Source: an uncultured bacterium
GTDB lineage: Bacteria > Krumholzibacteriota > Krumholzibacteriia > WVZY01
Direction: 5' to 3'
Length of the DNA stretch: 64,000 bases
Assembly: GCA_964654695.1 (NCBI GenBank)
Contig: CAZZKJ010000004.1
Span: 30,043-94,042, forward strand
Part shown: piece by piece, positions 1 through 64,000 of the stretch
Position numbering within the stretch: the first letter of the stretch is position 1
How the letters are laid out: each line of letters starts with the position of its first letter
Made by a program: the position numbers and the translations under genes
Notes under the pieces: model-generated
Seen by the model: only the letters and a program-made list of their open reading frames with translations
The model's database searches: none
Told to the model about the DNA's origin: nothing

Positions 1-431
1 GCATCCAATATCGCTTCGGGCCGGGGCGGGCACCCCGGTATGAACACGTCTACGGGAATAATCTGGTCGATACCCTGGATCGCCGCATAATTGTCATAAA
101 AACCGCCGGATGAAGCGCATGCGCCCATTGAAATCACCCATTTTGGTTCGCACATTTGTTCATATATACGTTTTAATACGGGCCCCATCTTGTAATTGAT
201 GGTACCCGCAACTATCAGCAGATCCGATTGACGGGGGGAAAACCGAACCAGTTCCGCCCCAAAACGGGATATATCAAACATGCCCGAAACGACACCCATG
301 AACTCGATTGCGCAGCACGCTGTCCCGAATGGAAGCGGCCAAAGGGAATTCTTGTGCCCCCATTTTATCACCTCTTCCACGCGGGTGGTGATGATGCCGG
401 TTTCGTTTTTTATCCCGGACTCTATTCCCAT
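1..431 (-). CDS. nuoB: NADH-quinone oxidoreductase subunit B (NuoB/NQO6), partial; the C-terminus runs off the window edge. Not in the ORF track. The ATG at 431..429 overlaps the nuoA stop.
   Basis: Minus-strand translation gives [61 protein letters not shown]...[43 protein letters not shown]. These are the hallmark NuoB/NQO6 motifs ([21 protein letters not shown]). Confidence 0.85.
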
Positions 432-790
432 TCCAGAGCTCCTTTTTTCCACGCGTAGAACAGACCCAGAATAAGCATGAAAAGAAAAACCGACATCTCG
501 ATAAATCCATAGAGACCGAGTTTCCTGAAGATAACCGCCCACGGGAAAATAAACACCGTCTCCACATCAAATATAATGAACAAAAGGGCAACGAGGAAAA
601 ACTGCACCGAAAATCTTTTGCGGGGGCTGGCCGCGGGATCATTGCCGCATTCGAAAGGTTTCATCTTGGCAGGAGTGCTCTTTTTCAGACCGGACAGGGA
701 TGCTACGGCCACCAGCACGGCGGGAATCACCAGCGCCAACAGCAGCAAGAGGAGCATGGGAAGATATCTATAAGCTACCAGCATAAACAC
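422..790 (-). CDS. nuoA: NADH-quinone oxidoreductase subunit A (NuoA/ND3)
   Basis: 122 aa, three TM segments, PFECG motif; immediately upstream of nuoB with overlapping stop/start. Confidence 0.85.
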
Positions 791-1101
791 TATCTATCAG
801 TTGATCCGGTGCGATGAGAAGACAAGCGGCTTCGCGGTCCGGATATAATCGATCTGATCCAGCCGGTCCAGAGGGCGCCCGCGGGACAAAACCCCTTTGT
901 AAAATCTTTCACAAATACTCGTTGAGCCAACGTATCCTTTTCAATCGCATAAGTCAAGTGAATTCAGGCACCGCGCGGGTTCGCACGTTTTCATAAAGGA
1001 TTTATTGGCCGCTGACATAAAAGCATATCCGAGTCCGAGCCTGATGCAGATCGAAACCCGGGTCTTGCAGTCAGCTCATTCGGTGAACCTATAAAGCATT
1101 C

Positions 1102-2046
1102 TCAGACGGGCGTAAGTATAAAGATAAAGTCGAGGCCGTATTTCCATAGTCCGGGCAGCATGGCGAGCTCGCTCGAAAAAAAACGCCAACGGTAATAGAT
1201 GTCGGGGCGCCTCTGTTGATTCGAACGGGCCGCGGCCTTCACGGGCATATCACCGGAAAAGGGAGCATTCCGTGCATGATTCTCGCGCCAGGCTTTCTTC
1301 CTTGGAATAATGCCCGCGTTTCTCAACCCCCTTTTGAATCCATATGTTTTCTTTTTTACAATCTTGAATTCCGCGCGTTCTATCATGTACAAAAGAGTCT
1401 TTGCCGGAAAAAAGAATATGTGACCCTTATGGCTGAAGGCCGGCTTCCCCTCCTGCGCACAGTAATCGATCAGTGTGCGCGAATCGTTCAATCCGTTTGG
1501 AACGGAGAGCCTTATCATGCCGCCGGGCTTGAGAAGCGTCCTGCAGATTGTCAACATTCCGAACGGATCACGGACATGCTCTAATACATTGTTAATATTG
1601 ATAAAATCGAAAGCCTCATGTTCAAAACCGGCTTCGTCAAGCTCTCCGTTGTAGACATCCAGTCCCAGTTCCTCGCGGGCGTTTCGGGCCGCGCTTCCAC
1701 CGAATTCCAAACCCATGACCTTCCAGCCGCAGCTGTCGCGTATTCCTTTCAGAAAGAATCCTTCAGCGCAGCCTATGTCCAGGAATGTTCCGTTCTTTTT
1801 CCACTGTGTCAGCCGGCGGGAAAAAACCCGCCCTTTGCCTTCTTCCCTGCCCGGATCAAAATCGTAATACGAAGCCGAGTAAAAAGCGGACAGCTCGGCG
1901 CGCGTTGGGAGCGGGCTGAAGCCGATTACACCGCAGGAGCCGCACCTCGATATATCGAAGGCGCCTGCAGCATCGAGACGCGCCGCGCCCAGAATCTTGA
2001 ATTCATCTCCGCCGCATATCGAGCATTTGTCCATGATAGTGTTCAC
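1102..2046 (-). CDS. Class I SAM-dependent methyltransferase with an N-terminal Cys4 zinc ribbon (CSICGG...CGSCG)
   Basis: LDIGCAEGFF (SAM motif I), LLKPGGMI (motif III post-region); divergent from the DUF2064/rhomboid/rSAM operon. Confidence 0.7.
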   Translation of the reverse strand: MNTIMDKCSICGGDEFKILGAARLDAAGAFDISRCGSCGVIGFSPLPTRAELSAFYSASYYDFDPGREEGKGRVFSRRLTQWKKNGTFLDIGCAEGFFLKGIRDSCGWKVMGLEFGGSAARNAREELGLDVYNGELDEAGFEHEAFDFININNVLEHVRDPFGMLTICRTLLKPGGMIRLSVPNGLNDSRTLIDYCAQEGKPAFSHKGHIFFFPAKTLLYMIERAEFKIVKKKTYGFKRGLRNAGIIPRKKAWRENHARNAPFSGDMPVKAAARSNQQRRPDIYYRWRFFSSELAMLPGLWKYGLDFIFILTPV

Positions 2047-2120
2047 TTTATATTTCCGTGAGAATTGGTTATAGTATTATAATTCATATTCGCTTCAATT
2101 TCTAACAGGATAAACGAAAC

Positions 2121-2807
2121 ATGGCTTACAACAAGCGGCTGGGAGTATTCGTTAAAATCCCCGAGAGCGGAAGCGTAAAAACCCGGCTGGTTCCCCCCCT
2201 GTCCGCTGGTGAAGCGGCAGATTTGTCTCTCGCTTTCATACGGGATTTTTTCGAGCGTCTCTCGAGATTGAAAAAGCTGCAGGCGACTGTATTTTTCACC
2301 GGCGCCGATTCCTCAATAATAGAACCATACATTCCCGAAAATTTCTCAATGGAGCCTCAGAAGGGAGAAAATCTGGGACAAAAGCTCAAGAGCGCCTTCA
2401 GTCACATGCTGAAGGGCGAAAGCGAAACCGCAGTGATCGTCGGAACCGACAGCCCCGATATGCCGTTGAGGTACATAAAAAGAGCCTTTTTCAAACTCAA
2501 GCATAAAGACGTGGTTCTCGGACCCTGCGCCGACGGAGGTTATTACCTGATAGGTTTAAAAGCAGCCCACGAAAAACTGTTCGAAAGTATCCATTGGAGC
2601 GAGAGCACGGTTTTTATTGAAACGCTCCGAGCTGTCAATGACGGAGGACTTTCCCTGTCGCTCATGCCCCTGTGGTATGATGTCGATGATGCCCGGACCC
2701 TTGCGCTGCTCCGCGCGATGATGCTTGGGAAAAAAATTGAAAAAAGCGGCGGACTCAAGGCCACCAGCCAATTGCTCGCACGCATAACTCGGGAAAAAAA
2801 ATTATAA
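2121..2807 (+). CDS. DUF2064 / TIGR04282-like nucleotidyl- or glycosyl-transferase (GT-A-like) family protein
   Basis: 228 aa; the N-terminal GVFVKIPESGSVKTRL and central VIVGTDSPDMP...VVLGPCADGGYYLIGL blocks are typical of DUF2064. Confidence 0.55.
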   Translation: MAYNKRLGVFVKIPESGSVKTRLVPPLSAGEAADLSLAFIRDFFERLSRLKKLQATVFFTGADSSIIEPYIPENFSMEPQKGENLGQKLKSAFSHMLKGESETAVIVGTDSPDMPLRYIKRAFFKLKHKDVVLGPCADGGYYLIGLKAAHEKLFESIHWSESTVFIETLRAVNDGGLSLSLMPLWYDVDDARTLALLRAMMLGKKIEKSGGLKATSQLLARITREKKL

Positions 2808-3545
2808 ATGTTTCTGCCGATCAAGGATATAAACCCTACCGTTCGATTCCCATACATGACGATTGCGCTCATTTTCGCAAATGTTCTTGTATTCCTTTAT
2901 GAATTGATCCTCGGACCGCACCTGGGCCGGTTCGTAGCGGCTTATGGAGCGACTCCTTACGAACTAACCCACGGTGTTGATCTCATTGGAAGGATCGGAA
3001 GAATCGGCGTCATTCATGAGAAGGGCCCGCCGCTTCTCCATCTAACGGTGCTTACATCCATGTTCATGCACGGCGGATTTTTTCATATCGCAGGCAATAT
3101 GCTCTACCTTTGGATATTCGGCAACAATATTGAAGATCTCCTCGGGCCTGTTAAATTTTTATTCTTTTACCTGACTTGTGGGCTGCTGGCCGCTGCGATC
3201 CACACTGCTGTCCAACCGAATTCCATTTTGCCAACGATAGGGGCAAGCGGGGCCGTTGCGGGGGTACTCGGCGCTTATCTGATCGCATTCCCCAGGGCCC
3301 GGGTGCTGTCGGTGGTTTTCATATTTTTCTTCATCCGCCTGATCGAGCTTCCCGCGTCCGTCATTTTGTTCTTTTGGTTTATCCTGCAGGCATTCAGCGG
3401 AGCGGCTTCGCTCGGTTCGGGAGCCTCTCAGGGCGGGGTCGCATGGTTCGCCCACATCGGCGGATTCATCTCAGGCATAGCGCTCATTAAGATACTGGCC
3501 GGGAATACACTTCGAAGGCTGAGCGCGGCGGATAAATGGCGCTAA
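2808..3545 (+). CDS. Rhomboid family intramembrane serine protease
   Basis: HGGFFHIAGNMLYLWIFG, catalytic GASGAVAGVLGAY and AHIGGF His; multi-TM; the ATG abuts the upstream TAA. Confidence 0.8.
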   Translation: MFLPIKDINPTVRFPYMTIALIFANVLVFLYELILGPHLGRFVAAYGATPYELTHGVDLIGRIGRIGVIHEKGPPLLHLTVLTSMFMHGGFFHIAGNMLYLWIFGNNIEDLLGPVKFLFFYLTCGLLAAAIHTAVQPNSILPTIGASGAVAGVLGAYLIAFPRARVLSVVFIFFFIRLIELPASVILFFWFILQAFSGAASLGSGASQGGVAWFAHIGGFISGIALIKILAGNTLRRLSAADKWR

Positions 3546-3557
3546 GCCGGCAATGCC

Positions 3558-4607
3558 ATGGACATCAAAACCATTTTGATAGAAAAAAGTGCGATTCATG
3601 AACTCCTTTCTAGGCGCATTATAGATAATGCAGGCGGAGCTGAAGTCATTGTCTTCAATCAGGGACAGAGCCGGGAACCGGCCGGTCTCGCTGCATCTGA
3701 ATTTCTGAAAAAGCTCGCTCATACCCACACACTTGTTATCACCCGCCGCCGAGGAGAATTCATCAAGCCTTTTCCCAGCCATCCATGGTATGGAAACAAA
3801 AACAAGACGGATGACTTCAGCCTGATTACCGGATATAACTGCCCGGCATCGTGCCTTTACTGCTTCACCAAATCGTACTTCGATGATCCCTTCCCTACTA
3901 TTCATGCAAATGTAGATGAAATGCTGGTCCGGCTGGAAACATTCCTTTGCAAAAACCCCCGCGCTCGAATATCCACGGGTGAATTCACGGACAGTTTGTT
4001 TCTCGATCGCGTCACTCGCATCAATGAACAATTAGCCGGCGTGGTTGCCGGATTCCCCGAATGCAGGCTTGAGCTGCGGACGAAAATGGCCGATGTCAGC
4101 CACATGCCTCGTTTGGAATGCGGGAATATAACCGCCGCCTGGTCGCTGAATCCGGAAAAAGCCATCCGGTCGGCCGAACCCGGAACCGCCGGTCTTGACC
4201 ACAGACTCGATGCGGCCCTAGAACTGCATAACAGAGGCTACAACATAGCCCTAAGATTCGATCCGCTTCTCGACACGGGGACAGATGGCGATCGATACAC
4301 GGCCATGGCCGAAAGAATTCAAGCAAAACTCGGTTGGGAACGTGTAAATGAAGTCTTCCTGGGCGCGCTCAGACTCAACGACGACATGATGAATCTTCTT
4401 TGCGCTTCAGGAGCGGGACGCCGGCTTATCAGCGGCGAGTTCATCAAATGTCCCGATGGTAAATACCGGCTTCATAAATACGGACGTATAAGAACGTATA
4501 AAAACGCTCTTCACGCAATAAGGCGGCTCGCCCCGAAAATACCGGTCCGCCTGATGATGGAACCCGATTACGTTCGCAGAAGTGTCCTGCCGTCGGTCCC
4601 CGGTTAG
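3558..4607 (+). CDS. Radical SAM protein, SPL / COG1533 (spore-photoproduct-lyase-like) family
   Basis: CPASCLYC = Cx3Cx2C radical-SAM cluster motif near residue 95; ~350 aa; size and motif position fit the SplB-like family. Confidence 0.6.
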   Translation: MDIKTILIEKSAIHELLSRRIIDNAGGAEVIVFNQGQSREPAGLAASEFLKKLAHTHTLVITRRRGEFIKPFPSHPWYGNKNKTDDFSLITGYNCPASCLYCFTKSYFDDPFPTIHANVDEMLVRLETFLCKNPRARISTGEFTDSLFLDRVTRINEQLAGVVAGFPECRLELRTKMADVSHMPRLECGNITAAWSLNPEKAIRSAEPGTAGLDHRLDAALELHNRGYNIALRFDPLLDTGTDGDRYTAMAERIQAKLGWERVNEVFLGALRLNDDMMNLLCASGAGRRLISGEFIKCPDGKYRLHKYGRIRTYKNALHAIRRLAPKIPVRLMMEPDYVRRSVLPSVPG

Positions 4608-5854
4608 TTCTGCGGCTTTCGCGTACCGAACCCGACTCTTTGAAAAAATCTTTCGAGCGCCAGGGAAGCCAGAATAATTGCGAACGGATAGCTGGGAAGG
4701 TTATACCTGGTACTGGAAACGACCAGCATGTGAAAAATAGTGAAGTAAAATATTGGGGATAATATGAATACCGTGTTGAAACGGTTGCGCTTGCATCCCC
4801 AAAAGGCGCCGGCAATCGCCAACAGGATAAGTGTTCCATTCAAGGCCGCGGACCTGGCGGTAGGCACCCAGACGCTGTCCGAGCGGATATTGAACCAACC
4901 GGCCACGAGCTTTACCACGATCAGCCGGGCATATCCCAGCGGGTGATTTCTTATGTTTTCCAGTGCGGCTTCGGTGAATATCCTGTTGCTTTCTATCTCT
5001 CCCTTGCCCTCGAGCCGCCGTTTGAGATAATCCGGGTGGGCTTCAAGCGGGATATTGGGTTTCGCACGGGCGGGCGGATAGCTTCCAAGGAAAAGATTAT
5101 AACCGGAAGAGGTAAACCCCGGCACGAAGGCATCAAACACATAATAATTCCTGGCCACCCATGGAATATACAGCAGCAGAAAAGCCGTCGAGTATATTGC
5201 AATCCCTGCCGCCGCTTTGCGCCGGAGCTTTCGTTCGCGCCAGACAAGCATGCCGGCGAAGATCAAAGGCAGTCCCACCGCCGTAGGCCTGCACAAAAAA
5301 GAAGCTCCTGCCAGGATGCCTGCTCCTATCTTCCAGCCTATGCCTCGTTCCATCAGAGCCCTGTGCATGAAATAAAAACTCAATACTATCAGCAGCAAAA
5401 ACAGGGTCTCGGTTATAACCGCGCCTGTAAAACGAATAAACGGCAGGTACAGCGCCGAGAACAGGGCGGAAAACAAAGCCTGCCTGCGTTCTTCGAAGGC
5501 ACTCAAAGATATAATATAGATAAACAGGCACGTAATTGTGCCGATCACGGCCTGGATAATACCTACCGCCAGAAAATTGCGCCCAAACACTGCATAAATC
5601 CCCGAAAGCATAAGAGGATAAAGAATTGGTCTTCTTGCCGTAGGACGCGGACCGCCGCCGGGTGTTCTGTCGCCGGGCAGCAGATTTTTATCCGACAGGC
5701 TGAAACCATTCCCGTTTAGCAGATTGACCGCGATGTCGTCGTAATGAAGCGCATCCTTTTCGATGGTCTTGACGGGCTTGATCGAGACAAACGCCACCCG
5801 CGCGGTCAGCGCGCCGGCCAGGATCAGCAGTATGTAAGCATGTTTGGACAACAT
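4604..5854 (-). CDS. GT-C fold glycosyltransferase, PMT / ArnT (GT39/GT83) family membrane protein
   Basis: 416 aa, ~10 TM helices; N-terminal periplasmic loop with DD-type motif (ALHYDDIAV) characteristic of ArnT/PMT. Confidence 0.6.
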   Translation of the reverse strand: MLSKHAYILLILAGALTARVAFVSIKPVKTIEKDALHYDDIAVNLLNGNGFSLSDKNLLPGDRTPGGGPRPTARRPILYPLMLSGIYAVFGRNFLAVGIIQAVIGTITCLFIYIISLSAFEERRQALFSALFSALYLPFIRFTGAVITETLFLLLIVLSFYFMHRALMERGIGWKIGAGILAGASFLCRPTAVGLPLIFAGMLVWRERKLRRKAAAGIAIYSTAFLLLYIPWVARNYYVFDAFVPGFTSSGYNLFLGSYPPARAKPNIPLEAHPDYLKRRLEGKGEIESNRIFTEAALENIRNHPLGYARLIVVKLVAGWFNIRSDSVWVPTARSAALNGTLILLAIAGAFWGCKRNRFNTVFILSPIFYFTIFHMLVVSSTRYNLPSYPFAIILASLALERFFQRVGFGTRKPQN

Positions 5855-5863
5855 TCTATTCTA

Positions 5864-6526
5864 TCAAGGAAACATTCTGAAAACGTTGAGAAGTTCTTCG
5901 CCCTCTGCGCCGTTTAAATGATGCACATCTCCAAGAAGCTCGATTCTCGGGAGACGGCGGGGAAAGATTATTTTGGTGATGGAACCGTTCTTTATCTTGA
6001 ATCGCCAGATGTCGTCGAGCTTCATTCCGAGCAGGCTTGTAAGGTAGGTGCAAATAACGCCTCCATGCACGAAAACAGCTATAACCCCTTCCGGACGTTC
6101 ACCGGATATTCTATTGATTTCCCTTGATACCCGCCTGCGAAATGCAGCCAGTTTTTCCCCTCCTTTTATATTCACACGCGAAGGAGTTGAAAACCATTTT
6201 TCCACTTCTCCGGGAAACCGCTTCTTGAGATCGGCGGCTTTGGCCCCCTCCCATTCGCCGAGATTTATCTCCCTGAGCGCAGGACTCTCTTCTGCCGGGA
6301 TCGCCCCTCCGAATGACGCAAGAGCTATTTTTCGCGTATCCACCGCTCTTTTTGAAGTACTGGATACCGCGTATGTCACATTCTCGCCCCTTAATCTCCG
6401 ACCAACACGTTCGGCCTGCTCTTTGCCCAGATCGCTCAGCTCGGATTCCATGAATCCCTGTATTCTTCCCCGGCGGTTCCATAAAGATTCGCCGTGACGT
6501 ATCAGAAAAAGCGTCAACATGAACAT
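5864..6526 (-). CDS. Histidine phosphatase family protein (phosphoglycerate-mutase-like)
   Basis: LIRHGES...N (RHG motif), VFVHGGVI (second His motif). Confidence 0.75.
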   Translation of the reverse strand: MFMLTLFLIRHGESLWNRRGRIQGFMESELSDLGKEQAERVGRRLRGENVTYAVSSTSKRAVDTRKIALASFGGAIPAEESPALREINLGEWEGAKAADLKKRFPGEVEKWFSTPSRVNIKGGEKLAAFRRRVSREINRISGERPEGVIAVFVHGGVICTYLTSLLGMKLDDIWRFKIKNGSITKIIFPRRLPRIELLGDVHHLNGAEGEELLNVFRMFP

Positions 6527-6614
6527 CCTTCTTTATTTTGAAATCGCGATTCGCTGAAGAAAAAACGATAATAGCGAAACGCCGGCGCGGGGACAAATAA
6601 AATCAATCGCCCTT

Positions 6615-8630
6615 TTAACGCGTTTGATCGCAATAAATCATTCTGCCGACGCGGGAGAGAGCGTCCCAGGAAAACGGAGCCTTTGGATCGAGCCGGGCAG
6701 CTGCCAGATAGGAATCATAAGCCTCCCGGTATTCCCCCTTTTTCTCTTTCTCGGAAGCAATTAAATAATGCGCCTCGGCAAAATCATAGCCCATTTCGGC
6801 AATCGCATCCAGCAGCAGCGCTTCCCTTTTTGTGTCCCCCGAATTCCCCGCCGATTCCCAGAGCGCCTGCAGATAGCCGACGGCGAATTTACGGACCATG
6901 AAATCGAGTTTCCGGGGATTGCGTTTTAAGACCCCGGTATCGTATGCTGCAAGCAGATTTCTCCTTCGCTGATTTATTAGTTTCTCATTCGAGCTGTTTC
7001 TCGATGCAGCGGTATTTTGCGCAACCGCTTCAAATATAATTCCGTGCCTTTCCAGCCTCCACGGGCCCAAACGCGACATATTGGTAAAAGAAGTAAAAAA
7101 CACCGGCGCTTTTTCACGCAGAATTTTTCTCTCCCATGCGAAAACATTCTTCCACAAGTTTTTTCTGGGGGATTTTTTCAGCGTTTCTGGAGCATCGAAA
7201 ATATATCCTTTGCGGTGCAGTATGGTAATGTCGCGGTCGAGGCGGCCTGTGCCTGCAAGGTAAGCCGTTATGAAAGTTTCATTATCTCCATCTACAACCA
7301 GCGTGCCGCCTTCGGGAACAGACATAATAATGTTGCGCCCATAAATTTGCGCATCAAAGAAATCGTTTTTATTGTTCAGACTATAATTTGAAACCATCAT
7401 CACCAGCGGCGCTAATAAAAACAACGAGCGAAGAAAGCTTCCGCCGGCTACCGCCGTTCCAGCCGGTCCGGGCCGCAGCAGGGTTTTGTTCCATAGTGCA
7501 AACTTTTTGGGCCAACGATTCATGAGAACTTTTGCCCGCGCCGGAATATCATGAACCGCATAATTCAACACCCCCAACATTCCTGAACCGATCCAAAGAG
7601 CCGCAATAACATAAAGAGGAAGATAAAGAACTGAAAACTGACGCATATGTGTGCTGTCCGGATACGGATTGATGATAAGAATCATGCCCAACATATATGA
7701 AAAAAACATCAGCAGTGTTGCGCGGCAAAATATTTTGTTTCTGGAATTCAAGACCGCAATACCCGGCAGGCTTAATAAAAGCAGACCCGGCGAGAATTCC
7801 CTGGTTAATAAAACAAAAACGCTTTGTATATTCGCTAGAACCATGCTTACAGACAAGGAATTCTGGCGGAGGGCCCCGTAGTTTCGCCTTAGAAGGTAGG
7901 AGATGAACTGATCAAAATTCAACGCTCCACCCCAGCTTATCACCGGGTTTAGATGCGATCGAGCGGGCAGGAGCAGGTACGGAGAGAGACCCAGCATCAA
8001 AAGCAGAATCGGAAACAGCATATTTATTTTCCCCTGCCGCAGAGCAAGTTTTCTAATCATAAATACGGCATAACCGGCTGCCGGAAGAAAGAGCGCCATG
8101 CTTTGATGTAAAACCAGGGATAATCCGGCCAGATAACAGAGCAAATACAGGTGCCGGATCTGCTTTTCCCTGATCAGGAGTTCGATACAAAGAAGAAACA
8201 GGGAGGTGCCCAGGCATGCCAGACTGTACACCTCGGTAATCGTCGCCTGCGACCAGAAGCTTTTACTGAAAGCAAGGATAAGAGATCCGGCGGCGGCAAT
8301 TACCGATGAATTTGTCAAACGCAGGAGCAGAACAGCCAGAACGCCGACCGCAAAGGATCCCGCCGCTGCGGACAGAAGATTGGTCATATATGCGGGTTCT
8401 GCCGTTTTTCCGGCAATAATGAACAATCTGCCCAACAGAGCAAACAATGGATAGCCGGGGGGATGGGGAATTCCCAGACCGGCGGCGGCAAGAGCAAGCT
8501 CGCCGCTATCGCCGGCATAGACGGCAGGGCAGAGGGTATAGGCAAAGACGGCGAATGCAGCCGCCGTCGTCGCCGTAAATACCGCTTGTCTTCTGAAGCA
8601 CTTCCTGTCATACGGAGAAAGTGCGCTCAT
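6615..8630 (-). CDS. DUF2723 / PMT-like multi-TM glycosyltransferase-like protein with C-terminal TPR repeats
   Basis: 671 aa; N-terminal ~400 aa polytopic membrane domain; C-terminal soluble region with TPR-like AY..A....P repeats. Confidence 0.5.
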   Translation of the reverse strand: MSALSPYDRKCFRRQAVFTATTAAAFAVFAYTLCPAVYAGDSGELALAAAGLGIPHPPGYPLFALLGRLFIIAGKTAEPAYMTNLLSAAAGSFAVGVLAVLLLRLTNSSVIAAAGSLILAFSKSFWSQATITEVYSLACLGTSLFLLCIELLIREKQIRHLYLLCYLAGLSLVLHQSMALFLPAAGYAVFMIRKLALRQGKINMLFPILLLMLGLSPYLLLPARSHLNPVISWGGALNFDQFISYLLRRNYGALRQNSLSVSMVLANIQSVFVLLTREFSPGLLLLSLPGIAVLNSRNKIFCRATLLMFFSYMLGMILIINPYPDSTHMRQFSVLYLPLYVIAALWIGSGMLGVLNYAVHDIPARAKVLMNRWPKKFALWNKTLLRPGPAGTAVAGGSFLRSLFLLAPLVMMVSNYSLNNKNDFFDAQIYGRNIIMSVPEGGTLVVDGDNETFITAYLAGTGRLDRDITILHRKGYIFDAPETLKKSPRKNLWKNVFAWERKILREKAPVFFTSFTNMSRLGPWRLERHGIIFEAVAQNTAASRNSSNEKLINQRRRNLLAAYDTGVLKRNPRKLDFMVRKFAVGYLQALWESAGNSGDTKREALLLDAIAEMGYDFAEAHYLIASEKEKKGEYREAYDSYLAAARLDPKAPFSWDALSRVGRMIYCDQTR

Positions 8631-8685
8631 CGTTCGCTCCCGCAGAAATGTTAACTGAACTCGTTTAAGGCTTTTCGGCCGAACA

Positions 8686-9063
8686 TCAATAATCCGAATA
8701 GCCGGCGAGGTTACAAATAACAGTTCCGTTTGAGGAATTGTAAACCCATCCGCCGTTGCCGTTATAGCTCGTTACGACGCTGCTGCTGGGCGTTACGGGT
8801 TCCTTCGGCACGTTTCCATCGGCAAATAGAGCCCCCGTAACTGAAGATGGGAATGTCGCGCTTCCATTGAGAGCATTCTGGGCATACTTGATCGAAATTG
8901 CCGAGCGAATATTCCCGAGTGACCCGCGAATGGCCGCTTCTCTGGCCTCCGTCTGCATATCCACGTATTTGGGGATAGCTACTGCGGAGAGAATACCCAG
9001 TATGACTATTACTATAACCAATTCGATCAAGGTAAAACCTTCGGACCTGCGGAAAGACCTCAT
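8686..9063 (-). CDS. gspG: Major pseudopilin / type IV pilin (GspG-like) with class III signal peptide. Start reassigned to the internal ATG, which is preceded by AAGGAGG.
   Basis: MRSFRRSEG|FTLIELVIVIVILGILSAV prepilin peptidase motif; perfect RBS 5 nt upstream of the ATG at 9063; last gene of the T2SS-like operon. Confidence 0.7.
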   Translation of the reverse strand: MRSFRRSEGFTLIELVIVIVILGILSAVAIPKYVDMQTEAREAAIRGSLGNIRSAISIKYAQNALNGSATFPSSVTGALFADGNVPKEPVTPSSSVVTSYNGNGGWVYNSSNGTVICNLAGYSDY

Positions 9064-9076
9064 GAGTTCCTCCTTA

Positions 9077-9469
9077 TTAGAGTTCATTGTCCGCGTTGAC
9101 TCCGATCCCTAGAAGCTCCTTTACTTTTTCGGCAAGAACTTCGGGCTCGAAAGGCTTCTTCATAAATGCATCGGCTCCGACCTGATGACCGAGATCGATA
9201 TCCTGCTGCGTGGTTCTGGCCGACAATAGTATCACCGGGATGTTTTTATATTTCTCGTCGAACTTGAGCAGTCGGCATATCCTGTAGCCGTCAATATTGG
9301 GCAGCATGAGATCGAGGACGATCAAATCCGGATTCTCCTCTCTGGCCTTGCGAAGCCCCTCCGTACCGTCGTTTGCGACTGCCACCTCGAAGTTCTCCTG
9401 CTCGAGCGTGAACTGAATGATCTTCGCGATATGGATTTCGTCATCGACGACGAGTATCTTTTTGGCCAT
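9077..9469 (-). CDS. Single-domain response regulator (CheY-like receiver) embedded in the T2SS operon
   Basis: ILVVDDE...D57-equivalent in LIVLDLMLP, conserved T/K (LLSART..KKPF). Confidence 0.85.
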   Translation of the reverse strand: MAKKILVVDDEIHIAKIIQFTLEQENFEVAVANDGTEGLRKAREENPDLIVLDLMLPNIDGYRICRLLKFDEKYKNIPVILLSARTTQQDIDLGHQVGADAFMKKPFEPEVLAEKVKELLGIGVNADNEL

Positions 9470-9549
9470 GATGCATTCCTTTTTTCGGTTCCTTCATCTT
9501 CGGCCTCTGCCGTATGGAACTTTAGGTTTTTCTATCTCCAGACGCAGAT

Positions 9550-10902
9550 CTAATCTGTTATTATTCTTGGAGTTATAAATACTATCAAATCCACTTTCTC
9601 TTTTTTCGTATCCTTGTGCCTGAATAGATGACCCAGCAATGGAATATCCCCGAGTATGGGGACCTTGCTGTTGATTTCCCGGTCGACTTCCTTGATCAGG
9701 CCGCCGATCACCGCGGTTTCGTTGCTCTTTACAATTATTTGAGTGCGCGCGATCCGTGTTGAAGTTACAGGCCTTTCATTAAACTGGCCTATAAAATCAG
9801 TAATGCTGCTCGTTTCCGGTTCGATTTCCAGCGTGATCAAACTGTCTTCTCCGATATGAGGAGTGACCCACAAGCTGATACCCACATTCTGCTGATCGTA
9901 ACCGGTGATTTCCATGACGCCGGTTTCTTTTTGACGCTCATAAAGCGCTATGGGAACCTGGCTGCCGACCAGAATCTCAGCGGGTTTACTATCGAGGGTG
10001 GTAATACTCGGAGAGGACACCAGGTTCGTATTTCTTCTCGATGACAGCATTTGCAGAAGGGCCGAGAATTCCCCGGCCGAAACTTTTCCAAAAATGAAAT
10101 CCTCGGACTGAGCGTAGGGAAAGAACTCGCCCTCGGGAAACGGCGCTTTAATATAGAGCCTGGCGTCTCCCTGATCGGGGGAAGGGGAGTATCTGGTTTC
10201 ATCAGACGTTCCCTTTGGAAAAGGAAACGTCGTGGGGGCGACGGCACCGGTAATAGACGCTGCCATACTCCAGTTGATCCCCAGTTTTTCATCGTCTCCC
10301 AAAGCCGTCTCGACGATCTTGGCTTCGATGTGAACCTGTTTAGGCCTGATATCGAGTTGCTTCACTATGCTTATTATCTCATCGATCGATCCGCGGCCGG
10401 CGGTGATCAAAAGCTTGCTGCAAAATCCGGAACCGGAAACATTCTCGGTAGTGTTTTCTTCCAGAGCTTTGAATGTTCCTGATAAAGAAGCCGCGCTGCT
10501 CAATAAAGCCGCTATCTTTCTTGCATCGGTATAATTAAGTCTGATAACCCTGGCGGCCAGCCGCTTGGAATTGACGATCACGGTTTTGCCGTCCCTGTCA
10601 TAATCGTACCCGGCCGAATCGAGGAGAAGTTCCAGCGCTTTCTCGAAAGGAACATCGATAAGGTTTGCGGTTACCGTGCCTTCGATTTCCTGCCCCATAA
10701 TTATGCTTATTCCGCTTTGCCTGGCAAGCATACGCAGCGCATCCTGAAGCTCGGCGTTCTTGAACTCGATTGTTACATTCGGCTCCGGCCTGACTGCAGC
10801 CCGTAAACCCGGGCCCGGGATACCCGACATCAAGGCGGCCAGGAAAACGGTCAGAAGAATTCTTTCGCTACTCCATGATGATATTAAATGTCGAGCTGTC
10901 AT
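9550..10902 (-). CDS. gspD: Secretin (GspD / PilQ family)
   Basis: C-terminal secretin signature ...VIGGLIKEVDREINSKVPILGDIPLLGHLFRHKDTKKEKVDLIVFITPRII; N-terminal signal peptide and N-domains. Confidence 0.85.
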   Translation of the reverse strand: MTARHLISSWSSERILLTVFLAALMSGIPGPGLRAAVRPEPNVTIEFKNAELQDALRMLARQSGISIIMGQEIEGTVTANLIDVPFEKALELLLDSAGYDYDRDGKTVIVNSKRLAARVIRLNYTDARKIAALLSSAASLSGTFKALEENTTENVSGSGFCSKLLITAGRGSIDEIISIVKQLDIRPKQVHIEAKIVETALGDDEKLGINWSMAASITGAVAPTTFPFPKGTSDETRYSPSPDQGDARLYIKAPFPEGEFFPYAQSEDFIFGKVSAGEFSALLQMLSSRRNTNLVSSPSITTLDSKPAEILVGSQVPIALYERQKETGVMEITGYDQQNVGISLWVTPHIGEDSLITLEIEPETSSITDFIGQFNERPVTSTRIARTQIIVKSNETAVIGGLIKEVDREINSKVPILGDIPLLGHLFRHKDTKKEKVDLIVFITPRIITD

Positions 10903-11371
10903 ATATTCTCCTCAGTCTGACTCTATCCTTTTCGATACGTTCAACAAGCAATCCGTTCAAGGTGTCGCCTTCGGCGCATATAGTACCGTTTATCAGGGCC
11001 CAACCGCAGCCGGCCGTTATCATGATCCCGTGAAGTTTCACATTGCCGTCTTCGCTTACAACGTCCGAACCATCGCTTCCGGAACTCTCCTCTTCCGTTT
11101 CCCGCGTAAATATTCGGTTGAACGGATCCATACCCCAAACCGATATTGCTTCACCCGCAATCGTTTTTTTCGTTCTGCGGGACATTCCGGTTTGAAGCAT
11201 CGGCATAGTTTGACCTGCTGTTTCACCGGAGCTTCTTAGTTTTTTATTGGCGTTTTTCATCCTTTTCGTTTTGGAATCCAATGATACCGTGAAATAAACC
11301 GACATCATGAGTATCAAGACCAAACCTATTTCTCTTTTTTTCAGCTTTCTAATTGTCATCTTGCAGCGCAT
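10868..11371 (-). CDS. PilP / GspC-like periplasmic pilot protein
   Basis: C-terminal beta-domain pattern LHGIMITAGCGWALINGTICAEGDTLNGLLVERIEKDRVRL, as in PilP. Confidence 0.45.
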   Translation of the reverse strand: MRCKMTIRKLKKREIGLVLILMMSVYFTVSLDSKTKRMKNANKKLRSSGETAGQTMPMLQTGMSRRTKKTIAGEAISVWGMDPFNRIFTRETEEESSGSDGSDVVSEDGNVKLHGIMITAGCGWALINGTICAEGDTLNGLLVERIEKDRVRLRRIYDSSTFNIIME

Positions 11372-11906
11372 AGGTTTCGATCAGGAATTCGGCATCCAAA
11401 AGCCTCGATCCGGGATCACGTTTGACTATTTTCAGGCCGCGGACGGCTATGAGAATCGGTATGTTTTCGAGCGATTCAAAATACTCCCCGAAGCTCCTGT
11501 AACCGGCCTGCGCCCTTACATTTATACTCAACTTCCTGCTTCTGACGCTTATGCCGCCGTCGCCAGTAATGGGCGCATCTTCCATTTTGTCCGGCTTCAT
11601 AGAGACTATTTTCACGTCATGCGTTCTGCCTTTTTCAGCCAGAACACTTAGAAGTTTCGGCAGAATCTCATCCTCATCTCCAATCACGAAATCCTGGTGC
11701 GATTCTTGGATATCGGCCATTTCTTCGAACTCTTTCATCGCTTGCATACGTTTGTTGATGCTGTTTTGCATAATTGCGATTTTGCCCCGCTTTTTGCTCA
11801 AACTTCTCTCTCGCGGCAAAACCGATACAAGCGAAAAAATCAATACGGCCGCCAGCACTGCTCCTGGTCGCGTGTATCCGGATTTGACTATACCTTTCAG
11901 GTTCAT
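11349..11906 (-). CDS. PilO / GspM-like bitopic inner-membrane assembly protein
   Basis: Single N-terminal TM, coiled-coil, C-terminal ferredoxin-like region; position between GspL-like and PilP-like genes. Confidence 0.45.
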   Translation of the reverse strand: MNLKGIVKSGYTRPGAVLAAVLIFSLVSVLPRERSLSKKRGKIAIMQNSINKRMQAMKEFEEMADIQESHQDFVIGDEDEILPKLLSVLAEKGRTHDVKIVSMKPDKMEDAPITGDGGISVRSRKLSINVRAQAGYRSFGEYFESLENIPILIAVRGLKIVKRDPGSRLLDAEFLIETYALQDDN

Positions 11907-11913
11907 ATAATCC

Positions 11914-13632
11914 TCACGATACGAGCCTGCAGTTGAAATCTATTTTCGCCACTCCACCTCTGAGCGCCTGCACGCTTTCCAACCTGATATCGTCCAGGAA
12001 AGGCGATTCAGCCAGGCCGGTAAGCATTTGCGACACCGCTGTCTCGACCCTGCGTGCCTGCATGGACACCAGTCCGTGAAAATACAACCGGTAATCGGCG
12101 GTTTCCGCGCCCTCGGGCTTTACTGAGACAAGATTGATTTCGTCGAGTTCGATATCGTAAGCAAGTCTGTTGCTTAAATCCTTGAGGACTTGTCCCCAGG
12201 GAATTTCGGGACCCACCAGGTTCAGCAGCATTTCACGTTTGAACTTGCGCGTGCGAACCATTTTGTTCTCATCTTTGTGGCTTTGCTCGAAAGTATCCAG
12301 ATTGGAAATGGCATTATTGCATTCATTAATGAGCAGATCGGTCTTTTTTTCCTGCATCCCGCCCAAAATATGAAGACTTATTACCGCGACCAGGCCCATC
12401 ACGGCCGCTGCATTCAAAACCGTTCTGACATGTTTATGAGACCCGGGCAGAACGAATGCAGGCGTCAATAGACCGGCGGAGCCGCAGGCCGCAATAGCGC
12501 ATCCCACAGCGGTGCCGAAAGCCGCTCTGAGAAACACACCCTCGCCCATTCCCGCAGAAGCGCCTCCACTGTCCTCAGGCGAAAGATAAGATGCATCAAT
12601 ACGAAGCCTCGCGCTTATATACTCTTTGAAGTTATTGATCTCCACGCCTCTTCCGCAAAGAAAGAGTCTTTGCGGCGGCGGCAAGCCGAACTGTTCCTGG
12701 CAGAAATCGATGGACCTCTGGATCTCAACCAGCATTTTTTCAAGAACGGGTCTCAACATTACGGCAATTTTATCGAATGGAATGCCGTCTCGTGTTTCAC
12801 CCTCGCTGTTCGATTCATCGATTATTCCATTCAGTCTTATCATCTCTTCGATCCTGTCATCTTCGAGCTGCACGGTTTTATCACCGGCAACCACGATCGT
12901 TCGCAATGCATCTTTTATAGAATCGCGCCCGACGGGAATATCCCTTGTAAACCGGAGCTTGTCCTCTTCGAAAAGCGTAAAACTCATTTCAGAACCGGAC
13001 ATGTCAAGAGCTGCGACGATCCGCGCTTCATCTTCGCCCTTTGTCCGGCGGATAATGTTGCCCAGGGCAACCGGGGGCAAAGTCAAACCAACCAGATCCA
13101 GACCGGAATTCCGAACCAAATCAACAGTCTGCTCTAAATCCAATTTATCGGCGACAACTGCAAGGTAGCTCACATACTTCGCACCTTCCTGATCGAATGA
13201 TTCAACCTTGATTTTATCTATATATGCCCGGCCGGCCGGAATGTTTGAAAACTTCTTTGCTTCGAACTCAAGGGCCCTGCGCAGTTCCTTCCCGGGCATT
13301 TTGGGCAATATGACAAGCCTGGTATCAACATTCTCAAAAGGAATAAGAGAAACCGTCTTAACACCTTCGAGATTGTATTTACATACAATCGCATCGAGCG
13401 AACTTTGCATCCTGTCGAGCGCCTTGCCGGGCTTTGACGGATCATCCGGCTTCAAAACTTCGGAATGGCAGATCTCAAGATTAATGCGATTCCTGGATCT
13501 CTCCATAACCGCCAATTTGATTTCGGACATACTGATATCAAGCCCGACAAGACGCTCCGGTTTCATCCTGCTCCGGATGATCCGCTGCAGTCGGGAGTTC
13601 AGACCGGCAGGATGCTTCAAAAGACCATTCAT
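11914..13632 (-). CDS. Fused PilM (actin-like ATPase fold) - PilN protein, functionally GspL-like
   Basis: N-terminus LVGLDISMSEIKLAVME (PilM motif); central TM (VLNAAAVMGLVAVISLHILGG) followed by a PilN-like periplasmic domain. Confidence 0.65.
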   Translation of the reverse strand: MNGLLKHPAGLNSRLQRIIRSRMKPERLVGLDISMSEIKLAVMERSRNRINLEICHSEVLKPDDPSKPGKALDRMQSSLDAIVCKYNLEGVKTVSLIPFENVDTRLVILPKMPGKELRRALEFEAKKFSNIPAGRAYIDKIKVESFDQEGAKYVSYLAVVADKLDLEQTVDLVRNSGLDLVGLTLPPVALGNIIRRTKGEDEARIVAALDMSGSEMSFTLFEEDKLRFTRDIPVGRDSIKDALRTIVVAGDKTVQLEDDRIEEMIRLNGIIDESNSEGETRDGIPFDKIAVMLRPVLEKMLVEIQRSIDFCQEQFGLPPPQRLFLCGRGVEINNFKEYISARLRIDASYLSPEDSGGASAGMGEGVFLRAAFGTAVGCAIAACGSAGLLTPAFVLPGSHKHVRTVLNAAAVMGLVAVISLHILGGMQEKKTDLLINECNNAISNLDTFEQSHKDENKMVRTRKFKREMLLNLVGPEIPWGQVLKDLSNRLAYDIELDEINLVSVKPEGAETADYRLYFHGLVSMQARRVETAVSQMLTGLAESPFLDDIRLESVQALRGGVAKIDFNCRLVS

Positions 13633-14123
13633 TGTACTATTGCCTCTATTTCTCTTTCGGCAGTTCCTATCCTTGCCTTAACGTTAATTCTCTTTTGCCC
13701 GGATGACAGAGGGACGCCTTCAGCGCTCGAATCGGATAAAAAAACGGTAAAATATCCCGGCCCGATAGTCCTGCCGGAACCAGGCAATCCCGTCCAGGAC
13801 GGGTTCGAAGCAAGCTTGGACAGCGAAAAATCCAATCCTGCTTCGCAGAGATAGAGACATTTGACGATCTCGATATGATTCCGGGCAACATCGAGATCTT
13901 CAGAAACGGTAATAGACACCATGAGTCCAACTGCGGACAAAACCAGAAGCGCCATCAGGGCCACAACGAGGGCGGAGCCCCGGCGGTTCTTGATGGCGTT
14001 GCACCTCCCGCTGGAGCTGGAGCGCCCGGCGGAACAAACACGATCACACGGCATCCGGTGGTGAATTACGCCCGGGGGATTATTTATCCGTTTTATTTTC
14101 TGTTTATACGCCGTCATATTCAT
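13629..14123 (-). CDS. GspK-like minor pseudopilin; start codon uncertain
   Basis: RRGSALVVALMALLVLSAVGLMV resembles the GspK 'RGVALI' N-terminus, which lacks the G|F cleavage motif. Shorter than canonical GspK. Confidence 0.4.
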   Translation of the reverse strand: MNMTAYKQKIKRINNPPGVIHHRMPCDRVCSAGRSSSSGRCNAIKNRRGSALVVALMALLVLSAVGLMVSITVSEDLDVARNHIEIVKCLYLCEAGLDFSLSKLASNPSWTGLPGSGRTIGPGYFTVFLSDSSAEGVPLSSGQKRINVKARIGTAEREIEAIVQ

Positions 14124-14665
14124 ATATTCCGCAGATAGGTGCCCGTTTGCAGCGCTACCGTTATACCGCCATTGACGAGCCGTAAAAATATGGTGATTCT
14201 GAAAATATCAGTAGCGCCGGGACTAACGATGGGAACGGCCAAATTGCCGTCGGACTGGTAATAACCGAAAGCCATGGAATCGACTCCGCTGGCCAGAGTC
14301 TGAATGACTGCTCCGCGTCGAAAAGTGACATCCCCCCCTGAAATTCCGGAAAATTCTATCGTGTACAGGCTGTCATTAACTCCATAGAAAGAAAAAGTGT
14401 CGATATCCGCACCGACAACATCGCTGGAAGATCGGACTTGCCGAGTCTCGCGCACGATTCTAAGAAGCGCCATCCGGCCCTCCTGTGTCAATTCCCTGCG
14501 CGCATCAACAGTGTCGAACATATGGTTGCCTTCACTGAACACGGCGGCAAATATTCCTGATATGAGACCCAGGATCAAAACCACCAAAACCAGTTCCACC
14601 AGCGTAAAACCGGCCGAATGGTCACAATTACTCATATCTTGTTCGTTTTTCATTGGGCCACCCAT
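14120..14665 (-). CDS. Minor pseudopilin (GspJ-like)
   Basis: Prepilin motif SAG|FTLVELVLVVLILGLISGIF. Confidence 0.65.
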   Translation of the reverse strand: MGGPMKNEQDMSNCDHSAGFTLVELVLVVLILGLISGIFAAVFSEGNHMFDTVDARRELTQEGRMALLRIVRETRQVRSSSDVVGADIDTFSFYGVNDSLYTIEFSGISGGDVTFRRGAVIQTLASGVDSMAFGYYQSDGNLAVPIVSPGATDIFRITIFLRLVNGGITVALQTGTYLRNI

Positions 14666-15063
14666 GTCGACAGCACGACATCATCGATCGCACTGTTAGA
14701 AACCGTAACATCCACCAGCTTGAAATTAACCCCTTGATACAGAGACTCGGCCGCAACCGTGACGGAAATACTGAAACCTGAAAACTCCGGCGGATTGCTG
14801 ATGTCGGGATAATTTGAATTTATTATGTAGTCGTACCCTCTTCCCTGCGCGGCGGCATCCGCAATGATTGTTTCCATTTTTTCCTGCGCCAGAAAAACCG
14901 CTTCGGTGGCTATTACCGGTTTAACGGAATTATAAGCCGCGTTCGAGAACATCGACATCAAGGGCGCAATAGCCACCGTGGCAATCATGACAACGAGAAT
15001 GAGCTCAAGCAGCGTAAAACCCTCATCCCCGAATCCAGTACGCTTTTCATTTGATTCGATCAA
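14650..15063 (-). CDS. Minor pseudopilin (GspI-like)
   Basis: DEG|FTLLELILVVMIATVAI prepilin motif; 137 aa. Confidence 0.65.
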   Translation of the reverse strand: MIESNEKRTGFGDEGFTLLELILVVMIATVAIAPLMSMFSNAAYNSVKPVIATEAVFLAQEKMETIIADAAAQGRGYDYIINSNYPDISNPPEFSGFSISVTVAAESLYQGVNFKLVDVTVSNSAIDDVVLSTWVAQ

Positions 15064-15563
15064 AACTCCACTTTCCCGGTCAGAGGATATATTTTCAACG
15101 TGTCTACATTGCCGCTGCAGCTCAGCACCACAAACCCCATCGCCGACAATTCCGATCCCGATGAACCGCGGGGAATTCCGAGGGCATCGAATTCCACCGA
15201 AACTCCACTATCAAATTCAGCGCTTTCGATATCCATCCCTTCCAGAGTCCTTCGCATCGGACGGCCGGGTTTAAGCAAATCATCAGCGGGGGTCGATACA
15301 TTTCCCCTGTATACCGTGTAGCTTTCAGCACCCGGATTAAAATACACTCCATACCTCACGCGCTCCGCAATGGCTCGGGATTGTGCAAATTTGATATCCG
15401 CTGCAAGCGTTTTGGCCGCGCTCCTGAGATCGATGGCGTAGTAATCGTTGAATTTTGGAATTGCGACCAGCGAAATCACCCCTATGATTGCGATTACCAT
15501 CACCATTTCCATCAAAGTGAATCCATTTTTACTTGAGCCCATATCACGCTCCGGTAACAACAT
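15060..15563 (-). CDS. Minor pseudopilin (GspH-like)
   Basis: KNG|FTLMEMVMVIAIIGVISLVAIP prepilin motif; 167 aa. Confidence 0.65.
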   Translation of the reverse strand: MLLPERDMGSSKNGFTLMEMVMVIAIIGVISLVAIPKFNDYYAIDLRSAAKTLAADIKFAQSRAIAERVRYGVYFNPGAESYTVYRGNVSTPADDLLKPGRPMRRTLEGMDIESAEFDSGVSVEFDALGIPRGSSGSELSAMGFVVLSCSGNVDTLKIYPLTGKVEF

Positions 15564-16767
15564 GCATCAAGTTCCACATCGGCAAGAAGACCGCCAGGGC
15601 GATAAATAGTACACTCACACCGAGTATGACGAGAAGGATAGGCTCCAAAACCGTTGTTAGATTTTTTATTTTGTAATCCAATTGCCGGTCGTAGAAATCG
15701 GATATTTTATTCAACATGATGCTGAGATCCCCTGTCTGTTCTCCGACTTCCAGCATTTTTACTACCGGCGGGGGAAATACTCCTCCGGAACGAATGGGGT
15801 CCGTCAATCCCAGCCCTTTTTTGATGCCGTCCTGCATCTTCCGAATTTCTTCGCTTATTATCACGTTTTCTATTGTCTGCAGGACCAGGTCGAGCGCGCG
15901 CACGATCGGAAGACCGCTTTCGAGAAGCGCGCCCAGAACGCGAGAGAAACGCGACATCAGTGTTTTAACGATTAGCTCGCCGAAAATGGGAATATTAAGC
16001 ATGGCATTATCGAACATTTTTCTGCCCCGGTACGTTCGCCGGAAGGCGCGCAGAGCGAAAAAACCCAAAATTGAACCTATGAGCATATGGGGCCAATAAC
16101 CGCTGAAAAAATCGCTTAACTTGAGCATCACTACGGTGGGAAGCGGAAGCGCAGCGTCGCGCGACGAGAAAAGAGCCTTGAACCTGGGAAACACGAACTT
16201 GATTATGACAATGAACGCCATCAGCAACTCTCCGATCACGAGGGATGGATAGAAAGTCGCCGATCTAATTCTCGACTGGGTTTCCGCTTCGTATTCCAGC
16301 AGGTAACCCATCCTGTCCAGCATTTCATCGAGCACGCCGCCTTCCTCGCCGGCATTCAGAAGATTTACATATAGATTTGAAAAAAGATTAGGGTGTTTTT
16401 GTATCGCCTGGGCGAGCGTGCTCCCGCCTTCTATATCCTTCACCACCTGCTCGAGTACGCTTTTTACGGTTTCATTCTCGGCTTGATCCGCCAAAGCCCT
16501 TAAGCTGCCCGTCAGCGATATACCGGCGTTGAGCAGCGACTGTAGCTGGCGGGTGAACAGAATTTTGTCGTCATGCTTGATCTTTTTCTTGTTTCGCTTC
16601 CGCAGAATATCCATCCATTTGGGCGCATTCCTGGTTTCATTCAGCGAAACGGGGTAGAGCCCCTGCTTTTCCAATGTTTTCAGGGTTTCGGGTTCATCGA
16701 CCGAAATGATTTCTCCGCTAACCAGCTTTCCCTCGCGCGTACGGGCTTTGTAGGTATATGCAGGCAA
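15544..16767 (-). CDS. gspF: Type II secretion / T4P inner-membrane platform protein (GspF/PilC)
   Basis: 407 aa, duplicated GspF domain, 3 TM; characteristic repeats such as LLNAGISL and LLESGLPIVRALD. Confidence 0.85.
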   Translation of the reverse strand: MPAYTYKARTREGKLVSGEIISVDEPETLKTLEKQGLYPVSLNETRNAPKWMDILRKRNKKKIKHDDKILFTRQLQSLLNAGISLTGSLRALADQAENETVKSVLEQVVKDIEGGSTLAQAIQKHPNLFSNLYVNLLNAGEEGGVLDEMLDRMGYLLEYEAETQSRIRSATFYPSLVIGELLMAFIVIIKFVFPRFKALFSSRDAALPLPTVVMLKLSDFFSGYWPHMLIGSILGFFALRAFRRTYRGRKMFDNAMLNIPIFGELIVKTLMSRFSRVLGALLESGLPIVRALDLVLQTIENVIISEEIRKMQDGIKKGLGLTDPIRSGGVFPPPVVKMLEVGEQTGDLSIMLNKISDFYDRQLDYKIKNLTTVLEPILLVILGVSVLFIALAVFLPMWNLMHVVTGA

Positions 16768-16791
16768 GGCTTCACTCCCATTCGATGATTT

Positions 16792-18507
16792 TTAGCCGGG
16801 GGTTTTCGCAAATAAATCGTCGCTTTGGATTTCGTTCTTATCGCTAAATTCGGGTTTCGTGACCCGGATCACTTCTTCCAACGTTGTCACTCCGTCCAGG
16901 GCCTTGGCAAAAGCATCTTCGCGGAGCGAACGCATTCCGTTTTCTTTCGCCAGTTTTTTTATGTGTTCGAATGAAGCACAGTCGAGCACGGCCTTTTTTA
17001 TCTCTTCGTTGACTTCCAGTATTTCAAAGACCGCCGCCCTGCCCTTGTAACCCACGTTTTCACACTGCAGGCAGCCCTTGCCGTGGAATATTTGCTGGTC
17101 TCCGTTCAGGTTTATGTTCATCGATTTAAGAGTTTTTGCAGGCAGATTGTAAGGTTCTTTGCAGCGAGGGCATATCTTTCGCACCAGGCGCTGGGCCATG
17201 ACCCCGACTAGAGAAGATGTAATAAGAAACGGTTCGACGCCCATGTCCAAGAGCCTGGCGATTGCGCCCACGGCATCGTTGGTATGGAGAGTGGAGAATA
17301 CAAGATGGCCCGTCAGGGCGGACCGGATCGCGATCTCCGCGCTCTTGCGGTCCCTGATTTCTCCGACCATGATTACATCCGGGTCCTGGCGCACGAGCGA
17401 ACGCAGCCCCTTGGCGAATGTCAGGCCTATCTCCTCGTTGACCTGGGTCTGCCTTATATAAGGAAGCATGTATTCAACGGGATCTTCCAGCGTTGCTATA
17501 TCCCGATCCAGCGTATTGATCTCCTGCAGGGCCGCATAGAGGGTTGAAGTCTTGCCGCTCCCCGTCGGGCCCGTAACCAGCACCATTCCGTTTGGCTTGA
17601 GAATCATGGATCGGAGCAAATCCGAATCCCTGGGACTCAGCCCCAGATCGCTGAGACTCAAAGTAGAGTTCTTTTTGTCCAGCACCCTGATTACCACATT
17701 CTCGCCGTGCACGGTTGGAAAAGTAGATATCCTGAGGTCCAACAGGGCGTCTTCTAAATCCATACGACACCGGCCGTCCTGGGGAAGTCTTTTTTCCGCT
17801 ATATCCAGATCGGAAAGCACTTTGATTCGAGAAACCACTGCAGGATGAATGGCTTTCGGCTGCACTGAAACTTCCTTGAGTATTCCATCTACACGGAATC
17901 GAATCCTCATATCATCGCTGTCCGGTTCAATGTGTATATCGCTTGCCTTTTCTTCGGCGGCTTGAGTAATTATGCTATCGACGAATTTGATAATCTTATT
18001 CTCGGTTGCGCCGTCGCTTAGAGCATCCTTTTTAATCCGGGCATCAAACTGTTCCAACGCTCCCGTGCCCCCATAGAACTGCTTGAGCGCCAGGCTGACA
18101 TCATCCTTTGAGCAAACGCAGGGATCGATATCCATGCCGGTGACGGCTCCGAGTTCATCAACGGCAATCACGTTCAGGGGATCTTCCATGGCAACCGTGA
18201 GGGTGTCGCGTATAAGAAAAAGTGGAATCACCCTGTATCTGCGCGCCAGCTTTTCAGGCACAAGTTTTATGATGGCTGCATCCATGGAATAATCGGACAG
18301 GCTGACTTTGGGTATGCTGAGTTCATCTTCGAAGAACGCGAGGATATCAGATTCTTTTACCATTCCAAGCTTTTGAAAAACCTCGCGAAGATAAAGGCCG
18401 GTTTTGCGTTGTTCCTCAAGTGCGGAACGGAGCTGATCCTGCGTTATCAAACCTTTTTCAACCAGGTATTGGCCCATCGGCTTCTTGCCTTTTCTTACCA
18501 GAGGCAT
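16792..18507 (-). CDS. gspE: Type II secretion ATPase (GspE/PilB family) with N-terminal GSPII_E_N domain
   Basis: Walker A GPTGSGKTSTLYA, Asp/His boxes, tetra-Cys zinc motif CPRC...C..C. Confidence 0.9.
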   Translation of the reverse strand: MPLVRKGKKPMGQYLVEKGLITQDQLRSALEEQRKTGLYLREVFQKLGMVKESDILAFFEDELSIPKVSLSDYSMDAAIIKLVPEKLARRYRVIPLFLIRDTLTVAMEDPLNVIAVDELGAVTGMDIDPCVCSKDDVSLALKQFYGGTGALEQFDARIKKDALSDGATENKIIKFVDSIITQAAEEKASDIHIEPDSDDMRIRFRVDGILKEVSVQPKAIHPAVVSRIKVLSDLDIAEKRLPQDGRCRMDLEDALLDLRISTFPTVHGENVVIRVLDKKNSTLSLSDLGLSPRDSDLLRSMILKPNGMVLVTGPTGSGKTSTLYAALQEINTLDRDIATLEDPVEYMLPYIRQTQVNEEIGLTFAKGLRSLVRQDPDVIMVGEIRDRKSAEIAIRSALTGHLVFSTLHTNDAVGAIARLLDMGVEPFLITSSLVGVMAQRLVRKICPRCKEPYNLPAKTLKSMNINLNGDQQIFHGKGCLQCENVGYKGRAAVFEILEVNEEIKKAVLDCASFEHIKKLAKENGMRSLREDAFAKALDGVTTLEEVIRVTKPEFSDKNEIQSDDLFAKTPG

Positions 18508-18865
18508 TTTCCCACCTTCCTTACAAAACTTTTCCCGGTAGCGCTATCGAGTATTTTCGAAGCAGTCAATACCCCGGAAATGATTTCGCAGCGCCGGGAA
18601 TTCCTAATACCGGGCGCAGCTGGCACGGCATGGAAATGTGGCTCATGAATATAGTAACTCTCATAAAATATCGTTCTTTCCGCATAGGATCTTTAGGAGA
18701 TTCTTTTAACGTTTCCTGCCGAATCGCCCTCCCCGCCGGAAACGAATCACAATTAGCAAGTTGAAAATTTTTCCTACATGCAATACTCTTGCTGGAACGC
18801 GGCCCTCCCGGACGGCCCGGGCCGCATATTCGACAAGCATGTATCGCTAAAAGGAACAACGGGTT

Positions 18866-19429
18866 ATGTTGGAAATGCGTTTGCACGGACGCGGGGGCCA
18901 GGGTGTGGTTTTGGCTTCAAAAATGCTTGCTGCGGCATTCTATGCCGATGGGTATAAATGCCAGGCATTCGCATCCTACGGAGGCGAGCGCCGGGGAGCG
19001 CTGGTTACATCGTTTCTCCGCGTTGACAGAGCCCGCATAAGAGCGCGCTATCTTATATATGAGCCCGACATTGTAGTCCTTCTCGATCCCTCTCTTGTTA
19101 ATAACATGGAGACTATAAAAGGATGCGGCGAAGGGTCATTTTTATTGGCAAATACCAGGACCAGCGGCAAAGAATTTGATTATCCCGTACATCTCCGTTT
19201 CGCCTCCGTAGATGCTTCCGGGATTGCGGTCAATAACGGCCTGGGAAGCCCGACTACCCCTCTTGTCAATACCGCCGTGCTCGGAGCCTTCGCCAAGATC
19301 AGCGCCGAAACGCGGGCCGCCGTTTCTTTTTCAGGCGTAGAGGAAGCAATTCGAAAATACGTGCCGTCCGACGTGGGAAAAAACATTAAAGCTGCAAAAG
19401 AAGCCTTCGATGCGGTTGACTTTCAATAA
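18866..19429 (+). CDS. 2-oxoacid:ferredoxin oxidoreductase gamma subunit
   Basis: HGRGGQGVV motif; 187 aa. Confidence 0.8.
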   Translation: MLEMRLHGRGGQGVVLASKMLAAAFYADGYKCQAFASYGGERRGALVTSFLRVDRARIRARYLIYEPDIVVLLDPSLVNNMETIKGCGEGSFLLANTRTSGKEFDYPVHLRFASVDASGIAVNNGLGSPTTPLVNTAVLGAFAKISAETRAAVSFSGVEEAIRKYVPSDVGKNIKAAKEAFDAVDFQ

Positions 19430-19449
19430 ATGAAACGAACCGGTTAAAA

Positions 19450-20619
19450 ATGCTGCGTATAGAAGAAAAAACAGAATCTACAGGGCTGCTCTCGGGCAAC
19501 CAGGCCGCCGCCTATGGGGCCGCCCTCGCCGGGGTGGACGTAATCGCAGCTTATCCCATTACACCTGCTACGCCGGTTGTAGAAACGATAGCCGAACTCA
19601 TGGCGGAAGGCCTATTTAAGACCGAATTCATAAAAGTTGAGTCGGAACATTCCGCCATGGCTTCCTGTATCGGCGCATCCATGTCCGGAGCCCGCACCTT
19701 TACCAGCACGAGTTCGCAGGGAATAGCTCTTATGCACGAGATGCTGCATTGGGCCGCCGGCGCCAGATGCCCTATCGTCCTTGCGGATGTTAACCGAGCG
19801 CTGGCAGCGCCGTGGAGCATTCTAACCGATCAGTCGGATTCGCTTTCGCAGCGCGATACCGGATGGATTCAATATTATTGCATGAGCGTCCAGGAAGTAC
19901 TGGATACTTTGCTCCAGGCATTTCGAGTGGCCGAAAAAGTCATGCTTCCTGCGATGGTATGCCTCGATGGCTTTTATCTATCTCATACTGTGGAAGAAGT
20001 TTTTATTCCATCACGGCAAAGCGTGAATTCTTTTCTTCCCCCGTTCGAACCCGTAAATGTACTTCGCATAGAGGAACCATTGAGCTTCGGGGGGCTTGCT
20101 ATGCCGCAGCAATTCCAGGCTTTGAGAACAGCCATGCAGAAAAGCATGGACGATGCCCTGGACGCCGCCCGATCGGCAGATGCCGGCTGCGCCGAATGCT
20201 TTGGGCGTTCATACGGCATGGTTTCGCCTTACAGGTGCGATGACGCATCAACAATAATAATCTCATCCGGGACGGTTTGCAGTACGCTCGAGATCGTAGT
20301 CGATGAGCTTCGCGCCAGCGGGGAAAAAGCCGGCTCTGTTGGAATACGGCTTTTCAGACCGTTTCCCCTTGAGGAATTCCTGGCCGCGGTATCAGGCGCA
20401 TCGAAGCTGGTTATACTGGATCGCAACTTTTCCAACGGGGCGGGGGGAATTTTTGCCCAGGAGATCAAGGCCCATCTTTACAATAGTCCAAACAAACCGC
20501 CCGTGTTTTCTTTCGTTGGAGGGCTGGGGGGCGGGGATTTCACTCCTGCCCTGCTTTTGAGAATGTACGAGCGGGCCAGGGAACGCGAAAAACCCCGGAC
20601 CGGATTCGAATGGATTTAG
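19450..20619 (+). CDS. porA: 2-oxoacid (pyruvate/2-ketoisovalerate/2-oxoglutarate):ferredoxin oxidoreductase alpha subunit
   Basis: AAYGAALAGVDVIAAYPITPATP N-terminal signature; 389 aa; 20 nt after the gamma gene. Confidence 0.8.
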   Translation: MLRIEEKTESTGLLSGNQAAAYGAALAGVDVIAAYPITPATPVVETIAELMAEGLFKTEFIKVESEHSAMASCIGASMSGARTFTSTSSQGIALMHEMLHWAAGARCPIVLADVNRALAAPWSILTDQSDSLSQRDTGWIQYYCMSVQEVLDTLLQAFRVAEKVMLPAMVCLDGFYLSHTVEEVFIPSRQSVNSFLPPFEPVNVLRIEEPLSFGGLAMPQQFQALRTAMQKSMDDALDAARSADAGCAECFGRSYGMVSPYRCDDASTIIISSGTVCSTLEIVVDELRASGEKAGSVGIRLFRPFPLEEFLAAVSGASKLVILDRNFSNGAGGIFAQEIKAHLYNSPNKPPVFSFVGGLGGGDFTPALLLRMYERAREREKPRTGFEWI

Positions 20620-20631
20620 AGTATCTTTTCA

Positions 20632-22926
20632 TCAACCGAGAATCCTTTTTATCACGGACTTTACGGCTCCTTCGTATCTCTTCACAATCATTACCGGTTT
20701 GTCCGAATGCCTGGCGACCTTTTCCGGTATTTCTCCGAAAAGAACGCTCGAAAAAACTCCTTCCTTCGAAGCGCCCAGCACTAAAAGATCATAATCCGAT
20801 GCTGCATTCGCCAGAGCGGACGCGATACTGTCGCCCTCGATAATCTTCTTTTCCACGGTTCCTTCGAACCCGCTGCGCCTGACGGTCTTATTTATCCATT
20901 CATATGCAATTTCGCTTTCTCTCTGAGTGTGAACCCTGGGCAATACGTAACAACAGGTTAGCGTCGAGCCGAGGGTTTTTTGAAAAATCCCGACATATTC
21001 GGCGGCGAGATTGGCATGCGGGCCTCCGGCGGTTGGAATTAGAATTTTACCTAAAGAACATTCGCCATCGAGTTTAATGGTTATAAGATCGCACGGAGCA
21101 TGTCTTACTACCTTGTCGGTTACTTCTCCCATAATTCTGTCGCGTTTCGTCGTGTAACCCTTCCAACCCATAAGTACCAGCGACGCCCTCTCCTCGATCG
21201 CCGTATTCAAAATGCCGTCATAAACGCGGTGGGCTATTCGAAGGGCGGTGCGGGTCTCCACGTTATTACTCTCGCCGAATTCCACGGCTTCTCTCAGCAG
21301 GGGCATCTTATGATGCTGAAAACGCAGTCCTTCGCGTATGGGGAGGTTCTGCGGAACGTTCACCACTCCGAGTACTATAATTTCGCCGCCGCGCGCTTTA
21401 GCGATTGGGGCGGCAAGCTGCATGAGCGGTATCACGTGATCGGGGTTGTGAAGCGGTATAACGATACGGTAGCGGTGTTCTTCGGAAATCCTTGATTTTC
21501 CGACTTCCAGCACCTGGGGAGTTTCGGCAAGCGTTGCTTTTTCAAAGAAAAGAAAGTAAATAACCAATCCTGCGACAATCCATGTTGCGGTGATGTACCA
21601 TGACCGCGGATCAAAATTAAACTGATAAACGGCAAGAAACAAATTAAGACCAATAGCGAGAATCGGGATGGCCGGGTAAAGCGGCATCCTGAAGCCGCCC
21701 CTGATTTCCGGAAATTTTCTCCTGAGGGCAATAACCGAAAGATTCACCAGCGCGAACGTAAGCAAAAACATCAAACTTGCCGCCGACCCGATGACATGAA
21801 TAGGAAAGAACAGGGCCATTACTATAACCAGCACTCCGGTTACGGCTATGGCGATATGAGGGGTTCTCCTTATCGAGTGGATCCTGCTTACCGATTCGGG
21901 CAGCATTTTATCCCGCCCCATGGAGAACGCCACTCGCGAAGACGCGAGAATGGTTGCATTGAGAGCGGAAGTCGTTGACAGCAATCCGCCAAAAATTATC
22001 AATGCGATGCCGAAAGCCGGCATGAACTGCTCGGCGGCTTTTACGATAGCCCTTTCCTGGTAGCGGCCCAGGAATTCCCATGAGGTTCCCGAATCGGGCG
22101 TGATCGCCCCGATGCTGACAAAGAGAATGAGCAGATAAATGCAGACGGCCACGCTGAGCGATATGAATGTCGCGCGCGGTATGTTCTTCTTTGGATTCTT
22201 GATTTCCTCGGCTACGGTCGCGATGAGGTCATAGCCTTCGAACGCTATGAACGTCAATCCCATGGCCACTATGACGCCGCCTGCACCGCGCGGAAAAAAT
22301 GGTTTGAAATGGGAAATCGACGCAACCGGATCGCCCATTAAAACTTTAAAGCCGAAGAAAATAAATATCCCAAGGATAATGATTTTAGCTATTGTGATTA
22401 CATTCTCGACTTTGCCGGTAAGAGCCGTTCCTCTCATATTTATAATGATAAATCCCGCGCTTATTATCACCGTTACCAGGACCAGGGGGCTTCGTTCTCC
22501 CATGACACCGAATGCGGCGTCAGATAAGAACGGAAGATAGCTGTGAACGAACTCCCAGAAATAACTTCCGAATCCCATGGCATAGAGACTGCACGCGACT
22601 ATATAAGAAAACCACAGCATCCATCCCGACGCAAAGCCCACAGGACCCGGAAAAGCTTTTTTGATGAACGCATACCCGCCCCCGGCCTTGGGGTGGGCCG
22701 ACGCCAGCTCCGCATAGCTGAGCGCTGTGAGCAGAGTGACGGTGCCGTTCAAGGCAAAAGCAAGAATGGAGGCCGGTCCGGCTTCGCCTGCGGCGATCCC
22801 GGTAAGAACAAAGATGCCGGCGCCTATCATCGCTCCGATCCCTATCATGCTGGCATCGAAAAGACCGAATGTGCACGCGAACGTTACTTTAACATCCGAT
22901 CCGCCGGGTTTTCGATTTTCTGCCAT
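20632..22926 (-). CDS. APC-superfamily amino acid permease fused to two C-terminal universal stress protein (UspA) domains
   Basis: 12 TM N-terminal half with GIGAMIGAGIFVLTG; C-terminal ~300 aa with two Usp-like alpha/beta units. Confidence 0.75.
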   Translation of the reverse strand: MAENRKPGGSDVKVTFACTFGLFDASMIGIGAMIGAGIFVLTGIAAGEAGPASILAFALNGTVTLLTALSYAELASAHPKAGGGYAFIKKAFPGPVGFASGWMLWFSYIVACSLYAMGFGSYFWEFVHSYLPFLSDAAFGVMGERSPLVLVTVIISAGFIIINMRGTALTGKVENVITIAKIIILGIFIFFGFKVLMGDPVASISHFKPFFPRGAGGVIVAMGLTFIAFEGYDLIATVAEEIKNPKKNIPRATFISLSVAVCIYLLILFVSIGAITPDSGTSWEFLGRYQERAIVKAAEQFMPAFGIALIIFGGLLSTTSALNATILASSRVAFSMGRDKMLPESVSRIHSIRRTPHIAIAVTGVLVIVMALFFPIHVIGSAASLMFLLTFALVNLSVIALRRKFPEIRGGFRMPLYPAIPILAIGLNLFLAVYQFNFDPRSWYITATWIVAGLVIYFLFFEKATLAETPQVLEVGKSRISEEHRYRIVIPLHNPDHVIPLMQLAAPIAKARGGEIIVLGVVNVPQNLPIREGLRFQHHKMPLLREAVEFGESNNVETRTALRIAHRVYDGILNTAIEERASLVLMGWKGYTTKRDRIMGEVTDKVVRHAPCDLITIKLDGECSLGKILIPTAGGPHANLAAEYVGIFQKTLGSTLTCCYVLPRVHTQRESEIAYEWINKTVRRSGFEGTVEKKIIEGDSIASALANAASDYDLLVLGASKEGVFSSVLFGEIPEKVARHSDKPVMIVKRYEGAVKSVIKRILG

Positions 22927-23220
22927 AATCTATCCGACCTGTTAGGGAATCTTTTCCATGCAAGGATACGTATTCTATTCAAATTATGCCTGAAAAGGCA
23001 AGAGGAAGAAAAACCCGGAATCAATTATGAGAATTCAACTTAGACCGCAACTTGGACTGCAGCTCTTTTTCGGCCTGAAATTCACATGCAAACCGCTTGG
23101 AACCGGCCGGGATTTTTTTATTGAATTTCCCTTGTCAACCGTATCGAATTCAACGATTTTATAAAAAAGGTTCCGGGAAACGTATTAATAATCGATGGAT
23201 TTATAAAAGGAGCATACACA

Positions 23221-24048
23221 ATGAATGACATCAGAAACGAAGTTAAGAAAAAATACGGAGATATCGCCAAACAGGATTCTTCGTCGTCCTGCTCGCCCGC
23301 AAGCGGCTGCTGCGGAGCGGGCCCCGCGGAAGTAATCAGCAAAAGAATTGGATACACTGATAAAGAATTGAAGGCAGTCCCCGATGGCGCCAATCTCGGT
23401 CTCGGGTGCGGCAATCCTTTGGCTCTGGCATCCATCAAGGAGGGCGATACGATCGTTGATCTGGGATCGGGGGCCGGTTTCGACTGTTTTCTTGCAGCAA
23501 AGAAAACCGGACCCGAAGGCAGGGTGATCGGGCTGGACATGACGCCCGAAATGATCGAAAAAGCCCGAAGTAACGCAAAAAAGAGCGGTTACGATAATGT
23601 GGAATTCAAGCTCGGCGAAATAGAGAAGATGCCCCTGCCCGATGGAACGGCTGATTTAATCATATCCAACTGCGTGATTAATCTGTCCCCGGATAAAGCG
23701 GCCGTGTTCGCGGAGACGTTCCGGGTGCTAAAACCCGGCGGACACATGATGATATCGGATATAGTCCTGCTCAAACCGCTTCCGGATTTTATAAGGGAAA
23801 ACGTTTACGCTTATGTCGGCTGTGTCGCCGGAGCGCTTCTCAAGGATGAATACACCAGGTTCATCGAAAAAGCGGGGTTCGAGGACATCGAGATTCTCGA
23901 TGAAAGCGTCTATGACCTCAAATGGCTGCTTGAAGATCCGGTGATGGCGTCGATTGCTAAAGCGAGCAGCCTGTCGGTCGATCAGCTCGAAAGCGTTCAG
24001 AAGTCGGTCGTTAGTTTGAAGGTGAGCGCGGTAAAACCGGCCAATTAG
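23221..24048 (+). CDS. arsM: Arsenite S-adenosylmethionine methyltransferase (ArsM/AS3MT family)
   Basis: Near-collinear with bacterial ArsM: CCGAG Cys pair, LGCGNP, VDLGSGAGFD SAM motif, ISNCVINL, YVGCVAGA third As-binding Cys. Confidence 0.8.
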   Translation: MNDIRNEVKKKYGDIAKQDSSSSCSPASGCCGAGPAEVISKRIGYTDKELKAVPDGANLGLGCGNPLALASIKEGDTIVDLGSGAGFDCFLAAKKTGPEGRVIGLDMTPEMIEKARSNAKKSGYDNVEFKLGEIEKMPLPDGTADLIISNCVINLSPDKAAVFAETFRVLKPGGHMMISDIVLLKPLPDFIRENVYAYVGCVAGALLKDEYTRFIEKAGFEDIEILDESVYDLKWLLEDPVMASIAKASSLSVDQLESVQKSVVSLKVSAVKPAN

Positions 24049-24402
24049 ATCGCCCGTGCCTCCTCAGCCGGTTCCATGAAAGATTATTCCGGCCGGAACA
24101 ATCCTCCCGGAATCATCCCGTCTGTTCGACGTTTCCTTGTGTATGTCTGGTTTTAGCCGGCGGTCAACCAGCGTGCGAACGAGCCGACAGATAACATCGT
24201 ATATCCGGGACCCGGGCTCTTTCAGGATGATCGAGGCTAAAGACGACTGTCTTCGCAACACTGAAAGGATACTGACGGGAAACAGGCCATTGCGGACACT
24301 ATTTTACTAGATATAGTGAGAATAATCAAGTTTTGCAATTGTGATGGCTTCGTGACCGGCGGGCGGAATTTTTAATATCTAGCGGCTAAGGAAGGTCTAT
24401 CG

Positions 24403-26463
24403 TCAGATGTATCCCAGTGATTTCAAACGTTCGAGGGTTTCCCTGTCCAGACCGGCTTTAATGTCTTTTATATTATAAAAAATTCTTGCGGCTTTGGCGT
24501 ATTCATCGAAGGTTTTCAATAAACTGCGCGCTTGATCTGCCGCATCCGGCATCACCGGGAGCAATGAAGTGCTCTCGCCGGAATCGGCGTCGAGATCATA
24601 AAGCTCTTCCCTTCCGGTCACGAGCGAACGAATAAACTTTTTTCCATCGAAGATGACCGACTGCCTGTCCTCATTATAAAGCAGCCCCGTGCTGTAAAGG
24701 GGAGTCTCGCGGAGACCGTCCGGCGGCCGCACGTTTGCCAGGCAGAAGGTCAAAGAAGGCGCGGTCAGATGCCCATCATCATAATCCGTTTCGCACAAGT
24801 CCAGAATAGTCGGCATTATACTCGCCGTTGAAACCTGGGTTTTTCTGCGGCCGGCATACTCGGAACCGGGAAGTTTGAACAGCAGGGGCACACGCAGGAC
24901 TTCATTATACAATGACCTCCCATGGGCAAAATTATCATGCTCCCAGAATTCCTCACCGTGATCGCTGGTTAAAACGACGAGTGTTTCATCATAAATGCCG
25001 AGCTGTTTCAGCGCAGCGAATACTTTGTTGATTTCCCTGTCGACATATCTAACTTCGCCGAAATACAGCTTTTTGATCCAGTCCCTCTGTTCTTGTGTTG
25101 ACACGACATCGAGGGGAACGGCCAGGGTCTTGATGCCGAAGCCGCTGCTCATACCCGGAGGAGCTTTTCCTTCAGGAAAAAACTCGCCTTGAGGAATGTA
25201 CGGCTGGTGCGGATCGAAGTAATGCAGCCACAGAAAAAAATCCTCGTCTTTATGCGCCTGCAGCCATGAAACCGTCATGTCGGACAAATCGCTCGTGGTT
25301 GTATTGAACATGAGCTTGTTTTTGAATACATTCATCAAAATGGACGTACCGAACGAACCGTCATCCACGAGCTTTGGGAAAAAATCGAATTCCATGAACC
25401 CCTGCGACACGTTATGGGGTGAAGTGAGGACCGTGTTCTCGCCGATGGCTGCCGTCAAATAACCGGAATCCCGCATATATTCCGCCAGTGTGGGCACTGA
25501 ATCAGGAAGCACTGATTTGATCCTGACCGCCTTGTGCACCGCGGGAGACAGCCCCGTCATTATCGAAGAGACCGCGGGCAGAGTCCATGATGCAGCGGAA
25601 AACACGTTATCAAAAGCAACCGCATCCCGGGCGAAAGAATCGATATGCGGCGTGGGCGCGCCGACGGGATTATAGAAAGTAAGTGCATCCTGTCTGAGCG
25701 TGTCTATGATTATCAAGACCACGTGCTTGATCTTGTGTTCAGGGTTGCCGGAGGGAGCAACAGCTTCAAAAGAATTTGCATTGGGAAAAAGCAGGGCCGC
25801 GGGGCTCATAACCAGAGCGATACAAAGAGCATAATTTAGTATCCTTCCCGCTCGCTGCAATTTATAAAAGAGAATCAGTGTCAGTGCCGCCGCCGATAAC
25901 AGCCCAAAGTTCAACATTAGGGATCTTGCCGTAAACATGGAGCCCAGCCGGTAGATATGAAGCCATGCAGCAGCTGTTGCTTGGGCGAGGAGCAGGGGCA
26001 GGGCGGCAGTCAACGCGCGGTACCCTCTATTCCTCCGCGACCGTGCGGCCGCAATCCAAGCAAAATAGCCGCCTCCCGATGCAAGAACAACGACTCCAAA
26101 AAGAAGCACCGTTTTTGGGAAACCGTGTGGAGAAAAAGATATATTCGCAGAGCCGCTCAGTATCAATGCCGCCGTAATCAAACAACCCAATGCAGCGGAC
26201 AATGCGGAGCGATCCAAATAGAAGATCCTCTGCAGAGCGATTCCGATTATGAACCACAATCCCCAAAATACCATGAACGCGGTCGCAATCGTGGCGGCAA
26301 GAGGAAGAAGAATATAAACCGGGGATTCAAACCTGACGGGGGCGGCCAGCATGCTCAAAATTACATCGAGAAATCCCACTATTACTGACAGCACAATACT
26401 GTCTGCCAAAATAGATGCATTTGAAGATCGGTCTTGTGAAGGTGATTCTTGCAAAGTAATCAA
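24403..26463 (-). CDS. Membrane-anchored sulfatase-family (alkaline-phosphatase superfamily) hydrolase/transferase, LTA-synthase / phosphoglycerol-transferase-like
   Basis: N-terminal ~230 aa polytopic domain; IIDTLRQD metal-binding block; no C/S-x-P-x-R formylglycine motif, which argues for a transferase rather than a true sulfatase. Confidence 0.55.
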   Translation of the reverse strand: MITLQESPSQDRSSNASILADSIVLSVIVGFLDVILSMLAAPVRFESPVYILLPLAATIATAFMVFWGLWFIIGIALQRIFYLDRSALSAALGCLITAALILSGSANISFSPHGFPKTVLLFGVVVLASGGGYFAWIAAARSRRNRGYRALTAALPLLLAQATAAAWLHIYRLGSMFTARSLMLNFGLLSAAALTLILFYKLQRAGRILNYALCIALVMSPAALLFPNANSFEAVAPSGNPEHKIKHVVLIIIDTLRQDALTFYNPVGAPTPHIDSFARDAVAFDNVFSAASWTLPAVSSIMTGLSPAVHKAVRIKSVLPDSVPTLAEYMRDSGYLTAAIGENTVLTSPHNVSQGFMEFDFFPKLVDDGSFGTSILMNVFKNKLMFNTTTSDLSDMTVSWLQAHKDEDFFLWLHYFDPHQPYIPQGEFFPEGKAPPGMSSGFGIKTLAVPLDVVSTQEQRDWIKKLYFGEVRYVDREINKVFAALKQLGIYDETLVVLTSDHGEEFWEHDNFAHGRSLYNEVLRVPLLFKLPGSEYAGRRKTQVSTASIMPTILDLCETDYDDGHLTAPSLTFCLANVRPPDGLRETPLYSTGLLYNEDRQSVIFDGKKFIRSLVTGREELYDLDADSGESTSLLPVMPDAADQARSLLKTFDEYAKAARIFYNIKDIKAGLDRETLERLKSLGYI

Positions 26464-26674
26464 TTGCTTTTTTCGAGATATTCCGCGTTAGAATTCTGCG
26501 GCGCCTTCGAAGAAAACGCTCCAGGTTGCTTTCCGGATACCGCAGCGGGTTATATTCTATCAAACAGAACTTCGGCGGTAAATCCAATTATGAATTGAAA
26601 TCACTCTCTTTGCATGTTAAATTAACCTGGCGTTTATTCTTTATTTCATGCGGTCAATTCGGGAATAATCTCAA

Positions 26675-27592
26675 ATGAATTCATCTTCGGAAATATCCGG
26701 TAAAATAACGGCAAATAATGAACTTCTTTCCTGTGGGCATCTCGGATGCCCGGGATGCGGAGCCGCACTTAGTTTGCGCCTAGTCCTCAAGATCCTGGGA
26801 AACAGGACCGTGATGGCACTGCCCGCTTGCTGTACGAGCGCCATAGACGGGTTCCCGCCTTCTTCTTCAACAATGATTCCCCTTTTTCACACGGCTTTCG
26901 AAACGGCCGCATCCACCGCAGCAGGAATAAAAGCGGGGCTGCGGGCGAAGGGAAAGAATGATATCACGGTGGTGGCCTGGGCCGGCGACGGAGGAACCTT
27001 CGATATCGGCTTTCAGGCGCTGAGCGCATGCGCGGAAAGAAACGAAGACATTCTGTACATCTGCTACGACAATGAAGCATATATGAATACCGGTATCCAG
27101 CGCTCGAGTTCAACACCCATACACGCATGGACCAACACGACGCCCTTCCCGCTTCTGGAGGCAAGCCCAAAAAAGAATATCATGGAAATAATGTCCGGCC
27201 ACAGGATTCCATACATGGCGTCGGCCTCGCCGGCATTTCCAGGGGATTTCTGCGCAAAAATAGAACGGGCGAGAGACACAAAAGGGTTCCGCTTCATACA
27301 TATTCTTTCTTTCTGTCCTCCCGGATGGAAGGCCTCTGAAAAGGAAGGCATCGCTTTGATACGTGCAGCAGTCGAAAGTGGGCTTTTTCCGCTTTATGAA
27401 ATTGAATCCGGGAAAAAATTCAGGATATCCCACCGTCCCTCAGGTGTATCAATACATAAATACGTCAAGCTCCAGGGCCGTTTCAAATGGATGAAGGATT
27501 CCGATATCGATGAGTGGCAAAAACAGGTGGAGGATGAATGGCGTTATCTGGAAGCCCGGGAAAAACTGTCGATGGAGTTGGGGGGTTCCTGA
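26675..27592 (+). CDS. porB: 2-oxoacid:ferredoxin oxidoreductase beta subunit (TPP-binding)
   Basis: CGHLGCPGCG N-terminal motif, GDGG TPP motif (WAGDGGTFDIG). Confidence 0.8.
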   Translation: MNSSSEISGKITANNELLSCGHLGCPGCGAALSLRLVLKILGNRTVMALPACCTSAIDGFPPSSSTMIPLFHTAFETAASTAAGIKAGLRAKGKNDITVVAWAGDGGTFDIGFQALSACAERNEDILYICYDNEAYMNTGIQRSSSTPIHAWTNTTPFPLLEASPKKNIMEIMSGHRIPYMASASPAFPGDFCAKIERARDTKGFRFIHILSFCPPGWKASEKEGIALIRAAVESGLFPLYEIESGKKFRISHRPSGVSIHKYVKLQGRFKWMKDSDIDEWQKQVEDEWRYLEAREKLSMELGGS

Positions 27593-27667
27593 TTCAATCT
27601 CCATTTTGCAAGCTTATCAAATGGGTCCCGGTGATATCGAAGCGAACGGTAAAACGATAGGAATGCA

Positions 27668-29542
27668 ATGATCAAGATGCGCTTCATAGCGGTTTCTCAA
27701 ATTCTGCTGATTTCAATTATCGTCTCGGTCTGGATTCCTGTGACTGTTCCCGCGATATCTATGGAGTCTTTCTCCGAAGATCCCGTTACGATCAAAACAT
27801 ATGCTTCGCTCTCTTCCCTTCCGCAGGGAGGGAGCATGGAACTCGCGGTGGAACTCGTAATAGACAGTGGGTGGCACATTAATGCGAATAAGGTGAATGA
27901 TCCTTACATGATACCCACGTCCATAATCATCGAATCCGTTCCGGGACTAACTGTTGAAAAAGTGGTCTATCCTCGCGGCATTGAAAAAACCCTGTCCTTT
28001 TCGGAATCCCCTTTGCCTCTTTACAGCCGCAGGGCCCTGATCGGTATTCTCATAAAGGCCGCTCCCAGCGTTTCCATCGGCGAAGCCGTATTTAACGCAG
28101 CCGTCACCTATCAGGCGTGCGACGACAAACGCTGCCTTGCACCGATCGAGAAGAAAATCGATATACGCGTTACAGTATCATCACCCAAGGAGGCGGTCGA
28201 TGCCCGCTTTCCGGAGATTTTTGCCTCGTTGAACCTGCGGGAAGATGCTGGGAATTCCGGTGCCGGTTCATCCGGGGAGAATATATCTCAAAACGGGCAG
28301 GCTCGAAGGCTTCAAAACCTGATGAAAACCCGGGGACTGCCTTTTGTCCTTTTGATCATATTCATGGGCGGGCTGGCCCTCGATCTCACCCCATGCGTGT
28401 ATCCCGTCATTCCCATCACGGTCAGTTATTTCGGAGGCCAAAGCGAAGGAAGATCGGCAGGAACATTCTTACTGGCCTCTCTGTACGTGCTGGGTATGGC
28501 CGCGATGTATTCGTCTCTGGGATTAGCCGCCGCTCTGACGGGCAGCATGTTCGGAACGGCTTTACAGAACATGTACGTTCTTTTCGGCGTCGCCCTGATC
28601 ATGGTCCTGCTCGCTTTGTCGATGTTCGGACTCTATGAGCTCAGGATACCCGCGAGCATAAGTGCCATAGCCGGAACTTCCAAACAAGGCCCCATCGGCG
28701 CTTTTCTGATGGGCCTGACCGTAGGCATCGTGGCCGCTCCCTGCATCGGCCCTTTCGTGCTGGGCCTGCTGACGTTCGTCGGCGAAACCGGCAACCCCGC
28801 TCTCGGATTTTTGCTCTTTTTCACACTGGCTTTGGGGCTCGGCCTGCCATTCATGGTACTTGCGGTTTTGTCGGGCAGCATCTCCCGCCTGCCGAGATCG
28901 GGAGAATGGATGGAGTGGGTCCGAAAAATGTTCGGAGTAGTTTTGCTGGCCATGGCGGTATATTTCCTGGAATCAGTTCTGGGTTCCGTAACATTCTATC
29001 TGCTCCTCGGCCTTCTTTTGGCAACCAGTGGAATCATCCTGGGATTCGTTTTAAAATCATCCACGCAGGGATTTTTCTTCAATCTTATCCGAAAACTAAC
29101 GGGCCTGGCGGTTCTCCTCTTTGGGCTTTACCTGTTATTCGCTCCCGGACATATTTTCAACCGCAATGAAACCGGAGGCATAGCCTGGCAGGAATTCAAC
29201 CGCGATCTATTGACAAAGGCAGCAGCGGGTAAAAAACCTGTGATGATCGATTTCTTCGCAGATTGGTGCCTGCCGTGCAAGGAGTTGGACCACAGGACGT
29301 TCTCGCGTTCCAAGGTTATAGATGCTTCCAGGAAAATCTTAGCCTTGAAAGCCGATCTTACCCGGTCGGCATCTCCGGAAGTAATCGCAATTAAAAAATT
29401 CTACAAGATAAAGGGTGTTCCAACCGTCGTTTTCATAGACGGGCAGGGGAAAGAAAGACAGGATCTTCGTGTATTCGGATTTGTAGGCGCAGATGATTTC
29501 ACCGGCCGTTTGGAACGGCTCAAAGGACCTGCATCGAAATGA
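27668..29542 (+). CDS. dsbD: Thiol:disulfide interchange protein DsbD (N-terminal DsbD-alpha-like domain, CcdA-type TM core, C-terminal thioredoxin domain)
   Basis: TM-core Cys pair (LTPCVYP ... AAPCIGP), C-terminal DFFADWCLPCK CxxC. Confidence 0.8.
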   Translation: MIKMRFIAVSQILLISIIVSVWIPVTVPAISMESFSEDPVTIKTYASLSSLPQGGSMELAVELVIDSGWHINANKVNDPYMIPTSIIIESVPGLTVEKVVYPRGIEKTLSFSESPLPLYSRRALIGILIKAAPSVSIGEAVFNAAVTYQACDDKRCLAPIEKKIDIRVTVSSPKEAVDARFPEIFASLNLREDAGNSGAGSSGENISQNGQARRLQNLMKTRGLPFVLLIIFMGGLALDLTPCVYPVIPITVSYFGGQSEGRSAGTFLLASLYVLGMAAMYSSLGLAAALTGSMFGTALQNMYVLFGVALIMVLLALSMFGLYELRIPASISAIAGTSKQGPIGAFLMGLTVGIVAAPCIGPFVLGLLTFVGETGNPALGFLLFFTLALGLGLPFMVLAVLSGSISRLPRSGEWMEWVRKMFGVVLLAMAVYFLESVLGSVTFYLLLGLLLATSGIILGFVLKSSTQGFFFNLIRKLTGLAVLLFGLYLLFAPGHIFNRNETGGIAWQEFNRDLLTKAAAGKKPVMIDFFADWCLPCKELDHRTFSRSKVIDASRKILALKADLTRSASPEVIAIKKFYKIKGVPTVVFIDGQGKERQDLRVFGFVGADDFTGRLERLKGPASK

Positions 29543-29625
29543 TCGTGAAAATCCCTATATAAAGACGGCGTTGCTCCGGAAAAAATCTTAATGACACGGT
29601 CTGAGAGGACTTTTATAATAAACTC

Positions 29626-30489
29626 ATGAAACTTGTAAGTTTCGGCAAAGCGGGTGCAGAAAGGGCCGGCGTTATGAGCGGCGGTTCTATCATTGATATC
29701 AAGGCGGCAGACAACGCCCTTCCGGATAATATCAGAGATATTCTCGAAAAAGATATGCTCGGTGAAGTTCGCAAACTTCTCGATGCCGCAGGCTCCGGCA
29801 GCATACCCCCAGGAGTTGCACGCCGGGCGAACGGGACACGCCTCGGCCCTCCGGTGACAAATCCAACGAAGATAATATGCCTGGGTTTGAATTACATCGA
29901 CCACGCCCGCGAACAAGGCAAGGAAGTTCCGGATTGGCCCCTTCTTTTTGCAAAAGCTCCCAGCTGCCTTATCGGCGACAAGGATCCGATACCAACCCCG
30001 CCGGGAGTCGCGCAAATGGACCACGAAGTCGAACTGGCATTCGTCATTGGCAAAAAAACCAGGAATGTTGCGCAGAAGGATGCTCTATCGTGCATTGCCG
30101 GGTACGGTATATTCATGGACATAAGCGCGCGCGATGTGCAGTTCAGAGAAAAACAATGGTTCCGGGGGAAAAGCTTTGACGGTTTCGGACCGTTTGGTCC
30201 TTGTCTGACTACATCTGATGAAATCGCCGATCCGCACAATCTTCCGATTTCACTTAAGGTGAACGGCAAAACCATGCAGGACAGTAATACCGGCTTAATG
30301 CGGTTCAAGGTGGATTACCTGGTTCATTATCTTTCACAATGCATGACTCTCATGCCCGGCGACATAGTCGCCACGGGAACTCCGTCCGGAGTCGGGGTAT
30401 TCGCATCACCGCAGCGTTTCCTGCAAAAGGGCGATGTTCTCGAAGCCCGGATTCAATCTTTGGGTTCATTGACCAATCCCGTTTCCTGA
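29626..30489 (+). CDS. Fumarylacetoacetate hydrolase (FAH) family protein (2-keto-4-pentenoate hydratase / HpaG-like)
   Basis: KIICLGLNYIDHA, HEVELAFVIGK metal-binding blocks. Confidence 0.8.
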   Translation: MKLVSFGKAGAERAGVMSGGSIIDIKAADNALPDNIRDILEKDMLGEVRKLLDAAGSGSIPPGVARRANGTRLGPPVTNPTKIICLGLNYIDHAREQGKEVPDWPLLFAKAPSCLIGDKDPIPTPPGVAQMDHEVELAFVIGKKTRNVAQKDALSCIAGYGIFMDISARDVQFREKQWFRGKSFDGFGPFGPCLTTSDEIADPHNLPISLKVNGKTMQDSNTGLMRFKVDYLVHYLSQCMTLMPGDIVATGTPSGVGVFASPQRFLQKGDVLEARIQSLGSLTNPVS

Positions 30490-30534
30490 ATAGTAACCGG
30501 AAAATACCAATAGCAATGCATATCGCGGCAGCCA

Positions 30535-31764
30535 GTGAAACAAAAAGCGGATAAAGACAAGAGATTCAATCTGCTGGTCATTTCACCCTGGGCGGACATA
30601 TGGTCGCTGGGCGAAGGCGCGGGTGTTTCAGATGATTACTATTTTATTGAAAAAGCCGTTCGCCGGGGCTTATCCGTGCATTTTCTGCGTCCGCGAGGGG
30701 ATTCCACAAACGGGACTCAGGCCTCAAATCACAGTGTTCATTATTATCCCAATTTTTTCCGCGCTACCCGAAAACTGCCTGCATTTCTCAAACGCATCAT
30801 ATGGCCGGTGCTTTTCAATATCATTGTAATTCCCGCATCAGTGATTATCGCCCGAAGAATCAGGCCTGGTTTTATTCTCGGACACTCTCATTATACGCCC
30901 CCTGCCGCCTTAATCGCCGCACGCGCAGTCGGAGCCGGATGCGGCATCAAACTTTTCGGTGTTATGGACATGGTTCACACAGAATGGAATTATTTTAAAT
31001 ACCTGTACAAGAACATTGAGCAGGTACTAGCCATGAAAATCCCGCAGGATACATGGATTATTCTCGATGACGGCACTTGCGGCCGCCGGGCCGCCCTGCG
31101 CAGGGGAATACCCGGCCATAAAATCCATTTCCTCCCGAACGGCATCAATGTGGAATGGGCGGATGCACAAACCGACCGCCGAGTTGCCAGAAAAAAACTA
31201 TCAATAAAAGATGATGCATGCGCCGTGCTCTTTTTGGCCAGACTGGTGCCGTCTAAGAGACCGGAAACTGTTGTCCGCGCCATTCCTGAAATCCTCCGCA
31301 ATTCGACCTGCGAAGTACAGTTTATTTTTGCCGGTGACGGCCCCCTGCGCTCATCCTGTGCTGCGCTGGCCAAACAACTGGGAATAGACGATTCGATCCG
31401 GTTTCTCGGAACAATTCCGCACCGTGAAGTGCCCGATCTCGCATCCGCCTGCGATATATTCGTTGCTACGAGCAATCTGACAAACATGGCAATTCCAACC
31501 TGCGAAGCCATGCTTTGTGGGCTCCCGGTAGTAGCTTTTGATGTGGGCGATACATCTAAGACCGTGATTCATGAGCGGAACGGAATCCTTGTTCAAGACG
31601 GCGATACCGCCGCTTTGTCCAGCGGCATCTTGAAGCTCATAGAATTTCCGGAGAAGAGGAAACAATACGGCAGAGAGGCCAAAGCATTCGGACGTGAACA
31701 CTTCACGGGATGGGACGCAAGAACGGATATGGAAATGGATATTATCGAGAAGCAGGTTGAATGA
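30535..31764 (+). CDS. GT4 family glycosyltransferase
   Basis: EX7E motif region CEAMLCGLPVVAFDVGDTSKTVIHERNGILV. Confidence 0.75.
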   Translation: MKQKADKDKRFNLLVISPWADIWSLGEGAGVSDDYYFIEKAVRRGLSVHFLRPRGDSTNGTQASNHSVHYYPNFFRATRKLPAFLKRIIWPVLFNIIVIPASVIIARRIRPGFILGHSHYTPPAALIAARAVGAGCGIKLFGVMDMVHTEWNYFKYLYKNIEQVLAMKIPQDTWIILDDGTCGRRAALRRGIPGHKIHFLPNGINVEWADAQTDRRVARKKLSIKDDACAVLFLARLVPSKRPETVVRAIPEILRNSTCEVQFIFAGDGPLRSSCAALAKQLGIDDSIRFLGTIPHREVPDLASACDIFVATSNLTNMAIPTCEAMLCGLPVVAFDVGDTSKTVIHERNGILVQDGDTAALSSGILKLIEFPEKRKQYGREAKAFGREHFTGWDARTDMEMDIIEKQVE

Positions 31765-31765
31765 A

Positions 31766-32734
31766 TTAATGCTCCCTCAATAGCTTATCTAGTGCTCTGG
31801 CGAGCTCTCTTCCCCTTAAAGACTTATAGCGAATATTGCCTTTGCGGTCCAGAAGGAATGTTGCCGGAATGGATCGAACACGATACTGATGAGCTATGCT
31901 GTTTTTCCATCCTTCTCCGTCAAAATACTGCGGCCAATCAATCCCGTTTTCCTTGATATATTTTTCAACGGATTCTCGTTTGCTGTCCAGCGAAACCCCG
32001 ACGATCTCGAAACCCCTGGCGCTGTGCTTTTTGTAAAGCTCTATTACATTAGGCATTTCTTTTCTGCATGGACCACACCACGTAGCCCAAAAATCGATCA
32101 ACACGACTTTGCCCTTTAGCTTCTTGAGTGACAGGGCTTTACCCTTCATATCCTTGACTTTGAACGGTATGGGAGGATTCCCTACCGTCAGTTTCTTGAG
32201 AACTTCCAGGTCCTCAAGGTTCGTTTTTGCTTCGTTTGTCAGGCGCACATCGATATCGGAATATTCATTAATAAACTTATTATAATATTTTTTGGCCAGA
32301 TCGAACTGTTCTGAGGTTACATAATTCTTCGCAATAAAATAATTAGCATATCCCAGTCTCTTGCGTTTGGTCGCGGCGGCACCCTTTATGAAATCTTCCA
32401 AATATTTTATAGCTTTATCATTCTTGTTTATATTTGTATTTAACATACCAAGCTGATATTTAACATCCAAAGATTCATCGGCCTCGGGATACTCTTCAAC
32501 GAACCGCAGCATTCTTTCTTCAACCTTATCGAAAACCTCCAGAATCTTTTCCATCGAAGCTCCACGCGTTACGCTGTGTTCCAAAACTTTTAACTCAGAC
32601 ATAAGTTTTTCATACGCATCCTTGGAACTCAATTCACTTTCGGATGCTGAGAAAGAACTCATAACTGTCAGGAACGCCATTATCAACAAAGGCAATGCGG
32701 TTAAACCGCGTTTACTGGCGAAGAATGTTCTCAT
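31766..32734 (-). CDS. TlpA-like periplasmic thiol-disulfide oxidoreductase (redoxin) with N-terminal TPR-like helical domain
   Basis: Signal peptide; WATWCGPCRKEMP CxxC thioredoxin motif. Confidence 0.75.
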   Translation of the reverse strand: MRTFFASKRGLTALPLLIMAFLTVMSSFSASESELSSKDAYEKLMSELKVLEHSVTRGASMEKILEVFDKVEERMLRFVEEYPEADESLDVKYQLGMLNTNINKNDKAIKYLEDFIKGAAATKRKRLGYANYFIAKNYVTSEQFDLAKKYYNKFINEYSDIDVRLTNEAKTNLEDLEVLKKLTVGNPPIPFKVKDMKGKALSLKKLKGKVVLIDFWATWCGPCRKEMPNVIELYKKHSARGFEIVGVSLDSKRESVEKYIKENGIDWPQYFDGEGWKNSIAHQYRVRSIPATFLLDRKGNIRYKSLRGRELARALDKLLREH

Positions 32735-32761
32735 TATTCCATCCTTTTTTTCGGGAGCAGG

Positions 32762-33781
32762 CTATAGAGTTCTTGCAATCAATCGAATCTTCAATGTCGG
32801 TTCTTGAGGATCATCGGTCTTGATAATCATTTCATCCGAATAATTCCTCCTGGAGCTATCCGGCGTGAAATTTACCCGAACGACGTATTTTCTGCCGGAT
32901 TCAATAGGATTGATCGACGCCGAATAGTAATCCCTGCTGAAATCGATGTGTTTTATCTTGAACTCGCCTTTTATTTTGCTTACCGTAATGGTTTTCTGAT
33001 AGCCTTTCGGAGTTTGAGACTTTCCCCCGACTTGAACCCTGCCGAAATTGATGATTGAAGGCTGAGCTTTTATCATCGCGCGCGTCGTAACATTGACTTG
33101 AATGACTTTCTCAGGGCTGTGTTTGCTGTTGGTGTGCACCTTGATAGATCCCCACGTATTGACCGCGGGAAGCTTCGGATTCTTCCAGATACGGATTTTG
33201 AACGAATTAGGAGTGTTACCTTTGTCTACTTTGTATGTAATCTTCTCATCTATGTTGGATTCCAGTTTCGTAATGGCGAAGTTTTCGCCGGACTCGTTAG
33301 ATATAATGTCTATTTCCTTTTCGACCGGTTCTCCAAACATGCCGGCTAGATATACGCGGTCGGCAGGTTGAACTTCCACATAGTGCCTGATCGTTCCCGA
33401 TAGAGTAAGAGTCATCCTCGGGTGTTTGGGATCATTCGATATTACGGTTGCACTTTTATTGAAGGTGCCGTGCACCCTTTTTCCATCGATTTCCAGAGTC
33501 ACTTTTCCCTCCTGACCAGGAGGAATGACCTTATCAAACTTGGCCACTGTGCAGCCTCACCCAGGTTTTACACGGTTGATAACCAGGTCGGCTTTGCCCT
33601 TATTGCGGATCATGAATTCATGCTTGAACGTTTCTATTTCGAAAACCGTTCCGAAATCATGTCTTAACTTTGATATAAAAATCTCTGGTTGATTGCCCTC
33701 GGTTTTCGCTGCTTGTACCGGGAAAAAAGCAAACAGTATGAGCAAAATAGCAAAGTATCCTGCCGTCATATTTTTTCTCAT
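32762..33781 (-). CDS. DUF1573 domain protein (secreted, two tandem Ig-like DUF1573 units) with an in-frame TGA at 33557..33559 at the position of the first Cys of the conserved SCGCT motif. Candidate selenoprotein; alternatively a nonsense-disrupted gene.
   Basis: The ORF track splits the gene in two (33557..33883 and 32762..33547), but the junction reads INRVKPG-[TGA]-GCTVAKFDKVIPPG, against the DUF1573 consensus ..ASCGCTVP.W....PG. Start reassigned to the ATG at 33781 (MRKNMTAGYFAILLILFAFFPVQA signal peptide), which has an AAGGAG RBS 7 nt upstream. TGA is used as an ordinary stop in neighbouring genes (porB, dsbD, the FAH gene). Confidence 0.5.
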
Positions 33782-33917
33782 AAAACGTCTCCTTATCCTC
33801 GAACAAATTCCGACATTGGACATGCTGAATCTCCCATGAATTATACATTTGTCAAATATAAAGTTCCAGGAATTTTTGCTCAAGTCGGTGAATATGGCGC
33901 CTTGGAAACAGGGCGAT

Positions 33918-35465
33918 TCATTCCTTAAGCAGGAAATCCGCGCTTTGTTCCGCCAGGAGGGCAGAGCAGTCTATACTTCTGATTATACTCCTCCTGAACT
34001 TTCGGCTTTCGGCGCACTTTTCCGTAAGATCAACAACGGACCCGTCGCCACCGGCGGGACCACCGGGGGTGATCAATTTTACGCAAGGACGATGGAGAAA
34101 CCGAGTATCATGATTGGGCTTTACTACTATCCCGGTCTCTTTGGTATCCAATTCGACCCCCGTACCTACAGGATAAAGCCCCATAGTTCTTATAAATACT
34201 TTCGCCAGGAATGGATCAAATATTTCCCCGCTTTTCTGAAATATGAACCTCATTACCTTGTCCTGCCTGAGAGGAATCGGCCTGTAGACACGAGGAGAAG
34301 TCATGGCATCATAATAATCGGAAATGGTTACAATTCTGGAGAACAACCTAAGACGCCATGCGGTGTTTTTGCGCGGATAGCCGTTAAGGTCGTAATGAAC
34401 ATGGTGCTGAAGAGAAACAAACATGGCATCGGCCATTTCCCTCAAAGCTTTTACCTTGGAGAGCTCTTTTATTCCGAAAAATGTGTGATATTTCATCAAT
34501 TCCCAGTCTTTTCCCTTTAGTTCATTAGGATTGTTGATTATGGATTCAGGAATATAGACTTTCCCAATATCATGAAACAGGGCCGCCAGCCCCAAACGGG
34601 CTATATCGCCTTTGCACAACCTCAGTTTATCGCCCACGGCCATGGAAAGAATGCAGACGTTAACGGAATGGGCAAACGTGTATTCGTCGAAGTTCTTTAT
34701 ACTGGCGAGTCCCAGCAGAATCGATTCATCGGTTTGCATAATATCAACCATCTGCTGTGTCAGCCTTTTGGCTTTTCTGACTTTTATCACGTGGCGCTCT
34801 TCGATCGCCTGAACAACCTCCTTCATCAAAGCCACGGTCCTGAAAAATATCCGGTTGCTTTCTATTTTTATATTCTTTCTTTCCTGGTTGTAATCCCTCA
34901 AGCGCCTTTCCATTGCAACATATTGAGATATGCTTATATGTGGCAGTTCAAGTGCGGCGAGTTTTTTCTCCAAACGATCATATGGATAATCTCCGTCTTC
35001 AAGTTCATAGAATGTTTTAAGGAAATTCGCTATTTCATCGGGCATAACACCTTCATTGAACTCGATGCTTTCAACTTCTTTTTTCTTCATCTCATCCATG
35101 AGAAATTGGAAAGCGCTGAAATACTGGGAATCGGCCTTGATGCGTACATCATTTATGTTTATGTATTCCGCAGCCAGCCGGACGGCGGCACGGCTGCCTT
35201 CAGCGAAATAGCTCCCCAGGTTATCCATTAGCTCGGACAGCACGCGTTTGACGGCATTATTGTCGAGCTTATAGATCTGCACCATTTTGCTTGCGGAAAA
35301 AAGCGAATGAATCAGCGCCAATCCCCTGCGGTTCAGTGATATCAATTCATCGCGTTCGGCGGTTTCTTCACCCGCAGCGGCCTTTTTCGCCTTGTCCGGC
35401 GCATCACCGGCAGAGTCCTCGATTAAATCCTCTGTTAAAGTTCTATATTCATTATCATCAGACAT
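33918..35465 (-). CDS. HD-GYP domain c-di-GMP phosphodiesterase-like protein
   Basis: AALFHDIGK (HD motif) and HHVHYDLNGYPR (GYP motif). Confidence 0.75.
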   Translation of the reverse strand: MSDDNEYRTLTEDLIEDSAGDAPDKAKKAAAGEETAERDELISLNRRGLALIHSLFSASKMVQIYKLDNNAVKRVLSELMDNLGSYFAEGSRAAVRLAAEYININDVRIKADSQYFSAFQFLMDEMKKKEVESIEFNEGVMPDEIANFLKTFYELEDGDYPYDRLEKKLAALELPHISISQYVAMERRLRDYNQERKNIKIESNRIFFRTVALMKEVVQAIEERHVIKVRKAKRLTQQMVDIMQTDESILLGLASIKNFDEYTFAHSVNVCILSMAVGDKLRLCKGDIARLGLAALFHDIGKVYIPESIINNPNELKGKDWELMKYHTFFGIKELSKVKALREMADAMFVSLQHHVHYDLNGYPRKNTAWRLRLFSRIVTISDYYDAMTSPRVYRPIPLRQDKVMRFIFQKSGEIFDPFLAKVFIRTMGLYPVGTGVELDTKETGIVVKPNHDTRFLHRPCVKLITPGGPAGGDGSVVDLTEKCAESRKFRRSIIRSIDCSALLAEQSADFLLKE

Positions 35466-35493
35466 TGCTCTGCTCCAGTATCGGCTTCACTCT

Positions 35494-37323
35494 TCAACCT
35501 TTCCTTAAAGAAACAAGCGCCTTTTTCGCGCGGGTGCTTATCAAGCTGCTGGAATCCAGCGATAATTCTTCTAAAAGAGGAAGCGCCCCCGGAATATTGA
35601 TATTCTCCAATGCCCGGACGGCCAAAAGTTTGTTCTCTCTGTTTTTTCCGCCCTGCATAAACCCTCTTTTCTGAATCATCTCTTTGAGCTTATCCAGAGT
35701 TTCCTCGTCTGCACTGTAACCCAGTATTCTAAATGTCAATTCTTTCTCATCCTGATCTTTTTTTGTGAATTCCTTTGTAAAAGCAATTGAATGCAGAAAC
35801 TTCTTGATAATTATGCTTTTCTTTCCTTCCAGGGAGTGAAAGGCTTTCAATCTTATTTTTTTCTCATCATCCTTCGCCAATTTGAGCAGCAGCCCTATCG
35901 CATGCTCGTTATCGATATTTCCGAGATATTTTACAAGCTCTTCCCTGACACGGATGTCGGGATAAAAAATCAGCTCCCGTATTCTCTGAGGAATATTTGA
36001 TAGGCCTGATTTATTAACCATGTAGACAGCGGCCTCGGCCGCCTCCCACTTCTCTATCAGCATGTTCTCGATTACTTCTTCTACGGAGTCGCCGGAAACG
36101 TCAACCAGGCAGTCGCATAACTCTCGGCGCAGGCGGCTGTTCGATGCGGTCTGAATTATCCTGACGAGCACAGGAACGGCGGAGTCGCCCGCCATCCTGA
36201 AATAAGCCAGCACATCTTTCGCGGCGGCATTCCTTTGATCCAATTGTTTGGATACTGCTGTAAGAAGTTCCTCTGTTGTAAGCTTTTTTTCCATTTGTAA
36301 GCATAATTCCCGAACGCTCGAGTTGGATTCCGTGTCGGCAGTGAAGTTCATGAAAATTTCGAGCACGGAGCAGAGCCTCGCCGGCTCCGGCAAATTAATG
36401 AAATAATCCGCGAACTTTTCAATAATATTGGCAATATCTCGTAATACTGATTGGTTGTTGGAGAGAAGGGAGAATTCCAACATTGTCCGCAGCAGGCCCA
36501 TCAAGCTGTCTTTTCGTTTTTCTCTCAGCAGTTCCTCGCCGCACAGTTTCAATTCATGCGATCCAATCTTAAAAGTGGTTTGCAGAAGTTCTTCAAACTC
36601 TTCTTCCATCAACTCCTGATTTCCATTCGGATTGATGCTCGCATGCAAATTTCTGAAATAATACTCCAGCGAATCCTCAGCTTCGTTGGATTCAACGATT
36701 ACCCTTCCCTTATCCTTGAAAATTGGAATCAACTCGGCATGATCAGCGCTGTCTAATGATGATTGACCGGATCCCAGCGTATTTTTGCCGTCGCCGAATT
36801 CGCCCGACAGGTATTCATCAAGCACTCTGTACGTTATATAATCGAAATCAGCTTTCCAAAGACGGGTGACGATATCCTCGTCGGATGAGGATCTGCGCAT
36901 ATCGTGAATCAGCAAATCTATGAACGTATCCAGTTCCTTGAATGAAACACCGTCTCGAAATGTAACTTCACCGATTCCATCCTTGTAAAGAGTGAACGCA
37001 ATACTCTCATCGCGCCTCGTATTTTCATACACTTTCTCGCCGTCCCATTCGAGGCGGAATTGATTGACGGCCAGAACCAGTTCCTGCTGTTCCTGGAAAC
37101 ATTCCCGCAAGCTGTTTTCGAGCTCCCTGGCAAAATTAGCCAGTATGGGATTATTTGCGGTATAGAGCTTTTTGCCGGATAAATACTTGGAAAATGCTTT
37201 TATGAAATGCTTTACCTTGAGGGGGGCATCCCTGCGCTCATCGGAAAGACCATCGTGGCAACTCTGCTGATTAGAAGCACGTACATGCTCCTTGGGCCCA
37301 GATTCTTTTAGCTTTTGGTCCAT
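35494..37323 (-). CDS. HEAT-repeat (PBS-lyase-like) protein of unknown function, co-oriented immediately upstream of the HD-GYP gene
   Basis: C-terminal third contains several HEAT-like repeats (e.g. AIGLLLKLAKDDEKKIRLKAFHSL; ALPLLEELSLDSSSLISTRAKKAL). Confidence 0.45.
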   Translation of the reverse strand: MDQKLKESGPKEHVRASNQQSCHDGLSDERRDAPLKVKHFIKAFSKYLSGKKLYTANNPILANFARELENSLRECFQEQQELVLAVNQFRLEWDGEKVYENTRRDESIAFTLYKDGIGEVTFRDGVSFKELDTFIDLLIHDMRRSSSDEDIVTRLWKADFDYITYRVLDEYLSGEFGDGKNTLGSGQSSLDSADHAELIPIFKDKGRVIVESNEAEDSLEYYFRNLHASINPNGNQELMEEEFEELLQTTFKIGSHELKLCGEELLREKRKDSLMGLLRTMLEFSLLSNNQSVLRDIANIIEKFADYFINLPEPARLCSVLEIFMNFTADTESNSSVRELCLQMEKKLTTEELLTAVSKQLDQRNAAAKDVLAYFRMAGDSAVPVLVRIIQTASNSRLRRELCDCLVDVSGDSVEEVIENMLIEKWEAAEAAVYMVNKSGLSNIPQRIRELIFYPDIRVREELVKYLGNIDNEHAIGLLLKLAKDDEKKIRLKAFHSLEGKKSIIIKKFLHSIAFTKEFTKKDQDEKELTFRILGYSADEETLDKLKEMIQKRGFMQGGKNRENKLLAVRALENINIPGALPLLEELSLDSSSLISTRAKKALVSLRKG

Positions 37324-37523
37324 TTTAAGTATCTCCTGGAATTTATGTTATATTAGCAATTGATATGCCAGCTGTTTGATCGAATAATACGGTTTCGAGC
37401 CTCGATACGCCATCCGGGCATTATCGGAATAAAAAAAGCATAGGCGCATTTTTTGCTTTTAAGTAACTCTTAATTCTTGCATATTTCGGACTCGAATTAT
37501 AAAACCGCTGTTCAATTACTATA

Positions 37524-39215
37524 ATGACAACTTATACCCGCATTAAACTGGCGCTGATGATCACGCTGCTGCTTGTAGCGGACAATGCCCGGACTGATCC
37601 ATTTTTTTCCGTGGGAATGGCATTGAGACGGGATGAGCCTCCGGCCCTCCACTCCGGGCGAATTTTGGAAGCTCTATATAATGGACAATATGCTAAAGCC
37701 TTGGCTCGAGCTGATGATTATATTGCCCTTAGTCCCGGCGATCCGCTGGCATTGCTGATGAGAGCCCGTGTCCTTCGCGAAACTCTGTCCGACCAGGATG
37801 ACGACAAGGATCTGATCAAGAGAAGTGCTGAGCCGATTTACGAAGATTTGGCACGAGCAATCAGTTTATGCGACAAAGAGCTCACAGAGGTGGACGCCGA
37901 CCCGAAGTGGCGTTTCTACAGAGGCTGGGCATACATGTTCAAAGCTCAGATCAGCGCTTTAGCGGGCAGCTATTGGAGCGCCGGGCGAGCGGCGAAAAAA
38001 GGCAAGAAAGACCTCGATGAGTTTCTCAAAGCCGATCCCGGCAATGCCGATGCCCAGGGGATTTTGGGTACGTTTCTTTATTTCGCGGACGCACTTCCGG
38101 CCGCAATAAAGATTATCAAATCTTTTTTCCTGATTCCCGGGGGAGATAAAGAACGCGGACTCAAACTGCTAAATTACGCATCGAGCCATGAGGGACTCCT
38201 GGCGGTGGATCACAAAATAATCTTATCGGCGATATATACACTTTTCGAGGGGCGTTTTGAGGACGGCATCAAATCATTCAACAGTCTCCTAGCGCGTTAT
38301 CCCTATTATCTTCGGCTCATAGAACCTCTCGGGATCGTTGCTGCTTTCTCCCCTGCGGATATCAGGGATTTTCAGGCAGTGGAAAGTGTTTTTTTAGAAC
38401 GGCATATGAATGCCTTCGCCGGTGAAACCGACCGCGAAACCCTGCTAAGGCTTCGTTACCACCGTTCGTATTCATATATGTTTTTCAACTCACCGAATGA
38501 AGCGATCATGGAATTCAAAGCAATTCTCGCAGCCCGCCCCAGCCGTCCCGATTGGCTTGCGCCGCTGTCCCTTATGAACATCGGCGTCGTATACGCTAAC
38601 GGCGGTAACCCCGATGAAGCCAGGCAGGCCTTCGAAGCCGTCCGTGCCGACGGGTCAATGCATCGATTTCATTCCGTAGCCGAAAAAATGCTGGATAGAC
38701 TCGATGAAATTCACCGCACCCCCAGGGATAAATATTCTGAACTGGCCTGCGCGATCTATGATAAACGATTCGAGGAGGCCTCCGGGCTTCTCTCAGGATA
38801 CGAACAGGAATATGGAGGAGCGATTCAATATTGTTTTTATAAAGGCGAACTCAGTCTTCTCATTGGCAGGATCGACGAAGCCGAGAAAGCCTACCGGAAG
38901 GCCCTCGCCAAGAATCTACCCGAAGCTTCCCAGGTTTACCAGTTGTTCTCGGCTGTTCGGCTGGCGGAAATATTGGGCATGCAAAGAGAGTACAAGGCCG
39001 CCGAACAAATGCTCGATAAGGCTCTAGAGTATTACCATAAAGAATTTCTTGTCGACATGCTTATTAAGGGCAGGAAGCGATTCTACGAGGAATTGGCATC
39101 AAAAAAATCCGCGAACCCGCCGACGCTCATGTTTACCGGTATGGGGAGTCCATTTCCCCGCCCAGCTCCGGGTCATGAGCCTGCCGCCGGCAGTTTGGAT
39201 TTCCCTTCTAATTGA
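37524..39215 (+). CDS. Secreted TPR-like repeat protein (hypothetical)
   Basis: N-terminal hydrophobic signal, helical-repeat composition throughout. Confidence 0.4.
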   Translation: MTTYTRIKLALMITLLLVADNARTDPFFSVGMALRRDEPPALHSGRILEALYNGQYAKALARADDYIALSPGDPLALLMRARVLRETLSDQDDDKDLIKRSAEPIYEDLARAISLCDKELTEVDADPKWRFYRGWAYMFKAQISALAGSYWSAGRAAKKGKKDLDEFLKADPGNADAQGILGTFLYFADALPAAIKIIKSFFLIPGGDKERGLKLLNYASSHEGLLAVDHKIILSAIYTLFEGRFEDGIKSFNSLLARYPYYLRLIEPLGIVAAFSPADIRDFQAVESVFLERHMNAFAGETDRETLLRLRYHRSYSYMFFNSPNEAIMEFKAILAARPSRPDWLAPLSLMNIGVVYANGGNPDEARQAFEAVRADGSMHRFHSVAEKMLDRLDEIHRTPRDKYSELACAIYDKRFEEASGLLSGYEQEYGGAIQYCFYKGELSLLIGRIDEAEKAYRKALAKNLPEASQVYQLFSAVRLAEILGMQREYKAAEQMLDKALEYYHKEFLVDMLIKGRKRFYEELASKKSANPPTLMFTGMGSPFPRPAPGHEPAAGSLDFPSN

Positions 39216-39268
39216 ATTTCCCCGCTGCCATAATTATGGTAGAATTCTGCCACAAGGGAGGTTCATCT

Positions 39269-39514
39269 ATGAATACGGACCGCAATGCAGCTGCTGATTC
39301 GCTGATCGAGACACTCGAGACGGGAATTAAGAGAGAACAAGAATCCAACAGTTTTTACATGGCCGCGGCGGCAAAAGCGGCAACCCCGAGCCAGCGCAAT
39401 CTATTAATACAGCTTGCCGAAGAGGAGCTCCGCCACCGCGACAATCTCGAAAGACTCCTGCAGGCTGCCAGGGCCCAGCTTGAAATAGACCGGGCGATTA
39501 CCGGAGATATCTAA
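39269..39514 (+). CDS. Small ferritin-like / rubrerythrin-half-domain protein. Start reassigned to the ATG at 39269, which is preceded by a GGGAGG RBS.
   Basis: 81 aa; two E-x-x-H-type helices (KREQESNSFY ... EEELRHRDNLE). Confidence 0.4.
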   Translation: MNTDRNAAADSLIETLETGIKREQESNSFYMAAAAKAATPSQRNLLIQLAEEELRHRDNLERLLQAARAQLEIDRAITGDI

Positions 39515-39519
39515 CGGAA

Positions 39520-41115
39520 TCAATATGGTTTCTCGTATTTATCTTTACCAGGTTCAGTGGTTATCGAGCGGTCGAATAAAAGCTTATTATCCCCGGCGTC
39601 CGTTATGGAAGGCAGGACCCGGCATATGTGTTCTACTATGATCTTCATCTTCCCTGGTAAAATTTTCCCAGCTACATCGGTAGATTCGTGGTAGTCATAA
39701 TGATACCCGGAGAAATAAAAGATAACCGGGATTCCCATCTCATGAAATACCGCATGATCGCTGGCACCCCTGAAATGCAGGTAAGGAGCGACTCGAACAT
39801 CGAAGCCCAAATCCACGGCGGCCCTGCGGGCGGTTTTGCCGAGCATGGGAGTCTGGCCGGAGCAAAAAACTATAAACATATTCTTGTTCTCTTCCTTATC
39901 CATATTGTTGCGGCCGATCATGTCGAGGTTCAGCACGGCCTTAAGTTTATCCGCGGACAGGCTGCCGGCAAAATAAGTTGATCCAAGGACTCCTTTCTCC
40001 TCTCCGCAAAAGGATACGAACAAAAGCGAACGCGAATGTTTTACACCGGACATCAGGCGCGCTGCTTCCAGGAGCCCTGCGGTTCCAGACGCATTGTCAT
40101 CCGCTCCATGATAGATGTCTCCTCCGCTTCCGACTCCGAGATGATCATGATGAGCTGATACCATTACAAATTCATTTTTTAGATCAGGATCATCGCCCTC
40201 CAAAAAACCGATAATGTTGGCCGGTTTTTTTTCAATTGTCGATGCGATGCGCACGACCATTCTGACTTTCTTGCCGGGAACGGCCACCGCGACCGGCTTC
40301 ATGAATTCATCAATCCGACCCTGTATCTCATTCAGATCAATACCGGTTTTATCAAGCAGCGATTTCACAACCGGTTTTGTAGCATAGAACAGTGGGATGG
40401 TTTCTTCAGCTCCCGCCAGCGCCATAAAAGGTTTTTTCATCGCCTCGCCGTATCTGCGCATCAGCGTTTTATCCAGATCCTGATGTCCGTTCTTTTCATC
40501 ATTAACGATTATCACCCCAACGGCTCCATGCCTGCGGGCATTTTCTATTTTGACTCTGGGATTCATATATCGTGTCGGAGACGGGCCGCGAAACTTTTCA
40601 GTGTTGGCTTTTTCGCCCGGCTCATGGTTAAGAATGAGCACTATCTTGCCTTTTACATCAATAGCAGCATAATCGTCGTAATCATACTCCGGGGCGCTGA
40701 TTCCGTAACCGGCGAATACCACTTCTCCTTCTAAATCTGCGTCTTTATGTCCGCGAAGAGAATAGAATACTTCCTTGTCTGTATGAAAAACGCTGCTTCC
40801 ACTGCTGTCCATAACTGATAAAAACGTTTTTCTCCTGGCAAGAGTGGATTCGAGCACGCTGAAAACCTGACGATATTCGTCCAATCCGGGAAAAGGCTTG
40901 AGCCCGGCCTGCATAAAACAGGAGACGATATATTTTTCGGCGATGACATCCCCCCTGCTGCCGGCTTCGCGCCCTTCGAGTTCATCGGAAGCCAAAAACC
41001 TCACGTGCGCCATCAAGGCCCGTTCCGAAACATGCAATCCTGCCGATCGCGCAGATAAAACTGAAAGCGCCAGGAGGGCCCCGAGAAACATCGATTTAAA
41101 TGACTGCTTGAACAT
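39520..41115 (-). CDS. M28 family zinc peptidase with PA domain (secreted aminopeptidase / carboxypeptidase)
   Basis: Signal peptide; HHDHLG, DDNASG and GCGEEKG metal-ligand blocks typical of M28. Confidence 0.75.
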   Translation of the reverse strand: MFKQSFKSMFLGALLALSVLSARSAGLHVSERALMAHVRFLASDELEGREAGSRGDVIAEKYIVSCFMQAGLKPFPGLDEYRQVFSVLESTLARRKTFLSVMDSSGSSVFHTDKEVFYSLRGHKDADLEGEVVFAGYGISAPEYDYDDYAAIDVKGKIVLILNHEPGEKANTEKFRGPSPTRYMNPRVKIENARRHGAVGVIIVNDEKNGHQDLDKTLMRRYGEAMKKPFMALAGAEETIPLFYATKPVVKSLLDKTGIDLNEIQGRIDEFMKPVAVAVPGKKVRMVVRIASTIEKKPANIIGFLEGDDPDLKNEFVMVSAHHDHLGVGSGGDIYHGADDNASGTAGLLEAARLMSGVKHSRSLLFVSFCGEEKGVLGSTYFAGSLSADKLKAVLNLDMIGRNNMDKEENKNMFIVFCSGQTPMLGKTARRAAVDLGFDVRVAPYLHFRGASDHAVFHEMGIPVIFYFSGYHYDYHESTDVAGKILPGKMKIIVEHICRVLPSITDAGDNKLLFDRSITTEPGKDKYEKPY

Positions 41116-41135
41116 TTGTCCGCTCCATTCCCGCT

Positions 41136-43310
41136 TTAATCTATTTCATAAACCAAAGGATTATCTTCAACAGGCAAAATACCCGCAGAGATTCTGTTAC
41201 CATTTTCAAAAGTCACGAAGCTGTACTTGCCGTAATGAATTATTTTGTAACCGGACTTTTCCACGGCATCGGCGGTCATTCCCGTTATTACGCAAACGGA
41301 TTTGGAAGGATTGTAAGGGTTTTTGAAAGTAATATAAGCGCTGTGCCCGGGATTGCCATAATGTGAACCTGCTATAGTAAAGCCGTCCTTATCCAATTCA
41401 ACCGCTGCCGGCAGAGGCATTATATCAAAGATGGCGTTTTCTGTTTTTCCTCCCAGCACTAAAAGCGATTTTTGTTTCAGATCGGCTATCGTTACCGTCG
41501 TGTCCGCTTTTATTATTCCTTCGCCCGTACGGTTGAGCTGCTTTATAATAGAGTCGTATGAAGACCTGGCATCCGGTTCCGCTCTGGACGGCAGCACCAG
41601 CAAAGAGCGGTGATCCCCAAGGACCGAACTGATGGTGGGGGGGATTTCCCCGGGCTCCATTCTGCGAAACAAATCATAATGGGGATCCACGCTGACTCTT
41701 CCTGGTTTGAAAGAACAGTTGAATGCAAAAAAGCTGTCCGGGCCGGTTATCCACACGTGTTCGACAAAAGACGTATCGCCGCCGGCTATTTCTATGGGGA
41801 CGAATAAATTGTACACCGGATCCTGCTTGATATGCACGCGGACTCGATAAGAACCTGAAGAGGAATCCAAATGTACGCCGGTAAGCTTGATAGTCGGAGC
41901 GCCTTTGCTTTTGACCCACTGTTCGAAAAATAAATCGAGATTCTTTCCACTGGTTTTCTCAATTACCTTTTCGATATCCTTCCAGGAAGCTTCCTTGAAT
42001 TGATACTGTTGATAGAAATTCCTTAGAGCCCGGTAAAACGTCTCTTCTCCGGTGATTATTTTGAGCATGTGAAAGACCATGGCGCATTTGCCGTAGCCGA
42101 CAGCTCTTGTAGCCGGAGTGGTTCGTTCTTTGAACTGCGTCAAGGGAAAGTCATTATCGCCATTCACGTAAGTTGAATAATCAATATCCAAAGTGCGCCG
42201 GTAATCAACCGCTGCGCTGTCGCTCCTCATCTTCTTGTACCGATGGTCGGCAAAATAAACCGTCAAACCTTCGCACCAATTGCCGCTGCTGTAATCCGGG
42301 TAAATGGAATTGCCCCACCAGTTATGAGCCACTTCGTGTCCCAGGGAAGTATAGACTATGAACGGCAGCCTTATGACCCTCCTTCCCAGCAGCGTAAAGG
42401 ACGGCATGCCGAATCCGGTTGGGAAAAAATTCTCTACTATTGCGAATTTCGAAAATGGATAGGGACCGATGAGACTGTTGTACATCCGGAGATATTTTTT
42501 CGACGCTTCCATGTACTGTTGAATTAAATCCCTTTCTGATGGAAAAAAACAGGCCATAATAGTAATGCCGTCCATCTCCTCCGTTACGATTTCATATCTG
42601 CCCGCAACCAAAGTGATATCCTTGCTGGGGTAGAATATCTCCCACGCCGATTCGCCCGACTCCCGGATCGGCAATGTTTTTTTACCCTCCGTCAGCGCGA
42701 AAAATCCTGGAGGCATAAACACCTTCAATGAAAAAAAAGAATAATCGCCGGGAATATCGGGATACCATCGTGTTGATCCGCTCAAATAGGTACCATCGCT
42801 GCTTATTATTCCCGATGTTTCTTCGGCGACGGATCCGCGGGAATATTCCGGCACCTTTAGAGTATCGTTAACAATTCCCTCATAACTTATATCGATAACA
42901 TTATCACCAATCGTATTGAACTTGATTTCCAGCCCTTTAGCATTGCCGGTGAAATCCTTGAAATCGTCACCAAATTGCTCGAAAAGGCTAGTACTTTCGA
43001 TCTCTTTTACTCGGACTTTTCTGCCGTTTAGTACGATTCTTGTAATGTTGAAATCTCTGCCAATCGCAAAAACATAAGATCCCCTTTTCTTAACTGATAA
43101 AGTAATGCGGTCGCCGGCTTTCATGAGATGAGCGGATGGATCCAGGTTCAATACAAGCTCGTGGTATGTAATATCCAGGGATGAATACTCCGCAGCCGGA
43201 CAAAAAATAGGCATCAGCATTATAATACCTGCAATCGTATTGAGCATGAATTTCATTACAGCGGTTCTCCTTTTTTGATTATCAACCTCATTGCGGCATC
43301 CAGGGAACAT
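41136..43310 (-). CDS. M1 family zinc metallopeptidase (aminopeptidase N-like). The true start is probably the internal MKFML... signal peptide near 43256.
   Basis: HEVAHNWWG (HEXXH) plus downstream E; GAMEN-like region. Confidence 0.8.
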   Translation of the reverse strand: MFPGCRNEVDNQKRRTAVMKFMLNTIAGIIMLMPIFCPAAEYSSLDITYHELVLNLDPSAHLMKAGDRITLSVKKRGSYVFAIGRDFNITRIVLNGRKVRVKEIESTSLFEQFGDDFKDFTGNAKGLEIKFNTIGDNVIDISYEGIVNDTLKVPEYSRGSVAEETSGIISSDGTYLSGSTRWYPDIPGDYSFFSLKVFMPPGFFALTEGKKTLPIRESGESAWEIFYPSKDITLVAGRYEIVTEEMDGITIMACFFPSERDLIQQYMEASKKYLRMYNSLIGPYPFSKFAIVENFFPTGFGMPSFTLLGRRVIRLPFIVYTSLGHEVAHNWWGNSIYPDYSSGNWCEGLTVYFADHRYKKMRSDSAAVDYRRTLDIDYSTYVNGDNDFPLTQFKERTTPATRAVGYGKCAMVFHMLKIITGEETFYRALRNFYQQYQFKEASWKDIEKVIEKTSGKNLDLFFEQWVKSKGAPTIKLTGVHLDSSSGSYRVRVHIKQDPVYNLFVPIEIAGGDTSFVEHVWITGPDSFFAFNCSFKPGRVSVDPHYDLFRRMEPGEIPPTISSVLGDHRSLLVLPSRAEPDARSSYDSIIKQLNRTGEGIIKADTTVTIADLKQKSLLVLGGKTENAIFDIMPLPAAVELDKDGFTIAGSHYGNPGHSAYITFKNPYNPSKSVCVITGMTADAVEKSGYKIIHYGKYSFVTFENGNRISAGILPVEDNPLVYEID

Positions 43311-43317
43311 CCGGATG

Positions 43318-44211
43318 TTACAGCTTCAACAAGCTTGGATCAGGCTCGACGTGCACCATGGATGAGAACACCCTGTTTCCGGAATTGAGCAGCTTTTCTT
43401 CCACAGTTTCGGCCACCGCGTGTCCCTGCTCCACGGTCAGACGGCCGGCCACATAAATCGTAAGATCAATATAGTACATGGAACCGCGCCTGCGGACCTT
43501 GAAATCACCGATTCCTTTTACTCCCTCTATTTGGTCGATCATGCTCTTCAATTTATTTAGAAGTTTGGGTTCAGGAGGTTCATCTATCAACATGCCGAGA
43601 TTTTCCCGCAGTATTTTGTAAGCCATTTGTACGATCAACGCCGCAATCAATATCCCCGCTGCTGGATCCAGAAAAGCCCTGCCGGACCTTGCTCCGATTA
43701 TTCCCAGAAAAGCGGCGATTGAAGAAAAAACATCGCTCCGGTGATCCCACGCGTTGGACAGAAGCGCAGGACTGTTTTCTCTGCGGGCAATCCAGATCGT
43801 ATAGTGATACATTGCCTCCTTTATGATAATGGATACTACGGCCGCCGCCAGAGCAAGGCCCGAGGGTCCGCGGTAAGCGTGCCTGGCAATCAGGATTATT
43901 GAAGAATAAGTCATATAGCCGCCGGTTATTATCAACAGAAGTGAAACGAATATAGCGGCCAGGGATTCAATGCCCTCGTGCCCGTAAGGATGTGTATCAT
44001 CTGCCGGTTTTTTGCTGGAGCGGTACGCGAGCCATACGATTATTGTCGCTATCACATCGGATGTTGAATGGAGGGCATCCGCGACCATTGCGCGGCTTCC
44101 TCCGGCAATACCCGCGAAGAATTTGAAACATGTCAAAGCCACGTTGACCCAGACGCCTACCTGGAAGCACGTATTCACCGACACCCATGTATTCTTTGTC
44201 CGCTTTTCCAT
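43318..44211 (-). CDS. Cation diffusion facilitator (CDF) family metal efflux transporter. The ORF extends to 44325, but MEKRTKN... at 44211 is the likely start.
   Basis: ADALHSTSDVIATIIVWLAYRSS...PYGHEGIESLAAIF CDF signature; C-terminal cytoplasmic domain. Confidence 0.75.
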   Translation of the reverse strand: MEKRTKNTWVSVNTCFQVGVWVNVALTCFKFFAGIAGGSRAMVADALHSTSDVIATIIVWLAYRSSKKPADDTHPYGHEGIESLAAIFVSLLLIITGGYMTYSSIILIARHAYRGPSGLALAAAVVSIIIKEAMYHYTIWIARRENSPALLSNAWDHRSDVFSSIAAFLGIIGARSGRAFLDPAAGILIAALIVQMAYKILRENLGMLIDEPPEPKLLNKLKSMIDQIEGVKGIGDFKVRRRGSMYYIDLTIYVAGRLTVEQGHAVAETVEEKLLNSGNRVFSSMVHVEPDPSLLKL

Positions 44212-44343
44212 GTGTTCCCGACCACAGGATCGAATTGCTGGTCGGTCTATTATAGCCCGGCAGTGTTCAAAGCTCACACAAAAAAATTCAAATTGGGAGC
44301 CCGGCTTGACCTTTTCAATAAACATTGCTAGTATTCGGTCACC

Positions 44344-45222
44344 ATGATCGATTATAAAGAATTTTCCAGGTGGGTACTGGAGCTTATCAGGCGTACGTCA
44401 ACCGATCTTCCGGAGGATATAGAGTCGGCCATAGCAGCGGCCAGGGATAAAGAAAGCAAGGACTCCGCCTCTCAGAGCGCGCTCTGGTCAATCCTTGAAA
44501 ACATAAAGCTTGCCCGCAAGCAGTCGACCCCGATATGCCAGGATACCGGTACTAATATTTTTCATATCTATCATCCACCCGGCACCTCCACCGCCGAACT
44601 CCGAAAAGCCGTCGAAACCGGTGTTAAAGATGCGACATCCATGTACTTTCTGCGTCCCAACGCGGTGGATTCACTCTCGGGAGTCAACAGCGGCAACGGG
44701 ATCGGAGAAGGCCTGCCTTCCGTGCATTTCCATGAATGGAATAAGAGCGAGGTTTTGGTCAAGCTGCTGCTTAAAGGCGGGGGCAGCGAGAATGTCGGCA
44801 TTCAATACAGCCTTCCCGATTCCCGTCTGGGCGCGGGCAGGGATCTGGCCGGAGTGGAAACCGCCGTATTGGATGCGATACAGCGCGCCCAGGGAAAGGG
44901 ATGCGCCCCGGGCATTGCGGGTGTATGTATCGGCGGAGACCGGGGCAGCTCATATGCAGCATCAAAAGAACAGCTTTTCAGAAAACTGGCTGACGAGAAC
45001 CCCATACCGGAGATGAGGGATCTCGAAAAGAAGATTCTCGACAAGGCGAACGTTCTCGGTATCGGCCCCATGGGATTTGGAGGTAAAACCACGGTTCTGG
45101 GGGTGAAAATCGGCGCGCTTCACCGCCTTCCGGCTTCTTATTTCGTATCCGTATCCTACATGTGCTGGGCATGCCGAAGACGTGAAATGAGCATAAAAAA
45201 CGGGAGAATGCGGATTGATTAG
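44344..45222 (+). CDS. Class I (Fe-S) fumarate/tartrate hydro-lyase, alpha subunit
   Basis: CQDTGT Fe-S ligand motif; 292 aa. Confidence 0.8.
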   Translation: MIDYKEFSRWVLELIRRTSTDLPEDIESAIAAARDKESKDSASQSALWSILENIKLARKQSTPICQDTGTNIFHIYHPPGTSTAELRKAVETGVKDATSMYFLRPNAVDSLSGVNSGNGIGEGLPSVHFHEWNKSEVLVKLLLKGGGSENVGIQYSLPDSRLGAGRDLAGVETAVLDAIQRAQGKGCAPGIAGVCIGGDRGSSYAASKEQLFRKLADENPIPEMRDLEKKILDKANVLGIGPMGFGGKTTVLGVKIGALHRLPASYFVSVSYMCWACRRREMSIKNGRMRID

Positions 45223-45838
45223 ACTTGAACTCCCATTGACAGAGAGTAAGGTTTCATCGCTCAAAACCGGCGATGTAGTAAAAATATCCGGAGTGTTGAT
45301 TACCGCCCGCGATGCGGGCCACAAGTTCCTCGTCGATCATTTTATCGAGCGCTCTCCCTCGTCTGATGAAAAGGATCTGTACGAGAAACTATCCCATATT
45401 TTGAAAGGCGGTATGATATATCACTGCGGACCGGTGGTAGCGAATGACAACGGTTCATGGAGATTCGTCTCGGCCGGCCCCACAACCAGCATAAGGGAAG
45501 AACCATACGAGCATAGAATCATAAAAGAGTTCGGGGTCAGAGGCATAATCGGCAAAGGCGGGATGGGCGCCAGGACCCTGCAGGCATGCCGCGATCACAA
45601 AGCGGTCTATTGCCATGCGGTCGGAGGTGCAGCAAGCCTGATAGCCAGCTCGGTAATGGAAGTCCTGGATGTGCATATGCTGGAATTCGGCATCCCTGAA
45701 GCCTTCTGGGTGATACGTGTCAAGGATTTCGACGCGGTCGTAACCATGGACAGCAGAGGGGAAAGTCTTCATAAAACCATTGAAGAAGAATCTTCCCGCC
45801 GCTTCACCGACATTATCAATAATATTCAGCAAAGTTGA
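45215..45838 (+). CDS. Class I fumarate/tartrate hydro-lyase, beta subunit
   Basis: Overlaps the alpha gene stop; IYHCGPVVA...GKGGMG motifs of the FumA C-terminal/TtdB family. Confidence 0.8.
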   Translation: MIRLELPLTESKVSSLKTGDVVKISGVLITARDAGHKFLVDHFIERSPSSDEKDLYEKLSHILKGGMIYHCGPVVANDNGSWRFVSAGPTTSIREEPYEHRIIKEFGVRGIIGKGGMGARTLQACRDHKAVYCHAVGGAASLIASSVMEVLDVHMLEFGIPEAFWVIRVKDFDAVVTMDSRGESLHKTIEEESSRRFTDIINNIQQS

Positions 45839-45969
45839 TTATACTAAATATGGGAATTAGCCTTTTAAACCCTTTCTTTGCCGCTTTATTTACAGGTGGC
45901 TGATTTATCGCGCTTCCGCGAGGTGTGTGCGGTTAATATTTTATAATCATTATTCTTACGAAATAGTCT

Positions 45970-46194
45970 ATGATCCGGAAAAATATTCCTCTTTTGCTTT
46001 TTGCATTCATTGCCGCAGTGTCCCCGGCGAAGGTCAGCTCGCATGAGACCTTCTATCTCAGGGATGACGGATCTTTTTCGGCTTTTAATCCCACCGACAG
46101 TCTTTCATTCTTTTTTCCAACTAAGGGCACGGTTCTGGATTATGACATGGACGGCCGGGAAGGGCTGACCATTCTCCGCAATAACTTTCAATAA
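45970..46194 (+). CDS. Small secreted hypothetical protein (74 aa), 7 nt upstream of a histidine kinase gene
   Basis: N-terminal signal peptide LLLFAFIAAVSPAKVSS; no recognisable domain. Confidence 0.3.
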   Translation: MIRKNIPLLLFAFIAAVSPAKVSSHETFYLRDDGSFSAFNPTDSLSFFFPTKGTVLDYDMDGREGLTILRNNFQ

Positions 46195-46201
46195 CGCCCG
46201 G

Positions 46202-47095
46202 ATGTATGAGAACGCGAAACTGTCCATCCAGGAGGTTCAGCGTCTAACGGATATCCGCATCGAACTAATCGACAGAATAACGCATGAATTCCGCACTCCA
46301 TTAACGGTCATAAAGGCGGGTCTGCTCAGCCTGCAAGTTGATGACAAGTTCATGAAGGTCCTGGATTGGACCCTGAAGTCGGTAAACAGGTTGGAGTATT
46401 TAATACATTCTCTGCTCGAGTTGAAAGACAAAGATTTCGAGGGTTCCTTGGCAGATAATTGTAAATTCAATATCGATGAATCCATCGAGAGGGCGACGGC
46501 TGCAGCGTCCCGAAAAGCGGGTCTCAAGAACGTAACATTTGAAATACGCAGACCTTTAGATATGAATCCGCCGGCTTTGACGATAACATCCGGGTCCTTC
46601 GATACTATTCTGGATAATTTAATCGATAACGCTGTTGAATTTTCAACCCCCGAAACAAATGTAATATTGGAATACGAATGCGAGCCCCGCCGGCCGTCAA
46701 GAAATTCTGACGGTGTGCCTATCGAGAACTGGAAACAGGCCAACAAGACCCAGCTGCGTGAATATGAAGCGCTGGCAGGCATAGACAAATCCTCTTCCTC
46801 CGCTCGGCGGGATGGTCAAGAAAGATCCTGCGGTTCCTTTTCGCTAAAAACGGAAGAAGACCTCTATTGGGTCTTAAAGATAACCGATACAGGAATCGGG
46901 ATCCCGCAGGATGAACTCGACAGAATATCCGAACCGTTCAGACAGGCATCCAATTCTCCCGACCAGGGGATAAAAGGAAAAGGACTGGGCTTGAGCGTTG
47001 CAGAAAAACTTTTAGCGGAATGCGGAGGCCGGCTCTACTGCAGGAGCATCGAAGGATCAGGCACAACCTTCACGGTTTTTATTCCGCTGAAATAA
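46202..47095 (+). CDS. Cytoplasmic histidine kinase core (HisKA + HATPase_c) with a ~60-aa insertion in the ATP-lid region
   Basis: H-box HEFRTPLTVIKAG, N-box LIDNAVEFS, G-boxes DTGIGIP / GKGLGLS. Confidence 0.75.
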   Translation: MYENAKLSIQEVQRLTDIRIELIDRITHEFRTPLTVIKAGLLSLQVDDKFMKVLDWTLKSVNRLEYLIHSLLELKDKDFEGSLADNCKFNIDESIERATAAASRKAGLKNVTFEIRRPLDMNPPALTITSGSFDTILDNLIDNAVEFSTPETNVILEYECEPRRPSRNSDGVPIENWKQANKTQLREYEALAGIDKSSSSARRDGQERSCGSFSLKTEEDLYWVLKITDTGIGIPQDELDRISEPFRQASNSPDQGIKGKGLGLSVAEKLLAECGGRLYCRSIEGSGTTFTVFIPLK

Positions 47096-47098
47096 CAG

Positions 47099-48064
47099 TC
47101 ATCGGCTTTTGGAGTTTTGAAGGGCAACAGAAGCGTTCCGGCGCATGCCTTCAGCCTTGCAGCGCGCTATGACGCTGCCTCTTGTATTGTCGGTAAATAC
47201 CTTATTGGATATATTCGCTAGATTCTCGAGCGGAAATTTTATTAGAGCCGACTCCCTTAAAACTGAGAAAACAGGAGATATTTCGACCATATCATTGTAG
47301 GGGCAGACTTCCTGGCAAATATCACAGCCGAAAACATGTGTTCCCATGCGATCGGCCAAATACTCAGGAATCTCTTTTCTGTTCTCAATAGTAAGATAAG
47401 AAATGCATTTCCGGGAATCCAAAAGATATGGAATATCGAGAGCTCCCGTCGGACAAGCATCCAAACATCTGGTACATGATCCGCATTCCTTTTTGAGAGG
47501 AGCAGAAGATGGAAGTTCTGCATCGGTAATTATCTCGCCCAGGAAAATCCATGATCCATGCCGGGGCGATATTATACATGTGTTTTTGCCGATCCATCCT
47601 ATTCCCGCCTTCACGGCCAACGCCCGCTCGGCAACAGGTTTTATATCCACGCACAATGAAGAGTTCATGCCGGGAAGTATTTTCCTCAGCCGGCGGTCCA
47701 TCTCGGAAAGCATTTCGTACATTATCACATGATAATCCCCTCTTCGGGAGTATCTGGCAAACTTCCCGGTATCACGGGAACCCTGTTCGTTGGAATTGAA
47801 TCCCTCATCCACCCAGTAATTCAATGCCAGACATACGGATGACCGGGCGCCGGGCAGCAGTTTTCCGGGATCAGCGCGCGACTTCCGGCTTCGTTCCAGA
47901 TACCGCATATCAGCATGCATGCCTTTTTGCAGCCATTGTTCGAATAGCTCGCCGGATTTTTCTGGAAAGTCCAGGTCCGCTATTCCTACCGAGGAAAAAC
48001 CTGCTTCGTTAGCGGCCTTTTTAATCGAATCGATGAGAGAGGAACCGGAGGCACTTGCAGGCAT
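47099..48064 (-). CDS. queG: Epoxyqueuosine reductase QueG
   Basis: Two 4Fe-4S ferredoxin motifs CGSCTRCLDACP and CDICQEVCPYN; overall QueG architecture. Confidence 0.8.
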   Translation of the reverse strand: MPASASGSSLIDSIKKAANEAGFSSVGIADLDFPEKSGELFEQWLQKGMHADMRYLERSRKSRADPGKLLPGARSSVCLALNYWVDEGFNSNEQGSRDTGKFARYSRRGDYHVIMYEMLSEMDRRLRKILPGMNSSLCVDIKPVAERALAVKAGIGWIGKNTCIISPRHGSWIFLGEIITDAELPSSAPLKKECGSCTRCLDACPTGALDIPYLLDSRKCISYLTIENRKEIPEYLADRMGTHVFGCDICQEVCPYNDMVEISPVFSVLRESALIKFPLENLANISNKVFTDNTRGSVIARCKAEGMRRNASVALQNSKSR

Positions 48065-48072
48065 ATCGTTTA

Positions 48073-50523
48073 TCAGCTGTCTTCCGCTTCGTAGAACTCC
48101 TTTATTTGTTCGGCGTTATTACGAAGTTTTTCATCAACCATAAAATGAACCGAGTTTTTTTCAAACTTTCCATCGGGCAGGCGCATTCCGGCGGGCCGGC
48201 CGGTTAGCAGTTCAATGCCTTCATCAATCGTATTTACTGCGAAAACATGAAACTTGCCCTTTTCAATAAATTCTATCACATCTTTTCTCAACATAAGATC
48301 CTTGATATTCCGTGAAGGGATCATTACTCCTTGAGAGCCCGTTAATCCGGAAGCATTGCAAACGTCAAAGAAACCTTCGATTTTTTCGTTAACGCCTCCG
48401 ATCGGCTGTATCTCTCCTTTTTGATTAACGGAACCCGTAACAGCCAGATCCTGGCGCAGCGGAATCTCGGCCAGGCTCGATAGAAGCGCATAGATTTCAG
48501 TGGAAGAGGCGCTGTCGCCGTCGATACCGCTGTAAGATTGCTCGAAACAGATACTAGCGCTCATGGTAAGGGGTTTATCCTGAGCATACTGTCTCCTCAG
48601 AAAACCTTCGAGGATCAGAACTCCTTTGTTGTGTGTCTTGCCGCTTAAATCGGCTTCCCTTTCGATATTGATTACGCCCGCCCGGCCCAGCGCCGTCTCC
48701 GTAGTGATCCGGCTCGGCCTGCCAAAAGAATAATCACCCAAATCATATACCGATAATCCATTGATCTGACCGATAGTCTTGTTTTTGACATCGAGTAGAA
48801 TCGCTCCGTCTTCGATCATTTCCTGAACTTTTTCCTCGAAAAGATTAACACGGTGTATTCTCTCTGCAACCGCGCGCGCAACATGTTTCTCATCGACGAT
48901 TTTACATTCTTCTTTCTTTGCCCAATAGCTGGATTCCCTGATGATATCCGCTATATCGCTGAACCTGGTTGATAGCTTGTTATTCTGTCCGGCCAGGCGT
49001 ATCCCTTCTTCGATAATTGCCGCCACAGCCGTATTATAAAACGGCAGAAGATTGTCTTCTTCAGTCAAGTTCCGGACAAACTGAGAGTATTTATCCAGGT
49101 TTTCCTGCGTATTTGGCATTACATCATCGAAATCCGCTTTGACTTTGAAAATCTTTCTGAAATCTTCATCATACGAATATAGCATTTGATAAGAATACGC
49201 ATCTCCAATAAGAGCGATTTTTATATCGATTTCAATTGGTTCAGGTTTTATGGCGGAGTACTGTGTGAGAAAAAAGGCGTCGAATCCTTGAATTGAAACT
49301 TTTTGATTCTTGAGCGCCCGTTTGAGAGCCGGCCAGACTGCCGGTTCCTCTAAAACATCATTGAGGTTCAAAACCAGAAAGCCGCCGTTGGCGCGAATCA
49401 ATGAGCCCGCCCGTATTCTGGTAAAATCGGATATATGGTCGCCCTTTGCATCCGAACGCCTCTCGATGGTGCCGAACAGGTTGCCGTAACTCGGCGCCGT
49501 TTCTATGATGACGGGGACGCCCTTTGAACGCGAATTATCAACCAGGACATTAACCTCGAACTCCACTGATTCCTGCTTTGGCGAATCCCGATCCCCATCT
49601 TTATCGAGCGTCTCCTTGAACATATCCAGGTTTTCTATTATATGCTCTTCCAGGCTTTTCAAAAGGATTCGTACTTTTTTGTAATCGAATTTTTCAGTCG
49701 CATCTTTTACGCACATCTTGACAATCGGACTCACAGTATTTTTCTCCAGATCAGATATTTTATCGGCGACTTCCCTGTCAAGCTGTCGGCTTTCTCTGAG
49801 AAATTCCTCCATCTTTGCAGCCAGGTCCTCATGATCCAATTGGATTTGAGTCAATTTCTCCGCCGACAGCTTGCCTTCCTCAACCATTGCCGGAAGCTTC
49901 TCCATTGCTACTGCCTGGCCTTCGATCAAAGGCATTATCTCGGGCCTTGTAAAAGGTCCGTACTGAACCTCGAATAGCGAGAATCCCTTTTCGGCGATGG
50001 TTTTTTCGAATCGTGTCGCGATGACGTTTCTCTTTTCTTTGAAATCCTCCAATACCCGTTTCTGTTTCTCCTTGAACTTTTCATCTTCTAAAACTTGGGG
50101 AATATGCCTCATTAATGTGGAAAACATGTCGGCCATTTCTCTTTTGAATTTTACACCTTTGCCGGACGGCAGCATAATGCAGATGGGCATGTCGGGAGCA
50201 TTGAAATTATGAACATAGCAAATATCACTTAATTCTTTTTCTTCCATCTCCATGCTTTGCAAAAGACGCTTTATAGTAGTCGATTTCCCCGTGCCCGTGA
50301 GCCCGGATACAAAGATGTTATAGCCCCGTGTTTTCATTTCGAGGCCCAGTTTAATTGCATTTATCGCCCGCTCCTGACCGATAATATCTCCGCAGCAGGG
50401 CAGTTCGGCGGTGGTTTCAAAATTCAATTTATTTGGATCGCATTTCCATCTCAATTGCTCTACGGCGATTTCATTTGGGGATTTTTTCATTGGATAGGAT
50501 CTCCTTCTGCGGATAATTACCAT
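48073..50523 (-). CDS. Lon-related ATP-dependent protease (AAA+ module with large insertion plus C-terminal S16 Lon protease domain; TIGR00764/LonC-like)
   Basis: Walker A GLTGTGKST; C-terminal DGDSASST (catalytic Ser block) and the downstream Lys region. Confidence 0.7.
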   Translation of the reverse strand: MVIIRRRRSYPMKKSPNEIAVEQLRWKCDPNKLNFETTAELPCCGDIIGQERAINAIKLGLEMKTRGYNIFVSGLTGTGKSTTIKRLLQSMEMEEKELSDICYVHNFNAPDMPICIMLPSGKGVKFKREMADMFSTLMRHIPQVLEDEKFKEKQKRVLEDFKEKRNVIATRFEKTIAEKGFSLFEVQYGPFTRPEIMPLIEGQAVAMEKLPAMVEEGKLSAEKLTQIQLDHEDLAAKMEEFLRESRQLDREVADKISDLEKNTVSPIVKMCVKDATEKFDYKKVRILLKSLEEHIIENLDMFKETLDKDGDRDSPKQESVEFEVNVLVDNSRSKGVPVIIETAPSYGNLFGTIERRSDAKGDHISDFTRIRAGSLIRANGGFLVLNLNDVLEEPAVWPALKRALKNQKVSIQGFDAFFLTQYSAIKPEPIEIDIKIALIGDAYSYQMLYSYDEDFRKIFKVKADFDDVMPNTQENLDKYSQFVRNLTEEDNLLPFYNTAVAAIIEEGIRLAGQNNKLSTRFSDIADIIRESSYWAKKEECKIVDEKHVARAVAERIHRVNLFEEKVQEMIEDGAILLDVKNKTIGQINGLSVYDLGDYSFGRPSRITTETALGRAGVINIEREADLSGKTHNKGVLILEGFLRRQYAQDKPLTMSASICFEQSYSGIDGDSASSTEIYALLSSLAEIPLRQDLAVTGSVNQKGEIQPIGGVNEKIEGFFDVCNASGLTGSQGVMIPSRNIKDLMLRKDVIEFIEKGKFHVFAVNTIDEGIELLTGRPAGMRLPDGKFEKNSVHFMVDEKLRNNAEQIKEFYEAEDS

Positions 50524-50722
50524 ATAAACTCAATAAAAAAACTTCTAATAATCTAAAATCATTTAGGCTTTCCGGCGCGCCGCGGGGTGCTTGCCGCAGT
50601 TCCAGCGTGGGGAACTTGCATCTTGCCACCAGAACGGCTGTAAAACCGGACCCGCGGAATCCATTTCGAATATAATACAATAATACATAGATAGTTACAA
50701 AGCCAGGCATTATTACGGCTTT

Positions 50723-50737
50723 TGGCACGTTATTTTC
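50723..50737 (+). promoter_or_regulatory. Weak sigma-54-like element (TGGCACG-N4-TTTC) about 70 nt upstream of the orphan pilin gene
   Basis: The -24 TGGCAC is perfect, but the -12 reads TTTC rather than TTGC. A sigma-54 activator is encoded in the window, and pilin genes are frequently sigma-54 dependent. Confidence 0.2.
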
Positions 50738-50808
50738 TTTTTCGTTGGGGAAAAACTACCCTGCACCTTAAAACTTTCTCTGCGGGAAATAAGCGAGGCA
50801 TACATATT

Positions 50809-51225
50809 TTGTCAAAATATAGATGCAGATCCGGATTTACGCTGGTCGAATTAGCAATAGTCCTGACCATAATAGGGCTTCTTGCAGGAATCACGATACC
50901 CAATTACATGAACTTTGCCGAAAGAGCGAAGGAATCAGCCGTCAAAGAAAACATGCATCTCTTTCAAATAGCGATGGAAGATTATGCTATTACATTCGCA
51001 GGCACTTATCCGGGCCCCGGAGAAGAAGCGGCGCTTTTGAATCTGATGCCCAATGCTTCGGCACCGCTAAATCCTTTTACCAAAAATCCGACAAATCTCG
51101 TATGGAACGGCGATCCCGGAACCCAGGGACAAATCAGCATCACCAACCTGGCAGGAGGAGGCTACTTGATAAAAGGATACGGTGCTAACGGTATTTTGAC
51201 ATCCGCCATACAGCTTGGAGATTGA
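50809..51225 (+). CDS. Orphan type IV pilin / pseudopilin. Start reassigned to the TTG at 50809 (the ATG at 50722 would give a 37-aa leader).
   Basis: Leader MSKYRCRSG|FTLVELAIVLTIIGLLAGI class III signal; 139 aa. Confidence 0.55.
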   Translation: MSKYRCRSGFTLVELAIVLTIIGLLAGITIPNYMNFAERAKESAVKENMHLFQIAMEDYAITFAGTYPGPGEEAALLNLMPNASAPLNPFTKNPTNLVWNGDPGTQGQISITNLAGGGYLIKGYGANGILTSAIQLGD

Positions 51226-51294
51226 TTTTGCTCTTACCGCCTCTGCTTTGCCGATGTTGAAACACATTCCGAATCTTGCTTCGTTCAACTAATT

Positions 51295-52065
51295 TTATCT
51301 CCGCACGGAATCTTCTTCACGGGCCGACAGGTACCCCTGGCGCCGGAGGGGAAGTTCGAGCATGCATTTCCGCAGTAGTTCCTCCTTGCCCAGGATTTCA
51401 TGTGCAGGCCCGTCCGCGTGAATTCGGCCTTCAAAAATCAGTATGCACCGCATCGCCGTTTCCGCGGCCAGATCCATATCGTGTGTTGCAAAGATCATGC
51501 TTCTGCGATCTTTCTTCATGAACTCAATGAATGCCTTCCTTTGGAAGGGATCCAGTCCTCCGCCGGGCTCATCCATTATTAAGATCTCCGGTTTCGCGGC
51601 GAGGATGCCGGCAAGGGCGACTCGTTTCTTTTCTCCGTTGCTGAGCTGGAACGGAGATTTGCCGGACAAATGCAAAATATCGAATTCCTTCAATATTTCA
51701 ACAGTCCTGGTTTCGACCTCAATTTTATCGAGGCCGAGGCATTTCGGCCCGAAAGCCACATCATCGAATACCGTTTTGCAAAACAACTGGTCATCGGAGC
51801 TTTGGAATAAGAACCCCATGCAGCGGCGAAGCTCGGCGAGGTTGTTCTTTCCAACGGGCGTCCCTTCATAAAAAACCGTGCCGCGTGATTGAATCAATCC
51901 TGCAATCGCCAGAAGAAGCGTGGTTTTCCCCGCCCCATTCGGGCCGATCACCGCAATTTTTTCTCCGCGCTTTAAACCGAAAGAAACTCCGTCCACGACG
52001 ATTTTTTTCGAATTGTAAGTATGTGTAATTCTTTCCAGGTATAGGAGGAAGTTCTTTGTTTTCAT
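51295..52065 (-). CDS. cbiO: ECF transporter ATPase (CbiO/EcfA)
   Basis: Walker A GPNGAGKTT, ABC signature LSNGEKKRV, Walker B ILIMDEP. Confidence 0.8.
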   Translation of the reverse strand: MKTKNFLLYLERITHTYNSKKIVVDGVSFGLKRGEKIAVIGPNGAGKTTLLLAIAGLIQSRGTVFYEGTPVGKNNLAELRRCMGFLFQSSDDQLFCKTVFDDVAFGPKCLGLDKIEVETRTVEILKEFDILHLSGKSPFQLSNGEKKRVALAGILAAKPEILIMDEPGGGLDPFQRKAFIEFMKKDRRSMIFATHDMDLAAETAMRCILIFEGRIHADGPAHEILGKEELLRKCMLELPLRRQGYLSAREEDSVRR

Positions 52066-52068
52066 GAC

Positions 52069-52824
52069 TCATAATTCCGTTCGGACCGCCCATATGCGCG
52101 CGGCCGCAATAAAAAGCATTAACGCCGAAACCAGCGTGAAGTTGACCGCCGTATTCCCTTCGGAACGGCCCGCGGATTCCGAGTACCCCCTGGCGCGCAT
52201 GGCAATGTATATCCTTTCCGCCGCCGCAACCGCTCGCAGAAACAGCGCGCCCACGCTTCCGGCCGGCAGTTTGATTCTATCCAAATATGACGAGTTCAAC
52301 TGTCTTGCCCTTCGCGCGGCAAGAAACCTTGAAACATCACTGCGGAAAATGTGCAGGAAATTGAGCATGATGCTCATGCAAATAACGGCGGGTTTGGTAA
52401 CACCGATCTTTTCGAGCACTTCAATGAATTCGCGAAGAAGAATCCCGTGCATAACTGCGGCGCCCACAATAACAGCAATAATAGTCCTCGAAACGATCAG
52501 CAGCACGATGGGAATGCTGTCCTCGTAATAATATATCGCAAACGGTGCCGACATCAGAACTTTCCTTTCCCCCGCTCCTCTAATGAATACCTGCAGAGAG
52601 ACAAGAACAAGCATAGGCATAATGAACATGCTTATGCCGGCGAGACGCTTTAATCCGATCCCGTAATAAATCACCAGGCCGGCAGCAAGAGGGCCGAAAA
52701 TGATAAGCGACTCCCACTGTTCCAGGGACACTGTGGCGATTCCAGGGACAGCAATAACGAAAATCGCCAATCTGTTGAATGCGTTTGATGACGGCATTTC
52801 GGATTTAGCGGGGTCGCATCTCAT
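52069..52824 (-). CDS. cbiQ: ECF transporter transmembrane T component (CbiQ/EcfT)
   Basis: 251 aa, 5-6 TM, position between cbiN-like and cbiO. Confidence 0.7.
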   Translation of the reverse strand: MRCDPAKSEMPSSNAFNRLAIFVIAVPGIATVSLEQWESLIIFGPLAAGLVIYYGIGLKRLAGISMFIMPMLVLVSLQVFIRGAGERKVLMSAPFAIYYYEDSIPIVLLIVSRTIIAVIVGAAVMHGILLREFIEVLEKIGVTKPAVICMSIMLNFLHIFRSDVSRFLAARRARQLNSSYLDRIKLPAGSVGALFLRAVAAAERIYIAMRARGYSESAGRSEGNTAVNFTLVSALMLFIAAARIWAVRTEL

Positions 52825-52827
52825 GAT

Positions 52828-53145
52828 TCAATCTTCCGGTAAAGAAGAAATGGCCTTATCCCGGGACCGGCGCCGGTTCAATATTCTCCACACCACGCAG
52901 GGCATAAACATTGACGCAATGCCCGCAAATCCCAGAAGAGTTTTTGATTGCGAAGAATACTTCGATCCGCCGAATCCTCCCGGACTGCCCGGCTCCGCTC
53001 GGCGAAGACCGAACCGCTCCAAGACGGTTTGGAGGCCGTCGGGCAAAGTAGAAGATACCGGCACGAGAAAAATTATAATTATGACGGCTGCAGCCAGCGC
53101 AACCGCCGGCACCAAAAGTTTTCTCTTCCTTGGACGCAATTTCAT
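52828..53145 (-). CDS. CbiN-like small membrane protein with PDGLE-type motif
   Basis: Two TM helices flanking PDGLQTVLERFG. Confidence 0.5.
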   Translation of the reverse strand: MKLRPRKRKLLVPAVALAAAVIIIIFLVPVSSTLPDGLQTVLERFGLRRAEPGSPGGFGGSKYSSQSKTLLGFAGIASMFMPCVVWRILNRRRSRDKAISSLPED

Positions 53146-53792
53146 ACAACCGGCCTTTTTCCCCTCAATACCGAAATGAGGTCCCTATCTGCTTCATAGA
53201 GAAAAACCACTATGAGACCAGTCAAAAGCCCTTCCCCAAGTCCAATTACCAAATGAACGCCGCACATCGCGGGCACTACCACGGATAACGGAACCGCTCC
53301 GGATAAAGCCAACTCGAGCGACACTGATAAAGCGCACATTATTACTGAAATCCAAGAAGATATTATCACGGCCGCGTGAAAAGCTTTAGCGCCCGTATAT
53401 ATTTTCATAAGAATTCTGAAGCTCAGCCAGGCCGACAAAGTCCCTATGAACGCCATGTTGACGATGTTTATGCCCAGTGCCGTTATCCCCCCGTCCTGCA
53501 GAATGAAGCATTGAACGATCAGCACCATGGACATAGCCGCTATTCCAAGCATCGGGCCCAGGATAAGAGCGCACAACGCGGCCCCCAGCAGGTGCCCGCT
53601 TACTCCGCCCGGCACCGGGAAATTGACCATTTGCGCCGCAAAAACGAAGGCGGCTGTAACACCCATAATTGGAGCAGTTTTGTTGTTGAAGATTCTCGCC
53701 AATCTTCTGAGGATTACAAACAGAGACACCGACGCTGCGGACCAGCCCGCCGCGCTCACCTTTACGCTCAAAAGTCCATCTGGAATATGCAT
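53142..53792 (-). CDS. cbiM: ECF transporter substrate-specific component CbiM (Co2+/Ni2+)
   Basis: N-terminal MHIPDG hallmark; 216 aa polytopic. Confidence 0.8.
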   Translation of the reverse strand: MHIPDGLLSVKVSAAGWSAASVSLFVILRRLARIFNNKTAPIMGVTAAFVFAAQMVNFPVPGGVSGHLLGAALCALILGPMLGIAAMSMVLIVQCFILQDGGITALGINIVNMAFIGTLSAWLSFRILMKIYTGAKAFHAAVIISSWISVIMCALSVSLELALSGAVPLSVVVPAMCGVHLVIGLGEGLLTGLIVVFLYEADRDLISVLRGKRPVV

Positions 53793-54178
53793 AACGCAGG
53801 AGTCCCGCTAAAGAGTTCAAAACAACAGCAGCAGTATCGGGACATCCTTATGGAAGTCCGCGGTCATAAACATAACTCAAACTCCGATACTCCCGGCTTT
53901 ATCGGATGATGATTCGCGGGCAAGAGCAGTTTTGATCAGATCCCTTATCGCTTCGGAACGGCTGCCGCAACCTTTTTATAACATTCTTCTTCCGATTTCG
54001 GCGGAGGAGAGTGTAACACAGATAATATTTTCGTGCTAGTTGATTTCCGGTGTTTCAGGGCAAAATTGAGATGGCAGGTCCGGATACGATCTGGTATTGT
54101 TATTGATCTCGAACGTATGCTTCAGCTATGATGCCGTCATCGAGTCCGAACCCGCAAACCGAACGCGATTGGGAAGAA

Positions 54179-54727
54179 ATGGCCTGGATTGAAGTTATAA
54201 AAGAAGACGACGCTCGGGGTTATCTTAAAACCCTGTATAAGAAATTCGGCAATCCTTTCGAGGGCGTTGACAACATCCTCAAGATACATAGTCTCAATCC
54301 TGAATCCCTTAAATACCATTATGATCTCTACAAACATCTTTCTTCGGGCCGGTCCGGTCTCAGCAGGATGCAAAGGGAAATGATAGCCGTCGTTGTGTCC
54401 GGCGCAAACAACTGCCATTACTGAGTGACCCACCACGCGAAGAGTCTCTTCCGATTAACCAAGAATAAGAACCTCGTCGAATCAATCCAGAGCGACTTCA
54501 GAAACGCTGATATCGGACAGAAAGATACGGTCATGCTGGAATACGCGGAAAAACTCGCCGTCTCTCCATGGAAAGCAGAGAAAAGTGACTGTGATCAATT
54601 GAGAAATGCCGGGTTCAAGGATGCGGATATTCTCGACATCGTTCAAGTGGCGGCCTATTTTTCATTCGTGAACCGCATTGCCAGCGGTCTCGGGGTTGAA
54701 TTAGAAAAGTATTGGGAAGAAAAGTGA
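54179..54727 (+). CDS. AhpD / carboxymuconolactone-decarboxylase family 'peroxidase-related' protein (TIGR01926-like) with in-frame TGA (54422..54424) at the second position of the C-x-x-C motif. Selenoprotein (C-x-x-U).
   Basis: The ORF track splits the gene at the TGA: ...VVSGANNCHY-[TGA]-VTHHAKSLF... = CxxU...H, where the AhpD family has CxxC...H. Start reassigned to the ATG at 54179 (MAWIEVIKEDDARGYL...), as homologues of this family begin MxWI. AhpD-like proteins are a known bacterial selenoprotein family. Confidence 0.7.
54436..54453 (+). promoter_or_regulatory. Candidate bacterial SECIS stem-loop immediately downstream of the UGA of the AhpD-like gene
   Basis: With U of UGA = 1: stem C16-G17/(C bulged at 17-18)/GAAGA : UCUUC closing a GUC loop with G23-U24. 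This reproduces the E. coli fdhF SECIS geometry (bulge at ~17, conserved G23 U24). Confidence 0.5.
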
Positions 54728-54791
54728 TTAGGCGCGAATCGTTCTTTTCGATCGCTTCCGGCATTTAGATCTGGAATTTATCCGATAAAGT

Positions 54792-55883
54792 TCAAGGCAG
54801 GAATCTTTCCGGATGCTTTATCTTTTCCGGAAGGTAATTATCGATAACGTAATTCAATCCGTGCTTGGCCAGCGCCTGTTGTTCCGCCCTTACTCCCATC
54901 TTGATCATTCGCTCCAGGGCTCTTTGCCACGGATTATGATGAAGCACAAAAGGATCATTCTTAAGAGCATCCTTCGCTCTTTTTATATCAACTTCCTTGA
55001 GGGGATGTGTGGGGAGTTCGTATTTAATAATATCATTTGGAGTTATACCCAGGAACTTTGCCTGCGGCACGCAAAAATATTCGTTTAAATGAGCTGAATT
55101 ACCGCTGCCCACTTTAAGCGTGCGGTAGATGTTGCTCATCCCGTACGGATCACCGTCGACAAAAACATAAACCGGCAGCTTTTTCTTGTCGGACAGCCTC
55201 CTTATAAAACGCCTGCATGCGCGAGTCGGCACACCTCCCATGGATACCAGGATGCAGTCGGCTTTTTTCCAATAGCTGTGCTTCACCAGGCGTTGGAACA
55301 TTCCCGCCGTTTCTATAGCGAGAATAAAAGTCGCTTTCGTTTCAAAATCAAGCTCCTCAACGGATATGGGAATCGAGTATGCTCCGCTTCCGAATTTCGT
55401 GCAGTCGATTTTCAAAGATTTCCCAGTATCACGATCCTTATCGATTACTACAAGTTTTCCTGCGACCTCTCCACCTTTTTCTTCGGGAATAAACCCCAGC
55501 TGCTCGCGGTTCAATCCGAAGAATGCCTCTATGTCATCCATGACTGTATCCGATTCGGTCTGCTCATTGAACCTCGCCGCATCCCAGTTTTTCGATACGT
55601 AATAGGCTTCCCTTTTAGTGGCTATATCATTGGTTTCAGCTAATTCTTTCGACAGGGCCATCATGCGCAGCGACTGCGCGTAGGTTTTTACTGTATTAAC
55701 GGTGAGGGTTCGCTCCTTTTTCTTGCCGCGCATCTCGAAAAAACCTCTCCGCGGGTGATAGCGGACGTTCGAAAGCGACCGGAGCGGGAGTTTCATGGAA
55801 GGTTTATTTCCTTTCAGGATAGAATCCTTGACCCTCTTCGCTTCACTCTTGATAAGCTTGGCAACTTTCTCGGTGGACGACAA
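54792..55883 (-). CDS. top6A: DNA topoisomerase VI subunit A (Spo11/Top6A; winged-helix plus Toprim)
   Basis: TKREAYYVS (catalytic Tyr region), Toprim acidic residues (LAIETAG ... VFVDGDPYG). Confidence 0.8.
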   Translation of the reverse strand: MSSTEKVAKLIKSEAKRVKDSILKGNKPSMKLPLRSLSNVRYHPRRGFFEMRGKKKERTLTVNTVKTYAQSLRMMALSKELAETNDIATKREAYYVSKNWDAARFNEQTESDTVMDDIEAFFGLNREQLGFIPEEKGGEVAGKLVVIDKDRDTGKSLKIDCTKFGSGAYSIPISVEELDFETKATFILAIETAGMFQRLVKHSYWKKADCILVSMGGVPTRACRRFIRRLSDKKKLPVYVFVDGDPYGMSNIYRTLKVGSGNSAHLNEYFCVPQAKFLGITPNDIIKYELPTHPLKEVDIKRAKDALKNDPFVLHHNPWQRALERMIKMGVRAEQQALAKHGLNYVIDNYLPEKIKHPERFLP

Positions 55884-55928
55884 CGACTGCTCCTTTGCAT
55901 TATGAACTGTTTGCCGGATTGCGCGGAA

Positions 55929-57662
55929 CTACATTTTCCGGCTCCGCTCAAGTGTGTTCTTCAGTTTCGACACAACGCGTTTCTCCTCTTTTTCCGAAAA
56001 TGACAGGATCTCACGCAGGGCTATACCGATGTGAGGTATATATTGCTCTATATAAGAAGTTTTCTTTGCTTCCTCGCGGGCTTTTATACCTTTCCTGATG
56101 AATCTTCCAAGCTTTCTTCCACATTCCTGCAGAGCCAGCTTGATTTCCTTTATGATTTCCGGGTAATGGGCTAAAGCTTCCTTGCTTTCCGAGGTGAACG
56201 GCACCCAAACCGAAGCAATATGCACGATGATAACCATGGGCGCGCACGGGAGCGCCCCTCTGGATTGCTGGATATTATAACCTTTCCAGGCGATACCGAT
56301 GACCGATTGGGTAATTGCGCATGCCGACTGCTGGTAGATCAGGGGAGTCCGGTTTGCAAATCTATTGAGCTTTATCGTTTCATCATCATCATGACCGGCA
56401 CTACCGTACGCTATGGCGGCTTCTATCTGAAAGGGATTGCCGCGGTAAACCGCGGGCGGCCTCGTTGCGGCGGCAAAAAACTTTGCATCTGTTTCGCGGC
56501 TCAGGCTCTTGATAAGAAGGTCTTCTCCTATGGAGGACAGGCAGTTTGTAGGCGGCTTCATAAGCCTGGCGCCGGAGAACGCATTCAAAAGAGCTTCGGC
56601 TTTTTCCCGGGACAGTCTCTTGGGTGAGGTGGAAGATGACAACCCTGCCCGGTCGATAATTTCCTGCGAGCTTTTAGCACTAACCCGGGAAAACTCCGAG
56701 GTGAGAAATCCACTTAAATTGCGGGACTTGGTCGTTTTCAACATGTCAATAAGCACGCCCAGTTCCACGCCGTGCGGGTGCGGTTTTATCGTTAAAGGTT
56801 CTTCGGGCAGCTTGTCGCTCAGGCGCTCGTAAACAACCTCTCCATCCTTCGGTCCCCTGTAGACCATGTGTACATGCGGGTTGGCGATGGCCACCTGCCG
56901 GATATATGCATCAACCGAACGCTGTCCGCGCTTATATGACGCCAGCATTTCCATCTCGATCCTGGTTCCATGTTCTTTTTCCCAGGACACTTCTTTTTCC
57001 GATAGAATAACAGGCGTATTGCTTTTGGTGTTGATCTGGAGTTCATATGTCCGTGCGGGTCTTCCGGCTCCGGTCTTCGAGACTATTCTCACCGGTTTCC
57101 CGGTTGTAAGCTGGGAGTACATCACCGCAGCGGAAATACCTATACCCTGCTGTCCTCTAGACTGCTTCAGAGAATGAAATTTCGAACCATAAAGAAGCTT
57201 GCCGAAAATTTTCGGCACCTGGGCTTTTACGATTCCGGGCCCTGAGTCTTCGACTATGCAGCAAAACCTGTTTTCTTCCAGTTCCTTTATCTCCACAAGG
57301 ATGTCGGGAAGGATGTGCGCTTCTTCGCAGGCATCGAGGGAATTATCAACCGCTTCCTTGACGGCGGTCAGCAAGGCTTTTGGAAGACTGTCAAAACCAA
57401 GCAGGTGCCGGTTCTTGGCAAAAAACTCGCTTATGGAAATTTCTCTTTGCTTAAGAGCAATCGCCTGTGCCGTTCTGTGGGTATCTTGTGAAACAGCTGG
57501 TTTTTTGTTTTTCTTTGCCTGACCGGAATCATTTTCAGAATTAAAAAGAGGCAGATCATCAACTCTTCTTTTCGGTTTTCCGCTCTTTTTTACAAGCTTC
57601 TTGCCGGCTTTGACCACTACATTCTCCAAACTAAGCTGTGAAGCTGCCATGGAATAACCCAC
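55929..57662 (-). CDS. top6B: DNA topoisomerase VI subunit B (GHKL/Bergerat ATPase plus transducer). GTG start.
   Basis: Bergerat-fold N-box EAVDNSLDA, G1/G2 boxes (DSGPGI, GQQGIGISAA); B-then-A order as in archaeal top6BA operons. Confidence 0.8.
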   Translation of the reverse strand: MGYSMAASQLSLENVVVKAGKKLVKKSGKPKRRVDDLPLFNSENDSGQAKKNKKPAVSQDTHRTAQAIALKQREISISEFFAKNRHLLGFDSLPKALLTAVKEAVDNSLDACEEAHILPDILVEIKELEENRFCCIVEDSGPGIVKAQVPKIFGKLLYGSKFHSLKQSRGQQGIGISAAVMYSQLTTGKPVRIVSKTGAGRPARTYELQINTKSNTPVILSEKEVSWEKEHGTRIEMEMLASYKRGQRSVDAYIRQVAIANPHVHMVYRGPKDGEVVYERLSDKLPEEPLTIKPHPHGVELGVLIDMLKTTKSRNLSGFLTSEFSRVSAKSSQEIIDRAGLSSSTSPKRLSREKAEALLNAFSGARLMKPPTNCLSSIGEDLLIKSLSRETDAKFFAAATRPPAVYRGNPFQIEAAIAYGSAGHDDDETIKLNRFANRTPLIYQQSACAITQSVIGIAWKGYNIQQSRGALPCAPMVIIVHIASVWVPFTSESKEALAHYPEIIKEIKLALQECGRKLGRFIRKGIKAREEAKKTSYIEQYIPHIGIALREILSFSEKEEKRVVSKLKNTLERSRKM

Positions 57663-57692
57663 TGATAATCGAGGATAAATCAGGGCAACCTA

Positions 57693-57720
57693 ATCATAAA
57701 CATTGTTCATTGACAAGCAA
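57693..57720 (-). promoter_or_regulatory. Putative sigma70-type promoter for top6B-top6A (TTGCTT-16 nt-TATGAT)
   Basis: Read on the minus strand about 30 nt upstream of the top6B start; by eye only. Confidence 0.25.
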
Positions 57721-57773
57721 AATTATAGAGAATTTCAATAATGCGGAAGTAAACTGCCGCCCGGCAAACACTC

Positions 57774-57803
57774 AAAAAAAAGGGCGCCTAAGGCGCCCTT
57801 TGC
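57774..57803 (-). terminator. Strong intrinsic terminator hairpin (GGGCGCC-UAA-GGCGCCC) flanked by A8 / U-run; potentially bidirectional
   Basis: Perfect 7-bp GC stem. On the minus strand it is followed by UUUUUUUU, downstream of the TSP3 lipoprotein gene and upstream of top6B. Confidence 0.6.
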
Positions 57804-57969
57804 AAAGGGTAAAAACTTGGGGAGGTCAGAACTGCTTTAGGTTCCGAATAAGGAGAGCTTTTAGCCCGGCTGCATCCAATAAAACCCTCCAAACACACCC
57901 CCCCAAAACTGTTCACCCGTGATGCCGCTTAAGTTTTTACCCTCACTGCCAAACAAGCATTTCAATAAT

Positions 57970-58527
57970 TTAATTAACGTCCAGTGAATCTTCTGGAGAA
58001 GAATGTTCGTCTTCGTTCTCTACCTCGATTTCTACCGCATTGACGGTATCGGTCACTACAACAAATCCATGAACTTCGACCCGCATACCTACCAATAAAT
58101 CGCTAAAATCAAGATGAATATCTTCTTCTCTTTCTATCTTCGTGGAATCATTTACAAGTACCGTGGTGCCGAAAACAACCAGGCTTGACGACGATTTGCT
58201 TTCGATGAATCCCTCGAGCTCCATAAAATTATCATCATGATCGTCGATAATATCGTCCCCGTCCAAGTCTTCTTCATCGTCATCCAAAATTCCGTCGTTA
58301 TCGTCATCAGAATCCAGGTCATCAGGGATTCCATCGTTATCATCATCGGTATCTATAATATCAATAATGCCGTCGCCGTCGGTGTCTCTTTGCGATGCCA
58401 TGATTTTATAACCAGCCTGGCCGCCTTGTGACGAACCCGTTATCGAATCGGTTCCGCATGAAGCAAGCAGGATGCTGGCTATAAAGGCCGCGAGGATTGT
58501 AAAAAACAACATTGCTTTGGTTTTCAT
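57970..58527 (-). CDS. Acidic lipoprotein with thrombospondin-type-3-like Ca2+-binding repeats
   Basis: Lipobox LLASC; repeated DxDxDGxxDxxD units (DTDGDGIIDIIDTDDDNDGIPDDLDSDDDNDGILDD). Confidence 0.6.
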   Translation of the reverse strand: MKTKAMLFFTILAAFIASILLASCGTDSITGSSQGGQAGYKIMASQRDTDGDGIIDIIDTDDDNDGIPDDLDSDDDNDGILDDDEEDLDGDDIIDDHDDNFMELEGFIESKSSSSLVVFGTTVLVNDSTKIEREEDIHLDFSDLLVGMRVEVHGFVVVTDTVNAVEIEVENEDEHSSPEDSLDVN

Positions 58528-58818
58528 ATCAAATCTCCCTAAGTAGAATTAAGCCGGATGACCTCGTCTATGGCAATAAAGAGACCAGAAAAGACCACCT
58601 TGCATAACTCTTTATTATTAAGCATAATAACCAGATTCATTGCATTATGGGTTCCCGATTACCCTCAATTATCCGCCGAGATTAAATCCCGGGAGACGCC
58701 ATCAACTTTGTAACTTATTATAATAAAATATTATACACGGTGGCGAAAATTCGCCTCCCGATTGGCAGGTTTTCGCCGGTCCCGGAGGATCAGCTGGTTT
58801 TCCGAGTGCCGGGGGGGG

Positions 58819-59967
58819 TCAAAAAACGAATTTGGCGCCCGCCCCAACTGATGAAATCTCATAATCATGATCGGGGTCATTGGTGTTGTTGTTCTCGTAG
58901 CGGTAATACAGAACCAGCGAAGCCCGTGCGGCGGCTTTTAATTGAAGGGAAATCTGGGCAATGGAAGTACTATCGAGTCTCTGCGGTTTGCCGGGCCGCT
59001 CGGACACTTTTTCGGCGCTGTAGCGCTTCTGAAATAAACCGAAAGTATCGACAAATACGCGGCCGCTCAGTTTGGATACAAAAGAAAGTATCAGGAGATG
59101 CTTGCGGTAATTATAATCAGTATCATCCAGAAAGCGGAGGCTCTGCAGTATTCCATCGGTGATTTCTTCTCCGCTTTCGTGCTGTTCTTCAAGGTCTCCT
59201 CCCGGTTCGAAGATTATATCCATAGTATCTCGCTGATATAAATATTTACCCATGAGTACAAAGTTGCTTCGCATGAAATAACGGACGGATATGTCGGCCC
59301 AAGTCCTCCAGCCGCCAACATGGCGGGGGAAAACAAACTCGACACTCTGATAATCCCTTTCGGCGAGCAGCCCTATATGCAGCCTTGTAGTGGGATCTAC
59401 AAGAGCGGCAATTGCGGCACCGTTGGCCCTGGCATTGAACAGGTTGCGTCTTGGCTTGTTCCGGAAAAGGTTCCGGTAGTGCAATTCAAGTTTAATTTTG
59501 GAAGTTATACCGCGCTTGATTTTCAATCGAAAAGAATTGTAAATCTGGTCTCTTCCCTCGCGGTTGGGATAAAAAGTGTAACGGTACTTGTCGCCGGCGC
59601 TCAAAACGAAACTTTTTCCTATTTTTTTCTTTGCATCAGACGTAAGGAACAGTTCGCCGCGGGCCCACCTTTGAGAATCCCTGAATTTTATATAATAGGG
59701 CTTGGCGTTGAAATGCGCCTGGAATGATCCCGGGGCCGATGCTTCGATCCCCAGCCCGCCGTAAAAAAGCATTTTCGTGTCGCCTTCGACTCTCTCTCCC
59801 TGCACGGAATTGTCGGAGGAGTTCCGCCCGACGTTGGAATCATAAGCTCCAAGAAGGCTTATGTATTTGTCCGTCAGATCAAAACCCGCCCCTGCCGGCT
59901 CTACAGCCGACACCGCAGCAAACACGCAGCAAATTATTTTCATTAGCCGTTTCAATCGTCTATTCAT
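58819..59967 (-). CDS. Putative outer-membrane beta-barrel protein (hypothetical)
   Basis: Signal peptide; alternating-hydrophobic beta-strand pattern; C-terminal aromatic (…GAKFVF). Confidence 0.4.
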   Translation of the reverse strand: MNRRLKRLMKIICCVFAAVSAVEPAGAGFDLTDKYISLLGAYDSNVGRNSSDNSVQGERVEGDTKMLFYGGLGIEASAPGSFQAHFNAKPYYIKFRDSQRWARGELFLTSDAKKKIGKSFVLSAGDKYRYTFYPNREGRDQIYNSFRLKIKRGITSKIKLELHYRNLFRNKPRRNLFNARANGAAIAALVDPTTRLHIGLLAERDYQSVEFVFPRHVGGWRTWADISVRYFMRSNFVLMGKYLYQRDTMDIIFEPGGDLEEQHESGEEITDGILQSLRFLDDTDYNYRKHLLILSFVSKLSGRVFVDTFGLFQKRYSAEKVSERPGKPQRLDSTSIAQISLQLKAAARASLVLYYRYENNNTNDPDHDYEISSVGAGAKFVF

Positions 59968-60862
59968 TTAACGTCTCCCCATTATTGCGGTGTTCCATAA
60001 AGAAAACATATTTCCTGTAATAAGCAATCGCTTCCTCCGCTTTTTTCAGACCATCTTCAATACCTGATGCGTCCTTTTTGAGAACATTTATCTCAAATGC
60101 CAGTTCCTCCTTGTCAAAATCGCCAAAGAAAGAACCACCCTGTACACCCGCTTCTTCGGCTTCGTCCAGTAGTGAAAGCAAATCACTCTTTTGTTTGATG
60201 ATCCCTTTCATTTCATCGAGGTTCTCCGCAAGGGCTGCGCTGTCCCTGGATGCCTTATCCATCATGTCCAGCACCATGTCCTTGAAAAGAAAGCCGTCCT
60301 CCTCCGAGTTCATGTAATCGGCCAGCATGGTTTCGGAAAATACCGGATATTCCATTTCCCGTCTTTTTCGGTCGATTTGTTTTAGTTTGCTTTCCAATTG
60401 CCCCAGGTCTTCCATTGCGGACCGCGCCTTATCGAAGCTGCCTTCCTTGAGGAGAACAAACAGATTTTGCCACCCTTTTTTGAGCATCAGGCGTAAACAT
60501 ATTTGCATTCGGTTTTTCTGAACTGAGGCGCCAGTTTCAACGGCGGCTTTTTCCCGGTGTAGATTATTCATATCGTCCGATAAAGCGCGGAATTTTCTTA
60601 GAAGATTCTCCAACCTGAAGCGCTTGATCGGGTTGGACCTGTTGTTAATGTTTGCCCTATCCTTTTCAATTTTTAGAGCCAGATCATTCAAAGCAGTTGA
60701 TTTCGTCTCCAGATCCACTTCCATTTTTTCAAGAGTGGAGTAGGTAATTTTCATTTCATTTTGCAGGGAATCAATTTCAGCAACAGAACAGGCGGAAAGG
60801 GCTCCTGGAACAAGAACCGGCGCAAGAATGAAAAGTGCTGATAGAAAACTTCTAGTCATCAT
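59960..60862 (-). CDS. Coiled-coil (lipo)protein, hypothetical
   Basis: Signal peptide with LSAC lipobox-like motif; long heptad-repeat helical region. Confidence 0.4.
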   Translation of the reverse strand: MMTRSFLSALFILAPVLVPGALSACSVAEIDSLQNEMKITYSTLEKMEVDLETKSTALNDLALKIEKDRANINNRSNPIKRFRLENLLRKFRALSDDMNNLHREKAAVETGASVQKNRMQICLRLMLKKGWQNLFVLLKEGSFDKARSAMEDLGQLESKLKQIDRKRREMEYPVFSETMLADYMNSEEDGFLFKDMVLDMMDKASRDSAALAENLDEMKGIIKQKSDLLSLLDEAEEAGVQGGSFFGDFDKEELAFEINVLKKDASGIEDGLKKAEEAIAYYRKYVFFMEHRNNGETLNE

Positions 60863-62222
60863 GTAGGGAATATTTCTGAATTTTGTAACGCAAGGTGCTT
60901 CTGCTCATCCCCAGCATATCCGCGGCTTTAGAAGCGTTGTTCCCGCAGGCCGTCATGGCTTCGGCAACAAGCCTTTTTTCATATTCGTCGACTTTGCTGG
61001 ATAAATCCGCATTTTTCGATCTCGGCCCTTCCTGCGTTTTATTATAAAAAGGTAGGGCGGTTTCATCTATCCATTCGTTTTCGCTTAATACCACTCCACG
61101 TTCCACTATATTTTCGAGTTCTCTAATGTTTCCAGGCCAGTCATACTGGATGAGGGCCGTCCTTGCCGCTTCAGTGAATCCGTGAATTTTCTTATGATTC
61201 TGGTCTGCATAGCGCTTGATAAAAGATTCGAGAAGAATCGAAATGTCCCCTTTTCTCTCGCGCAGGGGCGGGAGATTTATGGGAACGACATTCAAGCGGT
61301 AGAACAGATCCTCCCGAAACTTTCCCTCTCCTACCAGGCCATCCAGATTCTTGTTGGACGCTGCCACGACCCTTACATCGATATGTACCACATCCACACC
61401 TCCCACCCTCTCGAATTCGCGCTCCTGAAGCACTCTCAATAGCTTTGCCTGAGAGGATACCGTCAGCTCAGCTATCTCATCGAGGAATATCGTCCCTCCA
61501 TCGGACAGCTCGAAGCGTCCCAGTTTTCTGGCGTGGGCTCCCGTGAAAGCGCCCTTTTCATGACCGAACAATTCGCTTTCTAAAAGTGTTTCCGCAAACG
61601 CCGCGCAGTTCACCCTTATAAAAGGCTTATTGCGCCTTGGGCTCATATAGTGTATGGCGCGGGCAATAAGTTCCTTGCCTGTTCCCGTTTCTCCCAGAAT
61701 CAAGACCGCCGCCGTGCTGTTCGCAAGCTGGTCCATGCTTTTCTTAATCGATATCATTTGCGGCGATTCGCCGATGATACCGTCGGGATCGTAATAACCT
61801 CTGACTTCTTTTCGCAGAATCTCCGCTTCATCGCTCAATATTTTTAATTCCTGGCGCAAAGAGTGCTGCTCTACTGCCTTTTTGACTTTAACTACTATCT
61901 CATCGGCCGGAAACGGTTTGGTCAAGAAATCAAAAGCCCCCAGCTTCATGGCTTCAACAGCAATATCCACAGTGCCATATGCCGTGATTACAATAACCGG
62001 AGTAGAAATCTTCATCTCTCCCATTTTTTTCAACATATCCAGTCCGGAGATATCGGGAAGCCGAAGGTCGGTTAACAATACGGCAAAATTCTCCCTCGCC
62101 AGCATTTTGAGCGCGGCTTCTCCGGATTCACTCGGGGTTACCGAATACGATTCCCGGACCAGAGTTTCGGTCATGCCTTCCAGCAGACTCTTGTTGTCAT
62201 CCACGATCAGAATTTTGTGCAT
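60852..62222 (-). CDS. Sigma-54-dependent response regulator (NtrC family: receiver + AAA+ sigma-54 interaction + Fis-type HTH)
   Basis: ILIVDD receiver, GETGTGKE Walker A, GAFTGA sigma-54 contact motif, C-terminal HTH. Confidence 0.85.
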   Translation of the reverse strand: MHKILIVDDNKSLLEGMTETLVRESYSVTPSESGEAALKMLARENFAVLLTDLRLPDISGLDMLKKMGEMKISTPVIVITAYGTVDIAVEAMKLGAFDFLTKPFPADEIVVKVKKAVEQHSLRQELKILSDEAEILRKEVRGYYDPDGIIGESPQMISIKKSMDQLANSTAAVLILGETGTGKELIARAIHYMSPRRNKPFIRVNCAAFAETLLESELFGHEKGAFTGAHARKLGRFELSDGGTIFLDEIAELTVSSQAKLLRVLQEREFERVGGVDVVHIDVRVVAASNKNLDGLVGEGKFREDLFYRLNVVPINLPPLRERKGDISILLESFIKRYADQNHKKIHGFTEAARTALIQYDWPGNIRELENIVERGVVLSENEWIDETALPFYNKTQEGPRSKNADLSSKVDEYEKRLVAEAMTACGNNASKAADMLGMSRSTLRYKIQKYSLHDD

Positions 62223-62252
62223 AGCGCTTTACCCCTGCATCAAAATCAGTTT

Positions 62253-64000
62253 TTAAAGCTGTTCCGCCGCGATCGGCAAACGCACTGAAATCGTAGTACC
62301 GCCGTTCACCGATGAAACCACTTCGATACGGCCCCCGTGATTATCCACAATCCTCTGGGCCAGAGGCATGCCCAACCCCGTACCCTGGACTTTTGTTGTA
62401 AAAAACGGAGTGAACATTTTGGCGATCGTCTCCGAATCCATCCCGATTCCGCTGTCCTTAACATCAACTATGACCTCTTCCGGCAAAATCGCGCTGTCGA
62501 TAATTTTTCCCGTTTGTACGCCGCCTCCCGGCGAATTCCGGACGCGCATGCCGATTTCGAGTGCTCCTCCCGATGACATGGCTTCGCACGCATTTATAAA
62601 CAAGTTCAAGAACAGCTGCATCAGTTGGTTTCTATCAGCTGCAACTTTTAATCGATCATATTGGCCGAGTTTTTCCTTTATAACAATATTATCCAGGTAA
62701 TCTTCTTTTCTTGCAAACAGAATGGCATCTCTGATCAGATCTACCAGCTTGAATTCCGCACGGTTGGTTTTTGACGGAGCAGAGTACTGCAGGAATTCGT
62801 CGATTATCGAATTCAATCTGGATATTTCAGAAGAGATCTTTGCCAGAAATTCCTGCCGTTTATCCGGGCTGATGTTCCTGCGAGCCAGCAGGTCTATGTA
62901 GATTTTCATACTGCCGAGTGGATTACGAACTTCGTGGGCTACGTGTGCGGCCAATTCGCCGATTGCTGCGAGCGTTTCCTTTCGCTTGATTTCATCCTGC
63001 AGGCGCTCCAGCTCCGTATGGTCCGTTAATACTATGTTCGCTGCTATCGCACCTTCGTTTACGGCTTCGGAAGCGGAACAGGATACTCCCAGATAAAAAT
63101 GCCGTCCTGAAGGATTAACGTATTCCATGGGGCTTTCTCTTATTACTTTTTTTTCGACCAGACTGCCCGTCAAAATATCTCGAAAAGCCTCTAAAGCCGT
63201 CGCCCGATCAAAAGGCTGATTCTCGATCTCTTTTGGTTCGATATCGAAAATCCTGCAGGCTTCAGCATTGCATACCGCTACCTTGCCTTCCGTATCTATA
63301 GATACGATCCCGGTCGCAATGCTTCCAAGAATTGTCTCTGCATACAGGCGAACTTCCTCTGCGGCTCTTGCTTCTTTTTTATAAAGATTCCTGAGCTTTT
63401 CTTCGTTGCTCTGAATGCTTTCCGCCATCTCGTTGAAAGCGGACATGAGAAATCCGAGCTCATCGCGCCTTGGTTTCTCATCGGCCCTGCTGTACTTGCC
63501 TTCCTTGATATCGCGTGTCGCGGCCGCCAATCTCATGAGTGGAGTGGCAACAAACCTCGACAGAAAGAAGGCCAGGACCAGAACGGCTACGAAACTTATA
63601 GCGGTAACTACAAAGATTAGATTTCTAAAAGTCTCCAATTCGCCGAGAAATGCTGCGCTGGCTTCCGCAACCAAAACACTGACTACTTTACCCTCGGAAG
63701 TCTGAACCGGCGCATATCCCGATTTGTAAAGCCTGCCGTCGGCGCCTCTGTACACCGGCGAAGCAGTAGCAACTTTCGACAGCGCTTGTTCCATTTCCAC
63801 CCCTGCCGCTTTTAAAATATATACAGGATCTCCGATGACAAGTTCACCCCCCGCGTCCGCGATAGTCTTCCTGCCGGCATCAACGAGTATCACTTTGTTC
63901 AGATTAAAGGCATTTTTTGCTCTGGAGAGCCTGGCTTGAACATTCCTGAACGTTCTCGTCTTTTCATCTCCCGGCTCCAGCCTTATAATGTAATCACCCT
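62253..64000 (-). CDS. Sensor histidine kinase, partial: periplasmic sensor tail, TM, HAMP, PAS-like, HisKA, HATPase_c. The reading frame stays open to the window edge, so the N-terminus lies outside the window.
   Basis: H-box HEVRNPLGSMK, G-boxes DSGIGM / GTGLGM. Minus-frame translation upstream of the annotated GTG (63893) continues without a stop to position 64000. Confidence 0.75.
   Translation of the reverse strand, partial: GDYIIRLEPGDEKTRTFRNVQARLSRAKNAFNLNKVILVDAGRKTIADAGGELVIGDPVYILKAAGVEMEQALSKVATASPVYRGADGRLYKSGYAPVQTSEGKVVSVLVAEASAAFLGELETFRNLIFVVTAISFVAVLVLAFFLSRFVATPLMRLAAATRDIKEGKYSRADEKPRRDELGFLMSAFNEMAESIQSNEEKLRNLYKKEARAAEEVRLYAETILGSIATGIVSIDTEGKVAVCNAEACRIFDIEPKEIENQPFDRATALEAFRDILTGSLVEKKVIRESPMEYVNPSGRHFYLGVSCSASEAVNEGAIAANIVLTDHTELERLQDEIKRKETLAAIGELAAHVAHEVRNPLGSMKIYIDLLARRNISPDKRQEFLAKISSEISRLNSIIDEFLQYSAPSKTNRAEFKLVDLIRDAILFARKEDYLDNIVIKEKLGQYDRLKVAADRNQLMQLFLNLFINACEAMSSGGALEIGMRVRNSPGGGVQTGKIIDSAILPEEVIVDVKDSGIGMDSETIAKMFTPFFTTKVQGTGLGMPLAQRIVDNHGGRIEVVSSVNGGTTISVRLPIAAEQL

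Follow-up and report, generated by a model that had tools for sequence, protein, structure and literature searches.

A predicted selenoprotein gene of the OS_HP2/DUF1573 family with two conserved RNA helices after its UGA codon and a TlpA-like thioredoxin gene downstream

The locus and its reading frame

The 64-kb stretch of bacterial DNA analyzed here (the window) carries on its minus strand a gene of 339 codons whose reading frame is broken once, by a TGA codon within a DUF1573 domain. The features of the gene are as follows.

32762..33781, minus strand: predicted OS_HP2/DUF1573 selenoprotein gene, 339 codons, start codon ATG at 33781, stop codon TAG at 32764..32762
33789..33794, minus strand: Shine-Dalgarno-like AAGGAG, 7 nt 5' of the ATG, read directly from the sequence
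33707..33781, minus strand: predicted Sec-type signal peptide MRKNM-TAGYFAILLILFAFF-PVQA/AK, read from the translation by eye
33392..33673, minus strand: DUF1573 Ig-like domain (Pfam PF07610), residues 37-130, which holds the U-G-C motif
33557..33559, minus strand: in-frame TGA, predicted selenocysteine codon 75; the same column is TGA or TGC/TGT in relatives
33551..33553, minus strand: TGC, Cys77, the putative resolving Cys of the U-G-C motif, from sequence and translation

The single interruption of the minus-strand frame 33781..32762 is the TGA at 33559..33557, as is evident from both sequence and translation, and reading through it gives ...KADLVINRVKPG-[TGA]-GCTVAKFDKVIPPGQEG... An earlier note on this DNA had described two open reading frames, 33557..33883 and 32762..33547, that lie in the same frame and are split only by this TGA, and had aligned the codon with the initial Cys of C-G-C in DUF1573. 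The translation agrees with the former statement, and translation and alignment bear out the latter, with U-G-C beginning at codon 75. Sec75 and Cys77 are the sole Sec/Cys residues of the predicted protein, and the Cys77 codon retains an invariant TG in the alignment of relatives (alignment A2). The PF07610 match (E = 8.1e-26, 90.4 bits against a cut-off of 26.1, with Cys put at codon 75) covers residues 37-130, and the domain therefore straddles the TGA. The predicted signal peptide displays, in a by-eye reading of the translation, a positive n-region, a hydrophobic core and a V-Q-A site. Only GGC TGC ACA separates the TGA from the GTG used by the ORF finder, and databases annotate the gene solely as a 261-aa fragment.

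The fold was viewed in the AlphaFold model of a 48%-identical Cys homologue, P0003 (pLDDT 92.7), which comprises three tandem beta-sandwich domains, with the CGC motif located in a loop joining two beta-strands of the first domain. A profile search of PDB sequences gave no match, and a Foldseek comparison with the PDB brought up nothing beyond generic tandem arrays of Ig/ASH-like domains, for example those of HYDIN-type ciliary proteins and cadherins, and gave no functional lead.

Family assignment

With Cys scored for Sec, the read-through protein reaches 110.9 bits (cut-off 100) on the NCBIfam model NF041425, 'OS_HP2 family (seleno)protein'. Zhang and Gladyshev introduced OS_HP2 as a new family of selenoproteins in 2007 (PMC1976440), it appears as 'OS_HP2, pfam07610, UxC' in a table of the 2008 GOS survey (PMC2398784), and reviews of 2022 and 2026 tabulate a 'DUF1573 domain-containing protein, pfam07610, UGC' (PMC9312934, PMC13188914). 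The proposal of the earlier note that this is a candidate novel selenoprotein, DUF1573 not being an established family, is thus wrong: the model is matched above its cut-off and the literature has listed OS_HP2 since 2007. Since the family is already catalogued, the window gene is not a discovery.

No essential difference separates the window gene from the OS_HP2 family represented by NF041425. The two share the Pfam domain, the U-x-C (UGC) motif with Sec in place of the first Cys of CGC, a stem-loop 3' of the UGA, abundant Cys homologues and a score above the NCBI cut-off. The first OS_HP2 members came from deltaproteobacterial symbionts of Olavius, and the window copy groups with uncultured Chitinivibrionia-, Latescibacterota- and Krumholzibacteriia-type sequences. 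The best full explanation of the locus, to which we assign a probability of about 0.85, is that the window gene is an ordinary member of the known OS_HP2/DUF1573 selenoprotein family with a secreted product of about 35 kDa. In the literature searched, we found no demonstration of selenium incorporation for any OS_HP2 member, and a literature search for functional studies of DUF1573 found none.

Distribution of TGA and Cys forms

The search for relatives yielded 218 homologues with E < 1e-10. The alignment of homologues that had been proposed in the earlier note showed that orthologues carry either Cys or TGA in the motif column: across 78 related genome loci, the column of codon 75 is TGA in 53 gene copies, all from independent assemblies (the window copy and 52 further), and TGC/TGT in 47. 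These loci span Latescibacterota, Krumholzibacteriia, Chitinivibrionia, Thermodesulfobacteriota/Deltaproteobacteria, Calditrichota and KSB1. The motif reads ...VKPG-U-GCT... in the window versus ...P[GS]-C-GC[TS]... in the 47 Cys copies, and the coding sequence 5' of the TGA is conserved at the protein level in 31 loci.

Public databases hold the TGA forms mostly as fragments of 257-265 aa, including GenBank 'hypothetical proteins' from complete Latescibacterota MAG chromosomes, and among the top 120 database homologues about 70% are truncated gene calls beginning at the V or M right after UGCT. These truncated entries could be re-annotated.

RNA structure after the UGA

Two helices follow the UGA on the transcript, with positions counted from the U of the UGA.

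33525..33547 (+13..+35), minus strand: helix H2, in which GUGGCC pairs with GGUCAU over an 11-nt loop, from RNAalifold and comparative data
33506..33525 (+35..+54), minus strand: helix H3, the SECIS-like hairpin UUCCUCCU-GGUC-AGGAGGGA, from folding and comparative data

Both hairpins reported in the earlier note, CCUCCU-GGUC-AGGAGG at +37..+52 and GUGGCC...GGUCAU at +13..+35, exist, the former extending to 8 bp, and across orthologues both are kept in the TGA forms. H3 is a G+C-rich stem of 7-8 bp (7 bp at +36..+53) with a GGUC loop, and its RNA also encodes P-P-G-Q-E-G. Folded alone, it has an energy of -11.0 kcal/mol, a value that 4 of 200 shuffles equal, and H2 alone has -5.2 kcal/mol. Folded as a single sequence, the 60 nt that follow the UGA do not significantly exceed shuffled versions in stability (z = -1.09); it is comparative analysis, not single-sequence folding, that decides for the RNA structure.

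RNAalifold recovers H2 and H3, the former as an independent prediction. Of all cells, 93.5% are paired, and none of 500 shuffles reaches either the paired value or the covariation score. Four pairs are changed on both sides. The compensatory changes in H3 affect pair 39:50 in five sequences and pair 42:47 in four, and those in H2, of which 98% of cells are paired, occur at 15:33 and 18:30. Because H2 is near-invariant, its support consists of only three or four compensatory events together with synonymous-site conservation. Synonymous constraint, taken as information at third codon positions, is confined to codons 4, 5, 9, 10, 15 and 16 after the UGA and to the Sec forms. A helix was counted as formed with at least 6 of 7 pairs for H3 and at least 5 of 6 for H2. 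By this measure, the Sec and Cys forms have H3 in 92% and 6% of cases, respectively, and H2 in 96% and 45%, despite the Cys forms being richer in G+C than the Sec forms. The RNA structure forces the peptide P-P-G-Q-E-G, and both go with the TGA forms only.

Over the Sec forms, H3 has a mean energy of -10.7 kcal/mol; in relatives, its loop measures 4 or 6 nt and its stem 6-7 bp. The loop is GGUC in 31 of the 53 Sec forms and otherwise GGGU, GGGC, GGGA, GGAG or GGCG, and the spacing from UGA to loop, 39 nt (+4..+42), is invariant in all 53.

A further helix, H1 (+4..+18, GGCUGC/GUGGCC), was considered as the SECIS and rejected, as it competes with H2 for GUGGCC and would sit inside the ribosome with the UGA in the A site. 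It is largely present in Cys forms as well (80% of pairs) because it is dictated by the G-C-T-V-A coding sequence. Rfam gave no match at gathering thresholds over the whole window, and a permissive scan of 33440..33620 returned only weak, meaningless matches and nothing like a bacterial SECIS family.

Comparison with known bacterial SECIS elements

The judgment in the earlier note that neither hairpin is fdhF-like was too cautious, since the H3 loop GGUC is the apical-loop tetranucleotide of the E. coli fdhF SECIS; the sequence of the latter was verified against E. coli genomes and its GGUC loop was obtained by folding. Both elements are hairpins within the coding sequence shortly after the UGA, and both have GGUC as their apical loop, whose first positions hold G and U. 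They differ in that the loop starts 18 nt after the UGA in fdhF and 39 nt after it in the window gene, which, unlike fdhF, has an extra conserved helix (+13..+35) between the UGA and the hairpin and no bulged U. A literature search on the GGUC loop, SECIS and SelB found nothing.

The bacterial consensus of bSECISearch comprises a loop of 3-9 nt, a stem of 4-16 bp, a UGA-to-loop distance of 16-37 nt, an energy limit of -7.5 kcal/mol, and a G at loop position 1 or 2 with, as a rule, G or U next to it on the 3' side (PMC13188914). H3 agrees with it in loop (4 nt), stem (7-8 bp), energy (-11.0 kcal/mol) and the G at both of the first two loop positions, but its spacing of 39 nt lies 2 nt above the range; without the 23-nt H2 the distance would become 16 nt. 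Some genuine selenoprotein genes fall outside the bSECISearch model, according to the same review (PMC13188914), and the 2007 description figures no SECIS for OS_HP2 (PMC1976440), the two-helix structure being described in the present analysis. H2 possibly serves as a spacer ahead of the SECIS-like hairpin. With 53 Sec and 47 Cys forms of one coding sequence, OS_HP2 constitutes a clean natural experiment on the rules of bacterial SECIS elements, with a loop distance just past the accepted range.

Decoding of the UGA codon

A pseudogene, which the earlier note left possible, would suit a window devoid of Sec machinery and a database record of a 261-aa fragment only, as would a nonsense mutation of recent date or a misread TGC/TGT codon, but any such origin is highly improbable and effectively refuted by the TGA at an identical codon in 53 independent assemblies from several phyla, the conservation of both gene halves as protein, and the specific RNA structure that TGA forms possess and Cys forms lack.

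Gene callers yield exactly a 261-aa product for P0001 and for many relatives, as would be expected if the locus held two genes, a short N-terminal peptide ending at the TGA and a 261-aa protein starting from the GTG at 33547. Such an arrangement is very unlikely, as the TGA falls inside the DUF1573 domain (residues 37-130), Cys homologues of full length align collinearly with 91-100% of the read-through protein, and the 261-aa product would be without the signal peptide and half of domain 1. Furthermore, no ribosome-binding site precedes the GTG, and a conserved coding stretch, GGCUGCACAGUG, is found there instead.

The UGA could also be read through other than as Sec, either by a reassigned code (Trp/Gly) or by near-cognate insertion of Cys or Trp. 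Sec insertion at this locus is predicted from sequence, and the Sec machinery is not seen in the window: ARAGORN detected no tRNA or tRNA-Sec in the 64 kb, and domain scans revealed no SelA, SelB or SelD among 30 of the larger ORFs. Nevertheless, decoding of this kind has little chance of being correct. More than half of the window's long ORFs end in TGA (about 33 of about 59), in agreement with the earlier remark that it is a normal stop in neighboring genes; the codon aligns with Cys and not with Trp or Gly; and the TGA is accompanied by a SECIS-like hairpin whose apical loop is G-rich. A second Cys-aligned TGA is also present in the window, in the following gene.

54179..54727: AhpD-like gene with an in-frame, Cys-aligned TGA at 54422 (TIGR01926, 155 bits)

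This gene, which belongs to a known type of selenoprotein, is the second selenoprotein candidate that had been noted about 21 kb away, and the measured distance is 20.9 kb. Its in-frame TGA indicates that the organism probably decodes UGA as Sec. AhpD-like (CxxU) selenoproteins are unrelated to OS_HP2 in fold and motif, and the AhpD-like gene is cytoplasmic; it thus provides supporting context only.

We regard it as almost certain that the in-frame TGA of the window gene specifies selenocysteine within a secreted protein of the DUF1573 type. The selenoprotein reading put forward in the earlier note is strongly supported by the 53 TGA copies set against 47 Cys copies, by the specificity of the hairpin for the former and by the compensatory substitutions.

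Neighboring genes and redox context

Two nearby genes encode components of a thiol-disulfide pathway.

31766..32734, minus strand: TPR and TlpA/ResA-like periplasmic thioredoxin with WCGPC; AhpC-TSA, Thioredoxin_8, Redoxin and TPR domains
27668..29542, plus strand: DsbD, membrane protein-disulfide reductase, at a distance of three genes (332.2 bits with NF001419, whose cut-off is 330)

The co-oriented TlpA-like CxxC thioredoxin reported to adjoin the gene downstream is confirmed by a 27-nt gap on the same strand, by the domain matches, and by the WCGPC motif, which is visible in the translation together with a hydrophobic N-terminus. The equivalog-level NCBIfam models (ResA, TlpA) score below their cut-offs, and the neighbor is therefore termed TlpA-like and not TlpA itself. 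The 27-nt gap contains no terminator-like site, and the two genes are probably co-transcribed. In 43 of the 78 related loci, the OS_HP2 gene or genes are followed immediately by a TPR-TlpA-like gene, and DsbD is syntenic with OS_HP2 in at least 9 of the 78, as judged from 4-kb flanks. In the deltaproteobacterial, Acidobacteriota, Calditrichota and KSB1 loci whose ORFs were inspected, no conserved thioredoxin partner was present; thus, the TlpA link is clade-specific.

The arrangement resembles the pathways from DsbD to TlpA, ResA or CcmG in that a secreted thioredoxin-fold WCGPC protein is encoded beside its presumed client, with DsbD near. Unlike in those pathways, the presumed client is an Ig-like U-G-C protein and not apocytochrome c, ScoI or CoxB. 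The thioredoxin of the window is also unlike known TlpA, ResA and CcmG in having an N-terminal TPR region, and it is gene order alone that points to an interaction.

Possible role of the U-G-C motif

The product may be a selenoprotein in which U-G-C, on an Ig-like scaffold in the periplasm, serves as a ligand for a metal or metalloid such as Cu, Hg or As and is only kept reduced by the TlpA-like protein. TlpA-type proteins act in the assembly of copper centers, and TlpA keeps ScoI and CoxB reduced for metal binding, a role that is in line with such a ligand. The Ig-like fold has no known catalytic relatives by Foldseek, and an arsenite methyltransferase gene and a cation-efflux gene occur within the window, not adjacent to the OS_HP2 gene. 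Several bacterial selenoprotein families, moreover, bind metal, namely MerP/MerT-like proteins, YHS-domain proteins and P-type ATPases (PMC2398784, PMC9312934, PMC13188914). Even so, metal binding by the motif is rather unlikely, although the present evidence does not separate it from the redox idea: no metal-handling gene is conserved beside OS_HP2 in the loci inspected, and no additional conserved His, Met or Cys ligand was identified.

For the redox role, the following sequence of events is proposed. SelB with Sec-tRNA(Sec) would bind H3 and deliver Sec at the UGA, with H2 forming a compact spacer that would make the 39 nt between UGA and loop, otherwise too long, act like about 16 nt. The signal peptide would export the protein, in which Sec75 and Cys77, placed on a loop of domain 1 out of three Ig-like domains, would cycle between the selenol/thiol pair and an Se-S bond under strain. 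Re-reduction of the pair would fall to the TPR-TlpA-like thioredoxin, probably co-transcribed, and the DsbD encoded nearby may feed electrons to the TlpA-like protein.

We tentatively suggest, as a possibility that falls short of even odds, that both parts of this scheme hold together: OS_HP2 would possess a distinct bipartite SECIS, in which a spacer hairpin brings an fdhF-like hairpin within reach of SelB, and, in Latescibacterota-, Krumholzibacteriia- and Chitinivibrionia-type bacteria, the protein would be a client or partner of a dedicated periplasmic TPR-TlpA/DsbD pathway. Neither the bipartite SECIS nor the TPR-TlpA/DsbD client was found in the literature searched. The conserved pairing with a TPR-TlpA-like gene offers a concrete starting point for the role of DUF1573 proteins with CGC or UGC motifs.

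Reading frame and family assignment

The interpretation of the OS_HP2 family (DUF1573) gene as encoding a selenoprotein, put forward in the earlier note, is well supported at the sequence level by the TGA column in relatives and by TGA-specific RNA helices. The frame, TGA position and translation described in that note are borne out in every detail by sequence and translation:

33781 (ATG) to 32764..32762 (TAG), minus strand: OS_HP2 reading frame, 339 sense codons
33559..33557, minus strand: in-frame TGA, codon 75, sole interruption of the frame

Read-through yields ...NKGKADLVINRVKPG-[TGA]-GCTVAKFDKVIPPGQEGKV..., in which Sec75 and Cys77 are the sole Sec/Cys residues of the protein. AAGGAG lies 7 nt 5' of the ATG, and the N-terminus (MRKNM / TAGYFAILLILFAFF / PVQA|AK) resembles a Sec-type signal peptide. 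When codon 75 is read as Cys, residues 37-130 match Pfam DUF1573 (PF07610; E = 8e-26); thus, the domain straddles the TGA. As the note had argued, TGA is an ordinary stop here (~33 of ~59 long ORFs in the window), which excludes a code with UGA reassigned.

The claim that DUF1573 falls outside the established selenoprotein families is incorrect, since the protein matches the curated NCBIfam model NF041425, 'OS_HP2 family (seleno)protein' (residues 38-131, 110.9 bits; cut-off 100), and the family is listed in four papers. Zhang and Gladyshev introduced OS_HP2 ('Olavius symbiont hypothetical protein 2') in 2007 as a newly found selenoprotein family (PMC1976440); a 2008 ocean-sampling survey tabulated 'OS_HP2, pfam07610, UxC' with 354 Cys homologues (PMC2398784), and reviews of 2022 and 2026 count 'DUF1573 domain-containing protein, pfam07610 / PF07610, UGC' as a known selenoprotein of prokaryotes (PMC9312934, PMC13188914). 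The family, domain and motif are all on record already. The additions made here are incremental: a comparative account of the family's two-helix SECIS (selenocysteine insertion sequence), with spacing slightly out of range; the clade-specific TlpA/DsbD synteny and the spread of TGA forms over several candidate phyla; and the widespread truncated annotation of Sec-form genes.

Homologues and the TGA column

A protein search recovered 218 homologues at E < 1e-10, some full-length (331-358 aa) with P[GS]-C-G-C-T and others fragments of ~257-265 aa covering just 76-77% of the query. The fragments begin V/M-A-[KQST]-[FY]-D-K-V-I-P-P-G-Q-E-G, the first GTG/ATG past the motif; Sec forms are almost always annotated in this way (257-265 aa), starting at a GTG/ATG four codons after the TGA. 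Such database proteins comprise P0001, P0014, P0016, P0022 and ~80 others, including 'hypothetical protein' entries from the complete Latescibacterota MAG chromosomes CP070677.1 and CP070631.1.

The aligned codon was read in the DNA of 78 related loci taken from species-representative genomes: 53 gene copies (the window's included) have TGA and 47 have TGC/TGT. In 31 loci, tblastn revealed protein conservation 5' of the TGA. These results rule out a pseudogene, which the earlier note had left possible, as well as a sequencing error or a strain-specific nonsense allele. MAG labels of the TGA copies are Latescibacterota, Krumholzibacteriia/-ota, Chitinivibrionia, Thermodesulfobacteriota/Deltaproteobacteria/Desulfobacterales, Calditrichota and KSB1; the Acidobacteriota/Thermoanaerobaculia copies carry Cys in every case. 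In a rough neighbour-joining tree, built without support values, Sec and Cys forms are intermixed, tandem paralogues included, which suggests that Sec/Cys switches happened repeatedly; the window's copy groups with L001 (uncultured bacterium) and L005 (Chitinivibrionia). OS_HP2 genes often stand in tandem as two or three paralogues with Cys and Sec mixed, e.g., Cys-Sec-Cys (L012 3157/4234/5314, L009 150/1182/2220, L014 3069/4159/5240); the window holds one Sec copy.

RNA structure after the UGA

The 60 nt from the UGA onward were aligned for the 53 TGA forms, without gaps as expected for coding sequence, and RNAalifold returned two adjoining helices (U of UGA as +1):

H2: +13..+18 (GUGGCC) with +30..+35 (GGUCAU)
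H3: +36..+42 with +47..+53, (C/U)CCUCCU-GGUC-AGGAGG(G)

In this structure, 93.5% of cells are paired, compared with 35-60% in slid-register controls, and none of 500 column shuffles matched the observed pairing or covariation score. Two-sided changes occur in H2 at 15:33 (G-C to A-U, L033 and L035) and 18:30 (L021), and in H3 at 39:50 (U-A to G-C, five sequences) and 42:47 (U-A to C-G, four sequences). In L012, as read by eye from the alignment, GUG has become GUA and K-V has become R-L, and the helix re-forms one register off.

The decisive control is provided by the Cys versions of this coding sequence. At least six of the seven H3 pairs form in 92% of TGA forms vs 6% of Cys forms, and at least five of the six H2 pairs in 96% vs 45%, a contrast that holds despite the higher G+C of the Cys forms (64% vs 55%). 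In TGA forms, only codons 4-5, 9-10 and 15-16 past the UGA carry high information at the third position; these codons make up both H2 arms and the 3' arm of H3. Further downstream, third-position information falls below that of Cys forms; the constraint therefore acts on the RNA and does not reflect a general lack of divergence. Because of this constraint, TGA forms share the peptide P-P-G-Q-E-G, whereas Cys forms have A-P-G-K-T-G and similar. An H3-like hairpin is kept in a few Cys-form paralogues (L014 5240, L037 1072), e.g., CCCUCCCGGCAAGGAGGG, encoding PPGKEG, possibly a remnant of a recent change from Sec to Cys.

Folded alone, the window's H3 reaches -11.0 kcal/mol, with 4 of 200 shuffles equally stable, and H2 and H3 together reach -15.4 kcal/mol; the single-sequence fold of the window's 60 nt has no significance by itself. 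Rfam gave no meaningful match in the OS_HP2 region.

H3 compared with the published bacterial SECIS consensus, as restated in PMC13188914
Apical loop: 4 nt; consensus 3-9 nt; within range
Upper stem: 7-8 bp; consensus 4-16 bp; within range
First two loop positions: GGUC; consensus requires G; G present
UGA-to-loop spacing: 39 nt; consensus 16-37 nt; 2 nt too long
Minimum free energy: -11.0 kcal/mol; consensus -7.5 kcal/mol or lower; within range

The 39-nt spacing is the same in 53/53 TGA forms. The E. coli fdhF SECIS, whose sequence was 100% identical inside fdhF in a comparison with 5,419 E. coli genomes, folds with the same GGUC apical loop; however, its loop starts 18 nt after the UGA. The earlier note's doubt that either hairpin is fdhF-like was too cautious. 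Since H2 spans 23 nt and 39 - 23 = 16, H2 might act as a compact spacer that sets H3 at the usual effective distance from the UGA.

Selenocysteine decoding

No tRNA was detected in the 64-kb window, and no SelA, SelB or SelD among the ORFs scanned, 30 of the larger ones in the window. Indirect support for Sec use by the organism comes from a second gene with an in-frame TGA, a selenoprotein candidate that the earlier note had ascribed to a known family:

54179..54727, plus strand: AhpD-like gene, in-frame TGA 54422..54424, ...NNCHY-[TGA]-VTHH..., CxxU motif

With Cys substituted, it scores 155 bits against the 'peroxidase-related enzyme' model TIGR01926 (cut-off 81.8); AhpD-like CxxU proteins are a known selenoprotein type. 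By eye, a small hairpin (GAAGA-GUC-UCUUC) lies ~+18..+30 after its UGA, differing from the minimum-free-energy fold, and a minus-strand ORF overlapping the gene (54137..54436) is probably spurious. The window's ArsM arsenite methyltransferase (23221..24048, plus strand; NF008823, 357 bits) is a Cys form with no in-frame TGA; related ArsM fusions are known selenoproteins.

Gene neighbourhood and possible function

The co-oriented TlpA-like CxxC thioredoxin reported downstream was confirmed by domain matches, and it is followed by genes for a GT4 glycosyltransferase, an FAH-family hydrolase and DsbD (27668..32734 for the whole run):

27 nt 3' of the OS_HP2 gene, minus strand: TPR + TlpA/ResA-like thioredoxin, WCGPC
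27668..29542: DsbD, NF001419, 332 bits (cut-off 330)

The 27-nt gap contains no terminator-like site. Of the 78 loci, 43 have a TPR-TlpA-like gene following the OS_HP2 gene(s). Synteny includes DsbD in at least nine loci, a count bounded by the 4-kb flanks, and an HD-domain protein gene 5' of OS_HP2 in 12. The TlpA/DsbD linkage is present in Latescibacterota-, Krumholzibacteriia- and Chitinivibrionia-type loci and absent from the deltaproteobacterial, Acidobacteriota, Calditrichota and KSB1 loci inspected. G+C is 43.6% in the 4-kb block 32001..36000, which holds the OS_HP2 and HD-domain genes, vs ~47-51% over most of the window; the gene order shared with relatives speaks against a recent transfer of this block.

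The AlphaFold model of P0003, a Cys homologue 48% identical to the OS_HP2 protein, comprises three tandem beta-sandwich domains (pLDDT 92.7), with C-G-C on a loop joining two strands of domain 1. Foldseek of this model against the PDB returned generic tandem Ig/ASH-type arrays only, a profile search of PDB sequences gave zero matches, and no paper on DUF1573 function was found in the literature searched.

Because the protein has no Sec/Cys residue other than Sec75 and Cys77, the obvious chemistry is an intramolecular Se-S bond; disulfides in CxC motifs are strained and relatively oxidising. Judged from gene order and motif, the protein is most likely a periplasmic U-G-C redox protein, which the TlpA-like thioredoxin would keep reduced with electrons supplied by DsbD. 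Metal or metalloid binding by U-G-C is a serious alternative.

Other loci in the window

Adjoining minus-strand genes encode topoisomerase VI subunits A (54792..55883; Spo11/Toprim domains) and B (55929..57662; transducer and GHKL ATPase), an archaeal/eukaryotic-type enzyme uncommon in bacteria. A type IV pilus/type II secretion-like cluster (~8686..18507, minus strand) includes genes for a PilM-like protein and a T2SSE ATPase (452 bits), along with several small ORFs whose N-termini are of prepilin type, GFTL(I/L/M)E.

Follow-up and report, generated by a model that had tools for sequence, protein, structure and literature searches.

The AhpD-like proteins are a catalogued family of bacterial selenoproteins, known from the selenoproteomes of the Sargasso Sea and of the GOS survey. 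In the latter, the group named 'AhpD-like 1' (COG2128) includes 299 members with selenocysteine (Sec) and 902 Cys homologues, the Sec standing second in a CxxU motif (PMC2398784). A 2026 review lists an 'AhpD-like protein, TIGR01926, CxxU' as well as a 'DUF1573, PF07610, UGC' entry (PMC13188914), the UxC/UGC motif being given in both sources for the OS_HP2/DUF1573 selenoproteins (pfam07610). In the AhpD-like family, the element directing Sec insertion (SECIS) lies inside the coding sequence, just 3' of the UGA codon.

The SECIS element of Escherichia coli fdhF is the described structure to which such hairpins can be compared. It occupies nt 15-31, counted from the U of the UGA, is placed 11 nt from this codon, and displays a bulged U at nt 17 with G23 and U24 exposed in the loop; these two loop bases and the bulge are reported to be critical in E. 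coli (PMC8659212). On the protein side, the nearest solved structures are 3C1L (Mlr4105; E = 1e-32), 2PFX, 6K40, 2OYO and 2PRR, which belong together with AhpD of Mycobacterium tuberculosis (TIGR00777) to the carboxymuconolactone-decarboxylase (CMD) fold family and have in common the C-x-x-C-x-x-x-H register.

The gene described here is located in a 64-kb stretch of DNA from an uncultured bacterium, hereafter called the window. Its GC content is 49%, and its genes for type II secretion/type IV pili, sigma-54 regulators and two-component systems mark it as bacterial. The AhpD-like gene stands alone between two groups of minus-strand genes: it diverges from cbiM-N-Q-O (53792..51295) and converges with those of topoisomerase VI A and B (54792..57662). 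In the complete Latescibacterota chromosome CP070677.1, a Lon-like protease, a prepilin, the AhpD-like gene, TopoVI-A and TopoVI-B follow one another in the same order, and other Latescibacterota contigs also display synteny with TopoVI, so that the window most likely derives from this phylum or from a near relative of it.

From the ATG at 54128 to the stop codon TGA at 54725..54727, a single frame is open, and its sole break is the TGA at 54422..54424. The preliminary description had joined two adjacent reading frames, 54128..54424 and 54425..54727, into one gene across the junction ANNCHY-[TGA]-VTHH. This holds good, as both frames are present in the mechanical list of open reading frames, one TIGR01926 match spans the TGA, and the sequence at 54413..54436 of the plus strand, read directly, is TGC CAT TAC TGA GTG ACC CAC CAC. 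The features of the gene are the following:

54179..54727, plus strand: predicted selenoprotein coding sequence of the AhpD-like type (TIGR01926), 182 residues with Sec82, plus the stop codon

54128..54178, plus strand: unlikely N-terminal extension of 17 codons, open from the ATG at 54128, the start first proposed

54103..54132, plus strand: promoter-like site TTGATC-18-TATGAT, a weak match to the consensus (9/12)

54413..54415, plus strand: TGC, coding for Cys79, the first residue of C-x-x-U according to the sequence and the homologue column

54422..54424, plus strand: in-frame TGA, predicted Sec82, aligned to the second Cys of CxxC

54431..54436, plus strand: CAC CAC, coding for His85-His86, the '...His' of the AhpD-type motif by alignment

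54436..54453, plus strand: SECIS-like hairpin in RNAfold, nt 15-32 counted from the U of the UGA, with C17 (54438) bulged and a loop of G23-U24-C25 (54444..54446)

The two halves of the gene are intact, with neither further stops nor frameshifts. Compared with the closest relative, pN and pS are 0.14 and 0.73 upstream of the TGA, and 0.17 and 0.84 downstream. As pN is far below pS on the 3' side too, this half appears to have evolved as translated sequence, under selection at the protein level. The splitting of the gene by a standard gene caller, which had been anticipated, is encountered in a near-identical JGI metagenome contig (3300002231, KVRMV2_100116698), whose record gives products of 98 aa and 100 aa without Pfam hits; the read-through gene thus corrects an annotation made of two domain-less ORFs.

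The start codon is one of two points on which the preliminary description has to be slightly amended, the other being the identity of the bulged base of the hairpin. It had placed the start at 54128, whereas the ATG at 54179 is more likely the true one. Indeed, the homologues begin with M-A/S/T-W/F/Y-I, which aligns to ATG 54179 (MAWIE...) in 19 of 20 aligned homologues, and the 17-residue extension is absent from 19 of these 20. The promoter-like site also overlaps ATG 54128. This second argument is weak evidence, promoter-like hexamer pairs being no more numerous in the region than expected from shuffles. No SD-like sequence was found upstream of ATG 54128.

When the TGA is read as Cys, the 199-residue protein starting at 54128 matches TIGR01926 'peroxidase-related enzyme' with 155 bits over residues 19-191, across the TGA, the curated NCBIfam cutoff being 81.8 bits. 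It also passes the Pfam CMD model PF02627 with 42 bits. The 5' fragment alone remains under the Pfam cutoff, and profile searches with the 3' fragment alone return no family match. By homology, the product belongs to the 'peroxidase-related enzyme' branch (TIGR01926/COG2128) with the AhpD/carboxymuconolactone-decarboxylase fold. It is not a bona fide AhpD, as it scores 17.8 bits against TIGR00777, for which the cutoff is 191.95, so that only the name 'AhpD-like' is appropriate; it is not an orthologue of AhpD and has no ahpC neighbour.

The alignment with homologues and with 3C1L and 2PFX agrees with the earlier assignment of an AhpD-family Cys-x-x-Cys...His site in which the second Cys is replaced by UGA. 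In the alignments with 3C1L and 2PFX, it is the second Cys of 'C-Y-Y-C' and 'C-F-Y-C', respectively, that faces the TGA, and all the solved peroxidase-related homologues of the CMD fold carry Cys at the Sec position of the window protein. Among the 120 best homologues, 117 have Cys at the first position of the motif, and both His residues after the motif (H102/H103 in the 199-residue numbering) are invariant in an alignment with 20 homologues.

The gene is very probably a functional Sec-encoding gene. By homology with the bacterial mechanism, UGA 54422 would be recoded to Sec, and the hairpin within the coding sequence at 54436..54453, 11 nt past the UGA, would bring SelB-GTP-Sec-tRNA(Sec) to a ribosome halted at this codon. 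By analogy with AhpD-type thiol-disulfide oxidoreductases, the redox motif would be Cys79-His-Tyr-Sec82-Val-Thr-His85-His86, with the Sec at the second position. A selenenyl-sulfide may form between Sec82 and Cys79 when the substrate (a peroxide, sulfenic acid or disulfide) is reduced, and the conserved His may tune the reactivity of the Sec.

In RNAfold (54422..54470), C15 pairs with G32 and G16 with C31, C17 is bulged, and the helix continues from G18-C30 through A22-U26 to close the loop G23-U24-C25. The fdhF-like geometry formerly ascribed to this hairpin is right in that nt 17 is the only bulged position and G23/U24 lie in the loop; the bulged base is a C and not a U. As in fdhF, the hairpin starts 11 nt past the UGA; it spans nt 15-32 and keeps G23, U24 and a bulge at nt 17, with C in place of U. 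It differs in lacking an extended lower stem, in its low stability (-5 kcal/mol) and in its loop, a GUC triloop (or an AGUCU pentaloop if A22-U26 opens) in place of GGUC. The same loop distinguishes it from the AhpD-like selenoproteins, in which a GGN codon for Gly is near-universal at +7, whereas the window has a Ser codon there; the likenesses to this family are the HMM match, the CxxU with Sec second, the SECIS just 3' of the UGA inside the coding sequence and a length of about 182 aa.

Taken alone, the window hairpin is no better than chance. Its free energy ranges from -4.9 to -5.4 kcal/mol across computations; at -5.4 kcal/mol (z = -0.53), 53 of 200 dinucleotide shuffles fold at least as well, as do 15% of synonymous-codon shuffles. 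Rfam searches of the whole window at the gathering threshold and of 54400..54500 at E <= 10 return no bacterial SECIS match and nothing relevant. The significance of the hairpin comes only from the comparison with its relatives.

The family provides 136 unique TGA sequences. In 128 of them the apical loop, carried by a helix of about 7 bp, leaves nt 23 unpaired; 132 have a helix beginning at nt 12-16, and G22 and G23 each occur in 135. A bulge at nt 17 is missing from the folds of most members. The mean minimum free energy of nt 10-40 is -8.3 kcal/mol for the TGA forms versus 0 to -3.8 for the TGY, TGG and GGY forms, which are devoid of a SECIS-like hairpin. RNAalifold, applied to all 136 ungapped TGA sequences, yields no consensus structure, as the register of the 3' arm varies (i+j = 44, 46, 47, 48), and the sequences were therefore analysed one by one and by register class.

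Seen in this way, the stems are wholly different between lineages with the pairing kept (for example GGAAGA/UCUUCC, GGAAAA/UUUUCC, GCCGAA/UUCGGC, GGAGC/GCUCC, GGCC/GGCC). Compensatory changes on both sides concern five of seven pairs, and neither the pairing nor the covariation score is equalled in any of 500 shuffles. A second group, the largest register class, has 95% of its cells paired, compared with 29-50% in controls with the partner slid. The TGA forms as a whole also fold better than their synonymous-codon shuffles (mean z -0.78). By covariation, the contrast between TGA and non-TGA forms and the synonymous shuffles, the predicted family hairpin is supported beyond chance and coding constraint. 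TGA forms with non-GG loops also exist, as the UCU loop of two loci (L169 and L170), so that loop diversity is tolerated.

The window includes a second predicted selenoprotein gene, 21 kb from the first:

32762..33781, minus strand: predicted selenoprotein gene of the OS_HP2/DUF1573 family, with a TGA at 33559..33557 in the motif G-U-G-C-T

Read through, its product matches NF041425 'OS_HP2 family (seleno)protein' with 110.9 bits (cutoff 100) and PF07610 with 90 bits, as a secreted DUF1573 protein, both matches spanning the TGA, which occupies the Sec position of the family (UGC). The Ig-like fold of this secreted protein is unrelated to that of the AhpD-like product. A strong SD sequence, AAGGAG, precedes its ATG at 33781, and an 8-bp hairpin with a GGUC loop is found at 33525..33506. 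The organism probably decodes UGA as Sec, which is indirectly supported by the presence of this second selenoprotein-family gene with an in-frame TGA. ARAGORN finds no tRNA, tRNA-Sec included, in the 64-kb window, and no tRNA-Sec in the flanks of 45 related loci. The 62 other pairs of TGA-split ORFs picked up by a scan of the window are out-of-frame noise or ordinary gene boundaries.

What doubt remains concerns chiefly an improbable reading, namely that the gene is decaying in a lineage that is shedding Sec. Sec decoding would then be lost or on its way to being lost, the SECIS would be degenerate, and the TGA would end an 81-residue fragment of a pseudogene heading for the non-Sec state of its relatives. 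The window is the sole sequence among the 136 with A, not G, at nt 22, this A22 coming from the AGU (Ser) codon at +7; nevertheless, G23, U24 and the nt-17 bulge are kept. Its hairpin, at -4.9 kcal/mol, belongs to the weak end of the family range (-3.5 to -18.1), and the 'SLF' sequence with Ser at +7 is common to the window and to non-Sec forms, whereas TGA is retained elsewhere with non-GG loops such as the UCU of the two loci mentioned above. Many syntenic Latescibacterota orthologues have lost the TGA and carry GGA, TCA, GCA, TGG or TGY at the site, but the sister sequence of the window is itself a TGA form. The intact halves, the low pN downstream of the TGA and the intact OS_HP2 gene with its in-frame TGA also argue against decay and for a functional Sec-encoding gene.

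Of 161 related loci, drawn from many phyla, 150 have TGA at exactly this codon in the alignment, namely 76 of 85 metagenome loci and 74 of 80 species-genome loci, the latter taken from a collection with one genome per species. These loci belong to Acidobacteriota (many of them Pyrinomonadaceae), Chloroflexota, Calditrichota, KSB1, Gemmatimonadota, Marinimicrobia, a deltaproteobacterium and Krumholzibacteriia. L086, which comes from the species-genome collection and is the closest relative with 75% aa identity, is a TGA form as well.

That TGA is thus the majority state, nearest relative included, makes it very unlikely that the codon arose in an ordinary CxxC AhpD-like gene by a sequencing or assembly error or by a nonsense mutation that struck a TGY Cys codon very recently. 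It is true that one substitution lies between TGA and either TGC or TGT, and that Cys is frequent at the site, since the Sec column of the 120 best predicted proteins of the public collection holds C in 61, W in 32, G in 21, S in 3 and A in 3. However, the JGI contig cited above, a second assembly, differs at 1 of 2651 positions and has the identical TGA, which argues against a sequencing error, and a hairpin of SECIS geometry follows the TGA, whereas the Cys, Trp and GGY forms are without one.

The W entries of this column are in part an artefact of the databases. For five of these proteins the DNA was read: three (P0049, P0095, P0096) are TGA translated with code 4, come from outside Latescibacterota and have Gly or a UCU-encoded Ser at +7, and two (P0029, P0035) are genuine TGG, come from Latescibacterota and have an AGC-encoded Ser at +7. 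Gly at +7 characterizes 28 of the 32 W forms, most of which are TGA, versus 2 of the 61 Cys forms; as this Gly is encoded by the GGN codon from which G22 and G23 come, the hairpin is largely written into the protein. The 32 W entries could suggest two separate genes, a TGA reassigned as in code 4 (Trp) or code 25 (Gly), or a generic read-through without Sec, which is the least credible reading of all, as three of the five W proteins are mistranslated TGA, TGA is the commonest true stop of the window (25 of 49 long ORFs), the stop lies within the match of one domain model and the second ORF, searched by itself, matches no family.

A functional Sec-encoding gene being the preferred reading, the uncultured source bacterium probably uses the 21st amino acid. 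The description of AhpD-like proteins as an established selenoprotein family accords with the CxxU entries of both catalogues (PMC2398784; PMC13188914), and on sequence grounds the gene is a routine member of this family, in agreement with it on every point that was tested. It adds nothing new on Sec decoding or on AhpD-like function. The only lead worth following is the set of unusual non-Cys replacements of Sec within one orthologue group. A literature search for a link between AhpD-like selenoproteins and Latescibacterota found none, and the lineage is unmentioned in PMC2398784 and PMC13188914.

Within the Latescibacterota orthologue group, the site codon is TGA in the window, in its closest relative L086 and in the Krumholzibacteriia loci L090, L091 and L093. 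It is TGT/TGC in L089 and L092, TGG in L167 and L168, GGA in L001, GGT/GGC in L007 and L011, TCA in L003 and GCA in L004. In a neighbour-joining tree, built without support values, the TGA forms are basal, with the window sister to L086, while C, G, S, A and W are interspersed among the remaining Latescibacterota forms. The GGA, TCA and GCA forms keep a window-like hairpin, the one of the TCA form (L003) being stronger than 98.5% of its synonymous shuffles.

Exchange between Sec and Cys is the rule in selenoproteins, and the loss of Sec to residues other than Cys is uncommon. The few sequences and the distance tree at hand suggest a repeated replacement of Sec by non-Cys residues in the Latescibacterota orthologues, with a lingering SECIS and with conservation of the remainder of the protein. 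It is possible, although somewhat doubtful, that the Sec codon changed repeatedly to non-Cys codons after the loss of Sec decoding, the second redox position being dispensable or the protein having taken a one-Cys or non-redox role, and that the window gene, with its TGA and an A22/Ser(+7) SECIS resembling that of the non-Sec forms, would be a living intermediate.

As to the codons themselves, GGA, TCA, TGG and TGY are each one substitution away from TGA, and GCA is one further step away.

The protein sequence of the Sec forms of AhpD-like proteins is constrained by the SECIS at nt 22-24 after the UGA, counting the U as 1 (window 54443..54445), which form codon +7 after the Sec codon. Nearly every Sec form has GGN (Gly) here, whereas Cys forms carry Ala, Ser or Asn; Gly(+7) occurs in 28 of 32 forms listed with W at the Sec position (mostly TGA) as compared with 2 of 61 Cys forms. 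Among the 136 unique TGA-form sequences tabulated, the window alone has AGU (Ser) at +7; L169 and L170, two loci with Ser(+7) encoded as UCU, were fetched later and are not part of these 136.

The Sec-codon site itself looks hypervariable in Latescibacterota orthologues, whereas Cys79 and the His-His pair are conserved in the sequences aligned. The comparison with window 54422 included L001/L088 (on the complete chromosome CP070677.1), L003, L004/L087, L007, L011, L089, L092, L167 and L168. In orthologues syntenic with topoisomerase VI (TopoVI) genes, the Sec codon is replaced by GGA, TCA, GCA, GGT/GGC, TGG or TGY, and a single substitution separates TGA from most of the replacement codons. 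The SECIS-like hairpin is retained in the GGA, TCA and GCA forms and absent from the other non-TGA Latescibacterota forms.

In public protein collections, many homologues display a W at the active-site position. The observation concerns proteins P0048-P0075, P0095 and P0096 and the DNA loci L002, L169 and L170. The DNA behind P0049, P0095 and P0096 carries TGA at this position, and their W is therefore a code-4 mistranslation of the Sec codon. A genuine TGG stands at the W position in the NCBI entries P0029 and P0035.

Two features neighbour the AhpD-like gene in the window:
54792..57662, minus strand, topoisomerase VI subunits A (363 aa) and B (577 aa), found here in a bacterium
51295..53792, minus strand, cbiM-N-Q-O cobalt/nickel ECF transporter cluster

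Contigs of Latescibacterota conserve this adjacency of the TopoVI A/B genes and the AhpD-like gene. The cbiM-N-Q-O cluster, which separates the prepilin gene from the AhpD-like gene, is an insertion relative to the CP070677.1 gene order. A 20-kb metagenome contig (L166; JGI 3300002231, contig KVRMV2_100116698) differs from window 52142..54792 by 1 mismatch in 2651 nt, and its annotation splits the AhpD-like gene into a 98-aa and a 100-aa ORF, both without domain matches.

A second selenoprotein gene is likely present in the window, as suggested by its read-through product:
32762..33781, minus strand, OS_HP2/DUF1573 family gene, secreted product, with an in-frame TGA at 33559..33557 in the motif G-U-G-C-T

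The read-through protein matches NF041425 with 110.9 bits (cutoff 100) across the TGA. AAGGAG lies just 5' of the ATG at 33781, and a hairpin of 8 bp with a GGUC loop (33525..33506) is located about 35-54 nt 3' of the UGA.

Two other genes, identified by sequence alone, are Cys forms:
23221..24048, plus strand, ArsM-like SAM methyltransferase
27668..29542, plus strand, DsbD-like protein bearing the thioredoxin motif WCLPC in its C-terminal part

Sec-containing members of the ArsM family (arsenite S-adenosylmethyltransferase) are listed among the selenoprotein families of the GOS survey (PMC2398784).

Follow-up and report, generated by a model that had tools for sequence, protein, structure and literature searches.

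Topoisomerase VI is known as a decatenase of archaea and plants, and the structures of M. jannaschii Top6A (1D3Y), the M. mazei holoenzyme (2Q2E, 9O0G) and the S. shibatae enzyme (2ZBK) are the references to which any new member can be compared. McKie et al. 2022 (PMC8837201) present the enzyme as a preferential decatenase. Its presence in bacteria is already known: Allen and Maxwell 2024 (PMC11302465) surveyed bacterial topoisomerase VI and how it relates to gyrase and topoisomerase IV, covering 17 families that include Anaeromyxobacter, Bdellovibrio, Nitrospira and Pirellulales. The bacterial enzymes of that survey are archaeal-derived, cluster near those of either Methanococcales or DPANN, and carry a Top6B without the Ig-like domain. 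All the bacteria with topoisomerase VI have gyrase, and outside Pseudomonadota and Terrabacteria they lack topoisomerase IV; the role of the enzyme in bacteria is acknowledged there as an open question. The surveyed families do not include Latescibacterota or Krumholzibacteriota.

Two other groups of enzymes are relevant for comparison. In topoisomerase VIII the B and A moieties form a single chain, and enzymes of the topoisomerase VIII/Mini-A kind, a fused B-A protein or a lone A, occur on plasmids or integrated elements. Together with Mini-A, topoisomerase VIII belongs to the same type IIB superfamily and shares the Bergerat ATPase and Toprim/WHD modules. According to PMC7671362, it is carried mostly by plasmids and further mobile elements. 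Bacterial topoisomerase IV (ParC2ParE2), on the other hand, is an unrelated type IIA enzyme that has three gates and leaves 4-nt overhangs, and what it would presumably share with topoisomerase VI is the job: the ATP-dependent decatenation of replicated chromosomes beside gyrase.

Here we analyse a pair of topoisomerase VI genes in a 64-kb stretch of bacterial DNA (64,000 nucleotides, hereafter the window). The explanation that best accounts for the whole, to which we assign a probability of roughly 85%, is that of a competent topoisomerase VI native to its bacterial host, with an origin nearest to the DPANN enzymes, which would act as a decatenase beside gyrase and carry a docking tail. An initial annotation of the window had recognised a complete archaeal-type enzyme with both subunits in the B-then-A order of archaea. 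The pair is indeed located there, on the minus strand, in the order top6B, 45 nt, top6A. The features of the locus are the following:

54792..55883, minus strand: top6A, topoisomerase VI subunit A, 363 aa (exact match to public gene call P0001)
55884..55928, minus strand: B-A spacer of 45 nt with a Shine-Dalgarno site, AAAGGAG (55890..55896), as read from the sequence
55929..57650, minus strand: top6B, topoisomerase VI subunit B, 573 aa (exact match to public gene call P0419)
56061..56555, minus strand: Top6B transducer domain, residues 366-530 (Pfam Topo-VIb_trans, 185 bits)
57063..57383, minus strand: Top6B Bergerat-fold (GHKL) ATP-binding core, residues 90-196 (Pfam HATPase_c; residue mapping onto S. 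shibatae)
57718..57727, minus strand: candidate -10 region on weak evidence, TATAAT (57722..57727) overlapping TAATTTTG (57718..57725), about 70 nt before the ATG
57779..57801, minus strand: intrinsic terminator of the upstream lipoprotein gene (57970..58527), with a 10-bp stem, 7 GC pairs and a T-run

The earliest possible start of top6B is a GTG (55929..57662), but the ATG at 57650 is likelier and yields the protein of 573 aa. The start of top6A is a TTG placed 6 nt past its Shine-Dalgarno site. The short spacer between both genes, in which the scan called no terminator, implies that they are presumably co-transcribed. The same annotation had bracketed the pair with a strong terminator and a sigma70-like promoter. 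The hairpin of the former is there, although it ends the preceding lipoprotein gene instead of closing the topoisomerase operon, and by this prediction it sets top6BA apart as a separate transcription unit. The promoter fared worse. A sigma-70 scan of 57663..57778 called no site, and what is found there is a -10 box, a perfect TATAAT with no good -35 element; promoter-like sites in the region are as numerous as expected from shuffles (7 versus 6.3), so a sigma-70 promoter was rejected. An Rfam search of the window found no structured RNAs.

The A subunit passes the cut-offs of its three Pfam families, TP6A_N (56 bits, cut-off 26), Topo_VI_alpha (68 bits) and TOP6A-Spo11_Toprim (206 bits), and a search of the PDB matched it to M. 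jannaschii 1D3Y with 58% identity (E 1.5e-113). All the residues of the catalytic set are present: in the CAP-like winged-helix domain, R91 and Y95 (codon 55599..55601) align with M. jannaschii R99 and Y103 in an R-x-x-Y-Y context, and the Toprim acids E191, D243 and D245 correspond to E197, D249 and D251. The protein falls below every equivalog cut-off of the NCBIfam PRK04342 models (best NF003337, 490.9 bits versus 675), a set of narrow equivalogs, each specific to a lineage, whose cut-offs are very high.

The B subunit passes the NCBIfam equivalog cut-offs NF003218 (682 versus 274) and TIGR01052 (534 versus 381), and it is 47% identical to M. mazei 2Q2E (E 6e-154 in the PDB search). It consists of an N-terminal tail, the GHKL ATPase, an H2TH domain and the transducer, and, like the bacterial enzymes surveyed previously, lacks the Ig-like C-terminal domain that M. 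mazei Top6B has. Its residues E99, N103, D135, G137 and G139 correspond to S. shibatae E38, N42, D76, G78 and G80; within the lid (S156-G169), G166-G169 align with G106-G109; and the switch lysine K490 is the counterpart of K427. Also present are WKGY455 and the KRGQR240 loop, equivalents of the WKxY and KGRR-like DNA-sensing elements of the archaeal enzymes, with which the window pair thus shares the domain architecture of both subunits, all the catalytic and ATP-binding residues and the order of the genes. An AF2 model of Top6B (pTM 0.71) has M. mazei Top6B as its best PDB match (TM 0.73), and TM values against the M. mazei and S. shibatae subunits span 0.68-0.73. Taken together, these matches and intact residues support the claim of a complete archaeal-type enzyme, and the two genes apparently encode a catalytically competent A2B2 topoisomerase VI.

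The Toprim region also gives a weak similarity to JetD (28 bits in PADLOC, over the Toprim alone), which could be read as the sign of a topoisomerase VIII or Mini-A type IIB enzyme, or of a Toprim nuclease from a defence system such as Wadjet JetD or MksG. We regard this reading as next to negligible. In the window there are two separate subunits, encoded by two ORFs that a stop codon and a Shine-Dalgarno site keep apart, which reach very high scores (200-680 bits) with topoisomerase VI-specific HMMs, and Top6B is a full protein with ATPase, H2TH and transducer. Moreover, no jetABC or mksBEF genes occur nearby, the neighbours being a lipoprotein gene upstream and an AhpD-like selenoprotein gene downstream, in a chromosomal context that is neither plasmid nor viral.

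That context was described in the initial annotation as clearly bacterial, chromosomal and free of obvious mobile elements, and the pair as possibly stably inherited, all of which stands. The window encodes NuoA, a secretin, PilM, the type II secretion proteins E and F, DsbD, a sigma-54 activator and CbiMNQO, and neither an integrase nor a transposase was found near top6BA, nor any tRNA gene in the window. The comparison of base composition and codon usage that had been suggested places both genes inside the distribution of the window: their GC contents are 0.473 and 0.494 (window mean 0.492), GC3 is 0.538 in both (mean 0.540) and their codon distances are 0.221 and 0.251 (mean 0.275). A relative assembled independently (L001) keeps the same genes on both flanks of the operon; the downstream AhpD-like gene is kept in six relatives (L001 and five more) and a LonB-like gene in four, and the named loci with these same downstream neighbours belong to Latescibacterota and Krumholzibacteriia.

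These data bear on the possibility that the operon was acquired recently by horizontal transfer, rides on a mobile element or comes from a chimeric or archaeal-contaminated assembly. In its favour are the archaeal origin of the proteins, whose identity with the methanogen enzymes is 58% (A) and 47% (B), and the near-identical copies in some metagenome-assembled genomes (MAGs) labelled as different phyla (L029, L036, L038). However, flank-like GC and codon usage, together with identical flanks in an independent relative, mean that the operon is neither a chimera nor a recent insertion. No close relatives were found on plasmids, in phage records or on viral contigs of IMG/VR; the only plasmid matches are haloarchaeal megaplasmids, at about 35% identity, and PHROGs gives a weak GHKL similarity alone, so a phage or viral origin was also discarded. 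A recent acquisition, a mobile element or a faulty assembly is thus very improbable, and the sequence data support the reading of top6BA as a native and stably inherited part of the host chromosome. The host is an uncultured bacterium of the FCB group and belongs most likely to Latescibacterota or Krumholzibacteriota.

Topoisomerase VI had been considered sporadic in Bacteria, which proves to be an understatement, since relatives are encoded by at least 577 stretches of species-representative genomes; with the published survey, this makes the locus less novel than was first supposed. The best 80 of these at least 577 relatives are all bacterial MAGs, with Top6A proteins 75-87% identical to that of the window, and proteins labelled as Myxococcota and Planctomycetota reach 80-82% identity with the window protein. 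In the sequence available for them, 72 of the 80 bacterial loci have top6B upstream of top6A, a few of them with one or two genes in between.

The phylogeny that had been proposed for both subunits yields one bacterial clade beside DPANN. In trees built by neighbour-joining on Kimura distances, not by maximum likelihood, and with the taxon labels given by the submitters of the MAGs, the Top6A sequences (91 sequences, 360 columns) group Methanococcales, DPANN and Bacteria with 100% bootstrap, DPANN and Bacteria with 100%, and the bacterial clade (23 named bacterial sequences and one unnamed) with 80%. With Top6B, 199 of 200 replicates recover the Bacteria as monophyletic and 199 of 200 join Bacteria with DPANN. 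Support is low within the DPANN grade. Identities of Top6A to the window protein run in the same direction, mostly 70-74% for the named DPANN (three at 60-63%) versus 54-58% for Methanococcales. These data point to a single clade of bacterial topoisomerases VI, closest to those of DPANN (Woesearchaeota/Nanoarchaeota) and next to those of Methanococcales, which probably derive from one archaeal source nearest to the DPANN enzyme and have been inherited later within bacterial lineages.

The DPANN enzymes are therefore the nearest relatives at hand, with Top6B proteins 53-56% identical to that of the window and a Top6B gene directly upstream of top6A in the six distinct loci. They differ from the window in several respects. 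The surroundings of the DPANN genes are archaeal (RIO1, a KH/PNO1-like protein, aS21, EF1-beta), and in five of six loci the B and A genes overlap, whereas the window has its 45-nt spacer. DPANN Top6B ends in an acidic C-terminal tail, with a YDEEFAKIGKE-like motif in five of six, and lacks the basic N-terminal tail described below.

A topoisomerase VI holoenzyme is an A2B2 complex that passes strands with the help of ATP and makes cuts staggered by 2 nt. If the window enzyme works like its archaeal homologues, the GHKL domains of two Top6B subunits would dimerise upon ATP binding and capture a T-segment, whereas the G-segment would be cut by two Top6A subunits through a covalent link to Tyr95, with Mg2+ held by E191, D243 and D245. 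ATP hydrolysis would be coupled to strand passage by the transducer and its switch lysine K490, and the net outcome would be relaxation and, preferentially, decatenation. From the published distribution of these enzymes, the most likely role in the cell is that of a chromosome decatenase next to gyrase and in place of topoisomerase IV. The 64-kb window itself contains no gyr or par genes. It could also be that topoisomerase VI supplements a full set of gyrase and topoisomerase IV in a specialised, non-essential role, such as acting on positive supercoils ahead of forks or on particular catenanes. This is unlikely, because the three-enzyme state is confined to Pseudomonadota and Terrabacteria and the other bacteria with topoisomerase VI lack topoisomerase IV (PMC11302465), and because an essential function is suggested by how strongly Top6A is conserved from phylum to phylum, as already noted for the best 80 of the at least 577 relatives.

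The second part of our reading, a docking tail, concerns the N-terminus of Top6B:

57471..57650, minus strand: basic N-terminal extension of Top6B with predicted disorder, residues 1-60 (homology with M. mazei starts at residue 61)
57543..57557, minus strand: D32-L33-P34-L35-F36, the sole conserved island of the tail (homologue alignment, shuffles)

In the AF2 model, residues 1-54 have a pLDDT below 50, consistent with disorder. Among 118 close homologues the tail has a median length of 94 aa and a composition rich in A, K, R, S and P, whereas eight of eight archaeal Top6B proteins (six DPANN, M. mazei and S. shibatae) have no such extension or a short one that is not basic; they have neither the 60-residue basic tail of the window nor its LPLF motif. 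The pattern x-L-[PS]-L-F occurs in 110 of the 118 close homologues, versus 0.33 expected from shuffles, and conservation reaches 90% or more at L33, L35 and F36 (alignment A1), with flanks that are not conserved. Among more distant bacterial Top6B proteins, about half lack a tail or motif (27-30 of 59 loci, depending on how near-misses such as QLDMF and QLSLV are treated).

Such an island resembles the motifs through which proteins bind the beta sliding clamp (consensus QL[S/D]LF, or the hexapeptide Q-phi-x-L-x-L), with a hydrophobic residue at position 2, L-F at positions 4-5 and a location in a disordered terminus. The clamp-binding pentapeptide has been given as Q-phi-x-L-F, with positions 1, 4 and 5 mattering most (bioRxiv 10.64898/2026.05.27.728225). 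DLPLF of the window, a candidate known from sequence, fits at positions 2, 4 and 5 and does not fit at position 1, where the clamp motifs have Q; the window and its subclade have D, T, G or S there, and mostly Pro at position 3. The TFPLF of UmuD may be a precedent for a clamp motif without Q. At the equivalent place of the tail, Top6B proteins from other phyla have the canonical pentapeptides QLGLF, QLRLF, QMKLF and QTALF, or the hexapeptide-like QAELSF, QATLDF and QEELLF. If read as clamp motifs, QLxLF would be the form of Myxococcota and Acidobacteriota, and TLPLF or DLPLF that of Latescibacterota and Krumholzibacteriota.

We hypothesise that the DLPLF island is a candidate beta-clamp-binding-like short linear motif. 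The basic tail may add DNA affinity at the ATP gate, and its xL[P/S]LF may dock a partner, for which the beta sliding clamp is the most plausible candidate. The odds are about even, however, that the motif does not bind the clamp, the tail being a lysine-rich DNA-binding appendage whose motif docks another partner, works as a degron or contacts the ATPase domain of the protein itself. The missing glutamine in the window and its subclade, at a position reported as important for clamp binding, and the Pro at position 3 speak for this second option, as does the literature we searched, in which there is no report of clamp binding by a type II topoisomerase and the combination of topoisomerase VI with clamp-binding motifs returned nothing relevant; E. 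coli topoisomerase IV is recruited via MukB and SeqA, and a review reports no link to the clamp. For the clamp speak the canonical and hexapeptide-like forms in other phyla, the disordered terminal tail, typical of clamp-binding motifs, and the occurrence of the motif in bacterial Top6B but in none of the eight archaeal proteins examined. Whatever its partner, a bacterial Top6B tail with a clamp-motif-like island is previously undescribed, and neither the tail nor the motif is mentioned by Allen and Maxwell 2024 (PMC11302465).

Putting the clamp reading together with the phylogeny, we tentatively entertain a scenario, possible but still doubtful, in which one DPANN-like transfer was followed by the gain of a Top6B tail with a putative clamp motif, giving rise to a clamp-tethered decatenase that would remove precatenanes behind the fork and replace topoisomerase IV in several large uncultured phyla. 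If true, this would be the first known case of a type II topoisomerase docking on the clamp. The tail motif offers a concrete and cheap experiment on how an archaeal enzyme joined bacterial chromosome replication. If these lineages lack topoisomerase IV, drugs directed against type IIA enzymes would spare their decatenase. More broadly, topoisomerase VI appears in hundreds of uncultured bacterial species as a conserved and vertically maintained housekeeping pair, not as a curiosity of a few genomes, and its bacterial copies trace to one clade beside the enzymes of DPANN archaea.

Two neighbouring minus-strand ORFs were found by sequence reading where the initial annotation had placed a topoisomerase VI (topo VI), and the following features make up the locus:

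54792..55883, minus strand: top6A by ORF reading, 363 aa; TTG start codon, 6 nt downstream of AAAGGAG
55929..57662, minus strand: top6B by ORF reading from the first GTG; an ATG at 57650 is the likelier start, giving 573 aa
57779..57801, minus strand: intrinsic terminator with a good hairpin, 5′ of top6B, ending the lipoprotein gene at 57970..58527
54128..54727, plus strand: AhpD/CMD-like protein with an in-frame TGA (54422..54424) within a C-H-Y-U redox motif
48073..50523, minus strand: LonB/LonC-like AAA+ protease of 816 aa, with an archaeal-LonB-type lid and LonC helical domains

The 573-aa Top6B that starts at the ATG is identical to a public gene call (P0419) on a 113,853-bp NCBI contig. 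It matches the Pfam families HATPase_c and Topo-VIb_trans and lies above the NCBIfam equivalog cut-offs (682 bits against 274 for NF003218, and 534 against 381 for TIGR01052), while Top6A matches TP6A_N, Topo_VI_alpha and TOP6A-Spo11_Toprim. The best matches among solved structures are Methanocaldococcus jannaschii 1D3Y for Top6A (E 1.5e-113) and Methanosarcina mazei 2Q2E for Top6B (E 6e-154), and an AlphaFold2 model of Top6B (pTM 0.71) aligns structurally with M. mazei Top6B at a TM-score of 0.73. Published catalytic positions were transferred by aligning the window proteins to the archaeal structure chains. Top6A residues R91, Y95, E191, D243 and D245 correspond to R99, Y103, E197, D249 and D251 of M. 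jannaschii, and Top6B residues E99, N103, D135, G137, G139, the lid at 156-169 and K490 to E38, N42, D76, G78, G80, the lid and K427 of S. shibatae; Top6B also carries the DNA-sensing elements WKxY (WKGY455) and a KGRR-like one (KRGQR240). With these family and structure matches and intact catalytic residues, the proposal of a complete topo VI is upheld. Judged from sequence, both subunits look catalytically competent, and by homology the product would be an A2B2 type IIB enzyme with its ATP gate and DNA gate intact.

The genes follow the B-then-A order described initially, with top6B upstream and top6A downstream on the minus strand, separated by a 45-nt spacer that contains a Shine-Dalgarno site. 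The strong terminator reported near the pair is indeed a good intrinsic one, but it belongs to the preceding lipoprotein gene and does not close top6BA; because it lies upstream, top6BA forms a transcription unit of its own. The sigma70-like promoter fared less well: a perfect TATAAT is present at 57722..57727, the sole promoter-like element noticed between the terminator and the ATG, but a sigma-70 scan called no site from the terminator to the top6B ATG. Downstream, top6A is convergent with the AhpD-like gene.

Several neighbouring genes have features of their own. The upstream lipoprotein (minus strand) has an LLASC lipobox, acidic DxDxDG calcium-binding-type repeats and a DUF5666 domain, and is kept only in the closest relative, locus L001. 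Five homologues that occupy this genomic position also have the TGA of the AhpD/CMD-like gene, and a sixth has a Cys codon there (CEYC); since this swap is the classic Sec/Cys pair, the gene encodes a genuine selenoprotein. About 15 nt past the UGA there is a small conserved hairpin (GGAAGAG-GUCU-CUUCC type) of unexceptional folding energy. The LonB/LonC-like protease gene, a few kb downstream of top6A, recurs close to the operon in four relatives, of which three are labelled Krumholzibacteriia. Further away, the stretch 32000..37000 has a lower GC content (0.41-0.47 against about 0.50 elsewhere) and encodes thioredoxin/TPR, DUF1573, HD-domain and HEAT-repeat proteins.

The surroundings of the operon are those of a bacterial chromosome. 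About 50 window ORFs were annotated with Pfam; they include NuoA, DsbD, pyruvate:ferredoxin oxidoreductase, fumarase, CbiMNQO and the LonB-like protease, together with a type IV pilus/T2SS cluster (secretin, PilM, PilO, E and F proteins, pilins) and a sigma-54 activator plus its kinase. None is an integrase or transposase. Composition had been suggested as a check, and both genes fall inside the window's distribution: GC is 0.473 for top6A and 0.494 for top6B (window mean 0.492), GC3 is 0.538 for both (0.540), and codon-usage distance is 0.221 and 0.251, respectively (0.275). L001, which comes from an independent assembly, shares both flanks, in the order cbiM, AhpD-like, top6A, top6B, lipoprotein, OMP-like and ntrC. 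Six relatives keep the AhpD-like gene downstream and four keep the LonB-like gene; those with names are Latescibacterota or Krumholzibacteriia. Searches of plasmids returned no close relative, only haloarchaeal megaplasmids at about 35%, and none appeared in phage and viral-contig searches. Composition, shared flanks and these searches rule out that the contig is chimeric or archaeal contamination and that a mobile element inserted recently, and support the stable inheritance suggested at the outset. Gene content, flanking genes and relatives place the host in or near Latescibacterota/Krumholzibacteriota, and the operon is a genuine, complete and native bacterial topo VI.

It is also far from alone. 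With one genome scanned per GTDB species, relatives turned up in at least 577 stretches. The best 80 of them all come from bacterial MAGs (labels include Latescibacterota, Krumholzibacteriia, Eisenbacteria, Acidobacteriota, Myxococcota, ‘Fibrobacteraceae’ and Binatia), and the Top6A there is 75-87% identical to that of the window, far above the partner Top6B (52-75%). Three soil MAGs labelled Eisenbacteria, Binatia and Dormiibacterota (L029, L036 and L038) carry nearly identical Top6A copies, and the Top6B proteins of the two examined, L029 and L036, are also close neighbours; either mis-binning or a very recent inter-phylum transfer would account for them. In one bacterial subclade (L035, L041, L044, L051, L052, L056, L070 and L075), a gene for a protein of about 500 aa separates top6B from top6A. 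That protein carries a HEGGHALYE motif, which we take to mark an M32-type carboxypeptidase. Some Top6A-containing proteins are much longer, at 570-1060 aa (P0292, P0297, P0300, P0303, P0306, P0314-P0316 and others); in most, the query matched in two separated stretches, and they may contain inteins or be fusions.

As to origins, the window Top6A is 58% identical to that of M. jannaschii, 35% to M. mazei and 34% to S. shibatae, and Top6B 47% and 34% to the latter two. In a library clustered at 50%, a single full-length Top6A representative (P0269, 64%) exceeds 41% identity. With M. jannaschii Top6A as the query, Methanococcales score 79-98%, followed by a tier at 58-67% whose named members are all Woesearchaeota or Nanoarchaeota. 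Most of the named DPANN proteins are nearer to the window protein (70-74%) than to Methanococcales, and three are only 60-63% identical to it. The DPANN contigs (L081-L088) are genuinely archaeal, encoding RIO1, a KH/PNO1-like protein, Trm1, aS21 and EF1-beta; the order RIO1-KH-top6B-top6A is conserved in them, and in most loci top6B and top6A overlap. A neighbour-joining tree of 91 Top6A sequences (100 bootstraps; a distance tree with the MAG submitters' taxon labels) groups Methanococcales, DPANN and Bacteria with 100% support, and DPANN with Bacteria likewise; the bacterial clade (23 named bacterial sequences and one unnamed) receives 80% within a weakly resolved DPANN grade. In the Top6B distance tree, bacterial monophyly and the union of Bacteria with DPANN were each recovered in 199/200 replicates. 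This placement is consistent with the survey of Allen and Maxwell (2024; PMC11302465), in which bacterial clusters lie close to Methanococcales and close to DPANN and an acquisition from archaea is inferred.

The window Top6B has an N-terminal extension, since homology to archaeal Top6B begins only at residue 61. Residues 1-60 (MAASQLSLENVVVKAGKKLVKKSGKPKRRVDDLPLFNSENDSGQAKKNKKP...) are basic and predicted to be disordered, with AlphaFold2 pLDDT below 50 over residues 1-54. Among the 118 closest homologues, the extension measures 94 aa at the median, with A, K, R, S and P abundant. Its sole conserved island, amid otherwise unconserved sequence, is x-L-[P/S]-L-F, which in the window is DLPLF (D32 to F36, within the peptide KRRVDDLPLFNSEND). 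It occurs in 110 of these 118 proteins, against 0.33 expected and a maximum of 3 in 500 composition-preserving shuffles. L33, L35 and F36 are conserved at 90% or more in alignment A1, the logo reads (P/V)-E-T-L-P-L-F-(D/G/A)-(E/D), and the preceding 30 residues have a net charge of +7.4. More distant bacterial loci match in the same place in 29 of 59 cases (0.9 expected), the others having short N-termini without a tail; variants include QLGLF in Myxococcota and ‘Deltaproteobacteria’, QLRLF and QMKLF in Acidobacteriota classes, QLDMF, QTALF, TLDLF, QLELI and QLSL[VI], and the hexapeptide-like QAELSF, QATLDF and QEELLF. Tail and motif are absent from Top6B of the subclade with the inserted gene. 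Such a tail is also lacking in six DPANN Top6B proteins, M. mazei and S. shibatae, the DPANN proteins having acidic C-terminal tails instead. A YDEEFAKIGKE-like motif is conserved in five of the six DPANN tails, and two DPANN N-termini contain TIGLDAF.

The bacterial clamp-binding motif is Q-phi-x-L-F (consensus QL[S/D]LF) or the hexapeptide Q-phi-x-L-x-L, with positions 1, 4 and 5 the most important, as in QLELF, QLNLF and QVELEF (bioRxiv 10.64898/2026.05.27.728225). The resemblance is strong for the Q-containing tail variants and partial for DLPLF. As a hypothesis only, the tail may be a DNA-affinity element and the motif a clamp tether: the basic tail would raise DNA affinity at the ATP gate, and the candidate motif would anchor topo VI to beta clamps, either at the fork or behind it. 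There is a precedent in actinobacterial topoisomerase I, whose processivity is increased by lysine-rich tails. Our literature search found no paper in which topo VI or another type II topoisomerase is tied to the beta clamp, and Allen and Maxwell do not mention the extension (PMC11302465). Of the leads from the locus, this conserved tail with its motif resembling a clamp-binding one is the most interesting, and it is cheap to test.

An archaeal-type topo VI in a bacterium, the headline of the initial annotation, is correct but not new, since bacterial topo VI has already been surveyed: it occurs in 17 bacterial families, all with gyrase, with topo IV alongside only in members of Pseudomonadota and Terrabacteria, its Top6B lacks the Ig-like C-terminal domain, and its role is still to be established (PMC11302465). 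A second paper describes topo VI as a preferential decatenase (PMC8837201). The enzyme would act as the decatenase beside gyrase, probably replacing topo IV. No gyr or par genes lie within the 64-kb window. The novelty lies in the host lineage and in how large the clade is, and the operon's main significance is as one member of a large clade of uncultured bacteria.
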